Source: a virus (lineage: Duplodnaviria > Caudoviricetes). From it: a DNA stretch of 64,000 nucleotides. The notes under the pieces are model-generated. The model did no database searches and was not told the DNA's origin. It saw only the letters and a list, made by a program, of their open reading frames with translations. This document shows, one piece after another, positions 1 through 64,000 of this stretch. Position numbers and translations under genes: made by a program. The DNA is taken from positions 192,001-256,000 of the IMG/VR virus record IMGVR_UViG_3300015050_001523; one strand, written 5' to 3'. Each line of letters opens with the position of its first letter. Position 1 is the stretch's first letter.

Positions 1-1461
1 TGGGGCGATACTTACGACTTCTTCAATGTTACGTTAGGTCTTGCAGAATCTGTAGCTGCTATCGGTACAACCCCAGATGCTCAAAATGATACATCTCAAG
101 GAACAGTTACAGCGTATACTCACATTGTTAATAGCGGAGGAACTGCAAATGCTCCTACCGGTGGATTTCAATCAATTGATTTATCAAATGGTAACGGAGC
201 CCAAGACTACTATTCAGAATGGACATATGGTGCAGATACTTCTGGTGATGGTTTAAAAGGTATGTGGGAATACCTTAAAGACCTTACAGGAAAAGGAACA
301 ACAAAAACCATAGATTCAATAAATGGAGAATTATTTTTAGGAATTACTCACAGCTTTCCTTATGATGGTGAATCTGGTGGGCCTTTTACTGAAAGAGAAA
401 CAATTGTTTGGGGAACTGAAATTCGTTATGACACTCTTGCTAACGGACCATTTACTCCAGGAAATTATGTAACAATTGGTTCAGCTGGCGCTGCTGGCCG
501 AGTGCTTGACGATGATGGAACAGATAAATTAATTGTTGCACTTGATGATATCTCAATTACCCTTCTTGACGAAGACGTGATTACGGAATATTCAGGTCCA
601 GGGGCTGGGGCGACTACTACCACAGCACGAATTGAAACCTCAATCGGTGCAATTTTAGACAATACTAAAAATGGTGGTACAGGATTATTACTTGCCCTTG
701 ATGACAATGGTTCAACCGGTACAATGTATATTCAGCTTCTTACTGGAACAGCACCAGTTGATAACTTACCTATTCTTGGAGGAACTTCAAATGCTGAATG
801 TTTAGTAAATGGTTCTTCAACTGCAAAAACTGTTCCAAAAATATTCTTAGGAAGCTATACAGGTACTCTTATTGGAGCATATGGAATTGGAGTAGCTGTA
901 AGTGACATTACAGAATCTGATTCATTAGAAGATCTTGCAGGAGCAACCCAGATTCCTCCAAATAACGTAACATTTACTGTTACAGGATTGGTTTCTGGGG
1001 AGGATTATGTATTAGTTGGTCCTCAAGCAGCCAGCATTTTAGAAAAAGATTTTGATACACTAAATGGAACACTAACAGATAACGTTACAACATCAGTTGT
1101 TGTTACAACTGCAATACCATCAGACACTCCGGCAGCTGGGACGATCAGAGTACAAGATAACAATGGAGTATATACAAAACAACCATACACTTCTTATACA
1201 GGTTCAACGTATACATTGACTGCTGCCTATCAAGGAAGTGGAAACTCCAATGCTACAACTGGCAATAATTATTTTATTAGCTATATTGATAAGCTTGCAA
1301 CTGCAACTTCAGAGTCATTTACTTCAATCTATTTGGCAAGTAGAGATTTATTTGTTCGTGTTCGTGATGGTGGAGGAACTCCTATTAAAACATTTGAGGC
1401 TCCTGCAACATTAACTTCTAGCGGTGGTTCAATTGCAGTAATTAGAACAACAGATGCATAA
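1..1461 (+). CDS. Virion structural protein (tail fibre/collar-like), 5'-truncated by the window edge
   Basis: Frame 1 is open from base 1 (WGDTYDFFNVTLG...) into the listed 262..1461 ORF. T/G/S-rich, beta-rich composition; directly upstream of a fibre-like gene. Confidence 0.6.
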   Translation, partial: WGDTYDFFNVTLGLAESVAAIGTTPDAQNDTSQGTVTAYTHIVNSGGTANAPTGGFQSIDLSNGNGAQDYYSEWTYGADTSGDGLKGMWEYLKDLTGKGTTKTIDSINGELFLGITHSFPYDGESGGPFTERETIVWGTEIRYDTLANGPFTPGNYVTIGSAGAAGRVLDDDGTDKLIVALDDISITLLDEDVITEYSGPGAGATTTTARIETSIGAILDNTKNGGTGLLLALDDNGSTGTMYIQLLTGTAPVDNLPILGGTSNAECLVNGSSTAKTVPKIFLGSYTGTLIGAYGIGVAVSDITESDSLEDLAGATQIPPNNVTFTVTGLVSGEDYVLVGPQAASILEKDFDTLNGTLTDNVTTSVVVTTAIPSDTPAAGTIRVQDNNGVYTKQPYTSYTGSTYTLTAAYQGSGNSNATTGNNYFISYIDKLATATSESFTSIYLASRDLFVRVRDGGGTPIKTFEAPATLTSSGGSIAVIRTTDA

Positions 1462-1464
1462 TAA

Positions 1465-4400
1465 ATGGCAACGTTCAATATAACAACAGCAGTTAATATA
1501 GACACACTTGCATCAAAAGTTGGGTCTGATACATACAATATTAACGGCGGATATTTAACAGTTGATCAAGATACAAGGTACGGAACAAATCAGAACACTT
1601 CTGCGGCGATGGGAAATATTACACTTAGTGCAACATTAGGTGGAACAATTGAATTTAATGCAGAAGATGTAAGAATTATTCCTTATGATGGCGGAGGCGG
1701 AAACGTTCCAGCGTATAATACAACAATTGCTGGAACAACTACAGGTAGTGGACTATTAATTGGAGTTGTTTCTGCACTTAATGCAACACCAACAGCTGTT
1801 GGTGCCGCGATGCCAGCATCTGGCTTTATTAAGATAAAGCAATGGAATGGAGTTGCTTATACTGACAATGATGCGTTGACTGGGATTACAGCAACAGTTA
1901 ATGGAACAGATAGAGTTGGCTGGCTTGAGATTGTGGCCGTTGATGCCTTATTATCGACTGCCAATAGATTGGGAACTTATAAAGTTCGTGGTGAATGGTT
2001 TGATCTCGGGACAACAAATGGAACAAGGGCAACTACATATCAAATTCCGTCAAATGGATCGATTGTATACCTTCCAGGAGTATGGGTTGAAACTGCTGCT
2101 TCTTCTGGAGTTTATGAGTTTTATCCGTGCGCCGGATCTTTGACTGCAACTGCTGCAAACATCGCAACAGATGAAGTTCGCGGAAGATGGTGCTGGATAT
2201 CAACTGCTGGATTATTACGGTTTGGACATGATGGAGCCAACTCTACAGGAGGATTCATTCCAGAAACAGGAAGAAAGATTCGTATTCCAAATATATTTTT
2301 CTTCTGTTGTACAGCCGCAGCCCTAACAGCAAATGTTTTACCAAATGCCACTTTAGCAACAAGATATGAATTTGCAACAACTGGAGGAGGAGTTTTAGAT
2401 ATCCAAAAAGCTTGCTTTAATTGGTATATGAATTTAAATCAGCCATATTCTGTAGCACTAACAGATGTTGCAATTTTAACAACATTAGTTGTTACAGAAT
2501 GTGCATCTCCAATTACTTGGTCAAATGTCGGGGTTGGACAAGAAGCTGCCGTTTCTACATTTGGTCTATCTATGACAGCTTGTTTCGCGGGTGGTACAAT
2601 GACAGACTGTGTTTGGACTCGTGCAACTTTGGCATCAAGCGGTCATTATGTTGTAACTTTTACAGATATGTTAGATTTCGTTTTTACGAATGAAAGAGTT
2701 CATGCTCTTGGAGGAGCCAGAGGAAATGCATCTACTGGTGTTGCAACATTAACAAGATCTAATAGTTGTTCATGGGTTGGAAGACTAAGAGGAGGAGGAA
2801 AAACACAGATCGTTACATGTTCTGATATTTCATTTACAAATGACACATATTATGACCATCCAGCAACAACAACTCCAGTAACAAACCCTGCTTATGCATA
2901 TGAACTTCTTACTAGCTGTACACGGCTAACAATTGATGGACTTGATTTTGGCGGACTTACTTTATGTCAGCCATATAGCGGCATTTTGTCTGTTGGAGCT
3001 GCTGGTCACTCTGAAATAAATCTTAGAAATCTAGGTTCATATGCCTCTCCATTAGATCTTGGAGGAGCAACACAATCTGATGTTGCCTGGACAAGAGTAA
3101 CGACAACTGCAACTGTCACAAAAGCTGCACACGGGCTAAAAGTTAATGATATTATTTATGTATTTATATCTTCTTCTGTAGCGGCAATTACTGTAGCTGC
3201 AAAAACAGTTGCATCTGTTCCAACTGCTGATACATTTACATTTACTTCTCTAAATGCTGGTTCTGCTTCTGGTACTTTAAGCTATTATCCAACAATGTCT
3301 GCTTTATTATTTACAACGGCATCAGGAAATGCTAATGGAGTCTATATAAAGAGATGTTATACAAAAAAACTTAGAACAAATTTATTTACAACAGATAACG
3401 GAAACAAAAATATAGTAATTGAAAATTGTTATTCAAATAATGAATCAAACCCTGTAACTCCAATGTTGAATGGAGAAATAAAAGGAATTTATGGAACTCC
3501 AACATTTGCAGCTCAAACTTCGTGCTATGGAACTCATTGGATAGATTCTTTTATTTCCGCTATTCCAGCGAATACAGCAGCAGTTGCCTGGACAAGAGCC
3601 ACAACTACAGCAACAATAACATCGGCCGATCATGGCCTTCGTACAGGTGCCCTTATAAATGTTACAGTTTCAAGTTCAGAAGCTGCAATAATCTTAGGGC
3701 AAAAAACTGTAACGGCAGCAACTAAAGACACATTTACGTTTACTTGTTTAAATGCTGGTTCTGCATCTGGAACACTTACTTTTGTTCCATTGGTAAGTAG
3801 AATTGGATTAGTAATGAATGAGGCAACATCAGATACAACTGATGCTTATACAATCGATGCAGGTTCTACCGCATTTACTAGTGCTGGTGGTTTATACATG
3901 CCTGCTGTAGATGATCAAATTACATTTGAACTTCCTTATTATTTGATTGGACATACTGGATTCCCAATTGCAGAAGCTGTAATGGCAGGTGGTACAATCT
4001 CCAACTATAATATCTATTATTCAATAGATAAAAATGATGGAAGTGGATTTAGTTCTTATAAAAACCTGTACTATCAAAGAACAGGCGCTGGCGGCTCTGC
4101 TTCTTCTACAAACGTAACAATGACAAGTACAACAGGTGTTGCTGTTGGAGATTATGTTTGGGGAACAAATATTGCTCCAAATGCAAAAGTAAGCTCGATT
4201 ACAGATGGAACAACAGTTGTTGTAGATATAGCAAATACAGGCGTCGTAAGCGGAACATTAAGATTTAATCAAATGCCAAGCGAATCTTCAATTGATGCAC
4301 AGGTAGGCTTTAAATTAAGAATTCGAGTAATTACGGGAACAGTAAACGCAACAGCGATTACATCATTATATGTAATTTCAACAAGTACAGAAACAAGTCG

Positions 4401-4932
4401 TGCTTATCAATATATTTTGGATCCTGTGACTATTAGAGCGGAAGTTCTTGATGCTAGTACAGGAGATGCTATTTCTGGGGCTCGTGTATATATTGAGGCC
4501 GATACAGGAGGCCCATTACCATATCAGGAAGCCGTAACAATAACTCGTTCTGGTTCAGTTGCAACAGTTACTCACGCATCTCATGGACTTTCTTCCGGCT
4601 CTAAAATAAAAGTTAAAGGAGCAACACAAACTGAATATAATGGAATTTATACAATTTCCGTTATTGATTCTGGTTCTTATAGCTATACAGTAAGTGGTTC
4701 TCCTGCATCGCCAGCAACAGGTTCTCCTATTGTTACAGCAGTAATAATTAATGAAACAACAGATGTAAGTGGAATTGTTTCAGATACTTCTTTTCCTTAT
4801 ATTGGAGACCAGCCAATTGTTGGCCGCGCGCGCAAAGCTGATGCAACCCCACTATATCAAAGCAATATTATTGCAGGAACAATTACAAGTTCTGGTCTTG
4901 ATTCTTTAGTGTTTTTGATTCGAGACGATTGA
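1465..4932 (+). CDS. Large tail fibre/receptor-binding-like protein with three E1-FCCH-like beta repeats
   Basis: 1155 aa, T/S/G/A-rich. Repeats of the form VAWTRxTTTATxTxxxHGL...TFTF. Confidence 0.65.
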   Translation: MATFNITTAVNIDTLASKVGSDTYNINGGYLTVDQDTRYGTNQNTSAAMGNITLSATLGGTIEFNAEDVRIIPYDGGGGNVPAYNTTIAGTTTGSGLLIGVVSALNATPTAVGAAMPASGFIKIKQWNGVAYTDNDALTGITATVNGTDRVGWLEIVAVDALLSTANRLGTYKVRGEWFDLGTTNGTRATTYQIPSNGSIVYLPGVWVETAASSGVYEFYPCAGSLTATAANIATDEVRGRWCWISTAGLLRFGHDGANSTGGFIPETGRKIRIPNIFFFCCTAAALTANVLPNATLATRYEFATTGGGVLDIQKACFNWYMNLNQPYSVALTDVAILTTLVVTECASPITWSNVGVGQEAAVSTFGLSMTACFAGGTMTDCVWTRATLASSGHYVVTFTDMLDFVFTNERVHALGGARGNASTGVATLTRSNSCSWVGRLRGGGKTQIVTCSDISFTNDTYYDHPATTTPVTNPAYAYELLTSCTRLTIDGLDFGGLTLCQPYSGILSVGAAGHSEINLRNLGSYASPLDLGGATQSDVAWTRVTTTATVTKAAHGLKVNDIIYVFISSSVAAITVAAKTVASVPTADTFTFTSLNAGSASGTLSYYPTMSALLFTTASGNANGVYIKRCYTKKLRTNLFTTDNGNKNIVIENCYSNNESNPVTPMLNGEIKGIYGTPTFAAQTSCYGTHWIDSFISAIPANTAAVAWTRATTTATITSADHGLRTGALINVTVSSSEAAIILGQKTVTAATKDTFTFTCLNAGSASGTLTFVPLVSRIGLVMNEATSDTTDAYTIDAGSTAFTSAGGLYMPAVDDQITFELPYYLIGHTGFPIAEAVMAGGTISNYNIYYSIDKNDGSGFSSYKNLYYQRTGAGGSASSTNVTMTSTTGVAVGDYVWGTNIAPNAKVSSITDGTTVVVDIANTGVVSGTLRFNQMPSESSIDAQVGFKLRIRVITGTVNATAITSLYVISTSTETSRAYQYILDPVTIRAEVLDASTGDAISGARVYIEADTGGPLPYQEAVTITRSGSVATVTHASHGLSSGSKIKVKGATQTEYNGIYTISVIDSGSYSYTVSGSPASPATGSPIVTAVIINETTDVSGIVSDTSFPYIGDQPIVGRARKADATPLYQSNIIAGTITSSGLDSLVFLIRDD
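3082..4720 (+). repeat. Three intragenic ~65-aa repeats (about 3082-3285, 3583-3783, 4534-4720)
   Basis: VAWTRVTTTATVTKAAHGL..TFTFTSLNAGSASGTL, VAWTRATTTATITSADHGL..TFTFTCLNAGSASGTL and VTITRSGSVATVTHASHGL. Copies 1 and 2 share the exact DNA gttgcctggacaagag. Confidence 0.85.
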
Positions 4933-4955
4933 TTTTCATAAGGATACTTACTATT

Positions 4956-5477
4956 ATGGATGATATATTTTGGAAGTTAGATGAGACAAATGATATTACA
5001 TTTAAAGTAAGTATAAGCAGTTCAGAACCATTGAATCAAAGTCCAAAAATAAGACTTGTCTGCGAAGGTCCTGAAATGAGTTTTTCATTTCCAGGAAAAT
5101 TTAATGGACTTAATGAAGTTGAAGTAACAATTCCTCCAATGCAAGGAAGAATAATGGAAGGTAAATATCATACAAAATTAGAAACAATTTTAGATGATAA
5201 ATATTTTGTTCCATTGCAATTTGATGCAGTATTTGAAATGTCAACAAAGGTTATGGCAGAAATCGTAACTAAAAAAGATGTCAAAAATAGTCACAATTTA
5301 AATAAAATTGAAGCATCTATAATTGAAACAAAGGAAAATTCTAAAAGAAAAATAATCATAGAGCCAGAAGAAAAACAAAAAATAATTGTTCCAACAAAAA
5401 ATATTGAAAAAACTAGAGAAATCTATGATAGTAAATCTAAAATTAAATCATTAAAAGAAAGATTTAAATCTTTATAG
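4956..5477 (+). CDS. Hypothetical protein (beta-rich N-terminus, Lys/Glu-rich tail)
   Basis: ORF track 4929..5477; in-frame ATG at 4956 preferred. Confidence 0.7.
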   Translation: MDDIFWKLDETNDITFKVSISSSEPLNQSPKIRLVCEGPEMSFSFPGKFNGLNEVEVTIPPMQGRIMEGKYHTKLETILDDKYFVPLQFDAVFEMSTKVMAEIVTKKDVKNSHNLNKIEASIIETKENSKRKIIIEPEEKQKIIVPTKNIEKTREIYDSKSKIKSLKERFKSL

Positions 5478-6309
5478 TAATGATAGATGTATTTATTTCT
5501 ATTTTTTCTTCAATAGAAGAACATTTGGAGTTAGAATTATTAGTCATAATATCATCAATTTGGTGATTTGATATTTCCATTTTTTCATTTATTATAGCTG
5601 CTGTTGTTCTAATTTTATAGAGTATATTTTTTATAGAATATTTAAGAGGAAATACTTTTTCTCCAGCAATCCACCATTCTTTAAATCCATTTGGTTTTTC
5701 AATTGCCGGACCGTCTTCTCTGTGAAGTTTTCCTTCAATCCACCATTCTTTATGTCCATTTCCATTTAGCCCTTCAAATGCAGGGCCGTCTTCTCGATGA
5801 AGTTTTCCATGTATTCTCCATTCTTTGGTTCCATTTGAATATTCAACAGCAGGAAGGTCTCCTTCTCGATGAAGATTTCCATTAAAATAATGGAATTTAC
5901 TTCCTTCAGTATGTTCAATTGCCGGACCGTCTTCTCGATGAAGATTTCCATTTGAAAGACGATATTCAATTCGATTTAAACATTTTCTTTTAATTGGAAT
6001 CATTTTAACTTTTTCATTAAATTCTTCTTTAGATAAAGGTTTGCCATGAATAAAATAAGATTTAAATCCATCTATGTGTTCAATGGCAGGACCATCTTCT
6101 CGGTGATATACTCCATTGACTAAATAAGATTTATCTCCATTTGACCATTCAATGGCAGGAAGATTCAATTCTCGGTGAAGTATTCCATTTATATACCATG
6201 CCTTATATCCATTTTTCCATTCAACAGCAGGGCCGTCTTCTCTGTGAAGATTTCCATTCTGAAGACGATATTTAATCCCAGTCGAATATTCTTTTTTAAT
6301 TGGAATCAT
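5464..6309 (-). CDS. LHREDGPA(I/V)E-repeat (MORN-variant-like) protein, two tandem units fused
   Basis: Seven HRE(D/x)GxPAxE-type repeats. Two halves, each beginning MIPIK. Confidence 0.8.
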   Translation of the reverse strand: MIPIKKEYSTGIKYRLQNGNLHREDGPAVEWKNGYKAWYINGILHRELNLPAIEWSNGDKSYLVNGVYHREDGPAIEHIDGFKSYFIHGKPLSKEEFNEKVKMIPIKRKCLNRIEYRLSNGNLHREDGPAIEHTEGSKFHYFNGNLHREGDLPAVEYSNGTKEWRIHGKLHREDGPAFEGLNGNGHKEWWIEGKLHREDGPAIEKPNGFKEWWIAGEKVFPLKYSIKNILYKIRTTAAIINEKMEISNHQIDDIMTNNSNSKCSSIEEKIEINTSIITIKI

Positions 6310-6365
6310 TTTGACCTTAAAATCTTATAGATAATATTTTCCATTTACAAAATAGAATTTATATT

Positions 6366-6446
6366 CGGAAGGTGGAGGACTCGAACCCCACACTTTTGAT
6401 GTCCCTGGTGTTCAAAACCAGTTTGGCTCCATAGCCGGCACCCTCC
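6366..6446 (-). tRNA. tRNA-Ser(UGA), long variable arm, no encoded CCA
   Basis: Acceptor GGAGGGT/ACCTTCC; anticodon arm CTGGT-TTTGAAC-ACCAG; T loop TTCGAGT; discriminator G. Confidence 0.85.
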
Positions 6447-6451
6447 TTAAT

Positions 6452-6613
6452 TTATTTTAAATTTAGAACATTTTTTATTTTTTGAATATCTTCTCCAAAA
6501 TCTTGTTTCTCAAGTTTTGATATTCTTTTATCTAGATTTTCTAATTTTTCTTCCAAATTTTTTAATTTTCTTTCTAATTGTTCTATATCTTGATCATATT
6601 GTAATATAAACAT
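6452..6613 (-). CDS. 53-aa coiled-coil protein between tRNA genes
   Basis: Read manually (below the ORF-track cutoff): MFILQYDQDIEQLERKLKNLEEKLENLDKRISKLEKQDFGEDIQKIKNVLNLK*; heptad Leu/Ile pattern. Confidence 0.55.
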   Translation of the reverse strand: MFILQYDQDIEQLERKLKNLEEKLENLDKRISKLEKQDFGEDIQKIKNVLNLK

Positions 6614-6617
6614 ACTT

Positions 6618-6691
6618 TGAGCCAACAAGGATTTGAACCTTGAACCTAGAAATTAAGAGTTTCTTGCTCTACCATGTTGAGCTATTGGCCC
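6618..6691 (-). tRNA. tRNA-Lys(CUU), no encoded CCA
   Basis: GGGCCAA-TA-GCTC-AACATGGTA-GAGC-A-AGAAA-CTCTTAA-TTTCT-AGGTT-CAAGG-TTCAAAT-CCTTG-TTGGCTC-A. Confidence 0.93.
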
Positions 6692-6703
6692 TTTTTACTT
6701 GAA

Positions 6704-6776
6704 TGAACCCAGTAAGACTTGAACTTACAACCTTGAGATTAAAAGCCTCTTGCTCTACCAATTGAGCTATGGGTCC
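6704..6776 (-). tRNA. tRNA-Lys(UUU), no encoded CCA
   Basis: GGACCCA-TA-GCTC-AATTGGTA-GAGC-A-AGAGG-CTTTTAA-TCTCA-AGGTT-GTAAG-TTCAAGT-CTTAC-TGGGTTC-A. Confidence 0.92.
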
Positions 6777-6886
6777 TAAGTCATCTGATATTTATTTTAT
6801 CAAAGGAACAAAAATAAATATCAAAAATCCTTATAAGGATTTCTTTGATAAGATTTTTTGTTTCGACTTTAACATTGAAATAATAA

Positions 6887-7174
6887 CTATTTCCTTATCA
6901 TCCATTTTACTATATCCAATGGCCTTCTGTCAACATGTTTTTTCACATAAATTTTATCAAGAAAATCAATTTCAAATTTTCCATCTTTTATATGGACATT
7001 TATATTGATTTTATAAGTCTTAAATAAGTCTTCACATAAAGCCTTAAATAAAGCACAAACTTCAGGTGTCCATGTCCTTTCTCTAAATGCCAAAAGCAAC
7101 TTTTCAAAATTTAATTTAAAAGAAGAATTACTTTCTAGCAAAGTTTTTAGTTGTTCATTTTCACATACAATCAA
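6887..7174 (-). CDS. Hypothetical protein
   Basis: 95-aa ORF, overlapping/coupled within the minus-strand operon. Confidence 0.65.
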   Translation of the reverse strand: MIVCENEQLKTLLESNSSFKLNFEKLLLAFRERTWTPEVCALFKALCEDLFKTYKININVHIKDGKFEIDFLDKIYVKKHVDRRPLDIVKWMIRK

Positions 7175-7371
7175 TAGAATTCATCCTTTGTTGTTTTTCT
7201 TTTTCTTTTTAGATTTTCATAATCTTTTAAATGAGGAAGGCATATAAATTCTAATTCTTCCTGATCGTTATTATGAAGTTTTCCACCATTTTCAATAGTT
7301 ATATTGATTTTTTCAAATGTTTTTTTTTGACAAATAAAACATTTCCCTTCAATTAAGTTTTCTTCAGTCAT
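7171..7371 (-). CDS. Small putative zinc-binding protein
   Basis: CFIC ... CLPH motif. Confidence 0.55.
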   Translation of the reverse strand: MTEENLIEGKCFICQKKTFEKINITIENGGKLHNNDQEELEFICLPHLKDYENLKRKRKTTKDEFY

Positions 7372-7755
7372 TTATTTGGCATCCAAAATTTCACCAGAAA
7401 TTGTATTTAGGTTAGGAACTATTTTAAGATGAACAACATTATTTTTTGGTTTAATGAATGAGAATTCCATATCTCCAGGATATGGATATTCAGAGCCGCC
7501 ACAATCATTTTTTCCTAATTCCCAATCAGATGTTATATTAAATGTCCTTACAGATTCTCCATTATTTAATAAATTTGAAGAAAAAGAAAATCCAATATTG
7601 TCTGGTACATCATCAAAAAAATGTTCTGGGATGTCTACATCTTTATTTATTGACTTTGAATGCCGAACAAGTCCAACAATAAGTCTTTTCAAGTGCTTAC
7701 AATAACTTTCTTCACATAGTCTGTTTTCTTCAATATAGATTTTGTCTTTAGGCAT
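7372..7755 (-). CDS. Hypothetical protein
   Basis: ORF track 7372..7809; ATG at 7755 (MPKDK) avoids overlap with the upstream gene. Confidence 0.65.
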   Translation of the reverse strand: MPKDKIYIEENRLCEESYCKHLKRLIVGLVRHSKSINKDVDIPEHFFDDVPDNIGFSFSSNLLNNGESVRTFNITSDWELGKNDCGGSEYPYPGDMEFSFIKPKNNVVHLKIVPNLNTISGEILDAK

Positions 7756-7760
7756 AAAAT

Positions 7761-8639
7761 TTAGGCGTTTGCTGTTGCTGTTCCTAGTTGCGCATTCGTA
7801 GTTAACCAACTGCGTTCTGTAGCTTCCTGATAGTCTGGTGGTTCTGGCAGTTCATCATTCTCAGGACGGTATAAGTAACGTACCCAGCCCCCAATCTCAT
7901 AGCGGTGTTGCATATGTATAATCGTTTTTTTCTTCTTCTGGATTTCAGTGATTATTGCTTCGTGTGCGACAATTCTTAAATAACCCCAACGTTCAACAAG
8001 TCTTTCAACGATCTCGGAGATTAAATATACATTTCGTTCAATTTTGCCAAGAAATTCACGTCGTGGAAGTTCAGCGAGAACTATATGAGCCGCCTCAATA
8101 ATATCGATTTTTCGATGGGTTGCAGGTTCTAGATAATGAAGTTCTGATTGAGGAATTCTCTCAGTGATTGGGATTCGCATTTTTTGCGAATCCCAATTTT
8201 GGGTTTCCGTATCAGGTTTTCCACCATAAACTTCTGCTAATTCTCCATTAGGTGTTAAAATGCCTGCATCAATAAATGTTTGTTTTGCCTCTATTGGGGT
8301 AAGGCCCTCTATCCTTTTAATTGTTTCAGCTCGTCCTGGTAATAGATCATTAGCTAAAAAATCAATCTTGCATGCTCGACAGTTATCATCATTGACTTTG
8401 TGTGTTTTTGTTCTACAATTTGGCTTTTCACAATTGCTATTATTATCATTTTTTAATGGGCCATATTGAAATCCTCTTCCTTTTTTTCTTAATAAAATTC
8501 TTTTTTCTTCAACAAGCTTTCTAAGAGAAGACTCAATTTCTTCAAGAGCCCAATCTGTATGTTCTGCAATTCTTTTAGAAGAACTCCATCCAAGATATTC
8601 AATTCCTTTTATAAGGCTTTCTAAAAATGCTTCAACCAT
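7761..8639 (-). CDS. Hypothetical protein with N-terminal winged-HTH-like segment; compositionally chimeric
   Basis: SSKRIAEHTDWALEEIESSLRKLVEEKRILLRKKGRGFQY resembles a wHTH. The 3' half is much more GC-rich. Confidence 0.6.
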   Translation of the reverse strand: MVEAFLESLIKGIEYLGWSSSKRIAEHTDWALEEIESSLRKLVEEKRILLRKKGRGFQYGPLKNDNNSNCEKPNCRTKTHKVNDDNCRACKIDFLANDLLPGRAETIKRIEGLTPIEAKQTFIDAGILTPNGELAEVYGGKPDTETQNWDSQKMRIPITERIPQSELHYLEPATHRKIDIIEAAHIVLAELPRREFLGKIERNVYLISEIVERLVERWGYLRIVAHEAIITEIQKKKKTIIHMQHRYEIGGWVRYLYRPENDELPEPPDYQEATERSWLTTNAQLGTATANA

Positions 8640-8659
8640 TTTTCCTTCTTTCTAATAAG

Positions 8660-8689
8660 AATATAGCACTTATTTTTAGTCTTTGTCAA
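8660..8689 (-). promoter_or_regulatory. sigma70-type promoter TTGACA-N18-TATATT with extended -10 TG
   Basis: Minus strand reads ttgacaaagactaaaaataagtgctatatt, followed by SD-like gaaggaa before the ATG at 8639. Confidence 0.8.
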
Positions 8690-8693
8690 TAAC

Positions 8694-9194
8694 TTAATTG
8701 ACTTGTAAGTTTGGCTCTGACTCTTTTAGTTCTTTGATTACAGGATCGAATATTTTATCTATTTTTTCATGACTAAACCCATTTGGAATCCAAATAGAAG
8801 ATTTTCCATCTTTCAATAATGCAACTGAAGTCATTGTTATTGCTTCTCCATTTCTAAATCTAGCAATAAGATCATGAAGAAATCCAATACATTTTACAAC
8901 ATTATTGGCATTTTTTGGAACATCGGATAAAGAATAAGATTCTAAAGTTATGTCAGAAACTGTAAAAGGTTTCTTTTTTGATGATTCTTCTTCAATAATT
9001 TCAAAATCTTTAACTTCTTCAAACATTACCATTTTAAATAATTCATTTTTAGGAGACTCAGATTTGTTTAAAATTTCTAGAAGGTTTGATGCATTTTTCT
9101 CTGTAAACATTCCAAGGCTAAAATTTTCTAAGTCACCATCATCTACAAGTTCTAATACTTTTTGAAAAAGTTTATTTCTTGAATTTTTTTCCAT
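8694..9194 (-). CDS. Hypothetical protein
   Basis: 166-aa ORF; extended -10 TGGTATAGT just upstream. Confidence 0.7.
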   Translation of the reverse strand: MEKNSRNKLFQKVLELVDDGDLENFSLGMFTEKNASNLLEILNKSESPKNELFKMVMFEEVKDFEIIEEESSKKKPFTVSDITLESYSLSDVPKNANNVVKCIGFLHDLIARFRNGEAITMTSVALLKDGKSSIWIPNGFSHEKIDKIFDPVIKELKESEPNLQVN

Positions 9195-9245
9195 ATAATT
9201 TAACTATACCAAATTAATTGGCAATATTTGGACAACAAATATAAA

Positions 9246-9479
9246 TTATTTTTTAATTTTTAAATGACTTATATTTGGTACTTTTTTATTATTTTTTGAT
9301 GCAATGATAGAAATCATCATATCTCTTGATGATTGAGTTAGTTCTTTTGTAGTCATTAAATCTGATTTTTCAGAAAATGAAAAATCATGATTTTCTAATA
9401 AATCTTCTAAATTAAATATTGTTTCTTCTAGGGACAAAATAATAGCTGCAAATTTATCATCAATGTCTTGAGGTTGCAT
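9246..9479 (-). CDS. Hypothetical protein
   Basis: 77-aa ORF in operon. Confidence 0.6.
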   Translation of the reverse strand: MQPQDIDDKFAAIILSLEETIFNLEDLLENHDFSFSEKSDLMTTKELTQSSRDMMISIIASKNNKKVPNISHLKIKK

Positions 9480-9789
9480 TTTCTAACTGCCTAATTCTAT
9501 CTATTAAAAGATCATTTTCTTTATCGGCTTTTAATACATGAGTAATGAGTGATTCAATATCTTTTTTATAGTTTGCAAAAGACTCAACAGCGCCAGGATA
9601 GATAACTTTAACAATTGGTAATGTTTTTACCAATTTTCCTTTTTCATTATAAATATTATAAGAAACCATGTTATTTTCAATAACTGGGGCTCCTGTAGGA
9701 ATGCGCTGTGCTCGAATTTGTATTTTTTCTAATTGATCTCTTGAAAGAAATCTGTTTTCCAATTCGGATATTTCAGATATGGTTGCCAT
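9460..9789 (-). CDS. Hypothetical protein
   Basis: 109-aa ORF in operon. Confidence 0.65.
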   Translation of the reverse strand: MATISEISELENRFLSRDQLEKIQIRAQRIPTGAPVIENNMVSYNIYNEKGKLVKTLPIVKVIYPGAVESFANYKKDIESLITHVLKADKENDLLIDRIRQLENATSRH

Positions 9790-9804
9790 GCTTTCAATTA
9801 TATA

Positions 9805-10251
9805 TTAGATAATATCTTTGCTAAGTTTTGTTTCATATCTTTTTTCAGAGATTTCTACTTTTTCTCTAAATTTTAAAGCTGAAATAATCGCTTCTATTTC
9901 TGTAGATCTGTAGACCGGAGGTCTATTACTATCTTTCATAAAGAAAATGCACCATTCACGTCCACTCCCAAATCCATGAGGGCAAGAGGCAGTACACATA
10001 TTTGGATCATTCCATGCTTCTCGCACTAAAAATAATAAATAACCTAGCATCGCAGGGCTTTTAATATCTGGAACTATATCCTCTAGATCTATAGACTTTA
10101 GTATAGAATCATCAAAAATGATGATTTTTTTATCATCAATTTCATAAATTAGTGCTTTTTTATTTTTAGAAACAATTCTAATTGGCATCCCTTCAAGGAA
10201 TGAAAAAAATTTACATGATTTTAATTCATTTTCTAATTTAAAATTATTCAT
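9805..10251 (-). CDS. Phage hypothetical, possibly ABA-sandwich-like
   Basis: PDIKSPAMLGYLLFLVREAWNDP...STEIEAIISAL, a recurrent phage motif (recognised from memory). Confidence 0.5.
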   Translation of the reverse strand: MNNFKLENELKSCKFFSFLEGMPIRIVSKNKKALIYEIDDKKIIIFDDSILKSIDLEDIVPDIKSPAMLGYLLFLVREAWNDPNMCTASCPHGFGSGREWCIFFMKDSNRPPVYRSTEIEAIISALKFREKVEISEKRYETKLSKDII

Positions 10252-10489
10252 AAAGTTTTTCTATTTCTAAAGGAGCTTGATTTAATTGCAATTTATTCTT
10301 TGGGGCAGCTATTTCTAGCTTGTTTGGTTTAGAAATAACTAATGAAATTAGAAATCCCATTAAAAATGAAATTGGAATTGTCCACCATAAAAGTCCAAAA
10401 GATAACAAACAAACAACACCAATCCCCATTCCAGGAATTATGGTGTTGTTTGTTAGCTGCTTAAGCTTCTTTGTATTTATTTGGCCCAC
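10244..10489 (-). CDS. Small membrane protein (2 TM)
   Basis: Hydrophobic stretch IIPGMGIGVVCLLSFGLLWWTIPISFLMGFLISLVI. Confidence 0.7.
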   Translation of the reverse strand: MGQINTKKLKQLTNNTIIPGMGIGVVCLLSFGLLWWTIPISFLMGFLISLVISKPNKLEIAAPKNKLQLNQAPLEIEKLYE

Positions 10490-10501
10490 AAAGCCATACT
10501 A

Positions 10502-10828
10502 TCACTTGTCTTCTAAGATGTCAAGCTTCTTTTTTCTTCCATTTTTTTTCGGGATATCTTCTTCTATTGGTTCTGCTGGTAAAGTTTCTAATTCTAAAGG
10601 AAAAAATTCTTCAATTTTTATTTTTTCTTTTTCAGGAAGTTTTTCTATAATTTTTTCTTTTTTAAAGAATTTTTCAACTTCTTCTTTTGTTGGAGGACTC
10701 ATATCGCGCGATATCAGCCATGTTTTCATTTCTAAATATGACTTAAATGCTTTTGATTTAATCCATGCACCAACATCTAAATGACGTCGAGAAGTAAAGG
10801 TTTTCCAATCTAATTTTGGTTTCTCCAT
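10502..10828 (-). CDS. Hypothetical protein, charged C-terminus
   Basis: 108-aa ORF. Confidence 0.65.
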   Translation of the reverse strand: MEKPKLDWKTFTSRRHLDVGAWIKSKAFKSYLEMKTWLISRDMSPPTKEEVEKFFKKEKIIEKLPEKEKIKIEEFFPLELETLPAEPIEEDIPKKNGRKKKLDILEDK

Positions 10829-10837
10829 AACATATAA

Positions 10838-11116
10838 CTATGCTTCATAAGCGCTTTGGATTAGTGGTGCAATAATATTTTGAAAATCAACTTCTTTTGC
10901 AATTAGTTGTGCATTTTCTCTACTTACTGGGTGCCCGTAAGTTGCCCCGATTTTTCTTATAATCTTTTCTAAAGATTTTAGAACAATTAATCTAATTCTA
11001 GCTGGTGTATAAAATTCTCCTTCTTTTGCCATTTCATTTGCAATTGCAGTGAAAGTTAACCCATCAGGAATTTCTAATGTTGCATATTTTCCAATACGAT
11101 CAGTAGAGTTATTCAT
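10838..11116 (-). CDS. Stand-alone sigma70 region 4.2-like HTH protein
   Basis: GLTFTAIANEM....YTPARIRLIVLKSLEKI resembles TLEEVG...TRERIRQIEAKALRKL. ATG at 11116 overlaps the sigma stop (ATGA), with GGAG upstream. Confidence 0.6.
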   Translation of the reverse strand: MNNSTDRIGKYATLEIPDGLTFTAIANEMAKEGEFYTPARIRLIVLKSLEKIIRKIGATYGHPVSRENAQLIAKEVDFQNIIAPLIQSAYEA

Positions 11117-11976
11117 TTTTTTCTTTTCTCCAAATTTTGGACTTCTTCTTCGGTTATTGGCCAAGCCTTATGGTCTGTTGGATCTTCCGTTATTCCAAAT
11201 CTTAACCTCAATATTTTTTCATCTCTTTCAGGCAAATCTTTTATTATTTGCCTTATTGACTTAATTAATTCTTGTTGAGAAATTTCATCAAGTGGAGATA
11301 TTGCATCTTCATCTTTAATTATAGAATGTAAAGCTTCATCATCATCTTCTAAACTTGTTGCACTATGATCAATTGTAATTATTGAATTTTTTGTTAGAAC
11401 TTGTAATGCCTGTTTGGCCATATCTTCAGTACATTCTAATTCTGAAGAAATTTCTTTAATAGATGGCTTGCATCCATTCTTTTTTATATATGACTGAAAC
11501 ATTGCACTTAATTTATGAGATAAAGTTAGCACATGAACAGGTACTCTTACTGTTCGTCCATGATTTGAAATTAATCGATCGATTCTTTGACGGATCCACC
11601 AACAACAATATGTACTAATTTTTAGTTCTTTTTTATAATCAAATCTATCAATCCCATCAATTAATCCAATATTTCCTTCTTGAATAAGATCTTCTAATTC
11701 GCATCCTTTTGATTGGTAGTGTTTCGCAACGGATGCCACCAATCTTAGATTGGATCTAACTAACTTCTCACGTGCAAGCTTTGCCTTTCTTAATGTCTCT
11801 TTATCTTTTGAAAGATCCCACAATTTATTAGGATTAGTGCTCAATAGACCGTTTTCATCTCTCCATCTTCCTGCATCCATCATTTTTGCAAGATATTGCT
11901 CTTCTTCTCTGTTTAGTAATTTTTTTCCATCTACCTCTGAAAAATATTGATTTAGAGATGTTTTATCATTCATCAT
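11113..11976 (-). CDS. RpoD/RpoS-like (group 1/2) sigma70 factor truncated in region 4
   Basis: Region 1.2 SLNQYFSEV..LLNREEE; region 2 NLRLVASVAKHY, DLIQEGNIGL, KISTYCCWWIRQ, RTVRVPVH; region 3; region 4.1 LPERDEKILRLRFGI. Stops before any RERIRQIE helix. Confidence 0.9.
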   Translation of the reverse strand: MMNDKTSLNQYFSEVDGKKLLNREEEQYLAKMMDAGRWRDENGLLSTNPNKLWDLSKDKETLRKAKLAREKLVRSNLRLVASVAKHYQSKGCELEDLIQEGNIGLIDGIDRFDYKKELKISTYCCWWIRQRIDRLISNHGRTVRVPVHVLTLSHKLSAMFQSYIKKNGCKPSIKEISSELECTEDMAKQALQVLTKNSIITIDHSATSLEDDDEALHSIIKDEDAISPLDEISQQELIKSIRQIIKDLPERDEKILRLRFGITEDPTDHKAWPITEEEVQNLEKRKK

Positions 11977-12377
11977 ATATAATCCTTTAGACATTTTGTC
12001 TTTATTTTTGCAAAATTATTTATATCTATTTGAATATTTAGACTTTTAATAATTTTCAATCCTTCATCCCATGCTAAAACTTCTTGTTCTAGAGCAGATA
12101 TTTTGTTATTTATACCTTTTTGAAGGAACCCAGGGAATAGGTCCGTATATGTTTCTTTCCTGTCTAAATATAGCTTTGCATGGCCACATTCATGTGACAA
12201 ATAGCAAACTCTATTTTTAGGGGTTCGTCTAGAATTATTTGATATTGTTTTAGACGAATAATCCCAAGAATCACAATCAGAATTTATAACAATGTATCCT
12301 AAATTTTTTGCAAATTCTTTTAATTTTAGAATTCCTGCAATACTATTCACTCTGTCCTTAGTAGAATAATAAGTCAT
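11973..12377 (-). CDS. ImmA/IrrE-like HExxH metallopeptidase
   Basis: LSHECGH followed by LEQEVLAWDEG. Confidence 0.7.
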   Translation of the reverse strand: MTYYSTKDRVNSIAGILKLKEFAKNLGYIVINSDCDSWDYSSKTISNNSRRTPKNRVCYLSHECGHAKLYLDRKETYTDLFPGFLQKGINNKISALEQEVLAWDEGLKIIKSLNIQIDINNFAKIKTKCLKDYI

Positions 12378-12657
12378 TATTTATTCTACTTTCTAAAAAT
12401 TCATTTGTGGCTTCTTCTTCTTCTTTTGTTCGAAGATAAATCTCATCTTGAATTTTCTTCATGTTTTTTATATAAATTTCATGAATTTTTTTAGCATTTT
12501 CTCGATGCTCTTGTTCTCTTTCCAAATAGCAAAGTTCAGTTTCTGCATCATGAGAATTGCTTTCATTCTTTTTCGCCCTTCGGATATGGGCACGAACGGC
12601 ATTCATTTGTTCTAATAGTTGATAGTCATTGATTTTTTCAATTTTACGATTGCTCAT
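12358..12657 (-). CDS. Hypothetical helical/coiled-coil protein
   Basis: 99-aa ORF. Confidence 0.65.
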   Translation of the reverse strand: MSNRKIEKINDYQLLEQMNAVRAHIRRAKKNESNSHDAETELCYLEREQEHRENAKKIHEIYIKNMKKIQDEIYLRTKEEEEATNEFLESRINNDLLFY

Positions 12658-12677
12658 ATTTTGTTCCTTTATCTGAT

Positions 12678-12992
12678 TTAGTGAATATAAAGATTGGTTC
12701 CAAATCTATTGGACTCTTCTAATTGCTCTTCAATTTCTGCAAAAAGTTCGGATAACTGATATCCAAATTCATGTTTTAGGTCTTCGTCTTTTGCACGATC
12801 GTACTCCATCATTAGTTCAGCTGCACAATCGATTGCTGCCCTAATTTCTGTAATCTCATTGATTGTACCTTTTATTTTAAGTTCTTTGGTACCAACAAGA
12901 GAATCTATACAATATGCCAAACAACTAAGATTTAAAATATTAAAGTCTTCTATTTCTTCATCTTCTAATAATAATGATTCTTGTGATTGCAT
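12678..12992 (-). CDS. Small, very acidic hypothetical protein
   Basis: 25 D/E versus 8 K/R in 104 aa; first gene behind a consensus promoter; SD gagga. Confidence 0.7.
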   Translation of the reverse strand: MQSQESLLLEDEEIEDFNILNLSCLAYCIDSLVGTKELKIKGTINEITEIRAAIDCAAELMMEYDRAKDEDLKHEFGYQLSELFAEIEEQLEESNRFGTNLYIH

Positions 12993-13016
12993 TTATATCC
13001 TCTTTATCTTAAATTA

Positions 13017-13046
13017 CTTATACCATAAAAAACTATGGAATGTCAA
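13017..13046 (-). promoter_or_regulatory. sigma70-type promoter TTGACA-N18-TATAAG with extended -10 TG
   Basis: Minus strand reads ttgacattccatagttttttatggtataag. Confidence 0.8.
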
Positions 13047-13842
13047 GTTCTAAAATTCTTTTCTTTATTACTTCTATTGCAGATGAACTAATATCTATTC
13101 CTAAATATTTACGACCCAACATGGCAGCAGATACAATTGTAGACCCACTTCCAGCAAAAAAGTCCAAAATTACATCATCAGGATTTGAATGAACTTTAAT
13201 AATTCGATTCAATAAATTTAGAGGTTTTTGAGTTGGATATTTTTGACTTTCTTTTGACATTGTATGGACTATTCCAAGCTCCCATACAGTCGTTGGCGTC
13301 TTTCCTCTTTTTATTTTTTCTTCAGCATCTTTTGCTGTATTCCTTATTAGACCTGGGGCTTTGTAAGGAATTCTATCAATTTCTTCAAAATTAAAGATGT
13401 AATCTTTTGGATTAATTGCATACCATAAAATGGTATTATGCTTACATGACCACTTCTTTTTGTTTCTTGCTCCATAATCCCAGGAATAAATAATTTCATT
13501 CATAAAATGATCTCTTCCTAATAACTTATCAAGTGCAACTTTTATATAATGAACTTCATTATAGTCCAAATGAACAAATAGAGAACCATTGTCTTTTAAT
13601 GATGGAATTGCCAATTTAATTCTATCCATTAAAAAATTTTCATAATCTATAAATGTATCTTGATATGATATTTCTGAAGATTCTTCTAATATTTTTCCTT
13701 TATCAGTTCTTTTTCTTTTTTGAGTTCTTCCTGTATTAAATGGCGGATCAATATAAATTAATGATATACTTTTTGGAGGAATTTCTGGCAATATTTTTAT
13801 ATTGTCTCCCAGAATAATATTGTTATTTGATAGATCTAGCAT
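13033..13842 (-). CDS. Amino (N6-A/N4-C) DNA methyltransferase, beta class; orphan
   Basis: YIDPPFNTG (motif IV) precedes QKPLNLL and ILDFFAGSGST (motif I). Confidence 0.92.
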   Translation of the reverse strand: MLDLSNNNIILGDNIKILPEIPPKSISLIYIDPPFNTGRTQKRKRTDKGKILEESSEISYQDTFIDYENFLMDRIKLAIPSLKDNGSLFVHLDYNEVHYIKVALDKLLGRDHFMNEIIYSWDYGARNKKKWSCKHNTILWYAINPKDYIFNFEEIDRIPYKAPGLIRNTAKDAEEKIKRGKTPTTVWELGIVHTMSKESQKYPTQKPLNLLNRIIKVHSNPDDVILDFFAGSGSTIVSAAMLGRKYLGIDISSSAIEVIKKRILELDIP

Positions 13843-14107
13843 AATTTAAAAGAATTGTTTTTAGAGATTTCATTTTTTTATTCTCTTTCCAGAAATCTTC
13901 TTCAGAAAATCTTTTTCCATTTAAAAAATAAGCTTTAAATTCATCTTCATCAATGGCAGGCCCATCTTCTCTATGAAGCTTTCCATGAATATAATATCGT
14001 TTACATCCATCTGGCCATTCGCAAGCAGGACCATCTTCTCGATGGAAAAGGCCATTTAAATAATATTGTTTGGTTCCAAATTGATTAATATTTAATCCGT
14101 TTTTCAT
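13823..14107 (-). CDS. HREDGPA-repeat protein
   Basis: FHREDGPACEW and LHREDGPAIDE, then FSEEDFW..KSLKTILLNY. Confidence 0.8.
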   Translation of the reverse strand: MKNGLNINQFGTKQYYLNGLFHREDGPACEWPDGCKRYYIHGKLHREDGPAIDEDEFKAYFLNGKRFSEEDFWKENKKMKSLKTILLNYARSIK

Positions 14108-14331
14108 TATTTATCCTTTCGTCTTGAGATTCTTCCTTTCGATGGATCATATGGAGAGACTTCAACAGTTACAAGATCTCCTAAAACAATGCGTATATGA
14201 TTCTCACGCATTTTTCCAGAGAGATGAGCAATAATTACTTGCTCATTATCAAGAGATTCTGTTCGAAATTTGCCATTCGATAAAACCTCAGTAACTTTAC
14301 ATGAGAGTGGAATTAAATCTTCTTTAGACAT
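14107..14331 (-). CDS. infA: Translation initiation factor IF-1
   Basis: MSKEDLI...KVTEVLSNGKF...IAHLSGKMRENHIRIVLGDLVTVEVSPYDPSKGRI; true start ATG at 14331. Confidence 0.95.
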   Translation of the reverse strand: MSKEDLIPLSCKVTEVLSNGKFRTESLDNEQVIIAHLSGKMRENHIRIVLGDLVTVEVSPYDPSKGRISRRKDK

Positions 14332-14371
14332 TGTAGTCCATGCTACCACAGCTACACAAACTAAGCAACAT

Positions 14372-14638
14372 CTAGTTTTTACTTTCAATATAAATATTCT
14401 TTATTATGGTTGCATCAATCTTGTCTAGTAGAATTTCATTATATAGTGAAATTTTTTTACCTATTAAGACCTCATATATTTCTTGCTTTTCTTTATTTTC
14501 AAAAGAATGAATAAATCCAATAAAACGAATTACCATTCCAATTCTATGAGATTTGAAAATTCGTCTAACATAGGCAAATTCACCAGGTTTAAATTTTTTG
14601 CCAGATTTTGCTTCAATAAATTCCAAATAAAACTCCAA
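14372..14638 (-). CDS. Hypothetical protein (KOW/SH3-like)
   Basis: FKPGEFAYV...IGMVI...YEVLIG. Confidence 0.5.
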   Translation of the reverse strand: MEFYLEFIEAKSGKKFKPGEFAYVRRIFKSHRIGMVIRFIGFIHSFENKEKQEIYEVLIGKKISLYNEILLDKIDATIIKNIYIESKN

Positions 14639-14686
14639 AAAAAAGGATGCAAAAGCATCCTTTTAAGTCTATCACACTTATTTGAT

Positions 14687-14938
14687 TTAGCCAGCATCAA
14701 CTACGTCAAAGTGTCGAACCAAAACCTCATATAAGGTTCGAGCATTTCGACCGTCGAAACTTACAGTCCGACGGCGGCCATTTTGTTCATAATTGATTGA
14801 TAGCTCGGTTGGGCGATGACGACCACTATCAGGTGATGTAATGTTTACATCAAAGTTTGGAAGGCTTCCACGAGGGGTGCCAGTTGTAAATGTATTTACG
14901 CTACCACTTTCAGTATTTTGATTAATTCTTTTACTCAT
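14687..14938 (-). CDS. Small hypothetical protein, probably highly expressed
   Basis: 83 aa, GC-richer codons, SD GGCGGAG, TATAAT upstream at 14974-14979. Confidence 0.75.
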   Translation of the reverse strand: MSKRINQNTESGSVNTFTTGTPRGSLPNFDVNITSPDSGRHRPTELSINYEQNGRRRTVSFDGRNARTLYEVLVRHFDVVDAG

Positions 14939-15015
14939 AATTTTCTCCGCCTACATTTCTAGGCTTTGAAATTATTATACATTTCTTAAACTAGTTTTTA
15001 TTTAGTAAATTCAAA

Positions 15016-15885
15016 TTATTTAAAACAATTTTTAATTGAAGAATAAAGCTCTTGTAAGTCTATCGTACTATTCCCAGACATTTGTCCATCATTTACCTCA
15101 ATAACAATCCACCCACCATCTTCACGTTGTGCAATATCTAAAACAAAAAAATTACAGAATTTTGAACATTTCTCAGCTGCTTCATGAACAAAATTTTCAG
15201 CTTCTTGTGTCCATTCAGCATATTCCCATGTTTCTGGGGCACATGCCCAATAATATCCTTTGGCCAAAAGCTTGGATCCTAAAAAGAAACATCTCCATTC
15301 GTTTGTAATGGGAAGTCCATTTATTCCATGGTCAAATGTTCTCAAAGGAATATATTCCCTTACAACCAATCCTTGCTCTCCAATAAATGCATCGTCTAAA
15401 AGTCTTCTTGCAACAATAGAAACATCTTGTTTTGTTTTTGCAAACATATGAGTATTCCATTTCCATTTTCTAGAGTTTGTACGACCCTTTACAATAAAAG
15501 ACATATTATCTGGTAACCGAGACCAAGTTGACCAACTTTTGGGAGTTAGCCCATCAAGAACACCAGGAATGCCTAAGTCTTGATCTCCGCTCCAGGCCAT
15601 AACGTCTGCAATCCATTGATGTTGAATGTGATTATTAATCAAACAGCTATCATTTAAGGCTAACTCTTCTTCAAGTTCTTTATACCAAGGAAGAACACTG
15701 TATCTCCCAATAACTAAAGAATTGTTTGGAATTTCTGTTCGATATTTTTTAACGGAAGGACCAAATACTGAATTACAAATAATAAATTCTTCTTCTGTAT
15801 CTCGATCTTCTCGAAACAAGATTACTGGTTGTTTTGTAATTTCGTTATCTTCCGGCATTTCAAAAGGATTTATTTTTTTTGACAT
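15016..15885 (-). CDS. ATP-grasp domain protein (DUF4343/R2K-like)
   Basis: FIVKGRTNSRK, VVREY, EWRCFF, FFVLDIAQREDGGWIVIEVNDGQMSG. Confidence 0.8.
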   Translation of the reverse strand: MSKKINPFEMPEDNEITKQPVILFREDRDTEEEFIICNSVFGPSVKKYRTEIPNNSLVIGRYSVLPWYKELEEELALNDSCLINNHIQHQWIADVMAWSGDQDLGIPGVLDGLTPKSWSTWSRLPDNMSFIVKGRTNSRKWKWNTHMFAKTKQDVSIVARRLLDDAFIGEQGLVVREYIPLRTFDHGINGLPITNEWRCFFLGSKLLAKGYYWACAPETWEYAEWTQEAENFVHEAAEKCSKFCNFFVLDIAQREDGGWIVIEVNDGQMSGNSTIDLQELYSSIKNCFK

Positions 15886-15924
15886 TTAAATTAACGATCT
15901 CTATATTTTATTATATCATTTATT

Positions 15925-16305
15925 GTGGGCATCCGCAAGGGACAAAAAACATTTCGAAAAAAGATTGTTGTCGGCGCGAAAAGATGTGAGGCAACATTAT
16001 CTTCTCTAGTTTTTGCAACAGATGCTTGTCATATTAAACCATATTCTGTTTGTGATGAATTTGAAAAAGAAGATCCTAATAATGCAATATTATTGCTTTC
16101 TTCTATCCATAGGGTTTTTGATAATGGCTATATAACTTTTGATGATAATGGAAAGATTATTATTAGTGAAGATTTAGACAAATGGGAATGGAGATGCCTT
16201 GGAATCTCTGGTTCTGAACAAATAAGAATGCCAGGAAAAAGAAAAGACTATATGAAATATCATAGAGAAATGATATTTCGAGATAAAAACAATTTAGTAG
16301 TATAG
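15925..16305 (+). CDS. HNH endonuclease (HNH_2-like, catalytic domain only)
   Basis: ACHIKPYS...DPNNAILLLSSIHRVFDNGYITFDDNGKIIIS; GTG start. Confidence 0.8.
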   Translation: MGIRKGQKTFRKKIVVGAKRCEATLSSLVFATDACHIKPYSVCDEFEKEDPNNAILLLSSIHRVFDNGYITFDDNGKIIISEDLDKWEWRCLGISGSEQIRMPGKRKDYMKYHREMIFRDKNNLVV

Positions 16306-16312
16306 GTATTAA

Positions 16313-16969
16313 ATGGATCAAATGACAAAAACTCAATCATTTAGAGAAGAATATAAGAAAAAAAAGTCATATATCTTATCTGGGAGTTTTTATTTTTTGT
16401 TAGTAATAATTGGAAGTTTGTTTCTTTCTATTTTTTCATTATTTTTTATTAGTAATTTACATCTATTAGAATTAATGATTGTTCCAATAGCCTTATTTGC
16501 TTCTAATTTTGTTGAATATTCATTTCATCGTTGGCCGATGCACCATAAGAGATTTTTTATATTTGAAAAAATGTACAAGACACATAGCGGACAACATCAC
16601 AGATATTTTACAAATGAATATATGGATATAGAGTGTGACAAAGATAGACGAGAAGTATTCGCAAAGTGGTTTACTGTTTTTTTATTGATTTTTTTAATTG
16701 TTTTACCAATCTCTATTTTTTGTTTTTTATTATTTGGTCAAAATATTGGAATATTATTTTTTGCTACATGCATAACATATTATGGAATATATGAATCAAT
16801 TCATTGTATAGTCCACCACCCAGATAATCATTTTTTATTGAAAATTCCATTTATGAAATTGGCAAAAAAACATCATAAAGCCCATCATGATACAAAAATT
16901 ATGAGAAATTATAATTTCAATATTGGACTTCCAATGATGGATATTATTTTTAATACATTAAAAAAATAA
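16313..16969 (+). CDS. Fatty-acid hydroxylase/sterol desaturase-family membrane di-iron enzyme
   Basis: Four His boxes (HRWPMHH, HSGQHH, HCIVHH, HHKAHH) and four TM segments. Confidence 0.88.
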   Translation: MDQMTKTQSFREEYKKKKSYILSGSFYFLLVIIGSLFLSIFSLFFISNLHLLELMIVPIALFASNFVEYSFHRWPMHHKRFFIFEKMYKTHSGQHHRYFTNEYMDIECDKDRREVFAKWFTVFLLIFLIVLPISIFCFLLFGQNIGILFFATCITYYGIYESIHCIVHHPDNHFLLKIPFMKLAKKHHKAHHDTKIMRNYNFNIGLPMMDIIFNTLKK

Positions 16970-16993
16970 AGCACCAATTATGGTGCTTTATTT
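16964..16993. terminator. Bidirectional intrinsic terminator between convergent genes
   Basis: aaataaagcacca-atta-tggtgctttattt. Confidence 0.8.
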
Positions 16994-17012
16994 GAAAAAA
17001 GGAAAAAAATAT

Positions 17013-17216
17013 TTATTTTAAAGAGTCGTCTTCTTCTTTGATTTCGATATTGTTGAGGGCGTCCTCTTCATTACCGTCTTCTTTTTTCTCTTTCTTCTCT
17101 TTCTGTTCTTTGATTTTTTCGCGTAACATGTCAATACCGTCATCTGCAAGCTTTTTTCCTGCGGTCCATCCGGCTCCTGACAAGACTCCTTTAATTAATT
17201 GAGAAAATAATGACAT
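17013..17216 (-). CDS. Small hypothetical (amphipathic N-terminus, charged tail)
   Basis: 67 aa; SD aggag; own promoter. Confidence 0.7.
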   Translation of the reverse strand: MSLFSQLIKGVLSGAGWTAGKKLADDGIDMLREKIKEQKEKKEKKEDGNEEDALNNIEIKEEDDSLK

Positions 17217-17238
17217 ATGATTTTAAATCTCCTTCTAT

Positions 17239-17267
17239 AATCTAGCATGTTTTCAGTTGACATGCAA
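17239..17267 (-). promoter_or_regulatory. sigma70-type promoter TTGCAT-N17-TAGATT, extended -10
   Basis: Minus strand reads ttgcatgtcaactgaaaacatgctagatt. Confidence 0.6.
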
Positions 17268-17275
17268 CAAGATTT

Positions 17276-17470
17276 TCACTGCACATTCTCGCAAAGAAAA
17301 TAGGCAATTTCATTTCCTTTATCTGTTGCTTCGAATGTAGCAAATGGGGCTTTTCTTAATAAAAATTCATTATATGGTTGATTATACAATAATAAAATTA
17401 AATTATTTTTAATTTTTGTTTTTATTATTGTATTTCCATTTACTTCATCAACAGCTAATATCTCTATCAT
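17276..17470 (-). CDS. Hypothetical protein
   Basis: 64-aa ORF coupled to the upstream gene. Confidence 0.55.
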   Translation of the reverse strand: MIEILAVDEVNGNTIIKTKIKNNLILLLYNQPYNEFLLRKAPFATFEATDKGNEIAYFLCENVQ

Positions 17471-18288
17471 TTACCTATATATGCTTCTTTATCAATAATT
17501 ATATCAATTTTATGATTTGGAAAATAATTTATTATTTTTTCATATCGCTTACAGGTTTTATTTTTTATTAACTCTAAAATTAGATTCTTCTGTGAAATAC
17601 TTTCTGCTCTTATTGTTAATTTTTTTTCGTTATAATCTCTAAGAAAGTCTACTGATTCAAAAGTATAAAAACCAGGATTTTTCATTTGATCTTCATATAA
17701 TTCATCATAATTGCTGCCCCAATTTTTAAGTTGGCATCCTATTTTACATATTCCAAAATCAAAAGAATTAAAAACATACCTTACAAAATCTGGCATGTTT
17801 TTATTATATTTATTAGGAGTTCGTATTTTAGAGTCTTTTTTCATTTGTATAAATTGAATATCCATTCCTAAAATATTTAAAGAAATAACATTCTCAATAT
17901 TTTGACTTTGTAAATATTCATTTGCATTTGCCTCATCTATTGAATCGAATATATCTTCTAATGATTTTGTTGGGTTGTTTTCAACTAGAAGAGTTCGTAT
18001 ATCAAGGCCATCACTTGAAACTCCATATGATAAAGATTTAGTTACTTCTTTAGTATCAACATCTGTAAAAGTATTTTTTAATTTTTCAAGATTAATTGGT
18101 TCATAGACATAAATGTCTAAATCTCTTGCTGGAATTTTGTAGTGCCAATTTCGTGGGGCACCACCAGCCAACAGTCCATTATTGTCATTGTCTTCCAAAA
18201 ATTTTAGAATTTCTCTAGCAATAGATTGCTGTTCTTTTATTATTTTAGTATTATTTTTATAATTTGTAGCTATATTTTCTAGTTTCAT
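17467..18288 (-). CDS. Nucleotidyltransferase (CCA-adding/poly(A)-polymerase head-like)
   Basis: LLAGGAPRNW...ARDLDIYV; IQFI; FDFGICKI. Confidence 0.8.
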   Translation of the reverse strand: MKLENIATNYKNNTKIIKEQQSIAREILKFLEDNDNNGLLAGGAPRNWHYKIPARDLDIYVYEPINLEKLKNTFTDVDTKEVTKSLSYGVSSDGLDIRTLLVENNPTKSLEDIFDSIDEANANEYLQSQNIENVISLNILGMDIQFIQMKKDSKIRTPNKYNKNMPDFVRYVFNSFDFGICKIGCQLKNWGSNYDELYEDQMKNPGFYTFESVDFLRDYNEKKLTIRAESISQKNLILELIKNKTCKRYEKIINYFPNHKIDIIIDKEAYIGK

Positions 18289-18290
18289 TT

Positions 18291-18524
18291 TTATTCCTTT
18301 ATTTTATAAAATGATTCTGTTTTTTGCAATTCGGCAGTTCGGCAGGAGCAGTCACCAGGCGTAATTCTTGTTGGTTTATGTGGTATTTTTAAGGCAGAAA
18401 AAAATCTATGTTTTAAATATTCAATGTCTTCATCTTCGTCGGTAGCATCACGCTCCATATGTTCTTCGCCATCACAAGGAGTCAGCGGGGTGTGTAGGTA
18501 TTTTTCTTGGTTGTAAGGATTCAT
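18291..18524 (-). CDS. Hypothetical protein
   Basis: 77-aa ORF overlapping the end of the AAA gene. Confidence 0.5.
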   Translation of the reverse strand: MNPYNQEKYLHTPLTPCDGEEHMERDATDEDEDIEYLKHRFFSALKIPHKPTRITPGDCSCRTAELQKTESFYKIKE

Positions 18525-19830
18525 TATTAGTTTGGGATTTTACCTTTGTTATCTCTAAAAAATTACTTCTAAAGTTTTTATTTTTTAGTTTTTTCTTTTT
18601 TCTATTTGATTTTATTGGTTCTGTTTGAGGATTTGGATTGACAAAATTTGATTCAGTCAATGACTTTCTTTCAATTTCATAAATCCTATTTTCCATATCG
18701 TCAAGCTCAAGCCTTGCCTGTTCTCTTCCCATTACTTTTTTTACTGTTTTATAATTCTGAATATATGCAATAGGCCAACTTGACATTTTTTCGGCTAAAT
18801 CAAAATCTTCTTCATCTAGCATTCCGGCAACCACTTCTGGGTCCAACCTATTTATTTCTATATGGTCGTCAAATCTTCCAACTCTCAACATGGCACCAAT
18901 CATTGAATTTTTATTGTTGCAAGTTGCCATAATGATCTTACAATATTTTCTAGCAGTTTCAAACAACTTTAGTATTGTCTGTTCTCCAATATACCCTCTA
19001 TCAATATCATCAATAATGATAATATCTGGTTGCAAGGCATTTAGTAACATTTCTAAATTTGCCGAAACGCTTATATATGAACCATCAGGCATTGGTTCGT
19101 TCAGAGATGCTAATGAGGCGCGTAAGCTCTTTAGTCCTAATTTCTTTATTATATGCATTGCTGCACTACTTTTGCCCGTTCCTGGTGGACCCTCAAGTAA
19201 ATAAGAACGAGTGATTCCATTCTCTCCATATTTTTGGAAAGATACTAATCTCTTTTCAAGTTCTTTCATTGCTCTTGTTTCTATTACTTCAAATCCAAGA
19301 TTCTCATCTGAAGGTACAAGTTCTCCAATTTTATCTAAAGTAATATTATTTGTTCCACTTGTAATCCATAATAATTTTCCAATTTCTGCTATTAAATTTT
19401 CTCTATCTTCAATTTTACAAAAAGATCTTTCTTTTGCTGTGTCTTTTTTTATCCAATAGACTTCAACCCCAGACAAAGCTCCTCTATTTAATGAAATTTT
19501 ATCATTAACAAGAAGAGTTTCTTCTTCTTGAATAAATTGAAATAATGTTTTTTCTAATGAATACGGAACTATATAATGAATTTTTGGATCAAAAAATGAT
19601 TGAGGATCTGTTGTATTTAATTTTAATATTTCATCATAAATTCTCAAACTAACATTTGTTAAGGTAGCACCTATACTAAAATAATCTAGTTTTTTAGGCT
19701 TATCTTTTACTAATAAAAGAGTTGAAGCTATTGATGATGTTATATCAATTACTTTTCTAATTCCTGAAATAATATTTTTATTGCGACTTCTTTTTTTATG
19801 ATTTGAAACTAAATTATCAATATTTTTCAT
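18472..19830 (-). CDS. AAA+ ATPase (single module, BCS1-like architecture)
   Basis: Walker A GPPGTGKS; Walker B IIIIDDID; MATCN; LRVGRFD. Confidence 0.88.
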   Translation of the reverse strand: MKNIDNLVSNHKKRSRNKNIISGIRKVIDITSSIASTLLLVKDKPKKLDYFSIGATLTNVSLRIYDEILKLNTTDPQSFFDPKIHYIVPYSLEKTLFQFIQEEETLLVNDKISLNRGALSGVEVYWIKKDTAKERSFCKIEDRENLIAEIGKLLWITSGTNNITLDKIGELVPSDENLGFEVIETRAMKELEKRLVSFQKYGENGITRSYLLEGPPGTGKSSAAMHIIKKLGLKSLRASLASLNEPMPDGSYISVSANLEMLLNALQPDIIIIDDIDRGYIGEQTILKLFETARKYCKIIMATCNNKNSMIGAMLRVGRFDDHIEINRLDPEVVAGMLDEEDFDLAEKMSSWPIAYIQNYKTVKKVMGREQARLELDDMENRIYEIERKSLTESNFVNPNPQTEPIKSNRKKKKLKNKNFRSNFLEITKVKSQTNNESLQPRKIPTHPADSL

Positions 19831-19833
19831 TTG

Positions 19834-20412
19834 TTATGGCATACTTTCTATTTTTTTAGAGAGATAAATATTTTCATCACTATCTACCATTTTAATTCGA
19901 TCAAATATTAATTTAAAATCTAAACTTTCTTTTGGAATAGATAAAGATTCTAAATCATCAGCATCTCCATAAAATAAAGCAAGATGTGAAATAAATTTTG
20001 GATATGTAGAAGCAGGTCCATTGTTGGTCTTGACTAATTTATCAATAATATCAAATAAGTCATCAATTTCCTTAGACTTTAATAATAAAGAAAGGCTATC
20101 TCCAAGAATATCTATTTTAGAAATATTTGCATCAAATTGATTCTCAAATTTTGTTTTGCTTAGGTCAGAAAGTATTTTTTTCTGATTTCCAATTTTTGAT
20201 TCCCACCATCTAATTGTTAGATGCAACTCTTCTTCAGGTAATTCAAAAATATTTGATATATTATTTTCTTTTTTTATTTTATTTCTATAAGAAACAATAT
20301 CAGATATTGTTTCTTTCGTTGGATATAACGCTATCATCATAGATTCTTCTTTTTTTGAATCTTTTGATTCCGTTACCAAGTAATTAATAAATTTTCTTAA
20401 TAGATTGCTCAT
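19834..20412 (-). CDS. 2H phosphoesterase (LigT/Acb1-like fold)
   Basis: ELHLTIRW and FISHLALFY (HxT and HxA boxes), about 80 aa apart. Confidence 0.7.
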   Translation of the reverse strand: MSNLLRKFINYLVTESKDSKKEESMMIALYPTKETISDIVSYRNKIKKENNISNIFELPEEELHLTIRWWESKIGNQKKILSDLSKTKFENQFDANISKIDILGDSLSLLLKSKEIDDLFDIIDKLVKTNNGPASTYPKFISHLALFYGDADDLESLSIPKESLDFKLIFDRIKMVDSDENIYLSKKIESMP

Positions 20413-20413
20413 A

Positions 20414-21094
20414 TTATATAGAAATTCTCATGCGATGATCTGGGAATAACTCCTCCATTTTTTCAAATCTTGAAACAAGTTTTTCCATGCCTTTTGAATT
20501 ATTTCTTTTTAATTGACTAATATTGACTGTAAGTGTTTTATTCTTTTTGTCTAATTCAAACATTTTTGAATTATAAAAATTTCCATTTTTATCCATTGCA
20601 GTCATGCATATTCCAAAATCATATGTTTTAAAAATTAAACGTGAGAAAGATTCTATATCTTTAATTTCACTACTATCTCCATCTATAATAATTAATTGAC
20701 AATCTTGACTATTAGAATTATTTAATTCATAAATTTTAGGAACTGAAAAATTATATAAATGACTTAAAACAAGTCCACTGTAAACATTTGAACTTGCTTG
20801 AACTTTCGCCTCATTAGGACCCAATTCTCCATATGTTGCTACAACACCTTCTAAAGACTTTAGTGTTTGTTTTTCAATTTCGTCTTTTCTAAACTCATCT
20901 CCATCATTATCAATTAACTTGCAAACATATATATCTAAATCTTTTGCAAGTTTTCCAAATTGCCAATTTCGTGGAGCGCCTCCTGCCAAAAGAACAAAAT
21001 CAAAATTATTTGAGACATCTTTAAGAATATTTAATGCTTGCTGTTTTTGAAAGTTTATTGCTTCAATGTTTTCAAATGCTTGAAATATTTTCAT
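20414..21094 (-). CDS. Nucleotidyltransferase, paralogue of 17467..18288
   Basis: LLAGGAPRNWQFGKLAKDLDIYV; YDFGICM. Confidence 0.8.
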   Translation of the reverse strand: MKIFQAFENIEAINFQKQQALNILKDVSNNFDFVLLAGGAPRNWQFGKLAKDLDIYVCKLIDNDGDEFRKDEIEKQTLKSLEGVVATYGELGPNEAKVQASSNVYSGLVLSHLYNFSVPKIYELNNSNSQDCQLIIIDGDSSEIKDIESFSRLIFKTYDFGICMTAMDKNGNFYNSKMFELDKKNKTLTVNISQLKRNNSKGMEKLVSRFEKMEELFPDHRMRISI

Positions 21095-21124
21095 ATTTCA
21101 AGCATATAATTTTTAATCTAGTTT

Positions 21125-21400
21125 TTATGTAGTTTCTTCTTCTGGTCCTTTGATGGTTTTTACATAAAAAACAGGCTCAACTTCCATAATTACTTTAATC
21201 TCATGAATTTTTGTATCAGGATCGCCAATTTTTCTTACTTTTAGATTCCATTCGGTCTTGCCTTCACAAATAGAATCTATATCTCTTTCTGCAAAATATC
21301 GCGCAGCATCTTCGTGATAATACGCGCTTTCTATTGGCTTATAATCTTTCTCATCTCCATTTTTAGGTTCCCATACATTATAGATACTTGCAATCTGCAT
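21125..21400 (-). CDS. Hypothetical protein
   Basis: 91-aa ORF. Confidence 0.65.
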   Translation of the reverse strand: MQIASIYNVWEPKNGDEKDYKPIESAYYHEDAARYFAERDIDSICEGKTEWNLKVRKIGDPDTKIHEIKVIMEVEPVFYVKTIKGPEEETT

Positions 21401-21402
21401 TA

Positions 21403-21615
21403 TTAATCCTTATCTGATAAAGTTAGAGATTTTGTTTCTCTAACTTTATACATTTTTTCAGCTGTCCATTCATGAAATCTTTCTCCAAGCGGCCTATAAA
21501 TAGCCATTAATGGATGTGCAAAAAAATTATGAATAAATCTCCAAAATGGAGAATAAATTTTTCTTTCAATTCTTTTCCATTTGATTTCTTTATCTTCGTT
21601 ATAATCAAAAAACAT
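21403..21615 (-). CDS. Phage hypothetical protein
   Basis: FWRFIHNFFAHPLM motif. Confidence 0.65.
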   Translation of the reverse strand: MFFDYNEDKEIKWKRIERKIYSPFWRFIHNFFAHPLMAIYRPLGERFHEWTAEKMYKVRETKSLTLSDKD

Positions 21616-21616
21616 G

Positions 21617-21865
21617 TTATTTTTTCTCCTTTGTTACTTTCTCAAATCTGTTAGCATAATAGCTCCATTCCATATATAAGTTATTGCTTATTCTTACTTG
21701 TATAGAGTCTATTATTTCTAGAATTTCATATTCGTTCCCAAGAATTAATTCTTGGGAGAATAAACCGCTAATATCAACAACTTTTACAATATCGCCAACT
21801 TTTAGATGTTTGATAGCGATGTTAGAAGCTATATCCCTCAATGAATGTAAATGATTATTGTGCAT
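21617..21865 (-). CDS. Small KOW/SH3-like protein
   Basis: LKVGDIVKVV...LILGNEYEI...YANRFEKV. Confidence 0.55.
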   Translation of the reverse strand: MHNNHLHSLRDIASNIAIKHLKVGDIVKVVDISGLFSQELILGNEYEILEIIDSIQVRISNNLYMEWSYYANRFEKVTKEKK

Positions 21866-21902
21866 TTAATCTTTGTAGTATAAAACTTTTTTAAAGTCAA
21901 GG

Positions 21903-22412
21903 TCAATCAGTTAAATTTTTCATTTCTATATTTTTTAATATATTAAATAAATCTATATTGATTGGAGAAAACGGTTCTATTTCTATGCATTTATTTTCAG
22001 AATTATGAATCCATCCTTTCTCTTTTACAAAAGAAACTTCTTCATTGCATTTCCTACATAACGAAGGCATGTTTTCCAAAAGGATAATTTTATCATCGAC
22101 TTTTATATTTTCTACAATAAATTCGGGCTTAACTGTTCCATATGGAGCACCTATGTCATAGTGATATTCTGTAAATAAATACTCATGATTAAATTTATTT
22201 CTTATTCCAATAAATCCTTTATTTTTTTCATTCCACACTCCATATCGAAGATTTCTGGAAAGGATCTTATAAATGCACCTATCTATAAGGTCCTCTATTT
22301 TAATATAATCCATGTCAAAAACATAACATATAAGCGTTCTTCTTGTCAAGAATTTTGATAAAAACTTGAAAAGATTATATATAATTGCTTGAATAAAATA
22401 ATGAATAATCAA
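21903..22412 (-). CDS. Phage hypothetical protein (true start probably MDYIKIE)
   Basis: YKILSRNLRYGVW...FIGIRNKF...FTEYHYDIGAPYGTV, a recurrent phage motif. Confidence 0.65.
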   Translation of the reverse strand: MIIHYFIQAIIYNLFKFLSKFLTRRTLICYVFDMDYIKIEDLIDRCIYKILSRNLRYGVWNEKNKGFIGIRNKFNHEYLFTEYHYDIGAPYGTVKPEFIVENIKVDDKIILLENMPSLCRKCNEEVSFVKEKGWIHNSENKCIEIEPFSPINIDLFNILKNIEMKNLTD

Positions 22413-22661
22413 AAATATCTACTATTTTCACTATTCCCAGAGACTCTGGCATTAGATTTTGGCTCTATCACAGTATTTCCAAACAAAGGAGAGGCACTAA
22501 GGGCAAAAGCATTTTTAAAGGGATTGAAAATGTTTGCTGTAATCCTTCCAGTTACAATGCTAGAAACCAAAGATGAATTTAAAGATTTATGGATAGAAAG
22601 ATCTAAAAATGACATTTTGGAGGCCATTAAGGCAAAATCAGATATAAATCATTCAATTTGA
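22389..22661 (+). CDS. Hypothetical protein
   Basis: 90-aa ORF starting the plus-strand block. Confidence 0.55.
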   Translation: MNKIMNNQKYLLFSLFPETLALDFGSITVFPNKGEALRAKAFLKGLKMFAVILPVTMLETKDEFKDLWIERSKNDILEAIKAKSDINHSI

Positions 22662-22684
22662 TTTTATAAGATATATTTAGTTTC

Positions 22685-23218
22685 ATGGCTGACGGATTAA
22701 ATGTTTTAGCTTTTAAATTGGATCAAGTTGTTCAGACACAAGAACGAACTGATAAAAAAGTCAGCGTTTTAGCTGATAAAATATTGAATCCAGAGTTTGG
22801 ACTCTCTTCTAAGGTTCAAACAAACAGTATTACAAACTCAAGAAATCGTGAAGATATTGATAAACTATATGAAAGAGTTGAAAAATTACTGTCTGTATGT
22901 GAATCCCATGAAAAAAGTGTCTCTTCTATAGAGGGATGGATGAAAAATCATGAAGAAAGGGACTCAGATTTAAGAAAATCTGTTACAATATTAGCAGACT
23001 CAATAACAAAAAAATTTGAAGAACAAGATAAGGTATTTAAACCAATTCAATTAGAACATATCGTAAGAACTTCAAATAAGGTTTGGAAAGATAAAGTTAT
23101 TTGGCTTATAATTTCAGCATTAATAACAGCATTGGCGCTCCCTCCAGCAATTAGGGCAATTAAAAGCTCATATGGAAATGGAGATTCTATAGAAAAAATA
23201 GAAAAAGTATCAGAATAA
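22685..23218 (+). CDS. Coiled-coil protein with C-terminal TM helix
   Basis: Heptad-rich body followed by VIWLIISALITALALPPAI. Confidence 0.7.
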   Translation: MADGLNVLAFKLDQVVQTQERTDKKVSVLADKILNPEFGLSSKVQTNSITNSRNREDIDKLYERVEKLLSVCESHEKSVSSIEGWMKNHEERDSDLRKSVTILADSITKKFEEQDKVFKPIQLEHIVRTSNKVWKDKVIWLIISALITALALPPAIRAIKSSYGNGDSIEKIEKVSE

Positions 23219-23226
23219 TTAAAAAA

Positions 23227-23307
23227 GTCCACGTAGTCGGCCATGTCTTCTAAGCATTGTAACCGTAACGGAATCTGAAATTGAAGGTTCGAATCCTTCC
23301 GTGGACG
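23227..23307 (+). ncRNA. tRNA-Arg(UCU)-like RNA lacking a D-arm, with an enlarged extra region
   Basis: Perfect acceptor GTCCACG/CGTGGAC; perfect T arm GAAGG-TTCGAAT-CCTTC; anticodon arm ATGT-CTTCTAA-GCAT; only 9 nt where the D arm should be. Confidence 0.8.
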
Positions 23308-23338
23308 CTTTAAGTTGACAACAGAGAATAGTTAAGGC

Positions 23339-23380
23339 ATAAAAAAGCCCTCTTAAAATATTTTAAGAGGGCTTTTTTAT
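23339..23380. terminator. Perfect 42-bp palindrome/bidirectional terminator
   Basis: ataaaaaagccctcttaaaatattttaagagggcttttttat. Confidence 0.85.
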
Positions 23381-23408
23381 TTCTAATTTTATGTTATAAC
23401 AAAATAGC

Positions 23409-24206
23409 ATGAATTTTAAAATTCAAATAGCAAATAGATTTGAAAAGAAAAAAATAGAAAATCAAAAATTGGTAGCAATAGAACCAATTATAAGTGGAAT
23501 TAGGTGCATTTCCATTATAAAAGATAATGATATTGATTTTTATTCCGCCAAAAATACAAAAATCAAAGAAGATTTTACTAAATTAATCAAAGAAGATTTC
23601 AAAACTCTTTTAAAAGAGGAGAAAATTGAAAATTTTTCTATATTTGATGGAGTCTTGTCAAAAACAGAAAATTATTACAATTATTTTATATTTGATTGGC
23701 TCCCATATTTTGAATGGGAAACACAGACACCCAAACTTACATGTCAAGAAACAAGAGAAAAACTAGAAGACATGCTATTTGCAACAAGCAAATTTATAAA
23801 ACTTGTTGTTAGAGATATTATTCCTCCTTCCAGCGTTATACCAATCCATAATGTTTATATTTCAAAAAAGTATAAAGGAACAATGGTAAAAATTTTAAGT
23901 TCAAAATATAGTTTTGGGAAAACATATAATGTTATGGAAGTAAAAGATTCTTATGATATCGATCTTGAAGTTACATCATTTGAAGAAGGACATGGAAAGT
24001 ATAATAAAATGCTAGGTGCAATTATTTCAAAATATGGTTCTTCATTTGTTAAAATAGACTCAGGATTTAGTATAGAACAACGAAAAGAAATTTGGGAAAA
24101 TAGAACAAAATTTAGAAATAAATTTGCTAATATTAAATACAAAAAAATAAATGACGGAAATTTGATCGAGCCATCATTCAATTTTTGGAAGGAAAATAAA
24201 AAATAA
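23409..24206 (+). CDS. ATP-dependent DNA ligase homologue with degenerate catalytic motifs
   Basis: EPIISGIRC (KxDG position), FDGVL, FIFDWL, KGTMVK, and OB domain DLEVTSFEEGHGKY..MLGA..SGFSIEQR. Confidence 0.8.
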   Translation: MNFKIQIANRFEKKKIENQKLVAIEPIISGIRCISIIKDNDIDFYSAKNTKIKEDFTKLIKEDFKTLLKEEKIENFSIFDGVLSKTENYYNYFIFDWLPYFEWETQTPKLTCQETREKLEDMLFATSKFIKLVVRDIIPPSSVIPIHNVYISKKYKGTMVKILSSKYSFGKTYNVMEVKDSYDIDLEVTSFEEGHGKYNKMLGAIISKYGSSFVKIDSGFSIEQRKEIWENRTKFRNKFANIKYKKINDGNLIEPSFNFWKENKK

Positions 24207-24208
24207 TC

Positions 24209-25531
24209 ATGGAAGAACAGCAATTTACAAAAACAATCAATAATGAAGAATATATTCAAACTTTGAAATCTGTTCTAGACGATATAGAGAAAATTTCAAA
24301 AGCTGATATAGCTGCCTATTTGACAAAAAATAAGACATTCATTTCTGAGCGCCTTTCTACTTTATTAAGACATACTGTTGACAATGGAAGTCCATTGGCT
24401 CGGCTTATAAAAAAACAAATACTTGAAGCCGCATATAACGCAGAAAAGGCTGGGGCTGATTCCACTAGATTTTTTATTGCTTTTGTTTTGAATTTAATTC
24501 AAACTCTTTTAAAGAATTTAGAAAATGAAAATATTCCTAATATAGTCAAAAAATTAGATTTTGACTATCGAGAAATATCAAATAGAATTATCGAAGAAAC
24601 AAAACCTGCAACTTGGGAAGATATTGTCGAATGTGTGACTAAATCAAGCGACAATGAAATGTTATCTAAAATGGTTTTAGAAGCTGTTGAATTGGCAGGG
24701 CTAGAAGGAAACATAATTCCAGGAGGCTCTTCAAATGGAAAGTATTCAGTTGAATTGGTTTTGGGATATAACTTTCCAGTGTCAACCTATCCATTATTTA
24801 CAAGCGAAGATGGTGGAAGATGGGGCCGAGGAGATGTTAGGGTTCTTGTCGTTGATGGAATAATCGAGAGAGCGTCAGAACTTCATAATTTCTTCACAGA
24901 AGCGTATAGCAACGAAAAGCCTCATCTTATTGTTGCTCGTGGTTATGGAGAAGAAGTTATTGCAACAATATCTGCCAACAAGAAATTAGATATTTGTCCA
25001 ATTAGAATTCCTTGGGAAATTGAAAGTATAAATTTTATTGCTGATATTTCTATAGTGTGCGGTTCTAAAATTGTATCTACAATGAAAGGAGACTCTGTTG
25101 CAACCATTGTTTATGATGAACTTCCAATCGTAGATAAAGTTATATGCACAAAAGAAAATTTAAATATAATAAACAATAAAACACAGCAGACTGTCAGTTC
25201 TCATATTTCAGATCTTTCAGAAAGGAGAGAAAATACTCATATAGAAGAAATGTCTGAACTTATAAATAAAAGAATAAAGGCATTAAATTCTCATACTGTT
25301 CATATTCGTTTAGGTTCTCTGACAGAGCAACAAAAAATGAAAGAATTAGAATCTATTGATTATTCTTTAAGAATTGTTAAAAGAATTTTAAATAAAGGAA
25401 CGATTTATATGAGAGAGCTTGGATTTAATGAAAAAATGCCAACAACCTCTGTATTGTCGGCACTTTATTATGGAATTTCTCTTGCTAAATCTCTTATTTC
25501 TATAGATTTGGCAATAATGAATGATGATTGA
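24209..25531 (+). CDS. Divergent GroEL-like (group I) chaperonin, short, ATPase motif degenerate
   Basis: Colinear with GroEL: AGADSTRF (GDGTTT position), AGLEGNI, VLVVDGII, LIVARG, IADISIVCG, RIKALNSHTVHIRLG. Confidence 0.8.
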   Translation: MEEQQFTKTINNEEYIQTLKSVLDDIEKISKADIAAYLTKNKTFISERLSTLLRHTVDNGSPLARLIKKQILEAAYNAEKAGADSTRFFIAFVLNLIQTLLKNLENENIPNIVKKLDFDYREISNRIIEETKPATWEDIVECVTKSSDNEMLSKMVLEAVELAGLEGNIIPGGSSNGKYSVELVLGYNFPVSTYPLFTSEDGGRWGRGDVRVLVVDGIIERASELHNFFTEAYSNEKPHLIVARGYGEEVIATISANKKLDICPIRIPWEIESINFIADISIVCGSKIVSTMKGDSVATIVYDELPIVDKVICTKENLNIINNKTQQTVSSHISDLSERRENTHIEEMSELINKRIKALNSHTVHIRLGSLTEQQKMKELESIDYSLRIVKRILNKGTIYMRELGFNEKMPTTSVLSALYYGISLAKSLISIDLAIMNDD

Positions 25532-25534
25532 TTC

Positions 25535-26428
25535 TTAGATTGTTTTTTCTTTTGAAGGATTTGGTTTAGTAACTGCTGATATTTTTTCAAAAGCTTTTTT
25601 GATAGCTGGATCTATCTTTTGCCCGATTTTTTCCATAAAAGAAATTGCCTCTAAGTATGATTTCTTTTGTTCTGGTGTTAATTTTTGAAGAACATTTGCA
25701 AGATTTTTTGGACCTTGTGAGGCATTAGGATCAGTTTCTGGAGATAGTTCTGATACATCTTCTTGTGAAATAGGTACTTGAAGCTTTGTTCCAGATGCGC
25801 GTGCAACAAGACCTTTTAATTCTTGCAAGTCAAGATCTAAAATTTGTTCAACAGCTGCTTTTGCATTTATTTTAAATTGGTTGAAAAGTCCAGCAATACT
25901 AGATGGTACTTTAAAAGCATTTAATAGCATTTTTTCAATTCTTGGAATAGATTTTGTATCGTTTGCCTTCTCAGCAACTCCTCTTAGGGAATTTGGATTT
26001 TTTGCAGGACTTCCGGTAACTAACGGATTGGAATCTCCCATTTCTGTTGGTCCACTACCTGAAATTGCTTCACTTACGGCAGACTTCATTAGAGGCCCAG
26101 CAATTGAAATAATTGATGGAAATGATCTAAATATTGAAACAAGTTGAGTTTGTAATGCTATTATGCTTGATATTTGTTTTTTTTCTATTGATTCTCCACC
26201 TAATGCTGATGCAAGCTTTCTAACAAATCCAGGACTTGAAACTTTTGCAACAGCATCTCTAGCCACATCTAAAACTTCTGTTATTGCTGGTATTTCGGCC
26301 GATCCAACAATTTGATCCAATTTATCAAACATTTGTGCGATTTTGCGCAATTCATTTTCATCAATGGCTTCTAACAAAATATCAAATTGGGCTTTATTAT
26401 ATTTTTCTTGTAATGAGACAGTTTTCAT
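25535..26428 (-). CDS. Helical hypothetical protein (possible internal virion protein)
   Basis: 297 aa, Ala/Lys/Ser-rich, isolated on the minus strand. Confidence 0.6.
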   Translation of the reverse strand: MKTVSLQEKYNKAQFDILLEAIDENELRKIAQMFDKLDQIVGSAEIPAITEVLDVARDAVAKVSSPGFVRKLASALGGESIEKKQISSIIALQTQLVSIFRSFPSIISIAGPLMKSAVSEAISGSGPTEMGDSNPLVTGSPAKNPNSLRGVAEKANDTKSIPRIEKMLLNAFKVPSSIAGLFNQFKINAKAAVEQILDLDLQELKGLVARASGTKLQVPISQEDVSELSPETDPNASQGPKNLANVLQKLTPEQKKSYLEAISFMEKIGQKIDPAIKKAFEKISAVTKPNPSKEKTI

Positions 26429-26460
26429 GATATAATAGTCCTATAGCATTAATTATCAAC

Positions 26461-26991
26461 ATGACAAACAAAAGGACAGAATTAGAAGAATTAAAAGAAA
26501 ACGATCTTCTTCCAAAGGAGATAAATGGAATAAAACATTTGGTTGAGTGCAATTGTATTCTTCCTCAATTTAAAAATAAGAAACCAATTGTTTGGCATAA
26601 GTTTCAAGTATTTTCTATAATTGATGAGGATAATAATGTTATTCCAAAATTTTCCCAATGTAACAATTGTGGAATAATTCATAAAGTAACAGAAATTGGA
26701 AAATCAGAAATTACAACAAAAGAAAATATTAAATCAATTAGAACAATAGAAGAAATAAAAATGGGAATTCAATCTGATATTGCGGGTCTTCTTGAGCAAT
26801 ATAGTAAAGAGCTTCCAATTTGGGAAGAAGCAGAATTTATTTTGCAAAATAAAAAATGGGGTTCATTTATTGTTCTAGACTCTGAATCAGAAAACGGGGC
26901 AACAATTGGAAAAGTGCTAATTTTTCAGGGAGTTCCTGTTCTGGCAAGAATTGAATCTTTTTCTAGGCAAGAAATTATAAACAAATCTTAA
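26461..26991 (+). CDS. Hypothetical zinc-ribbon protein
   Basis: HLVECNC ... QCNNCGIIH. Confidence 0.65.
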   Translation: MTNKRTELEELKENDLLPKEINGIKHLVECNCILPQFKNKKPIVWHKFQVFSIIDEDNNVIPKFSQCNNCGIIHKVTEIGKSEITTKENIKSIRTIEEIKMGIQSDIAGLLEQYSKELPIWEEAEFILQNKKWGSFIVLDSESENGATIGKVLIFQGVPVLARIESFSRQEIINKS

Positions 26992-27002
26992 AGGAGAAAA
27001 AT

Positions 27003-27242
27003 ATGGGAATTAGACAATATGGAACATCAATAGATGATAAAATTATAAAAGAGAGCAATGAAGCTAGATTAATTGTTTCAAAAATTATGGATTATGGAAT
27101 TTCTCAAAATCAAATTCTTTTTATTATAAATGATTTGGCTATGAATCTAGAAAATCAAGATCATTTAAGAAGGATAATTAATGTTGTGCGAGACATAAAG
27201 GACGATACCTTAATTGTTACTAAAAGTCCGCTTGAGGTCTAA
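27003..27242 (+). CDS. Hypothetical protein
   Basis: 79-aa ORF with SD aggag. Confidence 0.7.
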   Translation: MGIRQYGTSIDDKIIKESNEARLIVSKIMDYGISQNQILFIINDLAMNLENQDHLRRIINVVRDIKDDTLIVTKSPLEV

Positions 27243-27247
27243 AATTT

Positions 27248-27853
27248 ATGGATATAAAAAAAGATTTTGAGGAAGAAGATGAAAATAGAATAATTGTATT
27301 AAATGAAATTGATGAATCTCCTATATCAAATGCCATATCTACACTTCTTGGATTTGCAAAGAAAAATAAAAAAAGCCCAATTAATATAATAATAAATACT
27401 TTTGGTGGAAACATCTATGATATGTTCGCGCTTTATGATACGATCAAGTATGTTCAAAGCCAAGGAATTCCGGTTCATACAATAGGGCTAGGAAAAATTA
27501 TGAGCGCTGGGGTTATTTTGCTTGCTGTTGGAAATAACAGAAAAATAGGAAGAAATGCTACAATTATGTGGCATGTTGGTAGAGATGAAGTTTCTGGGGA
27601 TATTTTTGAAATCAAAAATGATCTGAATGAATTCAATAGACTCGAATCTCTTTGTAATAAAGTTCTCTCATCGGATACTATTATTTCTGATGAAAAAATG
27701 AAAGAGATGCTTAGTCCTAGAATTGATGTCTATATAACGCCAGCAGAAGCTATTAAATATGGAATTGTAGATGGGTATTTGGAAGCTTCTGAATCAAAAT
27801 ACAATAGTTTAACTAAAAAAACAACAGATAAAAAAACGAAAGCTAAAAAATGA
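27248..27853 (+). CDS. clpP: ClpP-family serine protease
   Basis: INTFGG, IMSAG (Ser), IMWH (His), RIDVYITPAEAIKYGIVD (Asp). Confidence 0.9.
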   Translation: MDIKKDFEEEDENRIIVLNEIDESPISNAISTLLGFAKKNKKSPINIIINTFGGNIYDMFALYDTIKYVQSQGIPVHTIGLGKIMSAGVILLAVGNNRKIGRNATIMWHVGRDEVSGDIFEIKNDLNEFNRLESLCNKVLSSDTIISDEKMKEMLSPRIDVYITPAEAIKYGIVDGYLEASESKYNSLTKKTTDKKTKAKK

Positions 27854-29484
27854 ATTTTAAATTTAATGAATATTTTCCTTTTAAAGAAATAAGAGAACAA
27901 CAAGATAAAGCAATAAATTTTGCCCTTGATTCATTTTTGAATAAGGGCAAAAAATTTGCAATTCTTGAGCTTGGGACCGGTGTCGGCAAGAGCGCCTGCG
28001 CAATCACAATTGCTAAATATCTCTCTAAGCACATGGAAGTTGCAGATACTTTTGAAAAAGGTTGTTGGATGCTTACAACACAAAAAATTCTTCAAGATCA
28101 ATATGTAAAAGATTTTGGTCCACCTAAAGGAGTATGCCGTTCAATAAAGTCTGCATCAAATTATAAATGCGATTTCTTTCCAAAAAATAAATGTAGTGAT
28201 AGTTTACACCTTCTAAAAGAAGCAGATCCCGATAGTAAGTTTTATAAAAAATGTTATTATTCATGTAAATATAAGGTTCAAAAACGAGCCTTTGTCGGTT
28301 CTGAACAAAGTATTACAAATTTTCCTTATTTTCTTACAGAAACATCTTATGTTGGAAAAATAACGCCAAGACAATTATTGGTAATAGATGAATGCCATAC
28401 AATAGAAGATGAATTATCAAAATTTGTTGAAGTAGTAATTAGTGAAAAATTTGCTTCATCAATTTTAAGACTAGATTTTCCAAAAGACATCACGAATCAA
28501 GATTCTGCTGTAAAATGGACAAAAGAAGAATATATCCCATCTCTTGATGGGAAAATTGACTTAGTTGATCAAGAATTAAAAAAACTACAAATAAGTGGAC
28601 AAGAAGAAAGTGACGAATCTAGAAGAATCGCTTCTAATAAAGAAAAATTAGTAAAACATAAAACAAAAATATCTAAATTTTTGTCGATTTATACAAAAGA
28701 GAATTGGATTTTCAATCTTATTCCATCTTGGAATAATAGTGGAAGAAAATTAGAATTCAAAAGTATTGATATCGGAGAATATGCACATGAACATCTTTTT
28801 AGATATGGACAAAAAGTTCTTTTATTGTCTGCTACTATTTTAAACAAAGAAGCATTTTGTGAAAGTATAGGAATAGATCCAAAAGATGCAGATTTTATAT
28901 CTATTGATTCTCCATTTCCAAAAGAGAACACCCCAGTATTCTACATTCCAGTAGGAGATATGGGAAAGGCAAAAATTGACCAAACTCTTCCAAATTTAGT
29001 TGAAATTGTTAAGGCATTACTAGAACAACACAAGGGCGAAAAAGGAATAATTCATACTAGAACATTCAAAATAGCAAATTATATTAAAAATAATATAAAA
29101 AGCTCTAGATTACTTATTCATGATAGTTTAGATAGAGAAGAAGTATTAAAAAAACATATGACCTCTAAAAAGGACACTGTTATTTTATCTCCGTCAAGTA
29201 CAGAAGGATTAGATCTAAAAGGAGATCTTAGCCGTTTTCAAATTATATGCAAACTGCATTGGCCATATCTTGGCGATGAATTAGTTAAGCGTAGAATGGA
29301 AAAATACAATCATTGGTATTCTTATCAGGCAGTTAAGAGTTTAATTCAGGCAAAAGGAAGAAGTATTAGAACATCTGAAGATTTTGCAGTAACATATATT
29401 TTAGATGATTCTTTTGATCGTTTATACTCAAACAACATTAGTTTGTTTCCAGAGCACTTTAAAGAATCTTTATTTATCGATTAA
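27850..29484 (+). CDS. DinG/XPD-like SF2 helicase with Fe-S cysteines
   Basis: Q motif IREQQ, GTGVGKS, VIDECH, LSAT, EGLD, QAKGRSIR; Cys cluster after motif Ia. Confidence 0.92.
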   Translation: MNFKFNEYFPFKEIREQQDKAINFALDSFLNKGKKFAILELGTGVGKSACAITIAKYLSKHMEVADTFEKGCWMLTTQKILQDQYVKDFGPPKGVCRSIKSASNYKCDFFPKNKCSDSLHLLKEADPDSKFYKKCYYSCKYKVQKRAFVGSEQSITNFPYFLTETSYVGKITPRQLLVIDECHTIEDELSKFVEVVISEKFASSILRLDFPKDITNQDSAVKWTKEEYIPSLDGKIDLVDQELKKLQISGQEESDESRRIASNKEKLVKHKTKISKFLSIYTKENWIFNLIPSWNNSGRKLEFKSIDIGEYAHEHLFRYGQKVLLLSATILNKEAFCESIGIDPKDADFISIDSPFPKENTPVFYIPVGDMGKAKIDQTLPNLVEIVKALLEQHKGEKGIIHTRTFKIANYIKNNIKSSRLLIHDSLDREEVLKKHMTSKKDTVILSPSSTEGLDLKGDLSRFQIICKLHWPYLGDELVKRRMEKYNHWYSYQAVKSLIQAKGRSIRTSEDFAVTYILDDSFDRLYSNNISLFPEHFKESLFID

Positions 29485-29505
29485 AAAGAATATAGAAAGG
29501 AAAAT

Positions 29506-29796
29506 ATGTCAAAATCAAAAAAGATACCAAAAGACTTTACAGTTATTGATGGATGGGAAGAGCTTAGAATTCTTTTAGAGTCCCTTAATAAAGATTTAAA
29601 AAAATCTATTACAAAAGGAACCAAGCGTTCAGGAGTTAATGCTAGAAAAGGGCTAATGTATGCAAAGGAGCTTATTACAGACATTTATCATGCAAGTTTA
29701 ATCGAACAAAAACTTGCAAGAGAGAAAAGACCGATTCATAAAAATTCAGACGGAGCAGGAATTAAAGCTATGCATGAATCAAGAAAGATAAAATAA
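29506..29796 (+). CDS. Hc1-like (histone H1-like) nucleoid protein
   Basis: WEELRILLESLNKDLKK..KGTKRSGVNARKGL matches the Hc1-type KGNKAAGxRARK pattern; basic. Confidence 0.6.
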   Translation: MSKSKKIPKDFTVIDGWEELRILLESLNKDLKKSITKGTKRSGVNARKGLMYAKELITDIYHASLIEQKLAREKRPIHKNSDGAGIKAMHESRKIK

Positions 29797-29816
29797 CAAA
29801 TTTACAACTTTTACTT

Positions 29817-29841
29817 AAGGCACCTTTATGGTGCCTTTTTT
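29817..29841 (+). terminator. Intrinsic terminator
   Basis: aaggcacc-tttat-ggtgcctt followed by a T tract. Confidence 0.85.
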
Positions 29842-29890
29842 AATTGTTTTTGTAGACTATGTATTTTTATAGACAGGAAATAAAACAATT

Positions 29891-30274
29891 ATGGCAAGAG
29901 GATCAATTAGACGAGAAATACACAATGATAAAATTGTTTTGAAGAAATATCTTTCTTTATGTGAACTAGAGGCAAAAAAAGGATTAGAACATCTTTCTTC
30001 TTCCTCTGAATCAAATTTAGAAGAGGAAGAAGTCCAAAACGATCCAGTCAAAGTTCAAGAAGAAAAATCATTAGAAATAATGCCAGAGAGCGTTCAAGAG
30101 TCTTTCGAAGAGCCATCTGAAGAGCCAGAGCCGGTATCAGCTTCGGACTCCAACGATGTTAAAATTATTACTGAAGAGATTATTGAAAAACAAGAGATAA
30201 AGTCCGAAGAAGAAGTTGAAGTTGTTGTTATAGATAAGAAAAATAAGAAAAAATCAAAGAAAGAAAAAAAATAA
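29891..30274 (+). CDS. Hypothetical, acidic low-complexity core with basic tail
   Basis: E/S/P-rich middle; ends KKNKKKSKKEKK. Confidence 0.7.
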   Translation: MARGSIRREIHNDKIVLKKYLSLCELEAKKGLEHLSSSSESNLEEEEVQNDPVKVQEEKSLEIMPESVQESFEEPSEEPEPVSASDSNDVKIITEEIIEKQEIKSEEEVEVVVIDKKNKKKSKKEKK

Positions 30275-30278
30275 AATA

Positions 30279-30545
30279 TTAATAATATTCTCCAAGTTTA
30301 TTATTTTTTCTAATTTTAAACAAAATGGCCTTTTCAATTTGACAAACTCTCATGCGAGTCAACCCAAAATACTCTCCAATCTGTTCTTGCTTTTGTGGGC
30401 CTTTTGATGTTAAGATGTTGATACAGTTTAGATTTTTTAAATTGTTGAACCAGCATCTGCATTCTTTTTTTAAACAAGGAAGGTTGTATTCTTCATGTAA
30501 ATTAAAACATGTATTATTTTCTATTATTTTGTCGTTAGTTAGCAT
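30279..30545 (-). CDS. Cys-rich (Zn) plus sigma70 region 4-like HTH protein
   Basis: C..LH..PCLKKECRCW..NC followed by QEQIGEYFGLTRMRVCQIEKAIL; start MLTND at 30545. Confidence 0.8.
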   Translation of the reverse strand: MLTNDKIIENNTCFNLHEEYNLPCLKKECRCWFNNLKNLNCINILTSKGPQKQEQIGEYFGLTRMRVCQIEKAILFKIRKNNKLGEYY

Positions 30546-30556
30546 ATAGATAAGAA

Positions 30557-31858
30557 TTGTTGAGTTTAAGAGGATATATTTTGAACACTTACTGTATTGA
30601 CACAAGTGCCTTTATTGACAACCCTAAGATTATTGAATACTTAGGAGAATGTGAAATCATTGTTCCTTTTTGTGTTTTGGGAGAATTGGACCGAAATAGA
30701 AAAAGGGAAGGAACGGTTGGAAGAAATGCCAGAGAAGCCGTTAGAAATATTGATAAAATTACAAAAGATGAAGCCTGGAGGAAGGGGGCAGATACTGGGT
30801 ATGGTGGAACACTTCGTCTTATAAGTGCAGACTTTGAAAAACCTACAAATGATCTTAAAATTATTGCTTGTGCAGAATGGATTCAAAGTAAAGAAAAATC
30901 TGATATTATTCTTCTTAGTAATGATCTCGGTCTTAGAATCCAAGCTGAAGCTCATGGAATAAAAACAAAAGAATTTAAAGGCCCTAATCAGGATTTTCTA
31001 TATTCTGGTGTTGCTCATTTAGAATTAGATCAAGAAGAAATTAACAAAATTCATGAATTTGGAATGGTAGAAGTTCATAATAGTAATATTATCATGGAAG
31101 AGGGTGAAATTTATCCTAATCAAATGATTATTATTACAAATTTTGAAGAAAAGGGGAGTACTTTAGTAAGAGCAGAAATCCGTGGAGATACTACTATTTT
31201 TCATCGTGTTGAAAAACGAATTCCTTATGGAGTTGTACCTGGTTCTGTAGAGCAAACATTTGCTATTGATTTATTAACAAATAATAAAATTGAGTTAGTT
31301 TCTCTTATTGGAAAAGCAGGAAGTGGTAAGACATTTATCGCAATTGCTGCTGGACTTGAGCAAGTTCTTGAAAGAAAAATATATGAAAGAATCATCATTC
31401 TTAGACCAATAGTTCCAATGGGTAGAGATATTGGGTTCCTACCTGGGACTATGGAAGAGAAGATGTCTCCTTGGACCCAGCCTATCAAAGACAACTTAAT
31501 AACTCTTATGAAAGGTAATAAAAAGAATGTAGATTTTCTTTTTGAAACTGATAAAATTGTAGTTGAAGTAATGAGCTATATTCGAGGTAGATCTATTCCT
31601 AATTCTTATATTATTGTAGATGAATGTCAAAATCTTTCTTTAGAACATTTAAAAACAGTAATAACAAGAGCTGGGGAAGGTTCAAAAATTGTCTTGACAG
31701 GAGATGTTGAACAGATAGATAATATTTCTCTTGATGCTATGTCAAATGGGCTTTCTTGTGTAATTGAAGCTTTCAAAAAAGAAGATATTTCAGCACACAT
31801 TACATTAGTTAAAGGACAACGTTCAAAATTGGCAACTTTGGCATCACAAATACTTTAA
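30557..31858 (+). CDS. phoH: PIN-domain plus PhoH-family ATPase (PhoH2/YlaK-like)
   Basis: CIDTSAF..VLGELD..NDLKII..SNDLGLR (PIN); GKAGSGKT, RGRS, VDECQN, LTGDVEQID (PhoH). Confidence 0.92.
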   Translation: MLSLRGYILNTYCIDTSAFIDNPKIIEYLGECEIIVPFCVLGELDRNRKREGTVGRNAREAVRNIDKITKDEAWRKGADTGYGGTLRLISADFEKPTNDLKIIACAEWIQSKEKSDIILLSNDLGLRIQAEAHGIKTKEFKGPNQDFLYSGVAHLELDQEEINKIHEFGMVEVHNSNIIMEEGEIYPNQMIIITNFEEKGSTLVRAEIRGDTTIFHRVEKRIPYGVVPGSVEQTFAIDLLTNNKIELVSLIGKAGSGKTFIAIAAGLEQVLERKIYERIIILRPIVPMGRDIGFLPGTMEEKMSPWTQPIKDNLITLMKGNKKNVDFLFETDKIVVEVMSYIRGRSIPNSYIIVDECQNLSLEHLKTVITRAGEGSKIVLTGDVEQIDNISLDAMSNGLSCVIEAFKKEDISAHITLVKGQRSKLATLASQIL

Positions 31859-31880
31859 TCAAAAAAATTGAAAATAGATA

Positions 31881-31909
31881 TTTACATAGCTGATTCATTA
31901 TGTTATTCT
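31881..31909 (+). promoter_or_regulatory. sigma70-type promoter TTTACA-N17-TATTCT, extended -10
   Basis: tttacatagctgattcattatgttattct, upstream of the glycosylation cluster. Confidence 0.6.
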
Positions 31910-31910
31910 T

Positions 31911-32026
31911 AAATTAATTAATAGTTTTAAATTAAATTTTAAATATAGATCTTTAAATTAATATTAAAAAGATCTATATTTTTTTAATTTAACTAAATAG
32001 ATCTTTTTAATTAAATTAATTAATAT
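31911..32026. repeat. Extremely AT-rich tract with three AGATCT boxes and a 14-bp inverted repeat
   Basis: 8 G/C in 116 bp; AGATCT at 31947, 31970 and 31999; aaatatagatcttt (31941) versus aaagatctatattt (31968). Confidence 0.85.
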
Positions 32027-33955
32027 ATGGACTTCACAAAAAAATCATTTCCACAAATTACTAGAATAGAAATTCCTAAAGACACTCAAATAATTTGGGT
32101 AAGCGATCTCTTTGTTGAAGATTATGTTGGTGGAGCAGAATTAACATCTGAAGCTTTGATTCAATCAAGTCCATTGAATATTTTTAAACTTCATTCAAAA
32201 GATGTAACAATGGATTTATTACAAGAAGGCCAAGATAAGTTTTGGATTTTCGGGAATTTCTTTAATCTTGATCTCAACATTATCCCAGCAATTGTAGTTA
32301 ATATGAAATATTCAATTATTGAATATGATTATAAATTCTGTAAGTACAGATCTCCAGAAAAACATGAAATGCAAGAAAAGACTCCTTGTAATTGTTCAAA
32401 TGAAGATCATGGCAAATTAATTGCTGCATTTTATTTGGGTTCAAAGCATCTTTGGTGGATGAGCGAAAAACAGATGGAAATTTACCATAATAAATTTCCA
32501 TCTTTAAAAGAAAATAAAAACACAGTTCTTTCTTCTGTTTTTGATGATAAAACCCTTGCTACAATTAAATTACTAAGAGAAAATGCAAAAGAAAAAAATA
32601 GAAAAGGATGGATTGTACTTGGTAGTAATTCATGGATAAAGGGATTTGAAGATGCGAAAGAGTATTGTGAAAATAATCATTTGGATTATAAGGTTTTGTG
32701 GAATCTTCCTTACGAGGTCGTCTTACAGGAATTATCTGAGGCAGAAGGGCACGTATATTTTCCAAGAGGAAATGACACATGTCCAAGAATGGTCATCGAA
32801 GCAAAGCTTTTAGGCACTAAACTAATCCTGAACGATTTCGTGCAGCATAAAGACGAAGAATGGTTCAATCCAAAAGCTGACGAAGATGACGAAATAACAC
32901 AAATAGAACAATATCTTTACGCTGCACGAGATTGGTTTTGGAATGGAGTAAAATCTGATATTGATTATGTTCCAACAATTTCTGGGTATACAACAACAAG
33001 AAATTGTATATCTCAAAATTATCCATTTGAATCTTCAATATTGTCTTTATTAGATTTTTGTGATGAAGTTGTTGTAATGGATGGTGGCTCTTCTGATGGA
33101 ACCTATCAATTATTAAAAGAATGGGAACAAAAAGAACCAAAATTAAAAATCTATAGTGCAGAATTAGATTGGAATTCCAAAAGATTCGCTATTTTTGATG
33201 GAATGTTGAAGTCTATGGCTAGAGAGAAATGTTCTATGGATTTTTGTTGGCAAAGTGATGTTGATGAAGTGATTCATGAAGATCATATTGAAAAAATCCA
33301 TAAGCTTGTTAAGAATTTTCCTTCAAATGTTGATTTACTTGCCCTTCCAGTGATAGAGTATTGGGGAGGAAAAGATAAGATTAGAATGGATATAAATCCA
33401 TGGAAATGGAGATTGTCGAGAAATAAAAAATATATATGCCATGGAGTTCCTGGGCATTTGAGAGTACAAGATGGTAACGAATATTATTCTAAAATGGGGA
33501 GCGATGGTTGCGACTATATTCATCGAGATACATTAGATTTGATTCCTTTTGCTAACTTTTATACAGCGGAACATGAATTAGCAAGACGCCAATCTTTAAA
33601 AGGTGAACCAATTAAAGAAAATTATCAAACTTGGTTTAATCTTGTTGTTGAAAATCTTCCGTGTGTATACCATTTTTCATGGTGGGATATTGAAAGAAAA
33701 ATAAAAACATATAAAAATTATTGGCAAAGACATTGGGAAAGTCTTTTTAATATTGAAACTGAAGATAATTCAGAGAATAACAAATTTTTTAATAAACCAT
33801 GGTCAGAAGTTTCAGATGAAGAAATAAAAGAAAAGGCAATTGAATTATCTGAAAAAACTGGCGGGTGGATTTTTCATGACAAATGGAATGGACAAACTTT
33901 GCCACATCTAACAATAGAAAAAGACATGCCAAAATATATAAAAAATTGGGTCTAA
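32027..33955 (+). CDS. Bifunctional glycosyltransferase (GT-B-like N-half plus GT2-like C-half)
   Basis: DTCPRMVIEAKLLG; then ISGYTTTRN..DEVVVMDGGSSDGT..QSDVDE. Confidence 0.8.
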   Translation: MDFTKKSFPQITRIEIPKDTQIIWVSDLFVEDYVGGAELTSEALIQSSPLNIFKLHSKDVTMDLLQEGQDKFWIFGNFFNLDLNIIPAIVVNMKYSIIEYDYKFCKYRSPEKHEMQEKTPCNCSNEDHGKLIAAFYLGSKHLWWMSEKQMEIYHNKFPSLKENKNTVLSSVFDDKTLATIKLLRENAKEKNRKGWIVLGSNSWIKGFEDAKEYCENNHLDYKVLWNLPYEVVLQELSEAEGHVYFPRGNDTCPRMVIEAKLLGTKLILNDFVQHKDEEWFNPKADEDDEITQIEQYLYAARDWFWNGVKSDIDYVPTISGYTTTRNCISQNYPFESSILSLLDFCDEVVVMDGGSSDGTYQLLKEWEQKEPKLKIYSAELDWNSKRFAIFDGMLKSMAREKCSMDFCWQSDVDEVIHEDHIEKIHKLVKNFPSNVDLLALPVIEYWGGKDKIRMDINPWKWRLSRNKKYICHGVPGHLRVQDGNEYYSKMGSDGCDYIHRDTLDLIPFANFYTAEHELARRQSLKGEPIKENYQTWFNLVVENLPCVYHFSWWDIERKIKTYKNYWQRHWESLFNIETEDNSENNKFFNKPWSEVSDEEIKEKAIELSEKTGGWIFHDKWNGQTLPHLTIEKDMPKYIKNWV

Positions 33956-33968
33956 CATGTGATAATAT

Positions 33969-34745
33969 TTGTCGATGTCAAATAGATTTGTATTTGTAGT
34001 TCCCTGCTTCAACGCAGAAAAAACGATTGAAAGAATGCTTATGAGCGTTTTCCTTCAAACTTATGATAATTGGCTTATCTTAATTGCTGATGATATGAGC
34101 ACTGATAGAACAATCTCAAAAATTCAAGAAACTTGTATGAGATTTAATGTTCCTTGGCAGAATTATGAATATGAACTCGGTCGTAATATTTGGCTAAATG
34201 AAAAAAAGGTTCTTTATTGGAAAAACAATGAAAAACATTGGGAAGTTAAAAATGTTCTCAAGATGATTAATTCAGAAGTTGTAAAGGACAATGATATTAT
34301 TTGTCGTCTTGATGGGGATGATTTCCTTTGTAATCTTTGCGCTCTTAAAGATATCAATTTTGCTTATAATGAAACAAATGCCGAATGTCTTTGGACAGCT
34401 CATCGATGGTCAGATACATGGCAAAATATTTCAGATGCTTTGCCTGTTGATGCGAATGTCTACGAGTACAGATGGGTAACATCTCATTTTAAAACATTTA
34501 GAAAAAATTTGATTACAGATGTAAATGATGAAAATTTCCGTGGAATGGATGGAGAATATATAAAAAGAGCTGGAGATCAGGCAATTTATCTTCCTGTTTT
34601 ACATAAATCAAAAAGAAGAGTATTCCTCCCAACTGTAACGTATTATTATACAATAAATCTAAGCCCAGAAACATTCAAATCAGAAGATGCAAAATTTCAA
34701 TTAGAAGAGTCCAATTATTTGCGTAAAAGAGGCTATGTAGAGTAG
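33969..34745 (+). CDS. Glycosyltransferase family 2
   Basis: VVPCFNAEKTIER..ADDMSTDRT..RLDGDD. Confidence 0.9.
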   Translation: MSMSNRFVFVVPCFNAEKTIERMLMSVFLQTYDNWLILIADDMSTDRTISKIQETCMRFNVPWQNYEYELGRNIWLNEKKVLYWKNNEKHWEVKNVLKMINSEVVKDNDIICRLDGDDFLCNLCALKDINFAYNETNAECLWTAHRWSDTWQNISDALPVDANVYEYRWVTSHFKTFRKNLITDVNDENFRGMDGEYIKRAGDQAIYLPVLHKSKRRVFLPTVTYYYTINLSPETFKSEDAKFQLEESNYLRKRGYVE

Positions 34746-34755
34746 GAGTTTATAG

Positions 34756-35082
34756 ATGAAATATATATATTTTCATAATGCTATTTTTAATAAAGGACGT
34801 CATCTAACAATTAGAAAAGGATCCAAATGGTATCAATCAATTTCTCAAGGAGAAATTTTAACTCTTGTAGATATGGAGACTGGTGGAAGTTCTAAAACAG
34901 CAAAAGTTCTAAGAATAGAAGTAATGAATTTTCAAGATATTCCTGAAGATATTCTTAAATTGTCGTTAAATCCCGAATGTAAAACAAAAAAGGGTCTTTT
35001 GAATAATATGAAAAGTATATATTTGGACTTTAGCCCTGAAAAAGATGAAGTTAGTTTGATTTTTTTTGAGATTAATGAATAA
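34756..35082 (+). CDS. ASCH/PUA-like domain protein
   Basis: LTIRKG..ISQGEIL...AKVLRIEVMNFQDIPE. Confidence 0.6.
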   Translation: MKYIYFHNAIFNKGRHLTIRKGSKWYQSISQGEILTLVDMETGGSSKTAKVLRIEVMNFQDIPEDILKLSLNPECKTKKGLLNNMKSIYLDFSPEKDEVSLIFFEINE

Positions 35083-35109
35083 AACCTTTTAAATACAAGG
35101 AATTAAAAT

Positions 35110-36057
35110 ATGAAAATATATTTTGATAATGTTGCTTTCTCTTCTTCTTCAGGTCCAAATTCATTTGGAAAAAGATTATCTGATCAATTTATTAAAATGG
35201 GACATGAAATTGTAAAAGATGGAGAAGAACATGATGTTTTTTTGTCCTTTATTCAAAGAAATAAAATCCCATATAAAAATGCCAAAACTGTTTTGCGACT
35301 TGATGGAATCTGGTTTAAGCCAGAAAATTTTGAAGAAAATAATAAAAAAATAAAAGAAGCTTATTTGTCTTATGATTATGTTATTTTCCAAAGTTATTTT
35401 GATAAGGCAATGATGGAAAAACATTTTGGAGAGAGAGAAGGATGCTCAGTAATCCATAATGGAATAGAGATTACTAAAAAAAATATTATTCATCAAATAA
35501 AACATTCAAATGAGAAGATCTTTGTTTGTTCTGCTAATTGGCATCCTCAAAAAAGACTAAAAGAAAATATTGATTTATTTAATCAAATAAGAAAAAAATT
35601 AAATAAAGATGGAGAAGATGCACGCCTTTATATTTTAGGAATGTGCCATGATATTGAAAATATAAACATTGATAGTTTTGATAATGTATTTTATTTGGGA
35701 CATCAAAATCATGAAACATGTTTAAGATTTTATGCAACCGCTGATTATTTTATACATCTAGCATGGTTGGACCATTGTCCAAATGTAGTAGTAGAAGCCT
35801 TATCTCAAGGATGCCCAGTAATTTGTACAGATAGTGGCGGAACTAAAGAAATAGTAAGAAATTCGGGAATAATTATCCCAGAAACGAAACCATATAATTT
35901 TGAATTAACAGATTATGATTGTCCTTATAATGTTGATTTTTCAACATTTGAATTACCTAAATTAAGGCCAATTGTAAATTCAGAATATCTTGAGATCAGC
36001 AAAGTTGCTGAAAATTATATAAATGTATTTAAAGGAATAAAATATGCAATCACCTGA
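35110..36057 (+). CDS. Glycosyltransferase GT4-like
   Basis: VIHNGI, ANWHPQKR, LDHCPNVVVEALSQGCPVI. Confidence 0.9.
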   Translation: MKIYFDNVAFSSSSGPNSFGKRLSDQFIKMGHEIVKDGEEHDVFLSFIQRNKIPYKNAKTVLRLDGIWFKPENFEENNKKIKEAYLSYDYVIFQSYFDKAMMEKHFGEREGCSVIHNGIEITKKNIIHQIKHSNEKIFVCSANWHPQKRLKENIDLFNQIRKKLNKDGEDARLYILGMCHDIENINIDSFDNVFYLGHQNHETCLRFYATADYFIHLAWLDHCPNVVVEALSQGCPVICTDSGGTKEIVRNSGIIIPETKPYNFELTDYDCPYNVDFSTFELPKLRPIVNSEYLEISKVAENYINVFKGIKYAIT

Positions 36058-36307
36058 ACAATTAAGAGACGATAAATATAGATCAATACTTCAATTTGAA
36101 ACAAAAAAATTGAAAAATTTAATAAAAATTCAAGAAAGAATGATGCTTCTTATGTCATGTCTTGAATTTGATAAAGAAAATGAAGAAGAAGAGAGTGAAG
36201 AATATGAAGATGAGGATGGGAATGGAGAAAGCCCAATACATAGTGAATTATTTACATTGATGGAACTCTATAAAGTAATTATTAGTAAAGTTGGACCTGA
36301 ATATTAG
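36044..36307 (+). CDS. Small protein with acidic tract
   Basis: ENEEEESEEYEDEDG. Confidence 0.6.
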   Translation: MQSPEQLRDDKYRSILQFETKKLKNLIKIQERMMLLMSCLEFDKENEEEESEEYEDEDGNGESPIHSELFTLMELYKVIISKVGPEY

Positions 36308-37207
36308 ATGGAAAAATTGTTAGTAAATAGGAAGCCTGTAGATGGTCCTTGGGGCGGCGGGAATTTATTTGTTCGAGCCTTATGTGAAAATGCGCCACTT
36401 TATGGCTATGAAATAACTCATAAAATAGAACCAGGCATAAAAAAAATAGTTTTAGTTGACCCGCGATATGATGAACTTGGTATCTCTGCAAAGGAAATTC
36501 TTGAATATAAAAAGAAAAATCCAAATGTAAAAGTTTTGCATAGAGTAAATGAATGTGATGCAAGAAAATCTACAAAGGACATAGATCATTTATTAAAAGA
36601 ATGTTTTGATCTAATAGATGATAAAATTGTTTTTATTTCTTCATGGCTTAAGGATTACCATTCTTTAAGTTCAGATAATCAATCTGTAATCTATAATGGA
36701 ACAAATAATAAATGGCATTATCAAAGTAATAATAAAAATAACAATCAGAAAATTAAAATTTTAGTTCATCATTGGAGCGATAATATAATGAAGAACAAAT
36801 TCACTCATAAAATTGATGAATTTGTTGGGAAAAATTCAGATAAGTATGAATTTACTTATATTGGAAGAGCGCCAGCAGGATTAAATCATACAAAAGTTAT
36901 AAACCCTTTATTTGGTCAGGAACTTGGAGAAGAATTAAGAAAACATGATGTCTATATTAATAGTTCTTTATGGGATCCTGCTCCAAATTCCATAACAGAA
37001 GCATTGGCAGTAAATTTACCAACTTATGTATACAAGGATGCTGGTGGGGCTTGTGAAATGGTTGGAGAAGACCATGTTTATTCTAGTTGGGAAGATTTAG
37101 AGTCATTGCTTCTTGGCAGAATTTTTGAAAAAAATAAAAATGCCATACAAATAAATGATTGGTCAAAACAAATAGAAAGTTATTTTGAAATTCTAGATGC
37201 ATTATGA
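36308..37207 (+). CDS. Glycosyltransferase GT4-like
   Basis: GPWGGGNLF, VIYNG, WDPAPNSITEALA. Confidence 0.85.
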   Translation: MEKLLVNRKPVDGPWGGGNLFVRALCENAPLYGYEITHKIEPGIKKIVLVDPRYDELGISAKEILEYKKKNPNVKVLHRVNECDARKSTKDIDHLLKECFDLIDDKIVFISSWLKDYHSLSSDNQSVIYNGTNNKWHYQSNNKNNNQKIKILVHHWSDNIMKNKFTHKIDEFVGKNSDKYEFTYIGRAPAGLNHTKVINPLFGQELGEELRKHDVYINSSLWDPAPNSITEALAVNLPTYVYKDAGGACEMVGEDHVYSSWEDLESLLLGRIFEKNKNAIQINDWSKQIESYFEILDAL

Positions 37208-37938
37208 AAGGTGCGATTATAGGAACTGGATATTGGGGAAAGAAATTATATAAATTTTTCCCCAAAGAAAGTATTATTGGCTATATTAATAATGGAAATT
37301 CTTTAATTCCCGAATTAAACAAAATCTCTTTTGAAGAGGCATTAGATAAAGTTGATTATTTTATAATAAGTTGCCCAATAGAGCATTTGTCAAAATACGG
37401 AATAATGGCACTTGAAAATAATAAACATATATTTATAGAGAAACCAGGTTCAATTGATATTGACGATCTTCAAAAGATGATTGATTTATCAAAAAAAAAT
37501 AATTTGGTTTCCTTAGTAAATTATAAATTTATAAAAGATTCAAACATTCAAAAAATAAATAATTCTTCTATAATCAGTTTAGAATGGAATAAATATGGTT
37601 CATTTAATAATGATATTAAGTTAAACTTATTGACTCATCATCTAGCTGTATTTATATTTATTTATGGAATAAACAATATTGGTGTTTTTGCACAAGAAGA
37701 TAAATTAACTTGTGAATTTGGAAAGATTGCAATATCCAAAATTGACAGAACAATTAAAGATAAAGATAATCATTTTCATAGAATTTATAATAATGGAAAA
37801 TACCATCATATGGATTCTGATGATGTTCTTATGGCTAAGCAAGTATATGACTTTTTTAATTCAATAAAATTAGGAAAGTCACCTGAATGCGATCTTTGTT
37901 TGAGTTTGGATGTATTGAGATTAATTTATGAAATATAA
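37204..37938 (+). CDS. Gfo/Idh/MocA-family oxidoreductase
   Basis: GAIIGTGYWG; KHIFIEKP. Confidence 0.85.
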   Translation: MKGAIIGTGYWGKKLYKFFPKESIIGYINNGNSLIPELNKISFEEALDKVDYFIISCPIEHLSKYGIMALENNKHIFIEKPGSIDIDDLQKMIDLSKKNNLVSLVNYKFIKDSNIQKINNSSIISLEWNKYGSFNNDIKLNLLTHHLAVFIFIYGINNIGVFAQEDKLTCEFGKIAISKIDRTIKDKDNHFHRIYNNGKYHHMDSDDVLMAKQVYDFFNSIKLGKSPECDLCLSLDVLRLIYEI

Positions 37939-38974
37939 AATAGCTGTTATAGGTGGTGGAATATTCGGAATAACATCTGCTTTATTTCTAGATCAAAAAG
38001 GTCATGATGTTTATTTATTTGAAAAAAATGAATCGTTACTAACAGAAGCCTCATTTGGTAATCAGTTTAGATTGCATAGAGGCTATCATTATCCAAGAAG
38101 TCCAAAAACTGTTTCTAATTTATTAAAAAGCTCAATTGAATTTGAAAAATTTTATGACTTAGCAATAAAAAAAGATTGCGAACATTATTATTGTATTGCA
38201 AGTTCAAATAGTCTTATAACTCCAAATAATTATTTGAAATTTTGTGATGAAAATAATCTTGAATATGAAATTGTAAAAAATGCTGATTTTGTAAAAAATG
38301 TTGATTTAACTATTAAAGTTAAAGAAAACTTAATAGATTATCAAATTTTAAAATTATTATGTTATAAAAAAATAACATCTTCACAAATAAAAACTAGATT
38401 TAATACTAGATTTAAAAAATCAAATATTCTAGATTTTGATATTGTTGTTAATTGCTCTTATAAAGATATAAATTTTATTTCAGAATCAGTTAAGAACTAT
38501 CAATATGAGTTATGTGAAAAGATAATGGTAAAAGTGCCTGACTCTTTATCTAATAAGAGCATTGTTATTATGGATGGCCCATTTATGTGTATTGATCCAT
38601 TCGCAAAACCTAATTTTTCTCTTTTGGGAAATGTTGTTCATGCAATTCATTCATCAAATACTGGGGTGCAAGCTATTATTCCTAATGAATATGAAAAATA
38701 TTTGCAAAATATAGAATATTCTGAATCGATAAAAATCGATAAAAAATCAAACTTTGATAAATTTATTGAAACAGGTAAAGTTTACATCCCAGATATGGAA
38801 AAAATAGAATATATAGGTTCGAAAATGGTAGTTAGGGCTGTACTTCCAAATGTTGAAAAAACTGATGAAAGACCAACAATTGTAACAATGAAAGATAATA
38901 TTATTGATGTTTTTTCTGGTAAGATCGATACTTGTATCTCGGCTGCAAGGTCCGTAATTTCATATTTAGAGTAA
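37928..38974 (+). CDS. FAD-dependent oxidoreductase (DAO-like)
   Basis: IAVIGGGIFG..FEK..ASFGNQFRLHRGYHYPRS. Confidence 0.88.
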   Translation: MKYKIAVIGGGIFGITSALFLDQKGHDVYLFEKNESLLTEASFGNQFRLHRGYHYPRSPKTVSNLLKSSIEFEKFYDLAIKKDCEHYYCIASSNSLITPNNYLKFCDENNLEYEIVKNADFVKNVDLTIKVKENLIDYQILKLLCYKKITSSQIKTRFNTRFKKSNILDFDIVVNCSYKDINFISESVKNYQYELCEKIMVKVPDSLSNKSIVIMDGPFMCIDPFAKPNFSLLGNVVHAIHSSNTGVQAIIPNEYEKYLQNIEYSESIKIDKKSNFDKFIETGKVYIPDMEKIEYIGSKMVVRAVLPNVEKTDERPTIVTMKDNIIDVFSGKIDTCISAARSVISYLE

Positions 38975-39028
38975 ATTTTGTGATGATCTATAGTAAGTTA
39001 TACAGTTAGAGATGGAGCCTTCTAAGTT

Positions 39029-39955
39029 ATGAAAGTATATGTTCATGGACCTAATGAAAATTGGATAGTAGATCGATTTACTGATGAGTTTAGAACTTAT
39101 TGCTCAGATATTTCAGTAAATAATCCATATGATGCAGACATAATTTGGCTTATTGCAGATTGGTGTTACAACCAACTGCCATATGATTTATTAAAAAAGA
39201 AAAAGGTTTTTACTACAAATTTTCATATTGTTCCTGAAAAGTTCAATTCAAATTCTAGAATAGACTTCATGAAAAGAGATGTGATAACTGATCTTTATCA
39301 TTCATCCTGTAATAAAACAGAAGAATATTTGAGAGATGTTGGAGCAACAAAGCCCATTTGGACAGGACTAACTTGGGTTAATGGAAGTTTGTGGAAAAAG
39401 CTTGAGAATAAAAAAGAAATAAGAAGAGGATTTGGAATTCATGATGATGAATTTGTTATTGGTAGTTTTCAAAGGGATACAGAAGGTCATGATTTAAAAA
39501 GTCCAAAATTGGAAAAAGGACCAGATATCTTTTGCGACTATGTTGAAAAGGTCGCAAAAGATAAAAAAGTTGTTGTTCTTTTGGGTGGGTGGAGACGCGA
39601 ATATGTGATCAATCGACTAAACAATTCCAATATTCGCTTTATATTTTTAAAACTTCCAAATTTTGAAACATTAAATAAAATGTACAATGCTCTTGATTTA
39701 TATGTTGTTGGTTCTCGTTATGAAGGTGGTCCACAATCTATTTTGGAGTGTGCTGCAATAGAAACTCCAATCATTTCAACGGATGTTGGTGTAGCTTCTC
39801 ATATACTGAGCAATGAAAGCATTTCAAAAGAAATAAGTGCAGAATCTCTTTTGAAATGCTTGCCAAATATAGATTATGCAAAAAAGAAAGTTCAAGAATT
39901 ATTAATCCCTCAAGGATTTAATATTTTTAGAGAAAAATTGAAAGAATTATTATGA
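39029..39955 (+). CDS. Glycosyltransferase GT4-like
   Basis: IGSFQRD..EKGPD; SRYEGGPQSILECAA. Confidence 0.88.
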   Translation: MKVYVHGPNENWIVDRFTDEFRTYCSDISVNNPYDADIIWLIADWCYNQLPYDLLKKKKVFTTNFHIVPEKFNSNSRIDFMKRDVITDLYHSSCNKTEEYLRDVGATKPIWTGLTWVNGSLWKKLENKKEIRRGFGIHDDEFVIGSFQRDTEGHDLKSPKLEKGPDIFCDYVEKVAKDKKVVVLLGGWRREYVINRLNNSNIRFIFLKLPNFETLNKMYNALDLYVVGSRYEGGPQSILECAAIETPIISTDVGVASHILSNESISKEISAESLLKCLPNIDYAKKKVQELLIPQGFNIFREKLKELL

Positions 39956-41001
39956 AAAAAAAATGTTTAATAACGGGGATATCAGGGCAAGATGGTGCTT
40001 ATCTATCGAAGATCTTGCTTGAAAAAGGATATGAAGTGTATGGGGCAGAAAGACGCAGTGCTTCAAGTGAGCATTGGAGATTGAAAGAGCTAGGGATTCT
40101 TGACAAAATTAAAATGGTGCCCTTTGAGTTGCTTGAACATAGCAATATAATAAAAACATTAGAAAACATCATGCCAGACGAGATTTACAATCTTGCAGCC
40201 ATGAGCTTTGTTGGTACTTCTTTCGATCAACCAATTTTTACATGCGATGTAAATGGACTTGGTGTTGTTCGGTTGCTTGAGTCCATAAAAATGATTTGCC
40301 CTAAAGCAAAATTTTATCAAGCAAGCACTTCTGAAATGTTTGGTTCGTCATATTTTATTGGAGAAAATTATGGAAAACGATATCATTATCAAAATGAAGC
40401 AACACCATTTCATCCAAGAAGTCCATATGGCTGCGCAAAACTTCTTGCTCATTCTATGGTTGTAAATTATAGAGAAGCATATGGAATATTTGCTTGTTCA
40501 GGAATATTATTTAATCATGAAAGTCCTTTTCGTGGAGATGAATTTGTAACAAAGAAAATTACAAAAACTTTGGCCAAAATTCAGAATGGAGAAGATATTG
40601 TTCTTGAATTGGGGAATATTCATGCAAGAAGAGATTGGGGACATGCTGAAGATTATTGTCTTGGAATGTGGCTTATGTTGCAACAAGATAAACCTGATGA
40701 TTTTGTGCTTTCATCAGGAGAAACAAGAAGCGTTAAAGAATTTATAAATGTAGCTGCAAAATATTTAAATTGGAATATCCGATGGGATGGAGAAGGACTT
40801 GATGAAAAAGCCTTTCTTGTAAAAGATGATAAAGAAAAGCTAATTGTAAAAATAAATAAAGATTTTTATAGGCCATCAGATGTAGAGTATCTTTGTGGTA
40901 GTTCTGAAAAGGCAAAAAAATATTTGAATTGGGTTCCAAAATATTCTTTTGAAGATTTAGTTAGCTCAATGATTGATTACGATCTGATTTGCAGTGTATA
41001 A
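39952..41001 (+). CDS. gmd: GDP-mannose 4,6-dehydratase
   Basis: ITGISGQDGAYL, YNLAAMSFV, YQASTSEMFG, PRSPYGCAK, GILFNHESP, RDWGHAEDY. Confidence 0.96.
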   Translation: MKKKCLITGISGQDGAYLSKILLEKGYEVYGAERRSASSEHWRLKELGILDKIKMVPFELLEHSNIIKTLENIMPDEIYNLAAMSFVGTSFDQPIFTCDVNGLGVVRLLESIKMICPKAKFYQASTSEMFGSSYFIGENYGKRYHYQNEATPFHPRSPYGCAKLLAHSMVVNYREAYGIFACSGILFNHESPFRGDEFVTKKITKTLAKIQNGEDIVLELGNIHARRDWGHAEDYCLGMWLMLQQDKPDDFVLSSGETRSVKEFINVAAKYLNWNIRWDGEGLDEKAFLVKDDKEKLIVKINKDFYRPSDVEYLCGSSEKAKKYLNWVPKYSFEDLVSSMIDYDLICSV

Positions 41002-41016
41002 AGATGTAAAATAAAA

Positions 41017-41595
41017 ATGAAAATACCGGACAAATATACACATAAAGCAACAATAACAAATAAATTAAGAGAAGATTTAATTAATTTATCTAAAGAGATT
41101 GATAATAATTCATATCTTGAAATTGGCTTTGATAAAGGATTTACTATAGCATCTTTGGTTCCATATTTTAAATCAATCTATGGAATAGATATAAACAAAG
41201 ATAGGCATAATGAAGCAAATATTTTATTGTCAGAAAATAAGAATATAACTCTTATTTATGGAGACTCAACCAGTATTCCATTAGGTAGTTATAGTGTTAT
41301 TTTAATTGACGCAAATCATAGTTATAAAAATGTTTTGTTTGATACATATAACATTTTAGTAAAAAATATCAATGAAGAACCTTTTGCAATTGTTTATCAT
41401 GATTATGGACTTGTTGAAGCAGGAGTTAAGAAGTTTTGCGATCAATATTTTTTAGACTTTATGAAACCTGTAGGAGAAAAGTCTGGATGGAATCCTTTAG
41501 GCGGGAAAACAAATGATCAAGAAGCCATGGTTTGTGTATTTGATGCAGACCTAAAAGAAAAATATTTAGATATTTTTAAAGGAGTTTTAGAATGA
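41017..41595 (+). CDS. Class I SAM methyltransferase (Methyltransf_24-like)
   Basis: YLEIG..GID..GDS..LIDANHSY..YHDY. Confidence 0.82.
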   Translation: MKIPDKYTHKATITNKLREDLINLSKEIDNNSYLEIGFDKGFTIASLVPYFKSIYGIDINKDRHNEANILLSENKNITLIYGDSTSIPLGSYSVILIDANHSYKNVLFDTYNILVKNINEEPFAIVYHDYGLVEAGVKKFCDQYFLDFMKPVGEKSGWNPLGGKTNDQEAMVCVFDADLKEKYLDIFKGVLE

Positions 41596-42134
41596 CGTAC
41601 ATTGATTTGAATTCTATGTCAATAACAAATAAATTAAAAGATGATTTAATTAAATTTTCAAAAGGGTTTAAAAAGGCGTCTTTTCTTCAATTAGGGTTTG
41701 ATGAAAATTTTATTATATTGGATTTGGCTACACATTTTAAATCTTTGTATGGAATTGATGACAGTCAAGATTTATACAATCAAGGCACAAATATTATTAA
41801 TAAAAACAAAACAAAAAATATTATGATTTTTTGTGGAAATTCTACAAGAATTCCATTAAATCGATATGATGTTGTGCTTATAAATTCATCAAAAAGTGTA
41901 ATGACAGACACAATAAATGTATTTTCAAAAAACTTTAATAATGATCCATTTTTAATCATTTATAATGGATATAACTTTACAAATGATGTTAAGGTTTTCT
42001 GCGATGAGAACTTTAAAAATTTTATGATTCCTGTTGGAATAACAGATTCATCAGGACCTGAAGCTGTTGCTTGTGCATTTAATGGAGATACAAAGAAAAA
42101 ATATTTAAATTTGCTCAAAGAAAAAAACATATAA
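41592..42134 (+). CDS. Degenerate paralogue of the preceding methyltransferase
   Basis: Colinear (ITNKL.DDLI, FKS.YGID, IPL..Y), but LQLG, INSSK and YNGY replace the conserved motifs. Confidence 0.7.
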   Translation: MTYIDLNSMSITNKLKDDLIKFSKGFKKASFLQLGFDENFIILDLATHFKSLYGIDDSQDLYNQGTNIINKNKTKNIMIFCGNSTRIPLNRYDVVLINSSKSVMTDTINVFSKNFNNDPFLIIYNGYNFTNDVKVFCDENFKNFMIPVGITDSSGPEAVACAFNGDTKKKYLNLLKEKNI

Positions 42135-42143
42135 GGAAAAAAC

Positions 42144-43031
42144 ATGAAGGATATTATTGGAATAATAGGGCAGGGATTTGTAGGAAGTGCATTACGCAAA
42201 GGGATGGAAAAAACATGTGCAACATATGTTTATGATAAATTCAAAACAGAGTTACTTCAAAATGTTTCTGAAGTAGTAAACATGTTGCACCACCCAGAAT
42301 TAAAAGAAAAAGACAAAATAGTATTTGTATGTGTTCCAACTCCAATGTTTTCAAATGGAAAATGTGACATTTCAATTGTAGAGTCTGTTGTTAAAGAAAT
42401 TGATGAAGCTTCTTCTAAATTTAAACAAAAAACAATTGTTGTAATAAAGTCAACAATTCCGCCTGGAACTACAGAATATTTAGATAATGCCTTTGATAAT
42501 GTTAGTGTGATCTTTAATCCTGAATTTTTGAGAGAAGCTTCTCCTTTTGAAGATTTTATAAATCAAAATAGAATAATCCTTGGTGGAAAATTATCAACAA
42601 TTAAAAAAGTTGCAAATCTTTATCGTAATAGATTTCCAAATGTTCCAATTATTGGAATGGAATCAAAAGAAGCAGAAATGGTAAAGTATGTAACAAATTG
42701 CTTTCTTGCTACAAAAGTTAGCTTTGCAAATGAAATATTTCAAATTTGTAAAAAAATGGACATTTCATATGAGGGAGTTATTTCAGCGGCAATATATGAC
42801 GAAAGACTTGGAAAAAGTCATTGGTCTGTACCTGGACCTGATGGTTCTTTTGGGTATGGCGGACATTGCTTTCCAAAAGATCTTAATGCATTAACTTATA
42901 TGTCTAAAATGTTAGGAATAGAGCCTGTTATGTTAGGGGCTACATGGAAAAAGAATTTAGAAGTAAGAACCCCAGAAGAAAGAGATTGGGAAAAAATGAA
43001 AGGCCGAGCTGTTTCGATAGAGGGATTATAA
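42144..43031 (+). CDS. UDP-glucose/GDP-mannose 6-dehydrogenase family, lacking the C-terminal domain
   Basis: GIIGQGFVG, FVCVPTP, IKSTIPPG, NPEFLRE, EMVKYVTN, GYGGHCFPKD. Confidence 0.9.
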   Translation: MKDIIGIIGQGFVGSALRKGMEKTCATYVYDKFKTELLQNVSEVVNMLHHPELKEKDKIVFVCVPTPMFSNGKCDISIVESVVKEIDEASSKFKQKTIVVIKSTIPPGTTEYLDNAFDNVSVIFNPEFLREASPFEDFINQNRIILGGKLSTIKKVANLYRNRFPNVPIIGMESKEAEMVKYVTNCFLATKVSFANEIFQICKKMDISYEGVISAAIYDERLGKSHWSVPGPDGSFGYGGHCFPKDLNALTYMSKMLGIEPVMLGATWKKNLEVRTPEERDWEKMKGRAVSIEGL

Positions 43032-43033
43032 AT

Positions 43034-43597
43034 ATGAGAAATGGATTAATTATTGATGAACATGGAGCCAAGAGATATTACTTAAATGACAAGCTTCATA
43101 GAGAAGACGGCCCTGCTGTTGAATGGAAAAATGGAAATAAATGGTGGTATCGCCATGGAAGACTTCATAGAGAGGATGGGCCTGCATTCGAAGAAGGTTG
43201 GGATGGATCCAAGTATTGGTATATAAATGGAGAACGTCATCGAGAAGATGGTCCTGCAATTGAATTTGCAAACGGAGTTAAGTTTTATTATTTAAATAAT
43301 ATTGAATATTCTGAAGAAGATTTTTGGGAAGAAATTAAAAAAAGAAAATCTCTTAATTTTATTCTCAAGAATTATTTCAAAACTAGAAGAACATTTAGCA
43401 ACATTTCATTTCCAATCGTTCGTCGAGTATTTAGCCAATTAATTCAAAAGGATTTTATAAGTATACAACCTATGGAGCTGCCATCAAGTATATTCTTCTT
43501 TGAATATACCTATGACAGTAATCCTTCTATAGATTCTTCAATTCAAGATAATAGTTGTGTTATAAATGAAACTGAAAACGTAAATATATGTTCTTGA
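43034..43597 (+). CDS. HREDGPA-repeat protein with a C-terminal major-capsid (gp23 Gol-region)-like segment
   Basis: Three HREDGPA repeats, SEEDFW..SLNFILKNY, then FPIVRRVFSQLIQKDFISIQPMELPS; ATG at 43034. Confidence 0.8.
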   Translation: MRNGLIIDEHGAKRYYLNDKLHREDGPAVEWKNGNKWWYRHGRLHREDGPAFEEGWDGSKYWYINGERHREDGPAIEFANGVKFYYLNNIEYSEEDFWEEIKKRKSLNFILKNYFKTRRTFSNISFPIVRRVFSQLIQKDFISIQPMELPSSIFFFEYTYDSNPSIDSSIQDNSCVINETENVNICS

Positions 43598-43647
43598 ATT
43601 CGAATGAAATGGTAAAATCTCTATTATTTTTTGTAAAATAAGTTGTA

Positions 43648-44547
43648 ATGTATAGTCTTATAAACTGTGAAATAGATCAATGTTCAGTAGAGACTTTTGA
43701 TTTATATTTAAATAATGTTTGTAAAGATATTTCTTGTGAACAATTATTATATAATAATGGAAAAGATAGATGTATAAATACAATTTCATTTTCTGAATTA
43801 AAAGATCATGTAGAGTGTTCATATCGCCATAAATTAAAATACGTTGATAAAGTCAACATGTTCGAAGAAAATGTAAATACAAACTTTGGAACAGCGTTGC
43901 ATGAGGCATGTGAAACTTACCTAAAGACAAGAGAAATGAAATATGAATTGGCTCTGGACTATATTGTTCAGGCTTGGGAAAAACATAACCTGCCTGATCT
44001 TGGAAATTGGCTTAAAGAAGCTAATGCTTTGCTTGAGGCAGTACCAGAATTTTTAGATGAGAGATTTCCTGGATGGGAATGTTTTTCTGCTGAAGAAGAT
44101 TTGTTAGAAAAAATAGAAGGAGAACATTCTTTAGATTTTACATTTAAAGGGTTCATTGATGGAGTTATCAAGTGCAATGATCAATATACAATTATTGATT
44201 GGAAAACTTCTGGGAAAGGATGGAACAAATATAAAAAAGAAGATGAAAATCTTAAAATGCAATTAGTTCTTTATGCCAAATTTTGGGGGCAAAAGCATAA
44301 TATTCCACTTTCTAAAATTAGAGTAGGATTTGTAGTTTTAAATAGAGACTTAGAGAATCCTGAAAGAATAGAGTTTTTTTCATTTCCGATTGAAGAATCT
44401 GGAGTTAAAAAAACTTTAAATATATTAAATAATTCTCTAAACATGTCAAAAAAAGGCATGTATTTTAAACCTTGGAAATATAAAATTTCGTACCAACAGG
44501 GAAGTTGCAGGTTTTGTGATTATAATGAAACTCCTCATTGTCCGTAA
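43648..44547 (+). CDS. PD-(D/E)xK nuclease, Cas4/AddB-like with Fe-S cysteines
   Basis: SFSEL..EC, FGTALHE, FKGFIDG, IIDWKT, QLVLY, CRFCDY..HCP. Confidence 0.88.
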   Translation: MYSLINCEIDQCSVETFDLYLNNVCKDISCEQLLYNNGKDRCINTISFSELKDHVECSYRHKLKYVDKVNMFEENVNTNFGTALHEACETYLKTREMKYELALDYIVQAWEKHNLPDLGNWLKEANALLEAVPEFLDERFPGWECFSAEEDLLEKIEGEHSLDFTFKGFIDGVIKCNDQYTIIDWKTSGKGWNKYKKEDENLKMQLVLYAKFWGQKHNIPLSKIRVGFVVLNRDLENPERIEFFSFPIEESGVKKTLNILNNSLNMSKKGMYFKPWKYKISYQQGSCRFCDYNETPHCP

Positions 44548-44562
44548 TAATTTAAGGAAAAT

Positions 44563-44943
44563 ATGACAGATAGAGATTTTATTTATTGGCTTCACGGATA
44601 TTTTGAAATATCTGAAAACTTAACTTTGAGTAATGAACAAATTTATATGATTAAAAAACATATAAGCCTTGTCCAAAAAGAAAGAAAAAACTTCTCAGAC
44701 CATAGCACTGTTATTGAATGGATTAATGAAAAAATACATAATTGGGATAATTTAGCTAATAATGATTTGAAATTGGCGATTGTAACTGAGATATCGAATA
44801 AACTTAATCTTGTAATGGCAAGAATTGCTATAGATTCTTTTGTTTTCCAAAGTCAACAATCTTCAGAAACCTTTTTTAAAAGCAATAAATCAATTTCTTC
44901 CAACTCTGTTGATTCGGAGATAATAACTCATATAACTTGTTAA
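44563..44943 (+). CDS. Phage hypothetical protein
   Basis: MTDRDFIYWLHGYFEI motif. Confidence 0.7.
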   Translation: MTDRDFIYWLHGYFEISENLTLSNEQIYMIKKHISLVQKERKNFSDHSTVIEWINEKIHNWDNLANNDLKLAIVTEISNKLNLVMARIAIDSFVFQSQQSSETFFKSNKSISSNSVDSEIITHITC

Positions 44944-44966
44944 TATAATAAATCTAAAGGAAAATA

Positions 44967-46244
44967 GTGAAAAAAAAGAAAATTTTATTTATCTCGGACC
45001 ACCCTCTTTCTACGTCAGGAGTCGGAACCCAGTCGCGTTACCTTATAGAAGGACTTCTACGAACAGGGAAATACCAATTTAAATGTTTAGGAGCCGCAAT
45101 TAAGCATGGCGACTATCGAATGGTAAGTGTTCCAGCAAATCCAGATGATCCAAAAAAGTGGGATGATGGAGATTGGCTAATTAGGCCAATTGATGGATTT
45201 GGAGATAAAAATTTAATGAGGCTTTTGTTGGCACAAGAAAAACCAGATGCAGTTTTTTTGTTTACTGATCCAAGGTTTTTTATGCAGCACTTTGAAATTG
45301 AAGATGAAATTCATCAAGTTTGTCCAATTGTATGGTGGCATGTTTGGGATAATGATCCTTGGCCAGCATACAATAAGCCAATTTATGATAGCATCGACCT
45401 AATCAATTGTCATAGTAATAAAACTTATGAAATGACGGTAGAGCATTATCCTGAAATTACAAACTTTATTCCACATGCTGTACCTCCTGAAATTTTTCAT
45501 CCACTAAAAGAACAAGAGATAATCAAGGCAAAAGAAAATGTATTAGGTGCTGACAAAAAGAATCATTTTGTTGCATTTTGGATAAATAGAAATGCTAGAC
45601 GAAAATTGCCTGCCGATCTTATTGAAGCATGGAGCATGTTCTTAGATCAATTAGAAAAAGAATATGGACATAGAGATGCAACATTGTTAATGCATACAGA
45701 TCCATTAGATCAAGAAGGTCCAAATTTATTTAAAATTGTTGAGCATTTTAATTTGACTAAAAATGTTGTTTTCTCAACTGAACGAATAGGATTCCCTCAA
45801 ATCAACATTATGCATAATATTGCTGATACTTGCATCAATTTTGCATATAATGAAGGTTTTGGATTGGGAACTTTGGAATCTATGATGACAGGCACTCCAA
45901 TAATTGCACTAAAGACTGGAGGCTTGACTAGACAAGTTGAAGACTATAGAGACGGAAGCCACAATGGAATAGCTCTAGAGTCTGAAATAAGAAGATTGGT
46001 TGGAAGTCAGTCTGTTCCATACATTTATGAAGATCACGTATCAAATAAGACAGTGGCAGATGCTATTATGAAGATGTATGAATTCGGACCTGAAAAAAGA
46101 AAAGAACTTGGACAAAAAGCTTTAGCATATGCTAAATTTGAGTTTAATATTGATAACACAATAAAAAATTGGGACAAAACATTATTTGAAACAATTGAAA
46201 ATTGGAAAACTAGAAGAGGCATGTGGGAATGTCAAAAGGTTTAA
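44967..46244 (+). CDS. Glycosyltransferase GT4-like
   Basis: SDHPLSTSGVG, NRNARRK, NEGFGLGTLESMMTGTPII; GTG start. Confidence 0.9.
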   Translation: MKKKKILFISDHPLSTSGVGTQSRYLIEGLLRTGKYQFKCLGAAIKHGDYRMVSVPANPDDPKKWDDGDWLIRPIDGFGDKNLMRLLLAQEKPDAVFLFTDPRFFMQHFEIEDEIHQVCPIVWWHVWDNDPWPAYNKPIYDSIDLINCHSNKTYEMTVEHYPEITNFIPHAVPPEIFHPLKEQEIIKAKENVLGADKKNHFVAFWINRNARRKLPADLIEAWSMFLDQLEKEYGHRDATLLMHTDPLDQEGPNLFKIVEHFNLTKNVVFSTERIGFPQINIMHNIADTCINFAYNEGFGLGTLESMMTGTPIIALKTGGLTRQVEDYRDGSHNGIALESEIRRLVGSQSVPYIYEDHVSNKTVADAIMKMYEFGPEKRKELGQKALAYAKFEFNIDNTIKNWDKTLFETIENWKTRRGMWECQKV

Positions 46245-46259
46245 AATAAGGGATTTATT

Positions 46260-47510
46260 ATGAAAAAGAAAGTAATATTGCGTGCTCCACTTCTAACCCA
46301 GTCAGGATATGGAGTTCATTCACGTCAAATTTTTAGGTGGCTTGAATCAAATATAGAAAAATTTGAAACATTTGTAAATGTTGTTCCATGGGGAAATACA
46401 ACTTGGTTTATCGATCCAGATCGATTAAATGGGCTTATTGGAAGAATAATGAACAAAAGTGGTAATTACCCATCAAGTTTTGATATTTCAATTCAAGTAC
46501 AGTTGCCAAATGAATGGGATTCTAATTTGGCAAGATTCAATGTTGGAGTAACAGCAGCAGTTGAAACTGATAAGGCAAATCCTGCATGGGCTTATAATGT
46601 AAAGTCTATGGACTTAGTAATTGTTCCTTCTGAACATGCAAAGTTATCTCTAACAAATTCAGGATGTTCAGAGGCAAAAATTAAAGTTGTTCCTGAAGCC
46701 TTTATTGATGAAATTCTAAATGAAGAAAAAAATGATCTAAATTTAGAATTTGAGACAAATTTTAATTTTCTTATATTTGGCCAATTTACTGGCAATAATG
46801 AAGAAAATGATAGAAAGAATACATATAATACTCTAAAATGGATTTGTGAATCATTTAAGAATGATAAAGATGTTGGAATTGTAATTAAAACAAATTTTTC
46901 TAGAAATTGCCAATTTGATAGAAATATAACAAAAGATATTCTTAAAAATACATTAAGCAAATTTAGAGACGAGAGAAAGTTGCCTCCAGTTTATTTTATC
47001 CATGGAGAGATGAGTGACAAGGAAATCGCTTCCCTATATGTCCATCCAAAAATAAAAGCACTTGTGTCACTTACAAGGGGAGAAGGATTTGGACTTCCAA
47101 CTCTGGAAGCTGCGGCATCAGGACTTCCTGTAATCGCTACAAATTGGTCTGGCCATCTTGATTTTATGAATAAGGGAAAATTTTTAGGAGTTGATTATTC
47201 ATTAAAAGAAATTTCAAGTTCAAGAGTAGACAAAAGAATATGTCCTTCATGCAATGGTTCTGGAAAAAATGGACATATTCAAATATGCAGCATTTGCGGA
47301 GGAACAGGGCACACTCAGATATTTATGGAAGGTTCAAAATGGGCGGAACCAAAAGAGATTTCTGCTAAAAAAATTCTAAAAAAATTCAGAGAGATGCCAA
47401 ATGCCCCTAAAGAATGGGCAGTTGAGCTTTCGACTATTATTAGAAAAGAATATTCACAAGATGCTATCGAAAAGCATTATGATCGAGTATTCTCTGATAT
47501 AGTCGTATGA
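46260..47510 (+). CDS. Glycosyltransferase GT4-like with an inserted CxxCxGxG zinc finger
   Basis: SGYGVHSR, GEGFGLPTLEAAASGLPVIAT, CPSCNGSG..CSICGGTG. Confidence 0.9.
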   Translation: MKKKVILRAPLLTQSGYGVHSRQIFRWLESNIEKFETFVNVVPWGNTTWFIDPDRLNGLIGRIMNKSGNYPSSFDISIQVQLPNEWDSNLARFNVGVTAAVETDKANPAWAYNVKSMDLVIVPSEHAKLSLTNSGCSEAKIKVVPEAFIDEILNEEKNDLNLEFETNFNFLIFGQFTGNNEENDRKNTYNTLKWICESFKNDKDVGIVIKTNFSRNCQFDRNITKDILKNTLSKFRDERKLPPVYFIHGEMSDKEIASLYVHPKIKALVSLTRGEGFGLPTLEAAASGLPVIATNWSGHLDFMNKGKFLGVDYSLKEISSSRVDKRICPSCNGSGKNGHIQICSICGGTGHTQIFMEGSKWAEPKEISAKKILKKFREMPNAPKEWAVELSTIIRKEYSQDAIEKHYDRVFSDIVV

Positions 47511-47821
47511 TAATTGCACTTATAATTTTAGTAATTTTATTAATTGCGGCGCTTACTGTTTCAGTAAGCGCCAATTTGCGTTTTGGAAATATGTTAATGA
47601 ATATTGAGGATAATACACAGGCATGTGTAGACATAATTGATAAAAGATATTATAATTTAATGCATGTTTTTGATGATTCTCCTGGAGTTATTAATGATGA
47701 CCCATTGGTTAGATCGTTTGTAAATGAGGTCAATGAGGCAAGAAATGATATGTTGAGAATAGCGAATATTATATCTAATTCAACTGAGCAATTGAATGAT
47801 AATAATGACAGAGAGGAATAA
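47507..47821 (+). CDS. Membrane-anchored hypothetical protein
   Basis: N-terminal TM IIALIILVILLIAALTVSV. Confidence 0.7.
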   Translation: MIIALIILVILLIAALTVSVSANLRFGNMLMNIEDNTQACVDIIDKRYYNLMHVFDDSPGVINDDPLVRSFVNEVNEARNDMLRIANIISNSTEQLNDNNDREE

Positions 47822-47878
47822 GCTCTGGATATAAAAATTACATATGCATAGCTCAAATGCTAAAGAGTTTAAAAATAA

Positions 47879-48796
47879 TTGGAAAAATCAAGTTCAAATT
47901 TTGGTAAAAAGAAAGTAGTAAAGAGAAGAAAAAAGGGTACAGCTTCAAATAAACCTTATTTTCATCAAGGAACACAAGATGCAATTGTTGCATTTCAGGC
48001 AGAAATTGCAAAATTAAAACCTATTGATGAAAAAAAACTTAAAATTAAGGAGCTTGAATCTGAAATAAAAAAAACAAAAAATAATGATTTGGTATTAAAA
48101 CTTTCAGGAGAAATAAAAACTTTAAAAGATTGGATTTTAGAAAATAAAACCAAGCCTGAATTTATAGAACCATTTAGGGCCAAATCTAAGCTGTATAAAG
48201 AAGAAATAGAGCCTGCATTTGACAAGCTTGTAGAAAATCTAATTTTTATACATAATTTTTTAAGTCTTCATGATTCTTATGAGGATTTGAAATCTGATTG
48301 TGTTACTTTTTTATATCAGGCAATTCCGAAATTCAAAACAGAAAAAGGATATAAGGCTTTTTCTTATTTTAATATTATTGCAAAACATTTTTTAATTATT
48401 AGAGGAAAGCAACGCGCCAATAAAATTAAGAAAAATGTTTGTTTTGATGACCCAGATTCAATGGGGGTGGCAGAATATGAAGCATTTGTTGAATATTGTA
48501 CGGTTCCATCACCAGATGTTGAAATGATTTCTAAAGAGCTAAATGGCGAAATTGGAGGGCTTTTAGAAGAAATAAGAAAAAGATTGAAAAATGATAGTGA
48601 AAACAAGACCATAGATTCTATTATTTACATATTTAAACATATTAATGAAATAGATTTATTAAATAAAAGAGCTGTATTTTTTTATATTAGAGAAATGACA
48701 GGATTATCTGCAAAACAACTAACTACAAATATGGCCGTAATTAAAAGACATTATAAAGACTTAAGGGGAGATATTGAATTTGGACTATTCTTCTAA
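47879..48796 (+). CDS. T4 gp55-like late-transcription sigma factor
   Basis: KPYF..TQDAI..; AFDKLVENLI; DCVTFLYQAIPKF..KG.KAFSYFNIIAK, as in gp55-type sigma region 2. Confidence 0.72.
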   Translation: MEKSSSNFGKKKVVKRRKKGTASNKPYFHQGTQDAIVAFQAEIAKLKPIDEKKLKIKELESEIKKTKNNDLVLKLSGEIKTLKDWILENKTKPEFIEPFRAKSKLYKEEIEPAFDKLVENLIFIHNFLSLHDSYEDLKSDCVTFLYQAIPKFKTEKGYKAFSYFNIIAKHFLIIRGKQRANKIKKNVCFDDPDSMGVAEYEAFVEYCTVPSPDVEMISKELNGEIGGLLEEIRKRLKNDSENKTIDSIIYIFKHINEIDLLNKRAVFFYIREMTGLSAKQLTTNMAVIKRHYKDLRGDIEFGLFF

Positions 48797-49166
48797 AAAA
48801 ACAGATAAAAAAAAAGAACTTCTTCAAGAATTTGATGAATTATTAGATTCTATAAATTCTGCTGGCTCCAAAGAAAAAATCCTTTGGAGACAAATTTATG
48901 AAAATGCAATAACAGATCGTTCAAATGCAAATTTATGCTTTTTAGATATTTATCCTCACTTACAAGGCGATATGGAAAACCATATGACTCATGGAATGCA
49001 AACTGTTCAATATCTAACAAGAATGGAAAAATCAAATGAGCAACTAATTAAGCTTGCAACTCTTATTCAAAAAGCTTTAGAAGGTCAAGTAAATGAAGAC
49101 TCTATAGATGCAAATGCAATTTTTGATCAAATTCAAAAATTGCAAAAAGAAGAAAATGGTGAATAA
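48774..49166 (+). CDS. Helical hypothetical protein coupled to the late sigma
   Basis: 130 aa, overlapping the sigma stop. Confidence 0.65.
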   Translation: MNLDYSSKKTDKKKELLQEFDELLDSINSAGSKEKILWRQIYENAITDRSNANLCFLDIYPHLQGDMENHMTHGMQTVQYLTRMEKSNEQLIKLATLIQKALEGQVNEDSIDANAIFDQIQKLQKEENGE

Positions 49167-49168
49167 AA

Positions 49169-50569
49169 ATGTCAAGTGAAGTTACAGGATATAACGCTAA
49201 CCGTAGAATATTTGAACAGGGCACTGAAATTGGCGAAGAAATTGAGTCAATTAGAGGGACAATGCCACTTCCAATATTCCAAGTTGCAGTTGTTGTTGAT
49301 GTTTTTTGTGATCCTTCAAGTTTGACAATAGATGATATTTCAAAGCTTCAAAAAGAAACATCAAGTCCTGAACTTTGCAAAAGAATGCCAAGAAACAGTA
49401 TTACAGGAAGAATAATAACAAGAAATCAAGATCTTTTTGATAGTTCTCCAAAAATATTTTTCCCTGTTGATATTTTTGATGCCGAACCTGTAAAGCCTGG
49501 AGAACAGGTTTTTGTGTTTTATATTGATCAAAATGTAAATAGTCAAATTGGGTATTGGTGGAAAAGAGTTCCGCAAACAATTGACGCAGATGACATTAAT
49601 TTTACTCATGCAGATAGAAAATTTGAAATAAATGAAGGCGCTACTGCTACAGACAAATTAGCCGGAAAGCAACCTGCTGTTTTAGATTTTAAAAATGGAG
49701 GAGGTATTGAGTCTGAACAAAGAACTCTTGCAGGAGCAAATGCATATGACAAAATTAATAAAAATGCTAAAGCAAATGCTCAAATTATAAAAGAGCCAAC
49801 TGCTCGTTTTGTAAAGAGACCTGGAGATAAAGTAATCTTAGGAAGTAATGCAACTAGAATTGTTCTTGGAATGGATCGGGCATCTACTTCAACCGCCCCA
49901 GCTTCAGATTCCCCTAGAAAAGAGTCAGCAACAATTGACATGGTTGTTGGATATGGAAGAAAAGACAAAAGAAACGCTCCTAAAATAATTGAAAATAGTA
50001 GAGGATATGAAGAAGTTGATAAAGATTTGAAGACTCCTTCTAATCGAGCAGAGGGAGATCCTGATATGATTGAAGACCCATCAAGGTTTTATCTTTCAGA
50101 GAGCACAGATCCTGATGCAAATTTTCAAATTGAAATAGATGGAATTTCTCCATCTATGGAATATGCACCTTCTGCAATTATAAAAACAGATAGGCTTAGA
50201 CTTATTGCAAATGAAAATATTAGAATAGTTGGAAAGTCTGGTAAAGGTGCGATATCAATTGAAGATAATGGAAATTTTGTATTAGTATCTCCAAATGTAA
50301 AAATTGGCTCAGCATCTTCAAAAGAGCCTGTTGTTCTTGGTGATTCTTTAGTTTCTGCATTGAATAATTATGTAAAATCAACAACTGATGCATTAAATAC
50401 ATTAAATCTTGCAGCTGCAACTTATTTTGCTGTTCCATTGCCGACTCCTCCGCAACAGGCAACTTTTATATTGGCATGGTCTACTTATTATGGATTAGTT
50501 CTTGCTGCACAAACAACTTTACAAGCAGAATTAAATAAATCTCTATCAACAAAGGTTTTTTCTGAATAA
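49169..50569 (+). CDS. Baseplate hub/central spike (gp5/gp138-like)
   Basis: OB-like N-terminus, PGDKVILGSNATRI, beta-repeat, EPVVLGDSL; precedes gp25. Confidence 0.7.
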   Translation: MSSEVTGYNANRRIFEQGTEIGEEIESIRGTMPLPIFQVAVVVDVFCDPSSLTIDDISKLQKETSSPELCKRMPRNSITGRIITRNQDLFDSSPKIFFPVDIFDAEPVKPGEQVFVFYIDQNVNSQIGYWWKRVPQTIDADDINFTHADRKFEINEGATATDKLAGKQPAVLDFKNGGGIESEQRTLAGANAYDKINKNAKANAQIIKEPTARFVKRPGDKVILGSNATRIVLGMDRASTSTAPASDSPRKESATIDMVVGYGRKDKRNAPKIIENSRGYEEVDKDLKTPSNRAEGDPDMIEDPSRFYLSESTDPDANFQIEIDGISPSMEYAPSAIIKTDRLRLIANENIRIVGKSGKGAISIEDNGNFVLVSPNVKIGSASSKEPVVLGDSLVSALNNYVKSTTDALNTLNLAAATYFAVPLPTPPQQATFILAWSTYYGLVLAAQTTLQAELNKSLSTKVFSE

Positions 50570-51045
50570 TGACTGATATTAAAGAATTTGATTTTAAGAG
50601 TGTCGGAATAAAACCTGATTCACCACAACAGCCAAATGCATTTGAGTCTTTGCCTATTGGTATTAGAACGCCAATGAGACTAGGGCAAGGATCAGATGGT
50701 ATTTTTCAAATGCATTTTAATATTTCCGATCAAATAAAAGATAATTTTAGAAATCTTTTATTGACAAATCATGGAGAAAGAGTAGCTATTTATAATTTTG
50801 GAGCGAATCTAAGACAACTAACTCTTGAATTAGGTTCAGAAGAATTTGATAATGAGCTTTTATTAAGAATAAACACAGCAGTATCTAAGTTTATGCCATT
50901 TATAAATTTAGATCGACTTGAAAGGAAAATTGACAATTTAGATAATGAAGCAGTTGCTAAGATTAAAATTAAGATATTTTATAATGTTCCATCATTAGGA
51001 ATATCAAATCAAGCGATTGAACTTTCATTTTATATAGGGGGATAA
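50569..51045 (+). CDS. Baseplate wedge gp25-like
   Basis: QIKDNFRNLLLTNHGERV..FGANLR..AVSKFMPFI. Confidence 0.88.
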   Translation: MTDIKEFDFKSVGIKPDSPQQPNAFESLPIGIRTPMRLGQGSDGIFQMHFNISDQIKDNFRNLLLTNHGERVAIYNFGANLRQLTLELGSEEFDNELLLRINTAVSKFMPFINLDRLERKIDNLDNEAVAKIKIKIFYNVPSLGISNQAIELSFYIGG

Positions 51046-51046
51046 A

Positions 51047-52891
51047 GTGCCTATTGATACAAAAAAACAAATCAAACCAATCAGACAAAGAACATTCTTA
51101 AATAAAGATTTTGATTCTATGCGATCTGACTTGATTACATATACGAAAGCATTTTATCCAGATAGAATACAAGATTTCTCTGAAGCCTCTCTTGGTGGGG
51201 TATTTGTTGATTTGGCGGCACAAGTAGGAGATACAATGAGCTTTTACTTGGACCACCAATTTGGAGAGCTTTTTGTTGAGACGGCCATAGAAACAAAAAA
51301 TATTGAAAATCTTATCAGAAGGGCTGGAGTTGAAATCACAGGAAATAGTCCGGCTGTTGTAAGTTTACTATTCGCAGTAGAGGTGCCCGCAATTAAAGTT
51401 GGAACTTCATATGAACCTGATCCAAAGTCTCTTCCAAAAATATTACAAGGAACTATAGCAGCAGCTTCAAATGGTACAAGATTTGAAACTTTAGAAGATA
51501 TTGACTTTGCAGATCGAGATACTGACAATAATTTTATTGCTCAAATCGTAATAGGAAGCACTAGTGTAGATGGTTCTCCTTCTACATTGGTACTTGGAAG
51601 AACAGTAGACGCGATTTCAGGATTTTCAAAAACTGAATCATTTACCATTTCAAATACTTTTTCTCCTTTTAGAAAATTAACTCTTTCAAATGGTAATGTT
51701 ACATCAATTGGAAATATTGTTGATTCAGAAGGTAACCAATATTATAAAGTTGGTGCGTTAACGCAAGACACTGTCTTTAGAGGAATCCCAAATTTAAGAA
51801 CAGATAATGATTTGGTTGAATTGCTTTTAGAGATACTTCCTGCCCCTTATCGATTTGTAGCAGAGACAGATCTTGGAACAAGGCTAACAACACTTACATT
51901 TGGAGGAGGGAAGGCATCAAGTTTAGACAATGACATAATCCCAGATCCAAGTGAGTTTGCAATTCCATTATTTGGCAAAAGAAATTTTGATAGATTTTCC
52001 ATTGATCCAAACAATTTATTAAATACAAAAACTTTGGGAGTTGCTCCACAAGGAACTACTTTATCGATAAATTACAGATATGGTGGAGGATTGTCTCATA
52101 ATGTTTCAGCTGAAACAATTAGAACAATTTCGACATTGCTCATGGTATTTCCACGAAATCCAACACCGGCATTAGCTGCACAAATTAGAGCTACAACAGA
52201 TGTAACAAACCCAGCAGCTGCGTCAGGCGGGGAGAATGCTCCAACAATAAATGAGCTAAAAGCAAAAGTTCCTTCAGCCAGAAATGCCCAACAGAGAATA
52301 GTTTCAAAAGAAGATTTATTATCACGTGTTTATACAATGCCAAGTAGTTTTGGAAGAGTGTTTAGGGCTGGAGTGAGAAATAACCCCGCTAATCCACAAG
52401 CAGCACAACTTTTTATATTGTCAAGAGATGCAAAAAAGAATCTGGTTCAATCACCAGATAGTCTAAAAGATAATTTAGTAACTTTCTTAAATGAATTTAG
52501 AATGATAAGTGATGCAATTGATATTCTAGATGCACAAATTGTAAATATTTCTTTAGAATTTGAGATTGTAACAGATCCTCAAATGAATAAGAATATTATT
52601 GTGCAAAATATAATTTCTAATTTAAAGCAATTTTTTAAGACTGATAATTTTCAAATTGATCAGCCAATTAGAATTTCTGATGTTCAAAATAAAATATATA
52701 ACAATAATGGAGTTATTTCTGTAACTCAATTAAGGTTTAAAAATCTATCAGGAACAGTTGATGGAAGGACTTATAGCAATAATACATTTAATGTTACAAC
52801 AAATACAGTGAGAGGACTTTTGTTTCCTCCTCCTGGTGGAATGTTTGAAATAAAAAATCCAGATTTTGATATAATTGGTTCTGGTATTTAG
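51047..52891 (+). CDS. Baseplate wedge gp6/J-like
   Basis: NKDFDSMRSDL..DFSEASLG; YRYGGG; AASGGENAPT; QRIVSKED. Confidence 0.88.
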   Translation: MPIDTKKQIKPIRQRTFLNKDFDSMRSDLITYTKAFYPDRIQDFSEASLGGVFVDLAAQVGDTMSFYLDHQFGELFVETAIETKNIENLIRRAGVEITGNSPAVVSLLFAVEVPAIKVGTSYEPDPKSLPKILQGTIAAASNGTRFETLEDIDFADRDTDNNFIAQIVIGSTSVDGSPSTLVLGRTVDAISGFSKTESFTISNTFSPFRKLTLSNGNVTSIGNIVDSEGNQYYKVGALTQDTVFRGIPNLRTDNDLVELLLEILPAPYRFVAETDLGTRLTTLTFGGGKASSLDNDIIPDPSEFAIPLFGKRNFDRFSIDPNNLLNTKTLGVAPQGTTLSINYRYGGGLSHNVSAETIRTISTLLMVFPRNPTPALAAQIRATTDVTNPAAASGGENAPTINELKAKVPSARNAQQRIVSKEDLLSRVYTMPSSFGRVFRAGVRNNPANPQAAQLFILSRDAKKNLVQSPDSLKDNLVTFLNEFRMISDAIDILDAQIVNISLEFEIVTDPQMNKNIIVQNIISNLKQFFKTDNFQIDQPIRISDVQNKIYNNNGVISVTQLRFKNLSGTVDGRTYSNNTFNVTTNTVRGLLFPPPGGMFEIKNPDFDIIGSGI

Positions 52892-52938
52892 TATTTTTTC
52901 GTCAAAAGAGAGTATTGCCTTATAGGTATAAATAGATT

Positions 52939-54453
52939 ATGTTTAGAAGATTAAAAGCAGATAAAGATACTATGATTACCAATAAGATTATTAATGGTAC
53001 TCGTGTTACTGATGCAAATGTTGGACAGGCAGGCACATTAGATCTTTTTAAATTGGCAGATGAGTCAAGCTTAAATGGGGTTTCTGGCTCTATTCTTGAG
53101 GTTTCTCGCCTTCTTCTTCATTTTGATTTGGATCCGCTAAGAGAATTGACTGGCTCTATTTTAGACTTTACAGATTCATCATTTAAGGCACGCCTAATTA
53201 TGAATGATGTATTTGGTGGTCAAACTCTTCCATCTAACTTTACATTAATTTCTTATCCTTTGGCAAAGTCATTCAATGAAGGAAATGGATATGACATTGG
53301 GCAATTTAGAGATATTGATTCGTCAAATTTTATTACAGCTTCAACAAATGTTACTTGGAGCATTGAAGGAGCCAATAGCTCAGGTACATTAGGAGATTCT
53401 AACATTGATATTTTTGAATATGGAAATATTGGAAATGGAATTCAAAGTTTGTTTTCAACTCAAGTTTTTTCAGATGGATCTGAAAATTTAAATTTGGATG
53501 TAACAAATGTAATTTCTGCAACATTAGCTGGGGCTATTCCTGATTATGGATTTAGAATATCTTATAGCGGAACACAAGAAACAGATGGAATTACTAGATT
53601 TGTAAAAAGATTTACTTCTAGACATGCAAATGACCCAGCATTTAGACCAAGAATTGAGGTATTTTTTAATGATTCAGTTCAAGATGATCATGGAAATTTC
53701 TTCTTTGATTTAAGTGGAACATTATTTTTGAATAATTTCCATTATGGTCAACCTGCAAACATAATTTATAATGGACAAGAAATAACAGGAGTAAATTCAT
53801 TGATACTTCAAGTTACTTCTGGCTCAGGTTCTACTTATTTTAATAAGTTTGTAACAGCTTCACAATTTTCGATTGGTGAAAACTTTCAAACAGGAATGTA
53901 TTTTGCCCAATTTGCAATTGGAACAAACGAAACAGCTTCAATAAGAAGAGAAATAGATCTTGCAAGTTCTGCAACATTTAAAGAAATATGGCAAAATATA
54001 GATGGAACTCAAGGATTTTTTACTGGCTCTTTACAAATTAAAAAAGTAACTAGAACAGCATTTGATACTGTTCCAACAAAATTAAATGTTGTAATTAGAA
54101 ATAATATTGGAAAGTATCAATCAACTGAAAAAGTAAGATTTCATATTTTTGCACAAAACCCATTAGAAACAGTTAGATATTATAAATTGCCACTACAAAG
54201 AAAAAGCTTATTATTAAAAAATATGTTTTATCAGATTAGAGATTCTAATAGTGGAAAAATTCATATACCATTTGAATCACAAAGCAATGCTACAAAGTGC
54301 AGTGTTTTTGATGATGGAATGTATTTTGATCTATATATGAGCGATTTAGAAGTTGGAAAAACATATGGAATTGAATTAAGATTTACAGATTTTGGTTCGA
54401 CTGTTGTTCTTGGAATTGACGAAGTTGGCGCAGTCTTTACGGTTATACAATAA
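52939..54453 (+). CDS. Baseplate/tail structural protein
   Basis: Context; S/G/T-rich beta character; KRFTSRH motif. Confidence 0.6.
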   Translation: MFRRLKADKDTMITNKIINGTRVTDANVGQAGTLDLFKLADESSLNGVSGSILEVSRLLLHFDLDPLRELTGSILDFTDSSFKARLIMNDVFGGQTLPSNFTLISYPLAKSFNEGNGYDIGQFRDIDSSNFITASTNVTWSIEGANSSGTLGDSNIDIFEYGNIGNGIQSLFSTQVFSDGSENLNLDVTNVISATLAGAIPDYGFRISYSGTQETDGITRFVKRFTSRHANDPAFRPRIEVFFNDSVQDDHGNFFFDLSGTLFLNNFHYGQPANIIYNGQEITGVNSLILQVTSGSGSTYFNKFVTASQFSIGENFQTGMYFAQFAIGTNETASIRREIDLASSATFKEIWQNIDGTQGFFTGSLQIKKVTRTAFDTVPTKLNVVIRNNIGKYQSTEKVRFHIFAQNPLETVRYYKLPLQRKSLLLKNMFYQIRDSNSGKIHIPFESQSNATKCSVFDDGMYFDLYMSDLEVGKTYGIELRFTDFGSTVVLGIDEVGAVFTVIQ

Positions 54454-57400
54454 TGACACAATTTAATTCACTTAAATTTAATAATCCTGGATTGTTTCGT
54501 CCATCAGTAATTCGTGGAATTTTGGATTCTCCTGCGCCAACAGGAATGATTAATTTTAATGATGTTGCTGACAGAAACATAGGTACAAGTTCATCATTTA
54601 GGTATGATGCTCCTGGTTCTGGAATTCGTTCAACTCAACAAATAATAGTTGATTATTCTAAATTTGAAAATCATACATTTTTCCAAAGTGCAAAAACAAA
54701 TGTAAATTTATCATTTTATAAAGTAATTAATGAATTTCCATTTGATGGAACAAGAAAAGAAATTGAACAATTTTTGGATAGCTTGACTGGATTTGAAAAA
54801 TATGTTTATGACAATTTTCCAAAAAATAAAGGATACTTGTTTTTTTCTGGTTCGGGGGATAGTTCTGGAACGCATGTTGAAGTTGTTGACTTTGCAGGAA
54901 GTATATTTCCAACAATTGCCAAAAACAAAACAGGAAATAGTGTACTTAATCCAAATTTAGACTCATTTTCTTGGGAGTTCCAGCTGTATGTCCCTTCTGA
55001 AGCGAATGACGTTCAAGTTATATGCCAGAAGCACTCTGGCTCGAATCAGGGAGTGTCTCTCTTCTTGTCTGAGTCAGCAAGCACTAGCGAGTCACAAATC
55101 CTATTTACGGCAGTTTCTTCATCTGTTTATTTACAAGCATCCGCCCCTATTGAAAAAGGAAAATTCAACCATATTGTAGCAACCTTCAATAGAAGGCCAG
55201 GAATAAATCGACTTGATTTGTTTGTTGACGAAACATTAAAATCTACTTCTAGTAATTTTAGTGAGTTTGGAGAAATAGATTTTAATGTTTCTCCATTTTA
55301 TATTGGATCAGGTTCGGCTGTTTCTTTGGCAGGAAGTCTCGTAACTCCAATAACTACATTTTCTGGAGCTATGGACGAATTCCGTTTCTTTCATAATATT
55401 CGAACAATTGAAGATCAAAAGAAATTTGCAAAAAAGGGAATATATCAAACAGAAGATCTTGTTCTTTATTTTAAATTCAATGAACCTTCAGGTTCTTTCG
55501 CTGCCGCTGGAGATACTCAAACAGAGAGGATTGTATTAGATTATTCTGGTAATTCTTTACATGGATTAATTAATGAAACAGGATTTTCAACAAATCTCAG
55601 AATTACTTCTTCTATAGAAAATCCAATGACATATGAAAATATGTCATTATGTCCAATATTATTTCCAAACTATCAAGAAATAATTGATTTAAATGATGAC
55701 TTATTAACATCTGCATCTTTTTATGATGTTTCAAATCCAAATTTGATAACAAAGTTAATCCCTTCTCACTATTTTCTTGAAGGCCAAGCAGAAGAAGCAC
55801 TTATTAGAGAAGATGGAACAATTGTAGACCCCATAACAGGCGAAACAATTCCTGGAACTGCAAATGTAGGTCAGGCACAAATAATTCAAACTATGCTTTA
55901 TATTTGGGCCAAATTTTTCGATGAACAAAAAATTGTTCTTGATAATTTTGGGAAGGTATTAAATGTTACTTATGATGGAGAAAATGCGGCTCCTGATCAA
56001 GTATTGCCAAAAATTGCAGAATTTTTTGGTGTTACATTACCAAATCTTTTTAATGGTTCTTCAGTTGAACAATTTATTAATGCAGAAAATTTATCTTTTG
56101 ACTATTCTACTGGAGAGATTTCTTTAAAAGATATTCAAAATCAAATATGGAGAAGAATTCTTGTAAATTTAAAAGATATTATTCAAAGTAAAGGAACTCT
56201 TCATAGTGTAAAGTCATTTATTCGGGCATTGGGAATTGATCCTGATTCTAATTTTAGAATCAGAGAGTATGGTGGCCCAACTAGAAAAAATCTTTCAAAT
56301 CAAAGAGAAATTAGATCTGAAGTATCAACAATGATTGATATGAGCGGAACAAATTCTTTGATTTCGTCTCAAATATTAAGTGGAAGTAGAACCGAAATAG
56401 GATTTCCAAATATTGATGGAACATTTGTAAACAAAAATTCTTATTCTCCTCATGGAATTTCTAATGACATTTCTGATGGATATTTGACATCTGGTTCTTT
56501 TACTTATGAGGCAATCTATAAATATCCAAAAAATAGAAAAGTAGATGGAATTCAAAGTCTTGCAAGAATTCATATTCAAACAGGATCGATTCAAATGTTT
56601 GATAATGGAGAATCCGCTGTTTCATTAAATATGGTAGCAGTTTCAGGTTCTGAACCACAAGTTAAGTTATATGCTCGTCCTGGAATGAACAGTTCAATAA
56701 CTGATTCTCCATTCTTAACAATGAGCATTAATGCAGATATTTTTGATGGAAATCATTGGAATGTTTCTTTCGGAAGATTTAGAGCAGATGATCCTTCTGA
56801 TTATTTGATCGAAAGTGAAAATTTGGTAAAATCATATAATTCTTCTTCATATTTTCTTAGAGCAGCCAGAGCCGCTAGGGGAAATATTGTAGAACAATTT
56901 ATAACTCAATCATTTTTTCAAGAAGCCAATAATAAAGATGACGATTCATTTTGTAATAATTCTTCTACATTAAATGCTTCTGGTTCTTTTATAATGATTG
57001 GCTCTCAAAGTTTAAATACAGGAACTGGTTCATTATTTGGTTATTTAAATTCAACAGATACTATAACAGATACAGATTCACGAGAAACAAACTTTAATGG
57101 ACTTATTTCTCAAATTAGATTTTGGAGTAAAGGACTTTTAGAAGATGAATGGAGAGAGCATGTTAGAAACTTCAAAAGTCTTGGAGTTACAGTTCCAAGT
57201 TCTAATTTTAACTTTGAAACAATTGCAACAGGTTCTTGGAATAGGCTAAGAATTGATGCATCTACAGATCAGATGACAACTAGCTCAAATGGGTCTGGAG
57301 AAATTAGCATATTTGATTTTTCACAGAATTCATATCATTTAAGTGGTTCTGGGTTCGAATTAGATTCTTTAATAATTAAGCCAGAAACATTCTTTTCAAG

Positions 57401-57971
57401 CTATATTTCTCCTAAATTTGATCAGGCTAGCACTTCAAATAAAGTAAGGGCTAGATCATATCAAGATTATAATCTTGCGAAAGAAAGAAATGCTAAATTT
57501 GGCATCGTAAATCAAATAGATTTAAATGAAGAACCATCAGATGATGTTAGATTTACAATTGATTTTAGTATTATCGACTCTCTAGATCAGGATATCATTA
57601 ATATATTTTCAACCTTAGAAGAGTTAGATAATATTCTTGGAAGTCCTGAATTGATGTTTGCTCCTGATTACCCAGGACTTGCAAATATGAGAAAAATTTA
57701 TTTCAATAGACTTACAGAAAAGATAAAACTCAAATCTTTCTTTGAGTTTTTTAAATGGTTTGATAGAAGTATTGGAGATTTTATATCTGCACTTTTACCT
57801 AGAAAAACTAAATTTAGGGGAGTCAATTTTATAATTGAGTCTCATATGCTTGAAAGGCCGAAATTTGAAAATTTAAATATTGATCAATATTTAAGTGCAG
57901 CAACAGAAAGGAGTTCTCAAAAGGGAACAATTTTACTTCAACAAATTATTGGACAGGTTAAAAAATACTAA
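54453..57971 (+). CDS. Large baseplate protein with LamG/ConA-like domains
   Basis: FNHIVATF..LFVD..FYIGSG..FSGAMDEFRF..LVLYFKFNE; second copy HWNVSF..SQIRFW. Confidence 0.72.
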   Translation: MTQFNSLKFNNPGLFRPSVIRGILDSPAPTGMINFNDVADRNIGTSSSFRYDAPGSGIRSTQQIIVDYSKFENHTFFQSAKTNVNLSFYKVINEFPFDGTRKEIEQFLDSLTGFEKYVYDNFPKNKGYLFFSGSGDSSGTHVEVVDFAGSIFPTIAKNKTGNSVLNPNLDSFSWEFQLYVPSEANDVQVICQKHSGSNQGVSLFLSESASTSESQILFTAVSSSVYLQASAPIEKGKFNHIVATFNRRPGINRLDLFVDETLKSTSSNFSEFGEIDFNVSPFYIGSGSAVSLAGSLVTPITTFSGAMDEFRFFHNIRTIEDQKKFAKKGIYQTEDLVLYFKFNEPSGSFAAAGDTQTERIVLDYSGNSLHGLINETGFSTNLRITSSIENPMTYENMSLCPILFPNYQEIIDLNDDLLTSASFYDVSNPNLITKLIPSHYFLEGQAEEALIREDGTIVDPITGETIPGTANVGQAQIIQTMLYIWAKFFDEQKIVLDNFGKVLNVTYDGENAAPDQVLPKIAEFFGVTLPNLFNGSSVEQFINAENLSFDYSTGEISLKDIQNQIWRRILVNLKDIIQSKGTLHSVKSFIRALGIDPDSNFRIREYGGPTRKNLSNQREIRSEVSTMIDMSGTNSLISSQILSGSRTEIGFPNIDGTFVNKNSYSPHGISNDISDGYLTSGSFTYEAIYKYPKNRKVDGIQSLARIHIQTGSIQMFDNGESAVSLNMVAVSGSEPQVKLYARPGMNSSITDSPFLTMSINADIFDGNHWNVSFGRFRADDPSDYLIESENLVKSYNSSSYFLRAARAARGNIVEQFITQSFFQEANNKDDDSFCNNSSTLNASGSFIMIGSQSLNTGTGSLFGYLNSTDTITDTDSRETNFNGLISQIRFWSKGLLEDEWREHVRNFKSLGVTVPSSNFNFETIATGSWNRLRIDASTDQMTTSSNGSGEISIFDFSQNSYHLSGSGFELDSLIIKPETFFSSYISPKFDQASTSNKVRARSYQDYNLAKERNAKFGIVNQIDLNEEPSDDVRFTIDFSIIDSLDQDIINIFSTLEELDNILGSPELMFAPDYPGLANMRKIYFNRLTEKIKLKSFFEFFKWFDRSIGDFISALLPRKTKFRGVNFIIESHMLERPKFENLNIDQYLSAATERSSQKGTILLQQIIGQVKKY

Positions 57972-58768
57972 TGTCATTTTATAATTTATATAGCCCATTT
58001 GTCGAGGCTCCAACAATAAGAACAACGCAACCACCAGCCTTTAGTGGAATTTCTATTGATATGAGCACAGCTCAGGGTATTTCATTTAGAAATCCGCTAT
58101 TAAGACAAGTTACTATTTTACCTCAGATTAATAGCGGAAGAACTGATTTTGTTGTTGATTGTTTTAATTTTGGATTTGATACTCCAAATGATTCAACTAA
58201 GCCTTTTTCTGACCAAGAGAATTGGACTGCTGAAAAATATCTTCAAGATCCAAGCCAATTTAGTTCTCCATTATATCTTGGTGATTATTTGCCAAATAAT
58301 GGAGCGTTAGAGCCTTTAACAATTCGAGACGTAGCATCAAGAAAAGTAATTAATAGTCCTCATAGAATTAGAGGGAATATTTGTGGAGGAAATGAAGATT
58401 CTTTTGATGGTTCTGATGTGGTTGTGTCTCATATTTTATATAAAAAGAATACTGATTTTGTTCCTTACAAAGATTCGGCAAGCTCTATTGGATTAACTGT
58501 TTTATTGGGAACAGTTTTAGATCCTAAAAATGATAAAATTGAGCCATTTAGTGACGATGATTTAAATTCAAAAAGAAGATTTTTATCAGAAATTTCCAAT
58601 AACTCTAACCTTTCTGCGCTTTTTGATGGATTATTAGACATGACAGGTTCTACTGATGACGATTTTAGGCCATTAAACTCAAAGGCTTCTACTTCTGGCT
58701 TTATATATAAAAGTTATGGAATAAATCTTGGAACAGATAGCTTGGCATTTGGAGGGCTTTTTAAATAA
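57971..58768 (+). CDS. Putative structural protein
   Basis: Coupled within the baseplate block. Confidence 0.55.
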   Translation: MSFYNLYSPFVEAPTIRTTQPPAFSGISIDMSTAQGISFRNPLLRQVTILPQINSGRTDFVVDCFNFGFDTPNDSTKPFSDQENWTAEKYLQDPSQFSSPLYLGDYLPNNGALEPLTIRDVASRKVINSPHRIRGNICGGNEDSFDGSDVVVSHILYKKNTDFVPYKDSASSIGLTVLLGTVLDPKNDKIEPFSDDDLNSKRRFLSEISNNSNLSALFDGLLDMTGSTDDDFRPLNSKASTSGFIYKSYGINLGTDSLAFGGLFK

Positions 58769-61356
58769 TGAGTACGACAATTGGTGGACTTCCTCCTCGT
58801 GTATCTATAAGGCAGACAGATTCATTAACTGGTTCTTATCCTTCTATTGCTAGAACAGGTGATGATAGTAGGACGGGAGCATATTCCGTATATTATAACG
58901 ATAATAACACAATAAATTTTACAACAACTTTGCATGAGAACTCCATGTCGGCGATTCCTGGTGAATCAATAACTCCATTTAATGAAAGTTTTAGACCGGA
59001 ACAAAGTAATGAAATTTCATTTTATAATACAGGTTCTTCCGAATTAGAAACTTCATTAGGATTTTCAACAAAACTTTCATCAAAAACTCAAATTAAATTT
59101 TCTTTAAATGTAGATTCTTTATCAATAATGAATGCAGAATCTGCTTCAATAATGTATTATAATAAAGATACAAAAACATTTAATTTAGTAGGTGGCAGTG
59201 ATGCAATGACCAATCCTTTCGCACCTTATCTTAAGGCAGGTTTAGGCCGAGATTCCAAACTTTTTAATGCAATTGGATTCCCATTGATGAGTGGCTCATC
59301 TGGTGCTCTTTCTGCATCATCACCATTTCATGGACAAAATCCTGGACAGTCTGGAAGATTTGATGAAATTTACAATTACATTCAAGAAGGTTCCGTAACA
59401 TTAAATCAAAATTTTGAAGCAACAAGTTCTCAATTAATCTCATTATCTCAAATAATAAAACATCCATTTTTATTAGAGAAGGCAGTTATAGAAATGAATG
59501 TCTCTTCATCAAATGGATGGTTTGACGATATTACAAGATGTAATTTCTCTGGTAGCGTATTCTTTTCTGATATGGGAGGCCCAGGAGTAACAATTAGTTT
59601 ATTAAATCAAATTCAAGACAATAAAAGAGAAATTATTCTAAGTTCTACTATTATTCCGATAGGAGACACAGGATCATTCCCCTACTATATGGCAAATGGA
59701 GACAGGTGGAACCCAGCAGGATTTGGAAGTTTTGCTACACCTGGAGCTATTGTTAGTAACTCTGGAATCGAAAAAGTTCAAATAACAGCTAATGCAGCAA
59801 ATACTAATGGATTTTTACTTTTGGGAGATTATGATTTAAATAATTCATTTATTTCAGAAGTAAAGCCATTTGGAAGATCGTTGAATTCAAAAGAAGTAAG
59901 CGCAAGAAGTTACTTTGGGAAAGAATATCAAGTAAGCAATATCAATTCTTTGATAAATCTTAGAGATTTTATAAGATATGAAATTGATGATTTTTCAACG
60001 CAAGTTGCAAAGCCCGTTACAGCAATTTTACAATTTGAAAAACAGTCATATTCTCCATATCTTTTGTTTCCTGAAGATAATTTAATTTTTGCAGTTTCAA
60101 AACATAGGCCAATTATTGAGGATCTTGCAGATTCAGCGAGAGGACTTACAGGTAGTCATGAATTTGGAATTCCTTCAGGAGTTATAAATATAACATTATA
60201 TGGTTCTCTCATAAGATCAGAAAAAGAATTTCATGATACATTGAATCAAAATTTGACTTCTAATTCTGTATATGAAAATATACAATCTTCCGTTGTTGAT
60301 CAATTTGATATTCAACCACAGAATTTATTTATTGGTTCTTATATATCAGAATTTTTTACTGGATCCATGTTGATATCTGGAACCTATAATACATCTTCTT
60401 ATTATGGAAATGGATATGTCGATGCTCGTCGCGGAGTAAGATCCTCTGTTATTGGAGTTTCTAACTCAATAACTGATGTTTTTCCAACAGTCGATTTTTT
60501 CACATCAATTCCTGGATTCAATAGAAATATTCAAATTTTTAGCGAAGAAGAGAGATATTATGACACAATTCTTCCAAGAATTGATCAAATTTCTAAAATT
60601 GAGGGAGCTGATATTGCAAACGACTTTGGTAACGATGGTAAAAATTATTACCTTCTTGGAAATGGAAATAATGCATTTGTTACTTGGCTAAAGTCTTGGA
60701 ACTCATTATTTTTATTTGAGCCAAGATTCTCATCTGTTTCAAGAACTATAAGCCCATTTTCAAATGTTTTTTCAAATAAAAAATTGTCAGATGGAACTGC
60801 TTTTATTAAGGCATCAAGCGATGCTGGAGTGCTTCGCGCACATAGTATTGGAAACGGCCCGATATACACTCCAGGTACTGATTGGAAATTTCAGGGAGTA
60901 TTTATTGACGTAAATCTTGAATTAAGATCTGTACCAAATGATAAATTAGCTAAAAATATTTATGGAATTGGAGATGGGCAATTTGGAGAGCCAGTTTTTA
61001 TATCTAGAGATAAGATTACTGGAGAGTATGTTTTTGATAGCCAAGTAAGAGGATTTAAGTATGGTTTATTAAATACGAATAAAGAAATGAGAAAATGGCA
61101 TTTTCGAAGAGATAGATTTGGACAATTTAGAGATATGCTTGAGCAAGCAAGAGATTCAAAAATGTTTCTTCAGCCAAATTCAACAACTATTCCATCTCCT
61201 GTAAAAATTAGATTTGTTGGAGCTAATAATTCAACAACTTCTGGAGAGGAAACATTTTCAAACAATCTTTCATTAGCAGCAACTTCTTCATTACCATATT
61301 TTGATGGTGAGGCAAGAAGTCGTGGAGATCTTCCTGATATTGATTTAGTTCCATAG
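58768..61356 (+). CDS. Large putative structural protein
   Basis: 862 aa, S/G/F-rich, in the baseplate block; ends RDRFGQFRDMLEQ..PYFDG. Confidence 0.6.
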   Translation: MSTTIGGLPPRVSIRQTDSLTGSYPSIARTGDDSRTGAYSVYYNDNNTINFTTTLHENSMSAIPGESITPFNESFRPEQSNEISFYNTGSSELETSLGFSTKLSSKTQIKFSLNVDSLSIMNAESASIMYYNKDTKTFNLVGGSDAMTNPFAPYLKAGLGRDSKLFNAIGFPLMSGSSGALSASSPFHGQNPGQSGRFDEIYNYIQEGSVTLNQNFEATSSQLISLSQIIKHPFLLEKAVIEMNVSSSNGWFDDITRCNFSGSVFFSDMGGPGVTISLLNQIQDNKREIILSSTIIPIGDTGSFPYYMANGDRWNPAGFGSFATPGAIVSNSGIEKVQITANAANTNGFLLLGDYDLNNSFISEVKPFGRSLNSKEVSARSYFGKEYQVSNINSLINLRDFIRYEIDDFSTQVAKPVTAILQFEKQSYSPYLLFPEDNLIFAVSKHRPIIEDLADSARGLTGSHEFGIPSGVINITLYGSLIRSEKEFHDTLNQNLTSNSVYENIQSSVVDQFDIQPQNLFIGSYISEFFTGSMLISGTYNTSSYYGNGYVDARRGVRSSVIGVSNSITDVFPTVDFFTSIPGFNRNIQIFSEEERYYDTILPRIDQISKIEGADIANDFGNDGKNYYLLGNGNNAFVTWLKSWNSLFLFEPRFSSVSRTISPFSNVFSNKKLSDGTAFIKASSDAGVLRAHSIGNGPIYTPGTDWKFQGVFIDVNLELRSVPNDKLAKNIYGIGDGQFGEPVFISRDKITGEYVFDSQVRGFKYGLLNTNKEMRKWHFRRDRFGQFRDMLEQARDSKMFLQPNSTTIPSPVKIRFVGANNSTTSGEETFSNNLSLAATSSLPYFDGEARSRGDLPDIDLVP

Positions 61357-61421
61357 AATTAATCACTTATTTTTAGATCAGACTATTTATCTAGAATTAA
61401 TATAGGATACTTTAAAAATAA

Positions 61422-62336
61422 ATGGCTGGTATATTAAATAATAAAGAAAGAATTCTTGATTCAATTATAACTCTTGAGGGACGCCGCCAGATTATTGGCG
61501 GCAAATTAAAAATTGAGTTTGCCTCTTTTAGTGATCGATTGACTTTTTATGAGGCTGATATAGCATCAGGCTCATCTGATGCTAGTAATCGTATTTATTT
61601 TGAAGCAGTTTCTTTACCTCAAGATCAAGTAACATTAGAAGCTGATGACTCTGGCAGATTGTTGTCTTTTGAAGGGCGAAATTTCACAAAAATTGTACAA
61701 GGAAAAGCTGTAGTAAGTGGTTCTTTTTTGACCGATAGTTCGCAATATGCAAGTACAGCAGATGACTTGTTGGCGGATTCTTTTAATAACTTTACGAGTT
61801 TGAGATCCATTGGGAGTATGGATTTTTTTAGAGACGATAAAAATTTTTTAATATCTCCACAAAATGTAAGATTTAAAATAACAGACAAAAGACCTTTAGG
61901 CAATGATGATATTCAATCAATTGGAATAGATAAGGCAGAATCTTTTTTCCAAGATAAAAGATTGTCTCATATTAAGAATTTTAAATTTTTGCCACCTAAA
62001 AATAAAAAAACAATAACAGATCCTAATGGTTCATCACTGGGAGAGTACAAACAATTATCTCAACCTGAAATATTATCAATTGAAGAATTAAAAAAGAGTT
62101 TACTCTATAAAGATTTTGAAACAATATATTTTTCTGAATCTTCAAGATTTAATAATATTTTTTGTCAATTCTTTGAAATTACAGGGAATGATATTAAAAA
62201 ATTAGATGTTATTGACTTTGGATTATTTCCTTCGGCTGAAGGAGACGATATTCATGTTTTTTTTGTTGGAAAAATATTTGTTGACAATCTTAACAGAAGT
62301 ACATTTATAAACCTTTTCACTTTGGTTTTTGAGTAA
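61422..62336 (+). CDS. Putative structural protein
   Basis: MAGILNNKERILDSIIT.EGRRQI motif; structural context. Confidence 0.6.
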   Translation: MAGILNNKERILDSIITLEGRRQIIGGKLKIEFASFSDRLTFYEADIASGSSDASNRIYFEAVSLPQDQVTLEADDSGRLLSFEGRNFTKIVQGKAVVSGSFLTDSSQYASTADDLLADSFNNFTSLRSIGSMDFFRDDKNFLISPQNVRFKITDKRPLGNDDIQSIGIDKAESFFQDKRLSHIKNFKFLPPKNKKTITDPNGSSLGEYKQLSQPEILSIEELKKSLLYKDFETIYFSESSRFNNIFCQFFEITGNDIKKLDVIDFGLFPSAEGDDIHVFFVGKIFVDNLNRSTFINLFTLVFE

Positions 62337-62339
62337 ATT

Positions 62340-64000
62340 ATGAAACATCAAACAAAAAACAAAAATGAAAATATAATTTCATTAGATTCTGAAGATTTTG
62401 CATCTTTAATTGATTTTGGACAAAAAGTGGTTTATGAATTTAGGTATTCTATCAACATTCCGGCAGCATTAAAAGCAGGAGCGCAAAAAGTTGAGATTTC
62501 TACATTTACATCAAGTAAGCCGAAACCACCTTCCATATTTACTTCTAATTCTATTTCAAATAAGCCATCTTCTTTGACTTTGGTTAAAAACATACAACAA
62601 ATAACTGCTGTAAAAAAAGATATAAAAAATGCAAATACAAATGCAAAATTTTCTAATTCAATAAGTGATTTTACTACAAAGGCAAGTAATGATTCTTTGT
62701 TTTCTTCATTTAAAAATAAAGTATTTAAATTGGCACTAGCTCCATCTATAAATCAAAAGAAAGCAATTGAGCCAATATTAAAAATAAGTAATTTTCCTTC
62801 TTCATCAATTATACAATCTCCAAAATCATTATCTGTAAAAGGAATTCTTCAAAATAAACAAGACCCTTCAAACATTCAAGCATCATTTTCTGTTGGCGCT
62901 TCAAAAGCGATTCAAGGAGTTATTACCCCTTCTCAAACATCATTAAAAACTCTTCCTTTATCTTCATTGAAGATTTCTCAAAAAATATTAAAACAAAAAG
63001 GAATAACAACATCTCAACAGGCATCAGACAATACAATTATTCCAATTTTAGTTCAAGAAGATACAAATTTCGCAAATGTAAAAAAAATTATTGAATTCGA
63101 GCCAAATACTTTAGGAAATTCGCCTGATTTTATAGTGCAATTTAGTTTGCTTGGAGTAAATGGGTTAGTAATTGAAAAAATACAAAGAACCGTTGAGCAT
63201 TCACAAAACATTAGAGTTATCCAAACTCCAACTATACCCCCAGTTGTTTCATCAGTTACTTTGCCTGCAAGAAACTTATTGACAATAATTCAAAAAGATC
63301 CATTGGCAAAATCTGTTGATATATTTAGAAAAATTTTTAACAGAACACAAAGACTAGAAGAACAAAAATATACATTTGTTGCAAATGTACCTGTGGATAA
63401 AATGAAAGGGCCAGTTCCATTTGAAGACCTCATTGGAAACGCCTCAGACATTATTTACAGGGTTATTCCTAAAGGCGGTCAGCAACAGCTTGGTTCGGTG
63501 TTTACAAACAAGGTAGTAAATGCTTACAGGTTTGGACTTTCAAGAGAAAGAACATCAAGACTTCTTTACGCTGGGATTGTTGCTCAGTCAGATCCAAAAG
63601 GAATAAAAATTGATGTCTTTTCTTTACCTCCTGGTGTTTCTGCAATTAAGTTATTGTGCAGAGACAAAACAAGAAATGATACAAATTTTAAAATTGTTCC
63701 TTCTTTTATAGGGAGGAATGAAACAACTGTTGTTGGAGATGTTGAACAAACTTATTCTTTTATTGATATATTTTCAAAATATAATAATATTATAGAGTAT
63801 AATTTAATATTATTGTTTGAAAATGGAGATGAAGAGATTTGTACAAATAGAGAAATTTATAAAAATATTCCATTTTCTTTTGGAGTTGTAGATACTTCAA
63901 TTGGCCAGCCAAAAATTCTTCAAACAAAAAGTGGAATTGATATTCAATTTAGTATAAAATCAATTATCAGATCTTCTAATGCATCAATTTTGAAAAAAAT
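62340..64000 (+). CDS. Large putative structural protein, 3'-truncated by the window edge
   Basis: ATG at 62340 (MKHQTKNK); I found no stop in the part I translated and the frame appears to run off the end; absent from the ORF track, consistent with having no stop. Confidence 0.7.
   Translation, partial: MKHQTKNKNENIISLDSEDFASLIDFGQKVVYEFRYSINIPAALKAGAQKVEISTFTSSKPKPPSIFTSNSISNKPSSLTLVKNIQQITAVKKDIKNANTNAKFSNSISDFTTKASNDSLFSSFKNKVFKLALAPSINQKKAIEPILKISNFPSSSIIQSPKSLSVKGILQNKQDPSNIQASFSVGASKAIQGVITPSQTSLKTLPLSSLKISQKILKQKGITTSQQASDNTIIPILVQEDTNFANVKKIIEFEPNTLGNSPDFIVQFSLLGVNGLVIEKIQRTVEHSQNIRVIQTPTIPPVVSSVTLPARNLLTIIQKDPLAKSVDIFRKIFNRTQRLEEQKYTFVANVPVDKMKGPVPFEDLIGNASDIIYRVIPKGGQQQLGSVFTNKVVNAYRFGLSRERTSRLLYAGIVAQSDPKGIKIDVFSLPPGVSAIKLLCRDKTRNDTNFKIVPSFIGRNETTVVGDVEQTYSFIDIFSKYNNIIEYNLILLFENGDEEICTNREIYKNIPFSFGVVDTSIGQPKILQTKSGIDIQFSIKSIIRSSNASILKK

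What the first reader, a model, noticed from the sequence alone, without database searches (positions are those of the whole stretch)
23227..23307. D-armless tRNA-Arg(UCU)-like RNA with a rewired core
Seen: perfect acceptor and T arms and a UCU anticodon loop, but only TAGTCGGCC replaces the D arm. A 25-nt extra region holds a CCG-TAA-CGG hairpin. TCGG can pair with CTGA in the extra region, making a new helix that encloses the anticodon arm. No CCA is encoded; a strong terminator follows. Established: bacterial ArgRS normally needs D-loop A20, and several defence and toxin nucleases cut anticodon loops (colicin D targets tRNA-Arg). Inference: not a decayed gene, since the stems are intact; possibly an anticodon-nuclease decoy, a regulatory tRNA mimic, or an unusual functional tRNA for AGA codons, which are frequent here.
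Basis: partly seen in the sequence, partly recalled or inferred. Interest (0 to 1): 0.7.

Follow-up and report, generated by a model that had tools for sequence, protein, structure and literature searches.

The report
Rewired phage arginine tRNA gene
This 81-base gene of a giant phage is very probably a working arginine tRNA whose D-arm is built from strands on either side of the anticodon arm. Many phages share this non-cloverleaf design, gene finders mostly miss it, and I found no paper that describes it.

Summary
The element is not an oddity of this genome. It belongs to a large class of phage tRNA genes with the same layout. I collected 57 distinct viral copies, 17 full-length copies in prokaryote assemblies and one in a cultured Microbacterium phage.

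Covariation shows that nucleotides 10-11 pair with the two bases just before a conserved UGAAA(A)U. Nucleotides 12-14 pair with the three bases ending in the G of a conserved GUAA. Between these two 3' strands sits a bulge that reads like a D-loop (UAA..GGA), keeping the GG and the following A.

Nearly all class anticodons are arginine ones (UCU, UCG, ACG, GCG, CCU). In phage tRNA arrays these genes supply Arg isoacceptors that ARAGORN or the record does not list.

A model built only from the prokaryote copies finds the window element at 67.5 bits, E 7e-16.

Best reading: a functional, non-cloverleaf tRNA-Arg(UCU). No expression data were available. Earlier agents of this scan reached the same reading for this class on other DNA.

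The parts
23227..23307 (+). Whole gene: rewired tRNA-Arg(UCU), 81 nt, no encoded CCA
   Evidence: Class model R2 gives 78.1 bits. Independent model R3 gives 67.5 bits, E 7e-16, as the only hit in the window. Rfam tRNA gives 31 bits. ARAGORN makes no call.
23227..23233 (+). Acceptor stem, 5' strand (GTCCACG)
   Evidence: It forms 7 Watson-Crick pairs with 23300-23306. All 7 pairs covary in the class.
23234..23235 (+). U8 A9 linker
   Evidence: T8 is invariant and A9 is at least 90% conserved in 57 class members.
23236..23237 (+). Helix D1, 5' strand (G10 U11); pairs with 23274-23275
   Evidence: Class pair 10-51: GC 37, AU 15, CG 1, UA 1, other 3. Class pair 11-50: CG 21, UA 19, AU 7, UG 3, other 7. 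In the window G10-C49 pairs and U11/U48 is a mismatch.
23238..23240 (+). Helix D2, 5' strand (C12 G13 G14); pairs with 23263-23265
   Evidence: Class pair 12-39 is CG in 57 of 57. Pair 13-38 is GC 39, CG 10, AU 6, UA 2, with none unpaired. Pair 14-37 shows five pair types.
23241..23262 (+). Anticodon arm: 4-bp stem (23243-23246 with 23254-23257), loop CTTCTAA (23247-23253, anticodon 23249-23251), and an internal loop (23241-23242 and 23258-23262) joining it to helix D2
   Evidence: Sequence. Anticodon-stem pairs covary in the class. C16/U32 is flagged as non-standard.
23263..23265 (+). Helix D2, 3' strand (C37 C38 G39)
   Evidence: G39 is the invariant G of the GTAA motif.
23266..23273 (+). 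D-loop-like bulge TAACGGAA (equivalents of A14, R15, G18, G19, A20, A21)
   Evidence: TAA and the GG are conserved in the class. Canonical phage tRNA-Arg genes carry the same GTAATTGGA string as their D-loop. The fourth base of GTAA covaries with the last base before the T stem: A/T 99, G/C 4, other 2.
23274..23275 (+). Helix D1, 3' strand (U48 C49)
23276..23282 (+). Conserved single-stranded linker TGAAATT (class consensus TGAAAAT); its last T is the Y48 equivalent
   Evidence: TGAAA was fixed by the scan pattern, so its invariance is by construction. The motif also recurs in copies found without it.
23283..23299 (+). T arm GAAGG / TTCGAAT / CCTTC
23300..23307 (+). Acceptor stem 3' strand plus discriminator G
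23339..23380 (+). Intrinsic terminator that ends the transcript carrying the tRNA
   Evidence: 19-pair stem followed by a T run.
22685..23218 (+). Upstream 177-aa ORF (coiled-coil protein with a C-terminal membrane helix). It marks the syntenic slot and is probably co-transcribed with the tRNA
   Evidence: Homologues in related phages are followed by a tRNA-Arg(UCU) gene in the same position. Protein alignment.

Best explanation
The element is a functional arginine tRNA (anticodon UCU, reading AGA and probably AGG) of a 322-kb phage. It is built on a non-cloverleaf plan shared by many phages.

After the acceptor stem and U8-A9, a single 5' strand (nt 10-14) pairs with two separate 3' strands. 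Nucleotides 12-14 pair with nt 37-39, directly after the anticodon arm. Nucleotides 10-11 pair with nt 48-49. The anticodon arm is therefore nested inside a D-stem-like helix.

The D-loop sequence (UAACGGAA) bulges from the 3' strand between the two halves. It keeps the GG and the following A.

Inferred steps:
- The gene is transcribed with the upstream ORF up to the terminator.
- RNase P and 3' trimming release the RNA.
- The host enzyme adds CCA.
- The GG contacts the normal T loop to form the elbow.
- Host ArgRS charges the tRNA through C35, U36 and the A after GG.
- The tRNA then works on the ribosome.

Shown here: class membership, the covarying helices, the restriction to Arg anticodons, and placement inside tRNA arrays. 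Not shown: expression, processing, charging and decoding.
For: Class and secondary structure:
- 57 distinct viral sequences share the layout.
- The proposed structure is paired in 95.7% of cells. Its covariation score is 0.916 against 0.237 for shuffles, and 0 of 500 shuffles reach it. The two new helices are 91-92% paired, with many double changes.
- A tertiary Levitt-type pair is suggested: R15 and Y48 equivalents are A/T in 99, G/C in 4 and other in 2 sequences.

Membership of the window copy:
- A model built only from 18 prokaryote-assembly copies hits the window once, at 67.5 bits, E 7e-16.

Evidence for a decoding role:
- Class anticodons are UCU, UCG, ACG, GCG and CCU, plus one UAU.
- In the array on L116, 19 ARAGORN tRNAs include no Arg, and three rewired genes (UCU, ACG, UCG) lie among them. 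L102 and L268 are similar, though L268 also has an ARAGORN-called canonical tRNA-Arg(ACG).
- Microbacterium phage Pumpernickel (NC_073468.1) annotates Arg acg, ccg and cct but not tct in the 20 kb read. It has an unannotated rewired UCU gene at 100456-100533, scoring 67.8 bits.
- AGA is the commonest Arg codon of the window's phage.

Locus:
- Relatives carry a tRNA-Arg(UCU) gene in the same slot.
Against: - There are no expression, processing or charging data. No RNA run was available.
- The phage already has two canonical tRNA-Arg(UCU) genes, so this copy is not needed to read AGA.
- The window copy has two non-standard pairs out of 23 (U11/U48 and C16/U32) and only a 4-bp anticodon stem.
- Thermodynamic folding of the single sequence does not favour any particular core. 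The z-score is -1.17.
- The three-dimensional fold is inferred, not modelled.
Confidence: 0.72

Rival explanations
1. It is a tRNA mimic that is not used for decoding. It would act as a decoy or sponge for a host nuclease or toxin that attacks tRNA-Arg anticodon loops, or as a regulatory RNA. In a milder form it is a working tRNA whose unusual body makes it resistant to such a nuclease; that form is compatible with the best explanation.
For: - The anticodon loop and arm are strictly kept while the body differs from host tRNAs.
- The phage also has two canonical tRNA-Arg(UCU) genes, so this copy is formally redundant.
- The two bacterial genomes that hold a copy also keep canonical tRNA-Arg(UCU) genes.
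- In relatives the slot lies beside an MBL-fold gene with faint hits to the anti-Pycsar protein Apyc1.
- From my own knowledge, colicin D cuts tRNA-Arg anticodon loops and phage tRNAs can rescue nuclease-depleted pools.
Against: - In several arrays the rewired genes supply Arg isoacceptors that are otherwise not listed. That fits decoding better than decoy action.
- The ArgRS determinant positions (C35 and the A after GG), the T loop and the acceptor stem are conserved. A pure decoy would not need them.
- The Apyc1-like gene is absent from the window's phage.
- No nuclease or defence link was found in this window.
Confidence: 0.15
2. It is a decaying or recently inactivated copy of the tRNA-Arg(UCU) that related phages carry in this slot. 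On this view it lost half of its D hairpin by deletion and gained a slipped-strand expansion in the variable region.
For: - Relatives hold a different, compact 69-73-nt tRNA-Arg(UCU) at the same place.
- The model of that compact family scores the window copy at only 29.6 bits.
- The 25-nt region shows a 6-nt periodicity: 15 of 24 matches, shuffle p about 0.001.
- The copy is redundant with two canonical genes.
Against: - The supposedly damaged parts are exactly the conserved, covarying parts of a class with at least 75 independent members.
- The window copy keeps every invariant base of the class and 21 of 23 pairs.
- It scores 67.5 bits with a model that never saw it.
- Tandem Repeats Finder finds no repeat there.
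Confidence: 0.04
3. It is only a processing or stability signal. The acceptor/T-arm minihelix would recruit RNase P to define the 3' end of the upstream mRNA, and the released RNA would have no function.
For: - It lies 8 nt after the stop codon of the 177-aa ORF and before a terminator.
- The same arrangement recurs in relatives.
Against: - A processing signal needs neither a conserved anticodon loop restricted to Arg anticodons nor the D-loop-like motif and its covarying helices.
- Most class members lie in tRNA arrays, not behind ORFs.
Confidence: 0.04

Closest known systems
Canonical bacterial and phage tRNA-Arg(UCU), class I cloverleaf (Rfam RF00005). Examples are this phage's own genes at genome 115206-115281 and 118954-119027
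   Same: - 7-bp acceptor stem and a T arm with a TTCGAAT loop.
- CUUCUAA anticodon loop.
- U8 and A9.
- A D-loop sequence with GG followed by A.
- A likely R15-Y48 pair.
- No encoded CCA, as for all tRNAs of this phage.
   Different: - There is no D hairpin between positions 9 and 26.
- The D-stem-like helix is made by one 5' strand and two separate 3' strands that lie after the anticodon arm.
- The D-loop sequence comes after the anticodon arm rather than before it.
- ARAGORN does not call it, and Rfam aligns only the acceptor and T arms.
[quoted passage not shown]
   Same: Only a short stretch lies between the acceptor and anticodon stems, and there is no D hairpin. By coincidence the anticodon is also UCU.
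   Different: - In the mitochondrial tRNAs the D-arm is simply lost. The review describes a connector region in its place and a flexible, less rigid fold.
- Here the D-stem pairs and the D-loop motif persist in another chain order, together with a normal T loop.
- The host system is bacterial, not mitochondrial.
Compact tRNA-Arg(UCU) of related phages at the same locus
   Same: - Same slot, behind the 177-aa ORF homologue.
- Same anticodon loop, a similar acceptor stem and T arm, and no CCA.
- The anticodon stem is extended by about 3 further pairs beyond a bulge.
   Different: - The compact form keeps a local 3-bp D hairpin with a TTGGAG loop before the anticodon arm and has a 3-nt variable region.
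- Its model scores the window copy at only 29.6 bits, against at least 73 bits for its own members.
Class II tRNAs (Leu, Ser, Tyr) with a long variable arm
   Same: A long stretch (25 nt) lies between the anticodon stem and the T stem.
   Different: In the class that stretch does not form a local hairpin: it is paired in only 55% of cells. It supplies D-stem strands and the D-loop motif instead.
Circularly permuted tRNA genes of the red alga Cyanidioschyzon and split tRNAs of Nanoarchaeum (from my own knowledge)
   Same: The order of tRNA parts along the DNA differs from the textbook order.
   Different: In those cases processing restores a normal cloverleaf RNA. Here the mature chain itself would carry the changed order, because the acceptor ends are in their normal places.

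Membership tests
Rewired phage tRNA-Arg class (defined here, models R2 and R3) | A significant match to a covariance model built without the candidate | tested here: met
   R3 was built from 18 copies in prokaryote assemblies. It scores the element at 67.5 bits, E 7e-16, and this is the only hit in the window.
Rewired phage tRNA-Arg class | Helix D2: nt 12-14 pair with the three bases ending in the G of GTAA | tested here: met
   The window has C12-G39, G13-C38 and G14-C37. The class covaries at these pairs.
Rewired phage tRNA-Arg class | Helix D1: nt 10-11 pair with the two bases before TGAAA | tested here: inconclusive
   G10-C49 pairs but U11/U48 does not. Three other members with GT at nt 10-11 show the same U/U, and 7 of 57 members have a non-standard pair at this position.
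Rewired phage tRNA-Arg class | The D-loop-like motif GTAA(N1-2)GGA, followed 2-3 nt later by TGAAA(A)T and then the T stem | tested here: met
   The window reads GTAACGGAATC TGAAATT GAAGG.
Rewired phage tRNA-Arg class | An arginine anticodon | tested here: met
   The anticodon is UCU. Class anticodons are UCU, UCG, ACG, GCG and CCU, with one UAU exception.
Canonical tRNA (Rfam RF00005, cloverleaf) | A score at or above the gathering threshold | tested here: inconclusive
   The score is 31 bits against a threshold of 29 when 104-351 nt are searched. The element is not reported in the default whole-window search. The score comes from the acceptor and T arms only.
Canonical tRNA (Rfam RF00005, cloverleaf) | A D-arm hairpin between positions 9 and 26 | tested here: not met
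   Only 9 nt lie there. ARAGORN makes no call at default settings and gives a forced, wrong fold at lowered thresholds.
Canonical tRNA (functional definition) | Processed, CCA-tailed, aminoacylated and used in decoding | not testable with these tools
   No RNA-holding run was listed.
D-armless (mitochondrial-type) tRNA | An unpaired replacement loop in place of the D-arm and loss of the D-loop/T-loop contacts | tested here: not met
   The 5' stretch pairs with covariation. The GG motif and a standard T loop are kept.
Class II tRNA | A local hairpin in the variable region | tested here: not met
   The candidate hairpin is paired in 55% of cells and shows almost no compensatory change.
Compact tRNA-Arg(UCU) family of related phages (model R1) | A match to R1 at family level (at least 73 bits) | tested here: not met
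   The window copy scores 29.6 bits and is aligned only at the acceptor and T arms.

The most novel reading that the evidence does not exclude
Phages use a second, non-cloverleaf way of building an elongator tRNA that works with bacterial ArgRS, EF-Tu and ribosomes. The anticodon arm is threaded through the D-arm, so the D-stem is assembled from strands on both sides of it and the D-loop follows it. The design may persist because it escapes host enzymes that recognise or cut the normal tRNA-Arg body. The window gene is one member. Here it has replaced a different unusual tRNA-Arg at a conserved locus, which would allow the change of architecture to be traced.
Probability: 0.55. Interest if true: 0.85.

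Novelty: new variant of a known kind. Interest (0 to 1): 0.75.

Why it matters
Outside mitochondria, tRNAs are generally treated as cloverleaves, and a 2020 review of non-canonical tRNAs (PMC7609411) lists no such case in phages. A conserved class in which the D-arm is rewired around the anticodon arm would show that the L-shape can be reached by another chain topology.

It would also reveal a set of tRNA genes that annotation overlooks. ARAGORN called 5 of 57 copies as tRNA-Arg, all with wrong ends. A RefSeq phage record leaves its copy unannotated. Phage tRNA repertoires and codon-usage analyses therefore undercount arginine tRNAs.

The class gives tRNA engineers a natural scaffold with an altered core. 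Because a cultured Microbacterium phage carries a copy, the question can be tested at the bench.

Tried and rejected
1. Pseudogene reading. I first read the element as a compact-family tRNA with a 7-8-nt D-hairpin deletion and a hexamer expansion. I dropped this when the class appeared. The 6-nt periodicity remains unexplained, and Tandem Repeats Finder sees nothing there.

3. Close relatives:
- An exact 3'-half pattern and the ligase-like protein found nothing in viral contigs.
- P0009 found nothing there either.
- blastn of the locus against the phage collection found nothing.
- The DNA of the two closest contigs (P0009 and P0002) could not be fetched. Whether they hold the rewired or the compact type is unknown.

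4. Sequencing runs. No RNA holder was listed. Contigs of three metagenome runs gave only short pieces. Two cover part of the element without differences, which is too little to use.

5. Functional link to neighbours:
- The 177-aa ORF has only a sub-threshold PIN-like hit. It looks like a coiled-coil membrane protein.
- The RNA ligase and the Apyc1-like MBL gene that flank the slot in relatives are elsewhere or absent in this phage.

6. No phage ArgRS or CCA-adding enzyme was found.

7. No repeat or mobile-element copy of the 25-nt region exists elsewhere in the genome.

8. Six searches of the paper library and three papers read gave no description of this architecture.

Full report
**Setting.** The window is bases 192001-256000 of a 322.5-kb IMG/VR phage record of about 30% G+C. 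ARAGORN finds 37 tRNA genes in the genome. They include two ordinary tRNA-Arg(UCU) genes at genome 115206-115281 and 118954-119027, and none encodes CCA. AGA makes up 51% of arginine codons. No phage ArgRS or CCA-adding enzyme was found.

**Observation.** The sequence at 23227-23307 holds the following:
- a perfect 7-bp acceptor stem;
- a perfect T arm with loop TTCGAAT;
- a CTTCTAA loop on a 4-bp stem;
- 9 nt where the D-arm should be;
- 25 nt before the T stem.

A 19-pair terminator follows at 23339-23380. ARAGORN does not call the element. Rfam's tRNA model reaches 31 bits against a gathering score of 29, but only in a small search and only through the acceptor and T arms. Folding the single sequence is uninformative, with a z-score of -1.17.

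**The locus in relatives.** Homologues of the upstream 177-aa ORF and of the downstream ligase-like and chaperonin-like genes occur in a handful of uncultured phages. In those whose DNA could be read, the same slot holds a tRNA-Arg(UCU) gene of 69-73 nt.

That 'compact' family has a 3-bp D hairpin with loop (T)TGGAG and an anticodon stem lengthened by 3 pairs beyond a bulge. Its structure is well supported: 96% of cells are paired and 14 of 22 pairs show double changes. Its model (R1) scores family members at 73-92 bits but the window copy at only 29.6 bits. I therefore first suspected a damaged copy. That reading was wrong.

**The class.** I scanned viral contigs for a UCU loop followed 20-40 nt later by the T loop. 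This returned about 30 genes with the window's layout. Each has TA after the acceptor stem, only 7-9 nt before the anticodon stem, and a long 3' region. That region holds GTAA(Y)(T)GGA and then (R)YTGAAAAT.

A more specific scan gave 57 distinct sequences including the window. On their alignment (A5) the structure I derived is paired in 95.7% of cells. Its covariation score is 0.916 against 0.237 for shuffles, no shuffle of 500 reaches it, and all slid controls are far lower.

Two helices replace the D hairpin:
- D1 joins nt 10-11 to the two bases before TGAAA. Pair 10-51 is GC 37, AU 15, CG 1, UA 1. Pair 11-50 is CG 21, UA 19, AU 7, UG 3.
- D2 joins nt 12-14 to the three bases ending in the G of GTAA. 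Pair 12-39 is CG in all 57. Pair 13-38 is GC 39, CG 10, AU 6, UA 2, with none unpaired.

The local hairpin is paired in 55%. Both are rejected.

In the window the pairs are G10-C49, U11/U48 (a mismatch shared with three other members that have GT at nt 10-11), C12-G39, G13-C38 and G14-C37.

**The bulge is a displaced D-loop.** The 8 nt between D2 and D1 read TAACGGAA here, and the class consensus is TAATTGGA. Canonical phage tRNA-Arg(UCU) genes in the same scan carry GTAATTGGAA as their D-loop. The bulge therefore holds the equivalents of A14, R15, G18, G19, A20 and A21.

The fourth base of GTAA and the last base before the T stem vary together: A/T in 99 sequences, G/C in 4 and other in 2. 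That is what the R15-Y48 Levitt pair of normal tRNAs would give. This supports a normal tertiary core, but it is an inference.

**Independence.** An anticodon-free motif scan of one genome per prokaryote species gave 45 loci. Seventeen full-length matches at 73-95 bits, plus one copy cut at its 5' end, lie in them. A model built from these alone (R3) finds the window element as the only hit in 64 kb, at 67.5 bits, E 7e-16. The phage genome has no second copy.

**Function.** Across all copies the anticodons are UCU, UCG, ACG, GCG and CCU. The single exception is a UAU copy, which also has GGT instead of GGA.

- On L116 a phage array of 19 ARAGORN tRNAs has no Arg gene, and three rewired genes (UCU, ACG, UCG) lie among them.
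- L102 and L268 carry three rewired Arg genes each. L268 also has an ARAGORN-called canonical tRNA-Arg(ACG).
- In Microbacterium phage Pumpernickel the 20 kb of the tRNA region that I read lists Arg acg, ccg and cct but no tct. A rewired UCU gene (67.8 bits) sits unannotated between gp290 and gp289.

These facts fit working arginine tRNAs. ARAGORN called 5 of 57 copies as tRNA-Arg with wrong ends, 3 as undetermined, and missed the rest.

The class is not strictly viral. Brucella haematophila and an Ochrobactrum strain each hold one copy in the chromosome, next to ordinary genes. Both also keep canonical tRNA-Arg(UCU) genes.

**Limits.**
- I have no expression, processing or charging data.
- Contigs of other metagenomes cover parts of the element without differences, but they are too short to weigh.
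- The window's phage has two canonical UCU tRNAs, so the reason for a third, rewired one is open. Escape from a tRNA-directed host nuclease is a reasonable guess without direct support here.
- The two closest relatives could not be read, so the change from the compact to the rewired type at this locus cannot be dated.

**Literature and earlier notes.** Six searches and three papers read gave no description of this layout. This included a 2020 review of non-canonical tRNAs.

After I had reached this reading, the scan's notebook showed that earlier agents found the same class on other phage DNA and read it the same way. One note records that part of such a claim later failed a check, without saying which part. 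I therefore do not claim that the class is phage-only or never annotated.

**Verdict.**
- The 'D-armless, rewired core, not decayed' reading is right in spirit and wrong in its pairings.
- The element is a member of an apparently undescribed non-cloverleaf tRNA-Arg class.

Noticed in passing
L002 3532-3602, L003 3534-3604, L005 1736-1804, L008 4923-4991, L010 4661-4733, L014 2054-2123, L015 8000-8069, L042 475-544(-), L054 4562-4632, L055 1676-1746: A second unusual family: compact 69-73-nt tRNA-Arg(UCU) genes. They have one nucleotide after the acceptor stem, a 3-bp D hairpin (loop TTGGAG), an anticodon stem extended by 3 pairs beyond a bulge, and often G1.U72. They occupy the window element's slot in related phages. 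ARAGORN calls only some of them, and the one member scored with Rfam's tRNA model (L055) fell below the gathering threshold at 25.4 bits.
   Followed up: partly
window 6366-6446 (-): ARAGORN calls this 81-nt gene tRNA-Ser(UGA), but Rfam does not report it at gathering level. It has a very small D-arm and a weak, short variable arm for a serine tRNA.
   Followed up: no
genome 182205-182279 and 182864-182937 (outside the window): ARAGORN calls tRNA-Leu(AAG) of 75 nt and tRNA-Leu(UAA) of 74 nt. Both therefore lack the long variable arm that bacterial leucine tRNAs normally have.
   Followed up: no
L164 2050-2130 (-): A rewired-type gene with anticodon UAU (isoleucine AUA) and GGT instead of GGA in the D-loop-like motif. 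It scores 54 bits with R2, so the architecture is not limited to arginine.
   Followed up: no
NC_073468.1 100456-100533 (L287 2465-2542): Microbacterium phage Pumpernickel, a cultured phage, has an unannotated rewired tRNA-Arg(UCU). It lies in an 84-nt gap between two CDSs of its tRNA region. The related phage Zooman has a match under a 'hypothetical protein' CDS.
   Followed up: partly
L248 6519-6598 and L271 7152-7231: Brucella haematophila CCUG 38531 and Ochrobactrum sp. CM-21-5 each carry one rewired tRNA-Arg(UCU) in the chromosome. In L248 it lies near catalase and histidine-kinase genes and a tRNA-Gln, and no phage genes were seen in the 8 kb read. Both genomes also have canonical tRNA-Arg(UCU) genes.
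   Followed up: partly
window 23258-23287: A 6-nt periodicity (TGTAAC CGTAAC GGAATC TGAAAT TGAAGG) gives 15 of 24 matches at offset 6, with shuffle p about 0.001. It may reflect likeness between the YYG-TAA and YUG-AAA strands that pair with the same 5' strand. It is unexplained.
   Followed up: partly
window 23409-24206 (+): The ligase-like ORF is 265 aa, as in its closest relative. Homologues in other relatives are 412-462-aa ATP-dependent DNA ligases with three Pfam domains, so this phage has a shortened form.
   Followed up: no
window 24209-25531 (+): A highly conserved 440-aa protein (59-70% identity across relatives). It is distantly like a phage chaperonin: 27% identity to a 'putative chaperonin' of Flavobacterium phage MaF61, and one source names a relative GroEL.
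   Followed up: no
L056 898-1746, L059 2705-3565 and homologues: In relatives the gene before the tRNA slot is an MBL-fold protein with faint hits to the anti-Pycsar protein Apyc1, and an RNA ligase gene lies just upstream of it. Neither lies at this locus in the window's phage.
   Followed up: partly

What the first reader, a model, noticed from the sequence alone, without database searches (positions are those of the whole stretch)
43394..43513. Gol-like major-capsid peptide grafted onto a HREDGPA-repeat protein (capsid decoy or EF-Tu-binding tag?)
Seen: the paralogue at 13823..14107 ends at SLKTILLNYARSIK*. This copy continues past SLNFILKNY into FSNISFPIVRRVFSQLIQKDFISIQPMELPSSIFFFEYTY. 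Established (sequence quoted from memory): the T4 gp23 Gol peptide, residues 94-122 (AVMGMVRRAIPNLIAFDICGVQPMNSPTG), binds EF-Tu and activates the Lit protease. The 29-mer at 43403-43489 aligns to it without gaps with 10 identities (VRR, LI, D, QPM, P), and gp23-type capsids of large phages carry FPIVRRVF..QPM.LP. Inference: exactly the defence-triggering/EF-Tu-binding capsid epitope has been excised and displayed on a repeat scaffold. It could decoy capsid-sensing immunity (Lit-like), recruit EF-Tu, or dock the protein on proheads.
Basis: partly seen in the sequence, partly recalled or inferred. Interest (0 to 1): 0.85.

Follow-up and report, generated by a model that had tools for sequence, protein, structure and literature searches.

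The report
Capsid "Gol" peptide grafted onto repeat protein
A small accessory gene of an uncultured 322-kb T4-like freshwater phage really does carry, at its end, an old copy of the most conserved stretch of the phage's own capsid protein (the stretch that in T4 binds the host factor EF-Tu and triggers a host defence); what the copied stretch does is untested.

Summary
Observation confirmed and extended. Window 43034-43597 (+) encodes a 187-aa protein. It has three HREDGPA (MORN_2/DUF6745-like) repeats, a long helix and a flexible tail.

- **Homology:** residues 119-172 of the tail are homologous to residues 77-131 of the phage's own gp23-type capsid protein (26/55 identical, E 1e-15). Pfam Gp23 scores above its cut-off, but only over profile positions 4-48.
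- **Not a chimera:** a run contig spans the junction. An orthologous fusion in the same gene order lies on three other assemblies.
- **Age and constraint:** the copy is old (65% nucleotide identity, composition ameliorated). It keeps 14 of 17 near-invariant module positions. The ortholog has largely lost the module.
- **Context:** about 35 paralogues in the genome lack such a tail. The gene sits inside a 15-kb glycosylation island.
- **Wider class:** at least ten other complete small phage genes join the same module to unrelated N-termini. This scan has met the kind before on other DNA (e1-4035658/9, e1-4475782). I found nothing in print.

Function is untested: a partner-binding mimic (EF-Tu/chaperonin or capsid) is my best guess, about 0.35. 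An EF-Tu co-fold gave no answer.

The parts
43034..43597 (+). Whole gene (187 aa, P0002): HREDGPA-repeat protein with a capsid-derived tail
   Evidence: ORF and translation. GAGGG box 9 nt upstream of the ATG. Start lies 2 nt after the stop of the upstream gene.
43034..43309 (+). Repeat domain, residues 1-92: three HREDGPA beta-hairpin repeats (MORN_2/DUF6745-like)
   Evidence: AF2 pLDDT 93-98. Atlas structural match TM 0.87 to a DUF6745 cluster and 0.81 to a MORN_2 cluster. More than 7,600 homologous clusters, many carrying PF20530. About 35 paralogues in this genome.
43310..43387 (+). Family-typical C-terminal helix, residues 93-118 (YSEEDFW..KSLNFILKNY); the junction to capsid-derived sequence lies at about residues 115-118
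   Evidence: AF2 helix 94-123. Most paralogues stop within about 5-25 residues after the KSLN-type motif, and none has a capsid-like tail.
43388..43549 (+). Capsid-derived module, residues 119-172: homologue of own MCP residues 77-131 (= T4 gp23 89-143; N-arm/N-fist end, first core strand)
   Evidence: BLASTP E 1e-15, 26/55 identical. Pfam Gp23 profile 4-48. 14 of 17 near-invariant module columns kept. 65% nucleotide identity to the MCP gene segment; GC3 0.22 against 0.35. AF2 pLDDT 50-68 with no secondary structure.
43403..43489 (+). The 29 residues (124-152) that align without gaps to the T4 Gol peptide (gp23 94-122)
   Evidence: Transitive alignment through the own MCP to PDB 6uzc gp23; 10/29 identical.
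43561..43593 (+). 33 nt at the end of the gene (codons for INETENVNICS), identical at the DNA level in the relative; contains TATAAATG; probably constrained as DNA or RNA for the downstream nuclease gene
   Evidence: DNA alignment with L084/L085: 33/33 identical here and about 43/44 in 43607-43650, against about 75% elsewhere.
42144..43031 (+). Upstream partner gene: UDP-glucose/GDP-mannose dehydrogenase; it travels with the fusion gene
   Evidence: Pfam. Its C-terminus also lies upstream of the orthologue in L084. Both genes are absent together from relative L083.
43648..44547 (+). Downstream PD-(D/E)XK nuclease gene (conserved synteny)
   Evidence: Pfam PF12705. The same neighbour lies in L084/L085.
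32027..47510 (+). 15.5-kb glycosylation island in which the gene is embedded (7 glycosyltransferases, GDP-mannose 4,6-dehydratase, oxidoreductases, methyltransferase)
   Evidence: Pfam scans.
13823..14107 (-).
   Evidence: 47% identity, E 6e-32, ends at the KSL..ILLNY helix.

Best explanation
Shown: this is a chimeric phage accessory protein. One member of a family of about 35 HREDGPA (MORN_2/DUF6745-like) repeat mini-genes was joined long ago, in frame, to about 55 codons copied from a gp23-type major capsid gene of the same phage clade. Members of this family usually end shortly after a conserved C-terminal helix. The copied piece is the most conserved stretch of that capsid family. It covers the end of the N-arm and the first core strand, that is, the T4 Gol peptide plus flanks.

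Inferred: the repeat domain and helix act as a folded handle, and the copied stretch hangs from them as a flexible linear peptide. The peptide works by mimicry: it engages whatever the same stretch of newly made capsid protein engages. My first choice is the host translation and folding machinery (EF-Tu, as shown for T4 Gol, or the chaperonin). My second choice is the phage's own prohead or capsid. Either would tether or titrate that partner during expression of the glycosylation island in which the gene sits.

The chimeric origin and the homology I hold at about 0.9. The mimicry mechanism is what the confidence figure prices.
For: Homology and boundaries.

Real junction:
- A Logan contig of run X1 covers 43303-43458 with no differences.
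- The orthologue P0013 has the same architecture and the same UGDH-fusion-nuclease order on three independent assemblies.

Old event: 65% nucleotide identity to the own MCP gene, and GC3 ameliorated to that of the host gene.

Constraint:
- 14 of 17 near-invariant module columns are kept, and core identity to MCPs is 58%, like other module mini-proteins at 64%.
- Both lineages keep 62 or more codons open in 33% GC DNA, and all three indels are in frame. Simulated neutral chance of both staying open is 0.04-0.10, times about 1/27 for the indels.

Display: AF2 gives a confident repeat domain and helix and a low-confidence extended tail. This fits T4, where gp23 residues before L106 are disordered in the prohead (PMC9546572).

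Portability:
- At least ten other complete small ORFs in uncultured, mostly large, phages join Pfam Gp23 positions about 2-50 only to unrelated N-termini and end soon after.
- One such family (P0017/P0112) keeps its synteny at under 50% identity.

Precedent: a 29-residue Gol peptide alone binds EF-Tu domains II/III. [quoted passage not shown]
Against: - No binding was shown; the EF-Tu co-fold gave no answer.
- Between the two orthologues the module evolves nearly neutrally (omega 0.71, against 0.36 in the repeat domain, over only 41 codons).
- The orthologue has lost FPIVRRVF and 11 of 17 key positions, so the module is dispensable in at least one lineage.
- The perfect conservation of the last 11 residues is at the DNA level, so it says nothing for the protein.
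- Only two sequence clusters with this fusion exist among 5.8 billion.
- Keeping the frame open could serve something other than the peptide's sequence.
- A later check of a sister finding in this scan priced the mimicry reading at 13/100.
Confidence: 0.35

Rival explanations
1. Evolutionary relic. Illegitimate recombination at the stop-less 3' end of an HREDGPA cassette captured a capsid-gene fragment. The tail is tolerated read-through with no function of its own and is slowly decaying.
For: - Tails after the KSLNYIL helix vary freely in length and sequence among about 35 paralogues.
- Omega is 0.71 in the module.
- The orthologue lost most of the module.
- Pfam score is only 25 bits, against 35-48 bits in other module proteins.
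- Other capsid fragments lie scattered in small ORFs of this genome at 7.4-8.1 kb.
Against: - P0002 keeps 14/17 near-invariant positions while its orthologue keeps 6/17. This asymmetry is not expected if both drift.
- The open frame and the in-frame indels are unlikely under neutrality.
- The same module is kept as the conserved core of many unrelated small proteins.
Confidence: 0.25
2. Capsid or prohead docking, or a role in capsid glycosylation. The module lets the protein sit on or in the phage's own capsid lattice or scaffold. Alternatively it serves as a capsid-like recognition or acceptor peptide for the glycosyltransferases encoded around it.
For: - In T4 this stretch contacts the scaffold core in the prohead. 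After expansion it makes inter-capsomer, Soc-site and portal contacts (PMC9546572).
- The gene is translationally adjacent to UGDH inside a 7-glycosyltransferase island, and the pair is kept or lost together.
- Independent module proteins P0119 and P0149 also lie inside sugar or glycosyltransferase clusters.
- The other capsid-fragment mini-genes of this genome lie between two sugar-nucleotide epimerase genes.
Against: - Three or four of about nine contexts is suggestive only, because sugar genes are common in these phages.
- The genes next to P0119 and P0149 are not homologous to each other.
- In an assembled lattice the MCP's own stretch already fills the site.
- No glycosylation site or virion proteome is known.
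Confidence: 0.2
3. Immune decoy. The displayed peptide binds a host sensor that reads the capsid protein (Lit-like, CapRel-like, Avs-like) without activating it, and so blunts abortive infection.
For: - The copied stretch is the one that the Lit system reads through EF-Tu (PMC3014915).
- Capsid-sensing receptors are many and widespread (PMC9712102; bioRxiv 10.64898/2026.01.04.697583).
- The gene lies among accessory genes.
Against: - Free Gol activates Lit rather than blocking it (PMC3014915).
- Avs7 envelops the whole folded MCP, not a peptide (bioRxiv 10.64898/2026.01.04.697583).
- No capsid decoy was found in my literature searches.
- The host and its defences are unknown.
- The tail does not track the phage's own MCP at variable positions.
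Confidence: 0.1
4. Assembly or annotation artefact: a chimeric contig or a wrong frame.
For: Several database proteins that join MCP pieces to cellular proteins look like assembly chimeras (P0010, P0069, P0030).
Against: - A junction-spanning contig from a separate assembly has no differences.
- The orthologous fusion lies on three other assemblies with conserved flanks.
- There is a single open frame with no internal start before the module.
Confidence: 0.02

Closest known systems
Gol region of T4 gp23 (residues 94-122) in the e14 Lit / EF-Tu exclusion system
   Same: Homologous stretch of a gp23-type capsid protein, ungapped, 10/29 identical, including VRR, D, QPM and P. In T4 the isolated peptide is an autonomous EF-Tu-binding unit (PMC3014915).
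   Different: Here the stretch is detached from the capsid protein and fused to a repeat protein. EF-Tu binding and protease activation were not shown. The host is unknown. The orthologue lacks the VRR half.
MORN_2 / DUF6745 repeat proteins (often annotated 'YwqK antitoxin-like') of large phages
   Same: The N-terminal 114 residues: the same repeat, the same terminal helix, structural TM 0.81-0.87; about 35 paralogues in the genome.
   Different: Only this member (and its orthologue) among 7,677 scored clusters carries a Gp23 match. P0002 itself is below the Pfam cut-offs.
Small phage proteins that join a capsid or portal fragment to an unrelated handle
   Same: The same module (Pfam Gp23 positions about 2-50) at or near the C-terminus of a short protein that ends soon after the YTYG motif; complete ORFs in uncultured T4-like phages.
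   Different: A different handle (HREDGPA repeats rather than a small beta-barrel or a short leader). The class has no described function, and I found no paper on it.
T4 internal proteins with a capsid-targeting sequence; satellite-encoded scaffold or capsid mimics (SaPI CpmB, P4 Sid). Named from my own knowledge, not tested here.
   Same: What it might work like: a short peptide that borrows a capsid-assembly contact to place or redirect a protein.
   Different: No sequence relation. The module here is C-terminal and derived from the capsid protein itself. No packaging or size-redirection evidence.

Membership tests
Pfam PF07068 Gp23 (T4-type major capsid protein) | Profile match above the curated cut-off | tested here: met
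   25.2 bits against 24.4; the same match appears in the genome search.
Pfam PF07068 Gp23 (T4-type major capsid protein) | Full HK97-fold body (profile positions about 50-376: P, A and insertion domains) | tested here: not met
   The match covers profile positions 4-48 only, and the protein ends 23 residues later. The true MCP is a 624-aa gene at G000 285998-287872. So this is not a capsid protein.
Gol peptide (functional sense) | Homologous to T4 gp23 94-122 | tested here: met
   Ungapped transitive alignment, 10/29 identical. A direct search against PDB does not reach gp23.
Gol peptide (functional sense) | Binds EF-Tu (domains II/III, GDP form) | tested here: inconclusive
   Co-fold with E. 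coli EF-Tu gave no answer, score 0.00. That is no evidence either way, and the host EF-Tu is unknown.
Gol peptide (functional sense) | Activates Lit-type cleavage of EF-Tu | not testable with these tools
   Needs expression in lit+ and lit- cells.
MORN_2 / DUF6745 repeat family | HMM match above the cut-off | tested here: not met
   DUF6745 scores 16.9 bits against 27. MORN_2 appears only in the paralogue, at E 0.5. NCBIfam gives nothing.
MORN_2 / DUF6745 repeat family | Same fold and clear sequence homology to family members | tested here: met
   Homologues at E down to 1e-73 carry PF20530 or PF07661. Structural TM is 0.87 and 0.81. AF2 shows beta-hairpin repeats with pLDDT above 90.
Capsid-fragment mini-proteins (undescribed class) | Short complete ORF = unrelated handle + Gp23 positions about 2-50 + short end, kept in relatives | tested here: met
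   Architecture. The orthologue is in synteny. Comparable members were verified in their contigs.

The most novel reading that the evidence does not exclude
The Gol/N-arm stretch of gp23-type capsid proteins is a portable, trans-acting peptide module. Large T4-like phages have captured it many times independently, onto at least a dozen unrelated handles. It hooks accessory proteins to the conserved partner of nascent capsid protein (EF-Tu or chaperonin, or the prohead). In this phage the hook has been recruited into the virion-glycosylation island. If so, the reason why Gol is the most conserved part of gp23 becomes testable with small soluble natural proteins.
Probability: 0.2. Interest if true: 0.85.

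Novelty: new variant of a known kind. Interest (0 to 1): 0.6.

Why it matters
The Gol stretch is the classic example of a phage capsid epitope read by host immunity. It is also the most conserved part of T4-type capsid proteins, and the reason for that conservation has been open since about 2000. Two proposals are a general contact with EF-Tu and, as I recall, targeting to GroEL.

Natural, soluble proteins that carry only this stretch would be ready-made reagents for asking what it binds. This one has a well-folded handle and sits in a glycosylation island. If they act by mimicry, they would add a new kind of phage accessory function: self-derived peptide display.

If the tail is only a relic, the case still documents how stop-less repeat cassettes create chimeric genes in giant phage genomes.

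Tried and rejected
- **EF-Tu co-fold:** E. coli EF-Tu with residues 115-175 gave no answer (score 0.00, partner pLDDT 27). This is not evidence either way.
- **Direct PDB search:** phmmer of the tail against PDB sequences gave no gp23 hit at E<=1. The link to T4 had to go through the own MCP.
- **Word-index searches:** searches for short proteins with the tail of P0002 or of P0013 returned only the queries.
- **Collection scans:** Metagenome-contig scans with a tail alignment and with the conserved 26-mer found no relative and no match. A viral contigs pattern scan for the conserved C-terminus gave 0 matches.
- **Other HREDGPA loci:** none of 76 viral loci with HREDGPA homologues has the tail.
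- **Other long-tailed paralogues:** they were tested for pieces of other phage genes; none was found.
- **Neighbours of P0119 and P0149:** the 325-aa and 323-aa genes next to them are not homologous, so there is no conserved gene pair.
- **Large contigs of P0119, P0045 and P0035:** a search for their MCPs failed because the records are not held.
- **Promoters and terminators:** sigma70-like and terminator scans and TATAAATA counts are not above chance, so expression timing is unknown.
- **Literature:** searches for stand-alone Gol or capsid fragments or capsid decoys found nothing pertinent.
- **Internal start:** an independent start for the module was rejected. There is no ATG, GTG or TTG in frame between residue 1 and M147 in front of the module.
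- **CTS-like leader:** I considered a prohead-protease or capsid-targeting reading of the 'MKLKxII' leaders of other mini-genes and left it as an idea only. The same leader heads unrelated genes in L091.

Full report
**What is there.** The window is bases 192001-256000 of a 322,518-bp IMG/VR virus record, 93% complete by CheckV. It is a roughly 33% GC, T4-like giant phage. Runs that hold parts of the stretch are freshwater and estuary metagenomes. The flagged bases lie in one ORF. Its real start is ATG 43034, two bases after the stop of a UDP-glucose/GDP-mannose dehydrogenase gene and 9 nt behind a GAGGG box. The product (P0002, 187 aa) has three parts in the AlphaFold2 model built on a 79-row alignment:
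- residues 1-92 are beta-hairpin repeats with pLDDT 93-98;
- residues 94-123 are one long helix;
- residues 124-187 have pLDDT 49-68 and no secondary structure.

Residues 119-172 align to residues 77-131 of the phage's own major capsid protein (P0003, 624 aa, G000 285998-287872). There are 26/55 identities and one gap, E 1e-15. Pfam Gp23 matches above its curated cut-off, but only over profile positions 4-48 of 376. PHROG 138 'major head protein' also matches. An exhaustive phmmer of the 73-residue tail against 1.84 billion representatives gave 429 hits at E<=1e-3. Of the best 150 listed, every one I compared with the own MCP matched it. The HMMER alignment of the own MCP to solved T4 gp23 (6uzc) fixes the register at MCP n = T4 n+12. 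The copy runs from T4 89 to 143, so it is Gol plus 5 and 21 flanking residues. A direct search of the tail against PDB sequences does not reach gp23.

**It is not an artefact.** A 156-nt Logan contig of run X1 covers 43303-43458 without a difference and spans the junction. It may come from the same sample as the window, but it is a separate assembly. More telling is P0013 (157 aa), which is encoded on three other assemblies (JGI 3300042962, ENA ERZ28593591, ERZ22067504). It has the same architecture and the same neighbours: the dehydrogenase C-terminus 3 nt upstream and the PD-(D/E)XK nuclease downstream. A more distant relative (L083, nuclease 72% identical) lacks the dehydrogenase and the fusion gene together. 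One metatranscriptome contig matches 43054-43223 exactly. That is compatible with transcription but does not prove it.

**Where the two halves come from.** The N-terminal 114 residues belong to a very large, mostly viral repeat family.
- More than 7,600 clusters score at E<=1e-5, many carrying DUF6745 or MORN_2, and some are annotated 'YwqK antitoxin'.
- Structural TM is 0.81-0.87 to such clusters.
- This genome alone has about 35 paralogues.
- Most end within about 5-25 residues after a conserved KSLNYILSN helix. A few run on into unrelated sequence, and none of those tails matches another gene of the phage.

This agrees with an earlier first-reader note that these cassettes have conserved DNA ends and no conserved stop (e1-5337410).

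The capsid-derived half is old. It shares 65% nucleotide identity with the MCP gene segment, and its GC3 is 0.22, like the rest of the gene, against 0.35 in the MCP segment. At several variable positions it agrees with the clade consensus rather than with the present own MCP. So I see no sign of gene conversion with the own MCP.

**Selection.** Take the 17 module columns that are nearly invariant both in capsid proteins and in module mini-proteins. P0002 keeps 14 of them and P0013 keeps 6. Between the two orthologues omega is 0.36 in the repeat domain and 0.71 in the module, over 41 codons. The perfect identity of the last 11 residues is matched by 33/33 identical bases and a nearly identical intergenic stretch up to the nuclease ATG. 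It therefore reflects a DNA or RNA constraint, not a protein one. Against pure drift there are two points. Both lineages keep the frame open through 62 variable codons in AT-rich DNA; the simulated neutral chance is 0.04-0.10. All three indels are in frame, about 1/27 by chance. My reading is that the module is still constrained on the P0002 branch and is decaying on the P0013 branch.

**A wider class.** Among the best 150 representatives, about 19 are short proteins (69-181 aa). Each has an unrelated N-terminal part followed by the same module, and each ends soon after the YTYG motif. Ten tested by Pfam match Gp23 only at positions about 2-50, with 35-48 bits. I checked the genomic places, and these are complete internal ORFs of phage contigs:
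- P0017 (four contigs) and P0112, both in front of a convergent NUDIX gene;
- P0100 (three contigs);
- P0022, P0108 and P0040;
- P0035 (seven contigs, next to an IF3 gene);
- P0045 (237-kb contig);
- P0080 (behind DNA polymerase III alpha);
- P0119 (127-kb and 319-kb contigs);
- P0149.

Module identity among them averages 58%, while their other parts are unrelated. In 268 deposited phage genomes that match the module, each has a single place, the capsid gene itself. I found no paper on detached copies. This scan has met the same kind on other DNA: a beta-barrel handle joined to capsid or portal pieces, and a Gol look-alike joined to an antitoxin-like tail (e1-4035658/9, e1-4475782). P0108, P0040 and P0119 look like the first of these.

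**Context.** The gene lies inside a 15.5-kb island (32027-47510). The island has two GT2 and five GT1 glycosyltransferases, GDP-mannose 4,6-dehydratase, two oxidoreductases, a methyltransferase and the dehydrogenase. It sits directly before the baseplate genes. P0119 and P0149 also sit inside glycosyltransferase or sugar-synthesis clusters. The capsid-fragment mini-genes at 7.4-8.1 kb lie between two sugar-nucleotide epimerase/dehydratase genes. That makes three or four of about nine informative contexts. It is a lead, not a result, because sugar genes are frequent in these phages.

**How it most likely works.** Shown: a folded repeat handle with a helix carries a flexible copy of the capsid protein's most conserved peptide. 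The fusion is old, real and kept in frame.

Established elsewhere:
- In T4 the 29-residue Gol peptide by itself binds EF-Tu domains II/III, prefers the GDP form and thereby exposes EF-Tu to Lit.
- The region is the most conserved part of gp23, and a general gp23-EF-Tu contact has been proposed (PMC3014915).
- In the unexpanded T4 head, residues before L106 are disordered, face inward and probably touch the scaffold. After expansion they form the N-arm and N-fist, with inter-capsomer, Soc-site and portal contacts (PMC9546572).
- From memory, not checked here: Snyder and Tarkowski (J Mol Biol 2005) reported that the gp23 N-terminus directs fused proteins to GroEL.

Inferred: the tail acts as a linear-motif mimic that binds what the nascent capsid stretch binds.

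My odds:
- mimicry of a host translation or folding partner, the leading form of the mimicry reading: 0.35;
- relic: 0.25;
- capsid docking or a glycosylation role: 0.2;
- immune decoy: 0.1;
- artefact: 0.02.

A simple anti-Lit decoy is unlikely because free Gol activates Lit. Sensors such as Avs7 grip the whole folded MCP (bioRxiv 10.64898/2026.01.04.697583). The only binding computation I could run (EF-Tu) gave no answer.

**Verdict.** It is a new architecture within an undescribed but recurrent kind of phage mini-protein. It is of real interest to T4 and phage-defence specialists, but it has no demonstrated function.

Noticed in passing
whole genome G000 (e.g. window 13823-14107 -; G000 7-942, 48104-48740, 54261-55042, 69981-73417, 197464-198309): About 35 paralogous HREDGPA-repeat mini-genes are scattered over the 322-kb genome. 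They have near-fixed MKNGLI.. starts and KSLNYILSN helices. Their tails vary in length, including one with a transmembrane-like tail and one with a coiled-coil tail.
   Followed up: partly
G000:C1 7428-8104 (L004:1106-1782; L105:6529-7503): Three tandem small ORFs share an M(K/N)LK(D/N)II leader. Two carry other pieces of the MCP: residues 387-431, and 559-586 followed by 390-430 in permuted order. They lie behind DNA polymerase III alpha and between two sugar-nucleotide epimerase/dehydratase genes.
   Followed up: partly
G000:C1 153564-154421 (-) (L005:1195-2052): A 285-aa ORF has a weak, partial gp23-like match (34% identity to MCP 361-428; Pfam Gp23 E 0.002). It may be a diverged or truncated capsid paralogue, or a vertex-protein relative.
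   Followed up: no
window 43561-43650: 33 nt at the end of the fusion gene (containing TATAAATG) and the 44 nt before the nuclease ATG are almost identical in a relative whose flanks are only about 75% identical. This is a likely regulatory element for the PD-(D/E)XK nuclease gene.
   Followed up: partly
window 14107-14388 (-): A phage-encoded translation initiation factor IF-1 homologue (Pfam eIF-1a, E 1e-20). A different large phage that carries a module mini-protein (P0035) encodes an IF3 three genes upstream of it, about 0.65 kb away (L095).
   Followed up: no
L091:1936-3533: Unrelated neighbouring genes of another phage all begin MKL.(K/D)I.. (242-aa, 75-aa and 46-aa ORFs). A shared gene-start leader may mark recombination joints of mini-gene cassettes.
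   Followed up: no
proteins P0010, P0030, P0069, P0135 (library hits): Database proteins join MCP N-terminal parts to pieces of cellular proteins (protease-like, oxidoreductase-like, ABC transporter, membrane protein). They are probably assembly chimeras and warn against reading every 'fusion' as real.
   Followed up: no
window 42144-43597 versus L083:3338-4828: The dehydrogenase gene and the fusion gene are present or absent as a two-gene unit between the conserved 180-aa ORF and the nuclease gene.
   Followed up: partly
window 43054-43223: A 170-nt contig from a freshwater metatranscriptome run (X2) is identical to the repeat part of the gene. This is compatible with expression in nature but is not proof.
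   Followed up: no
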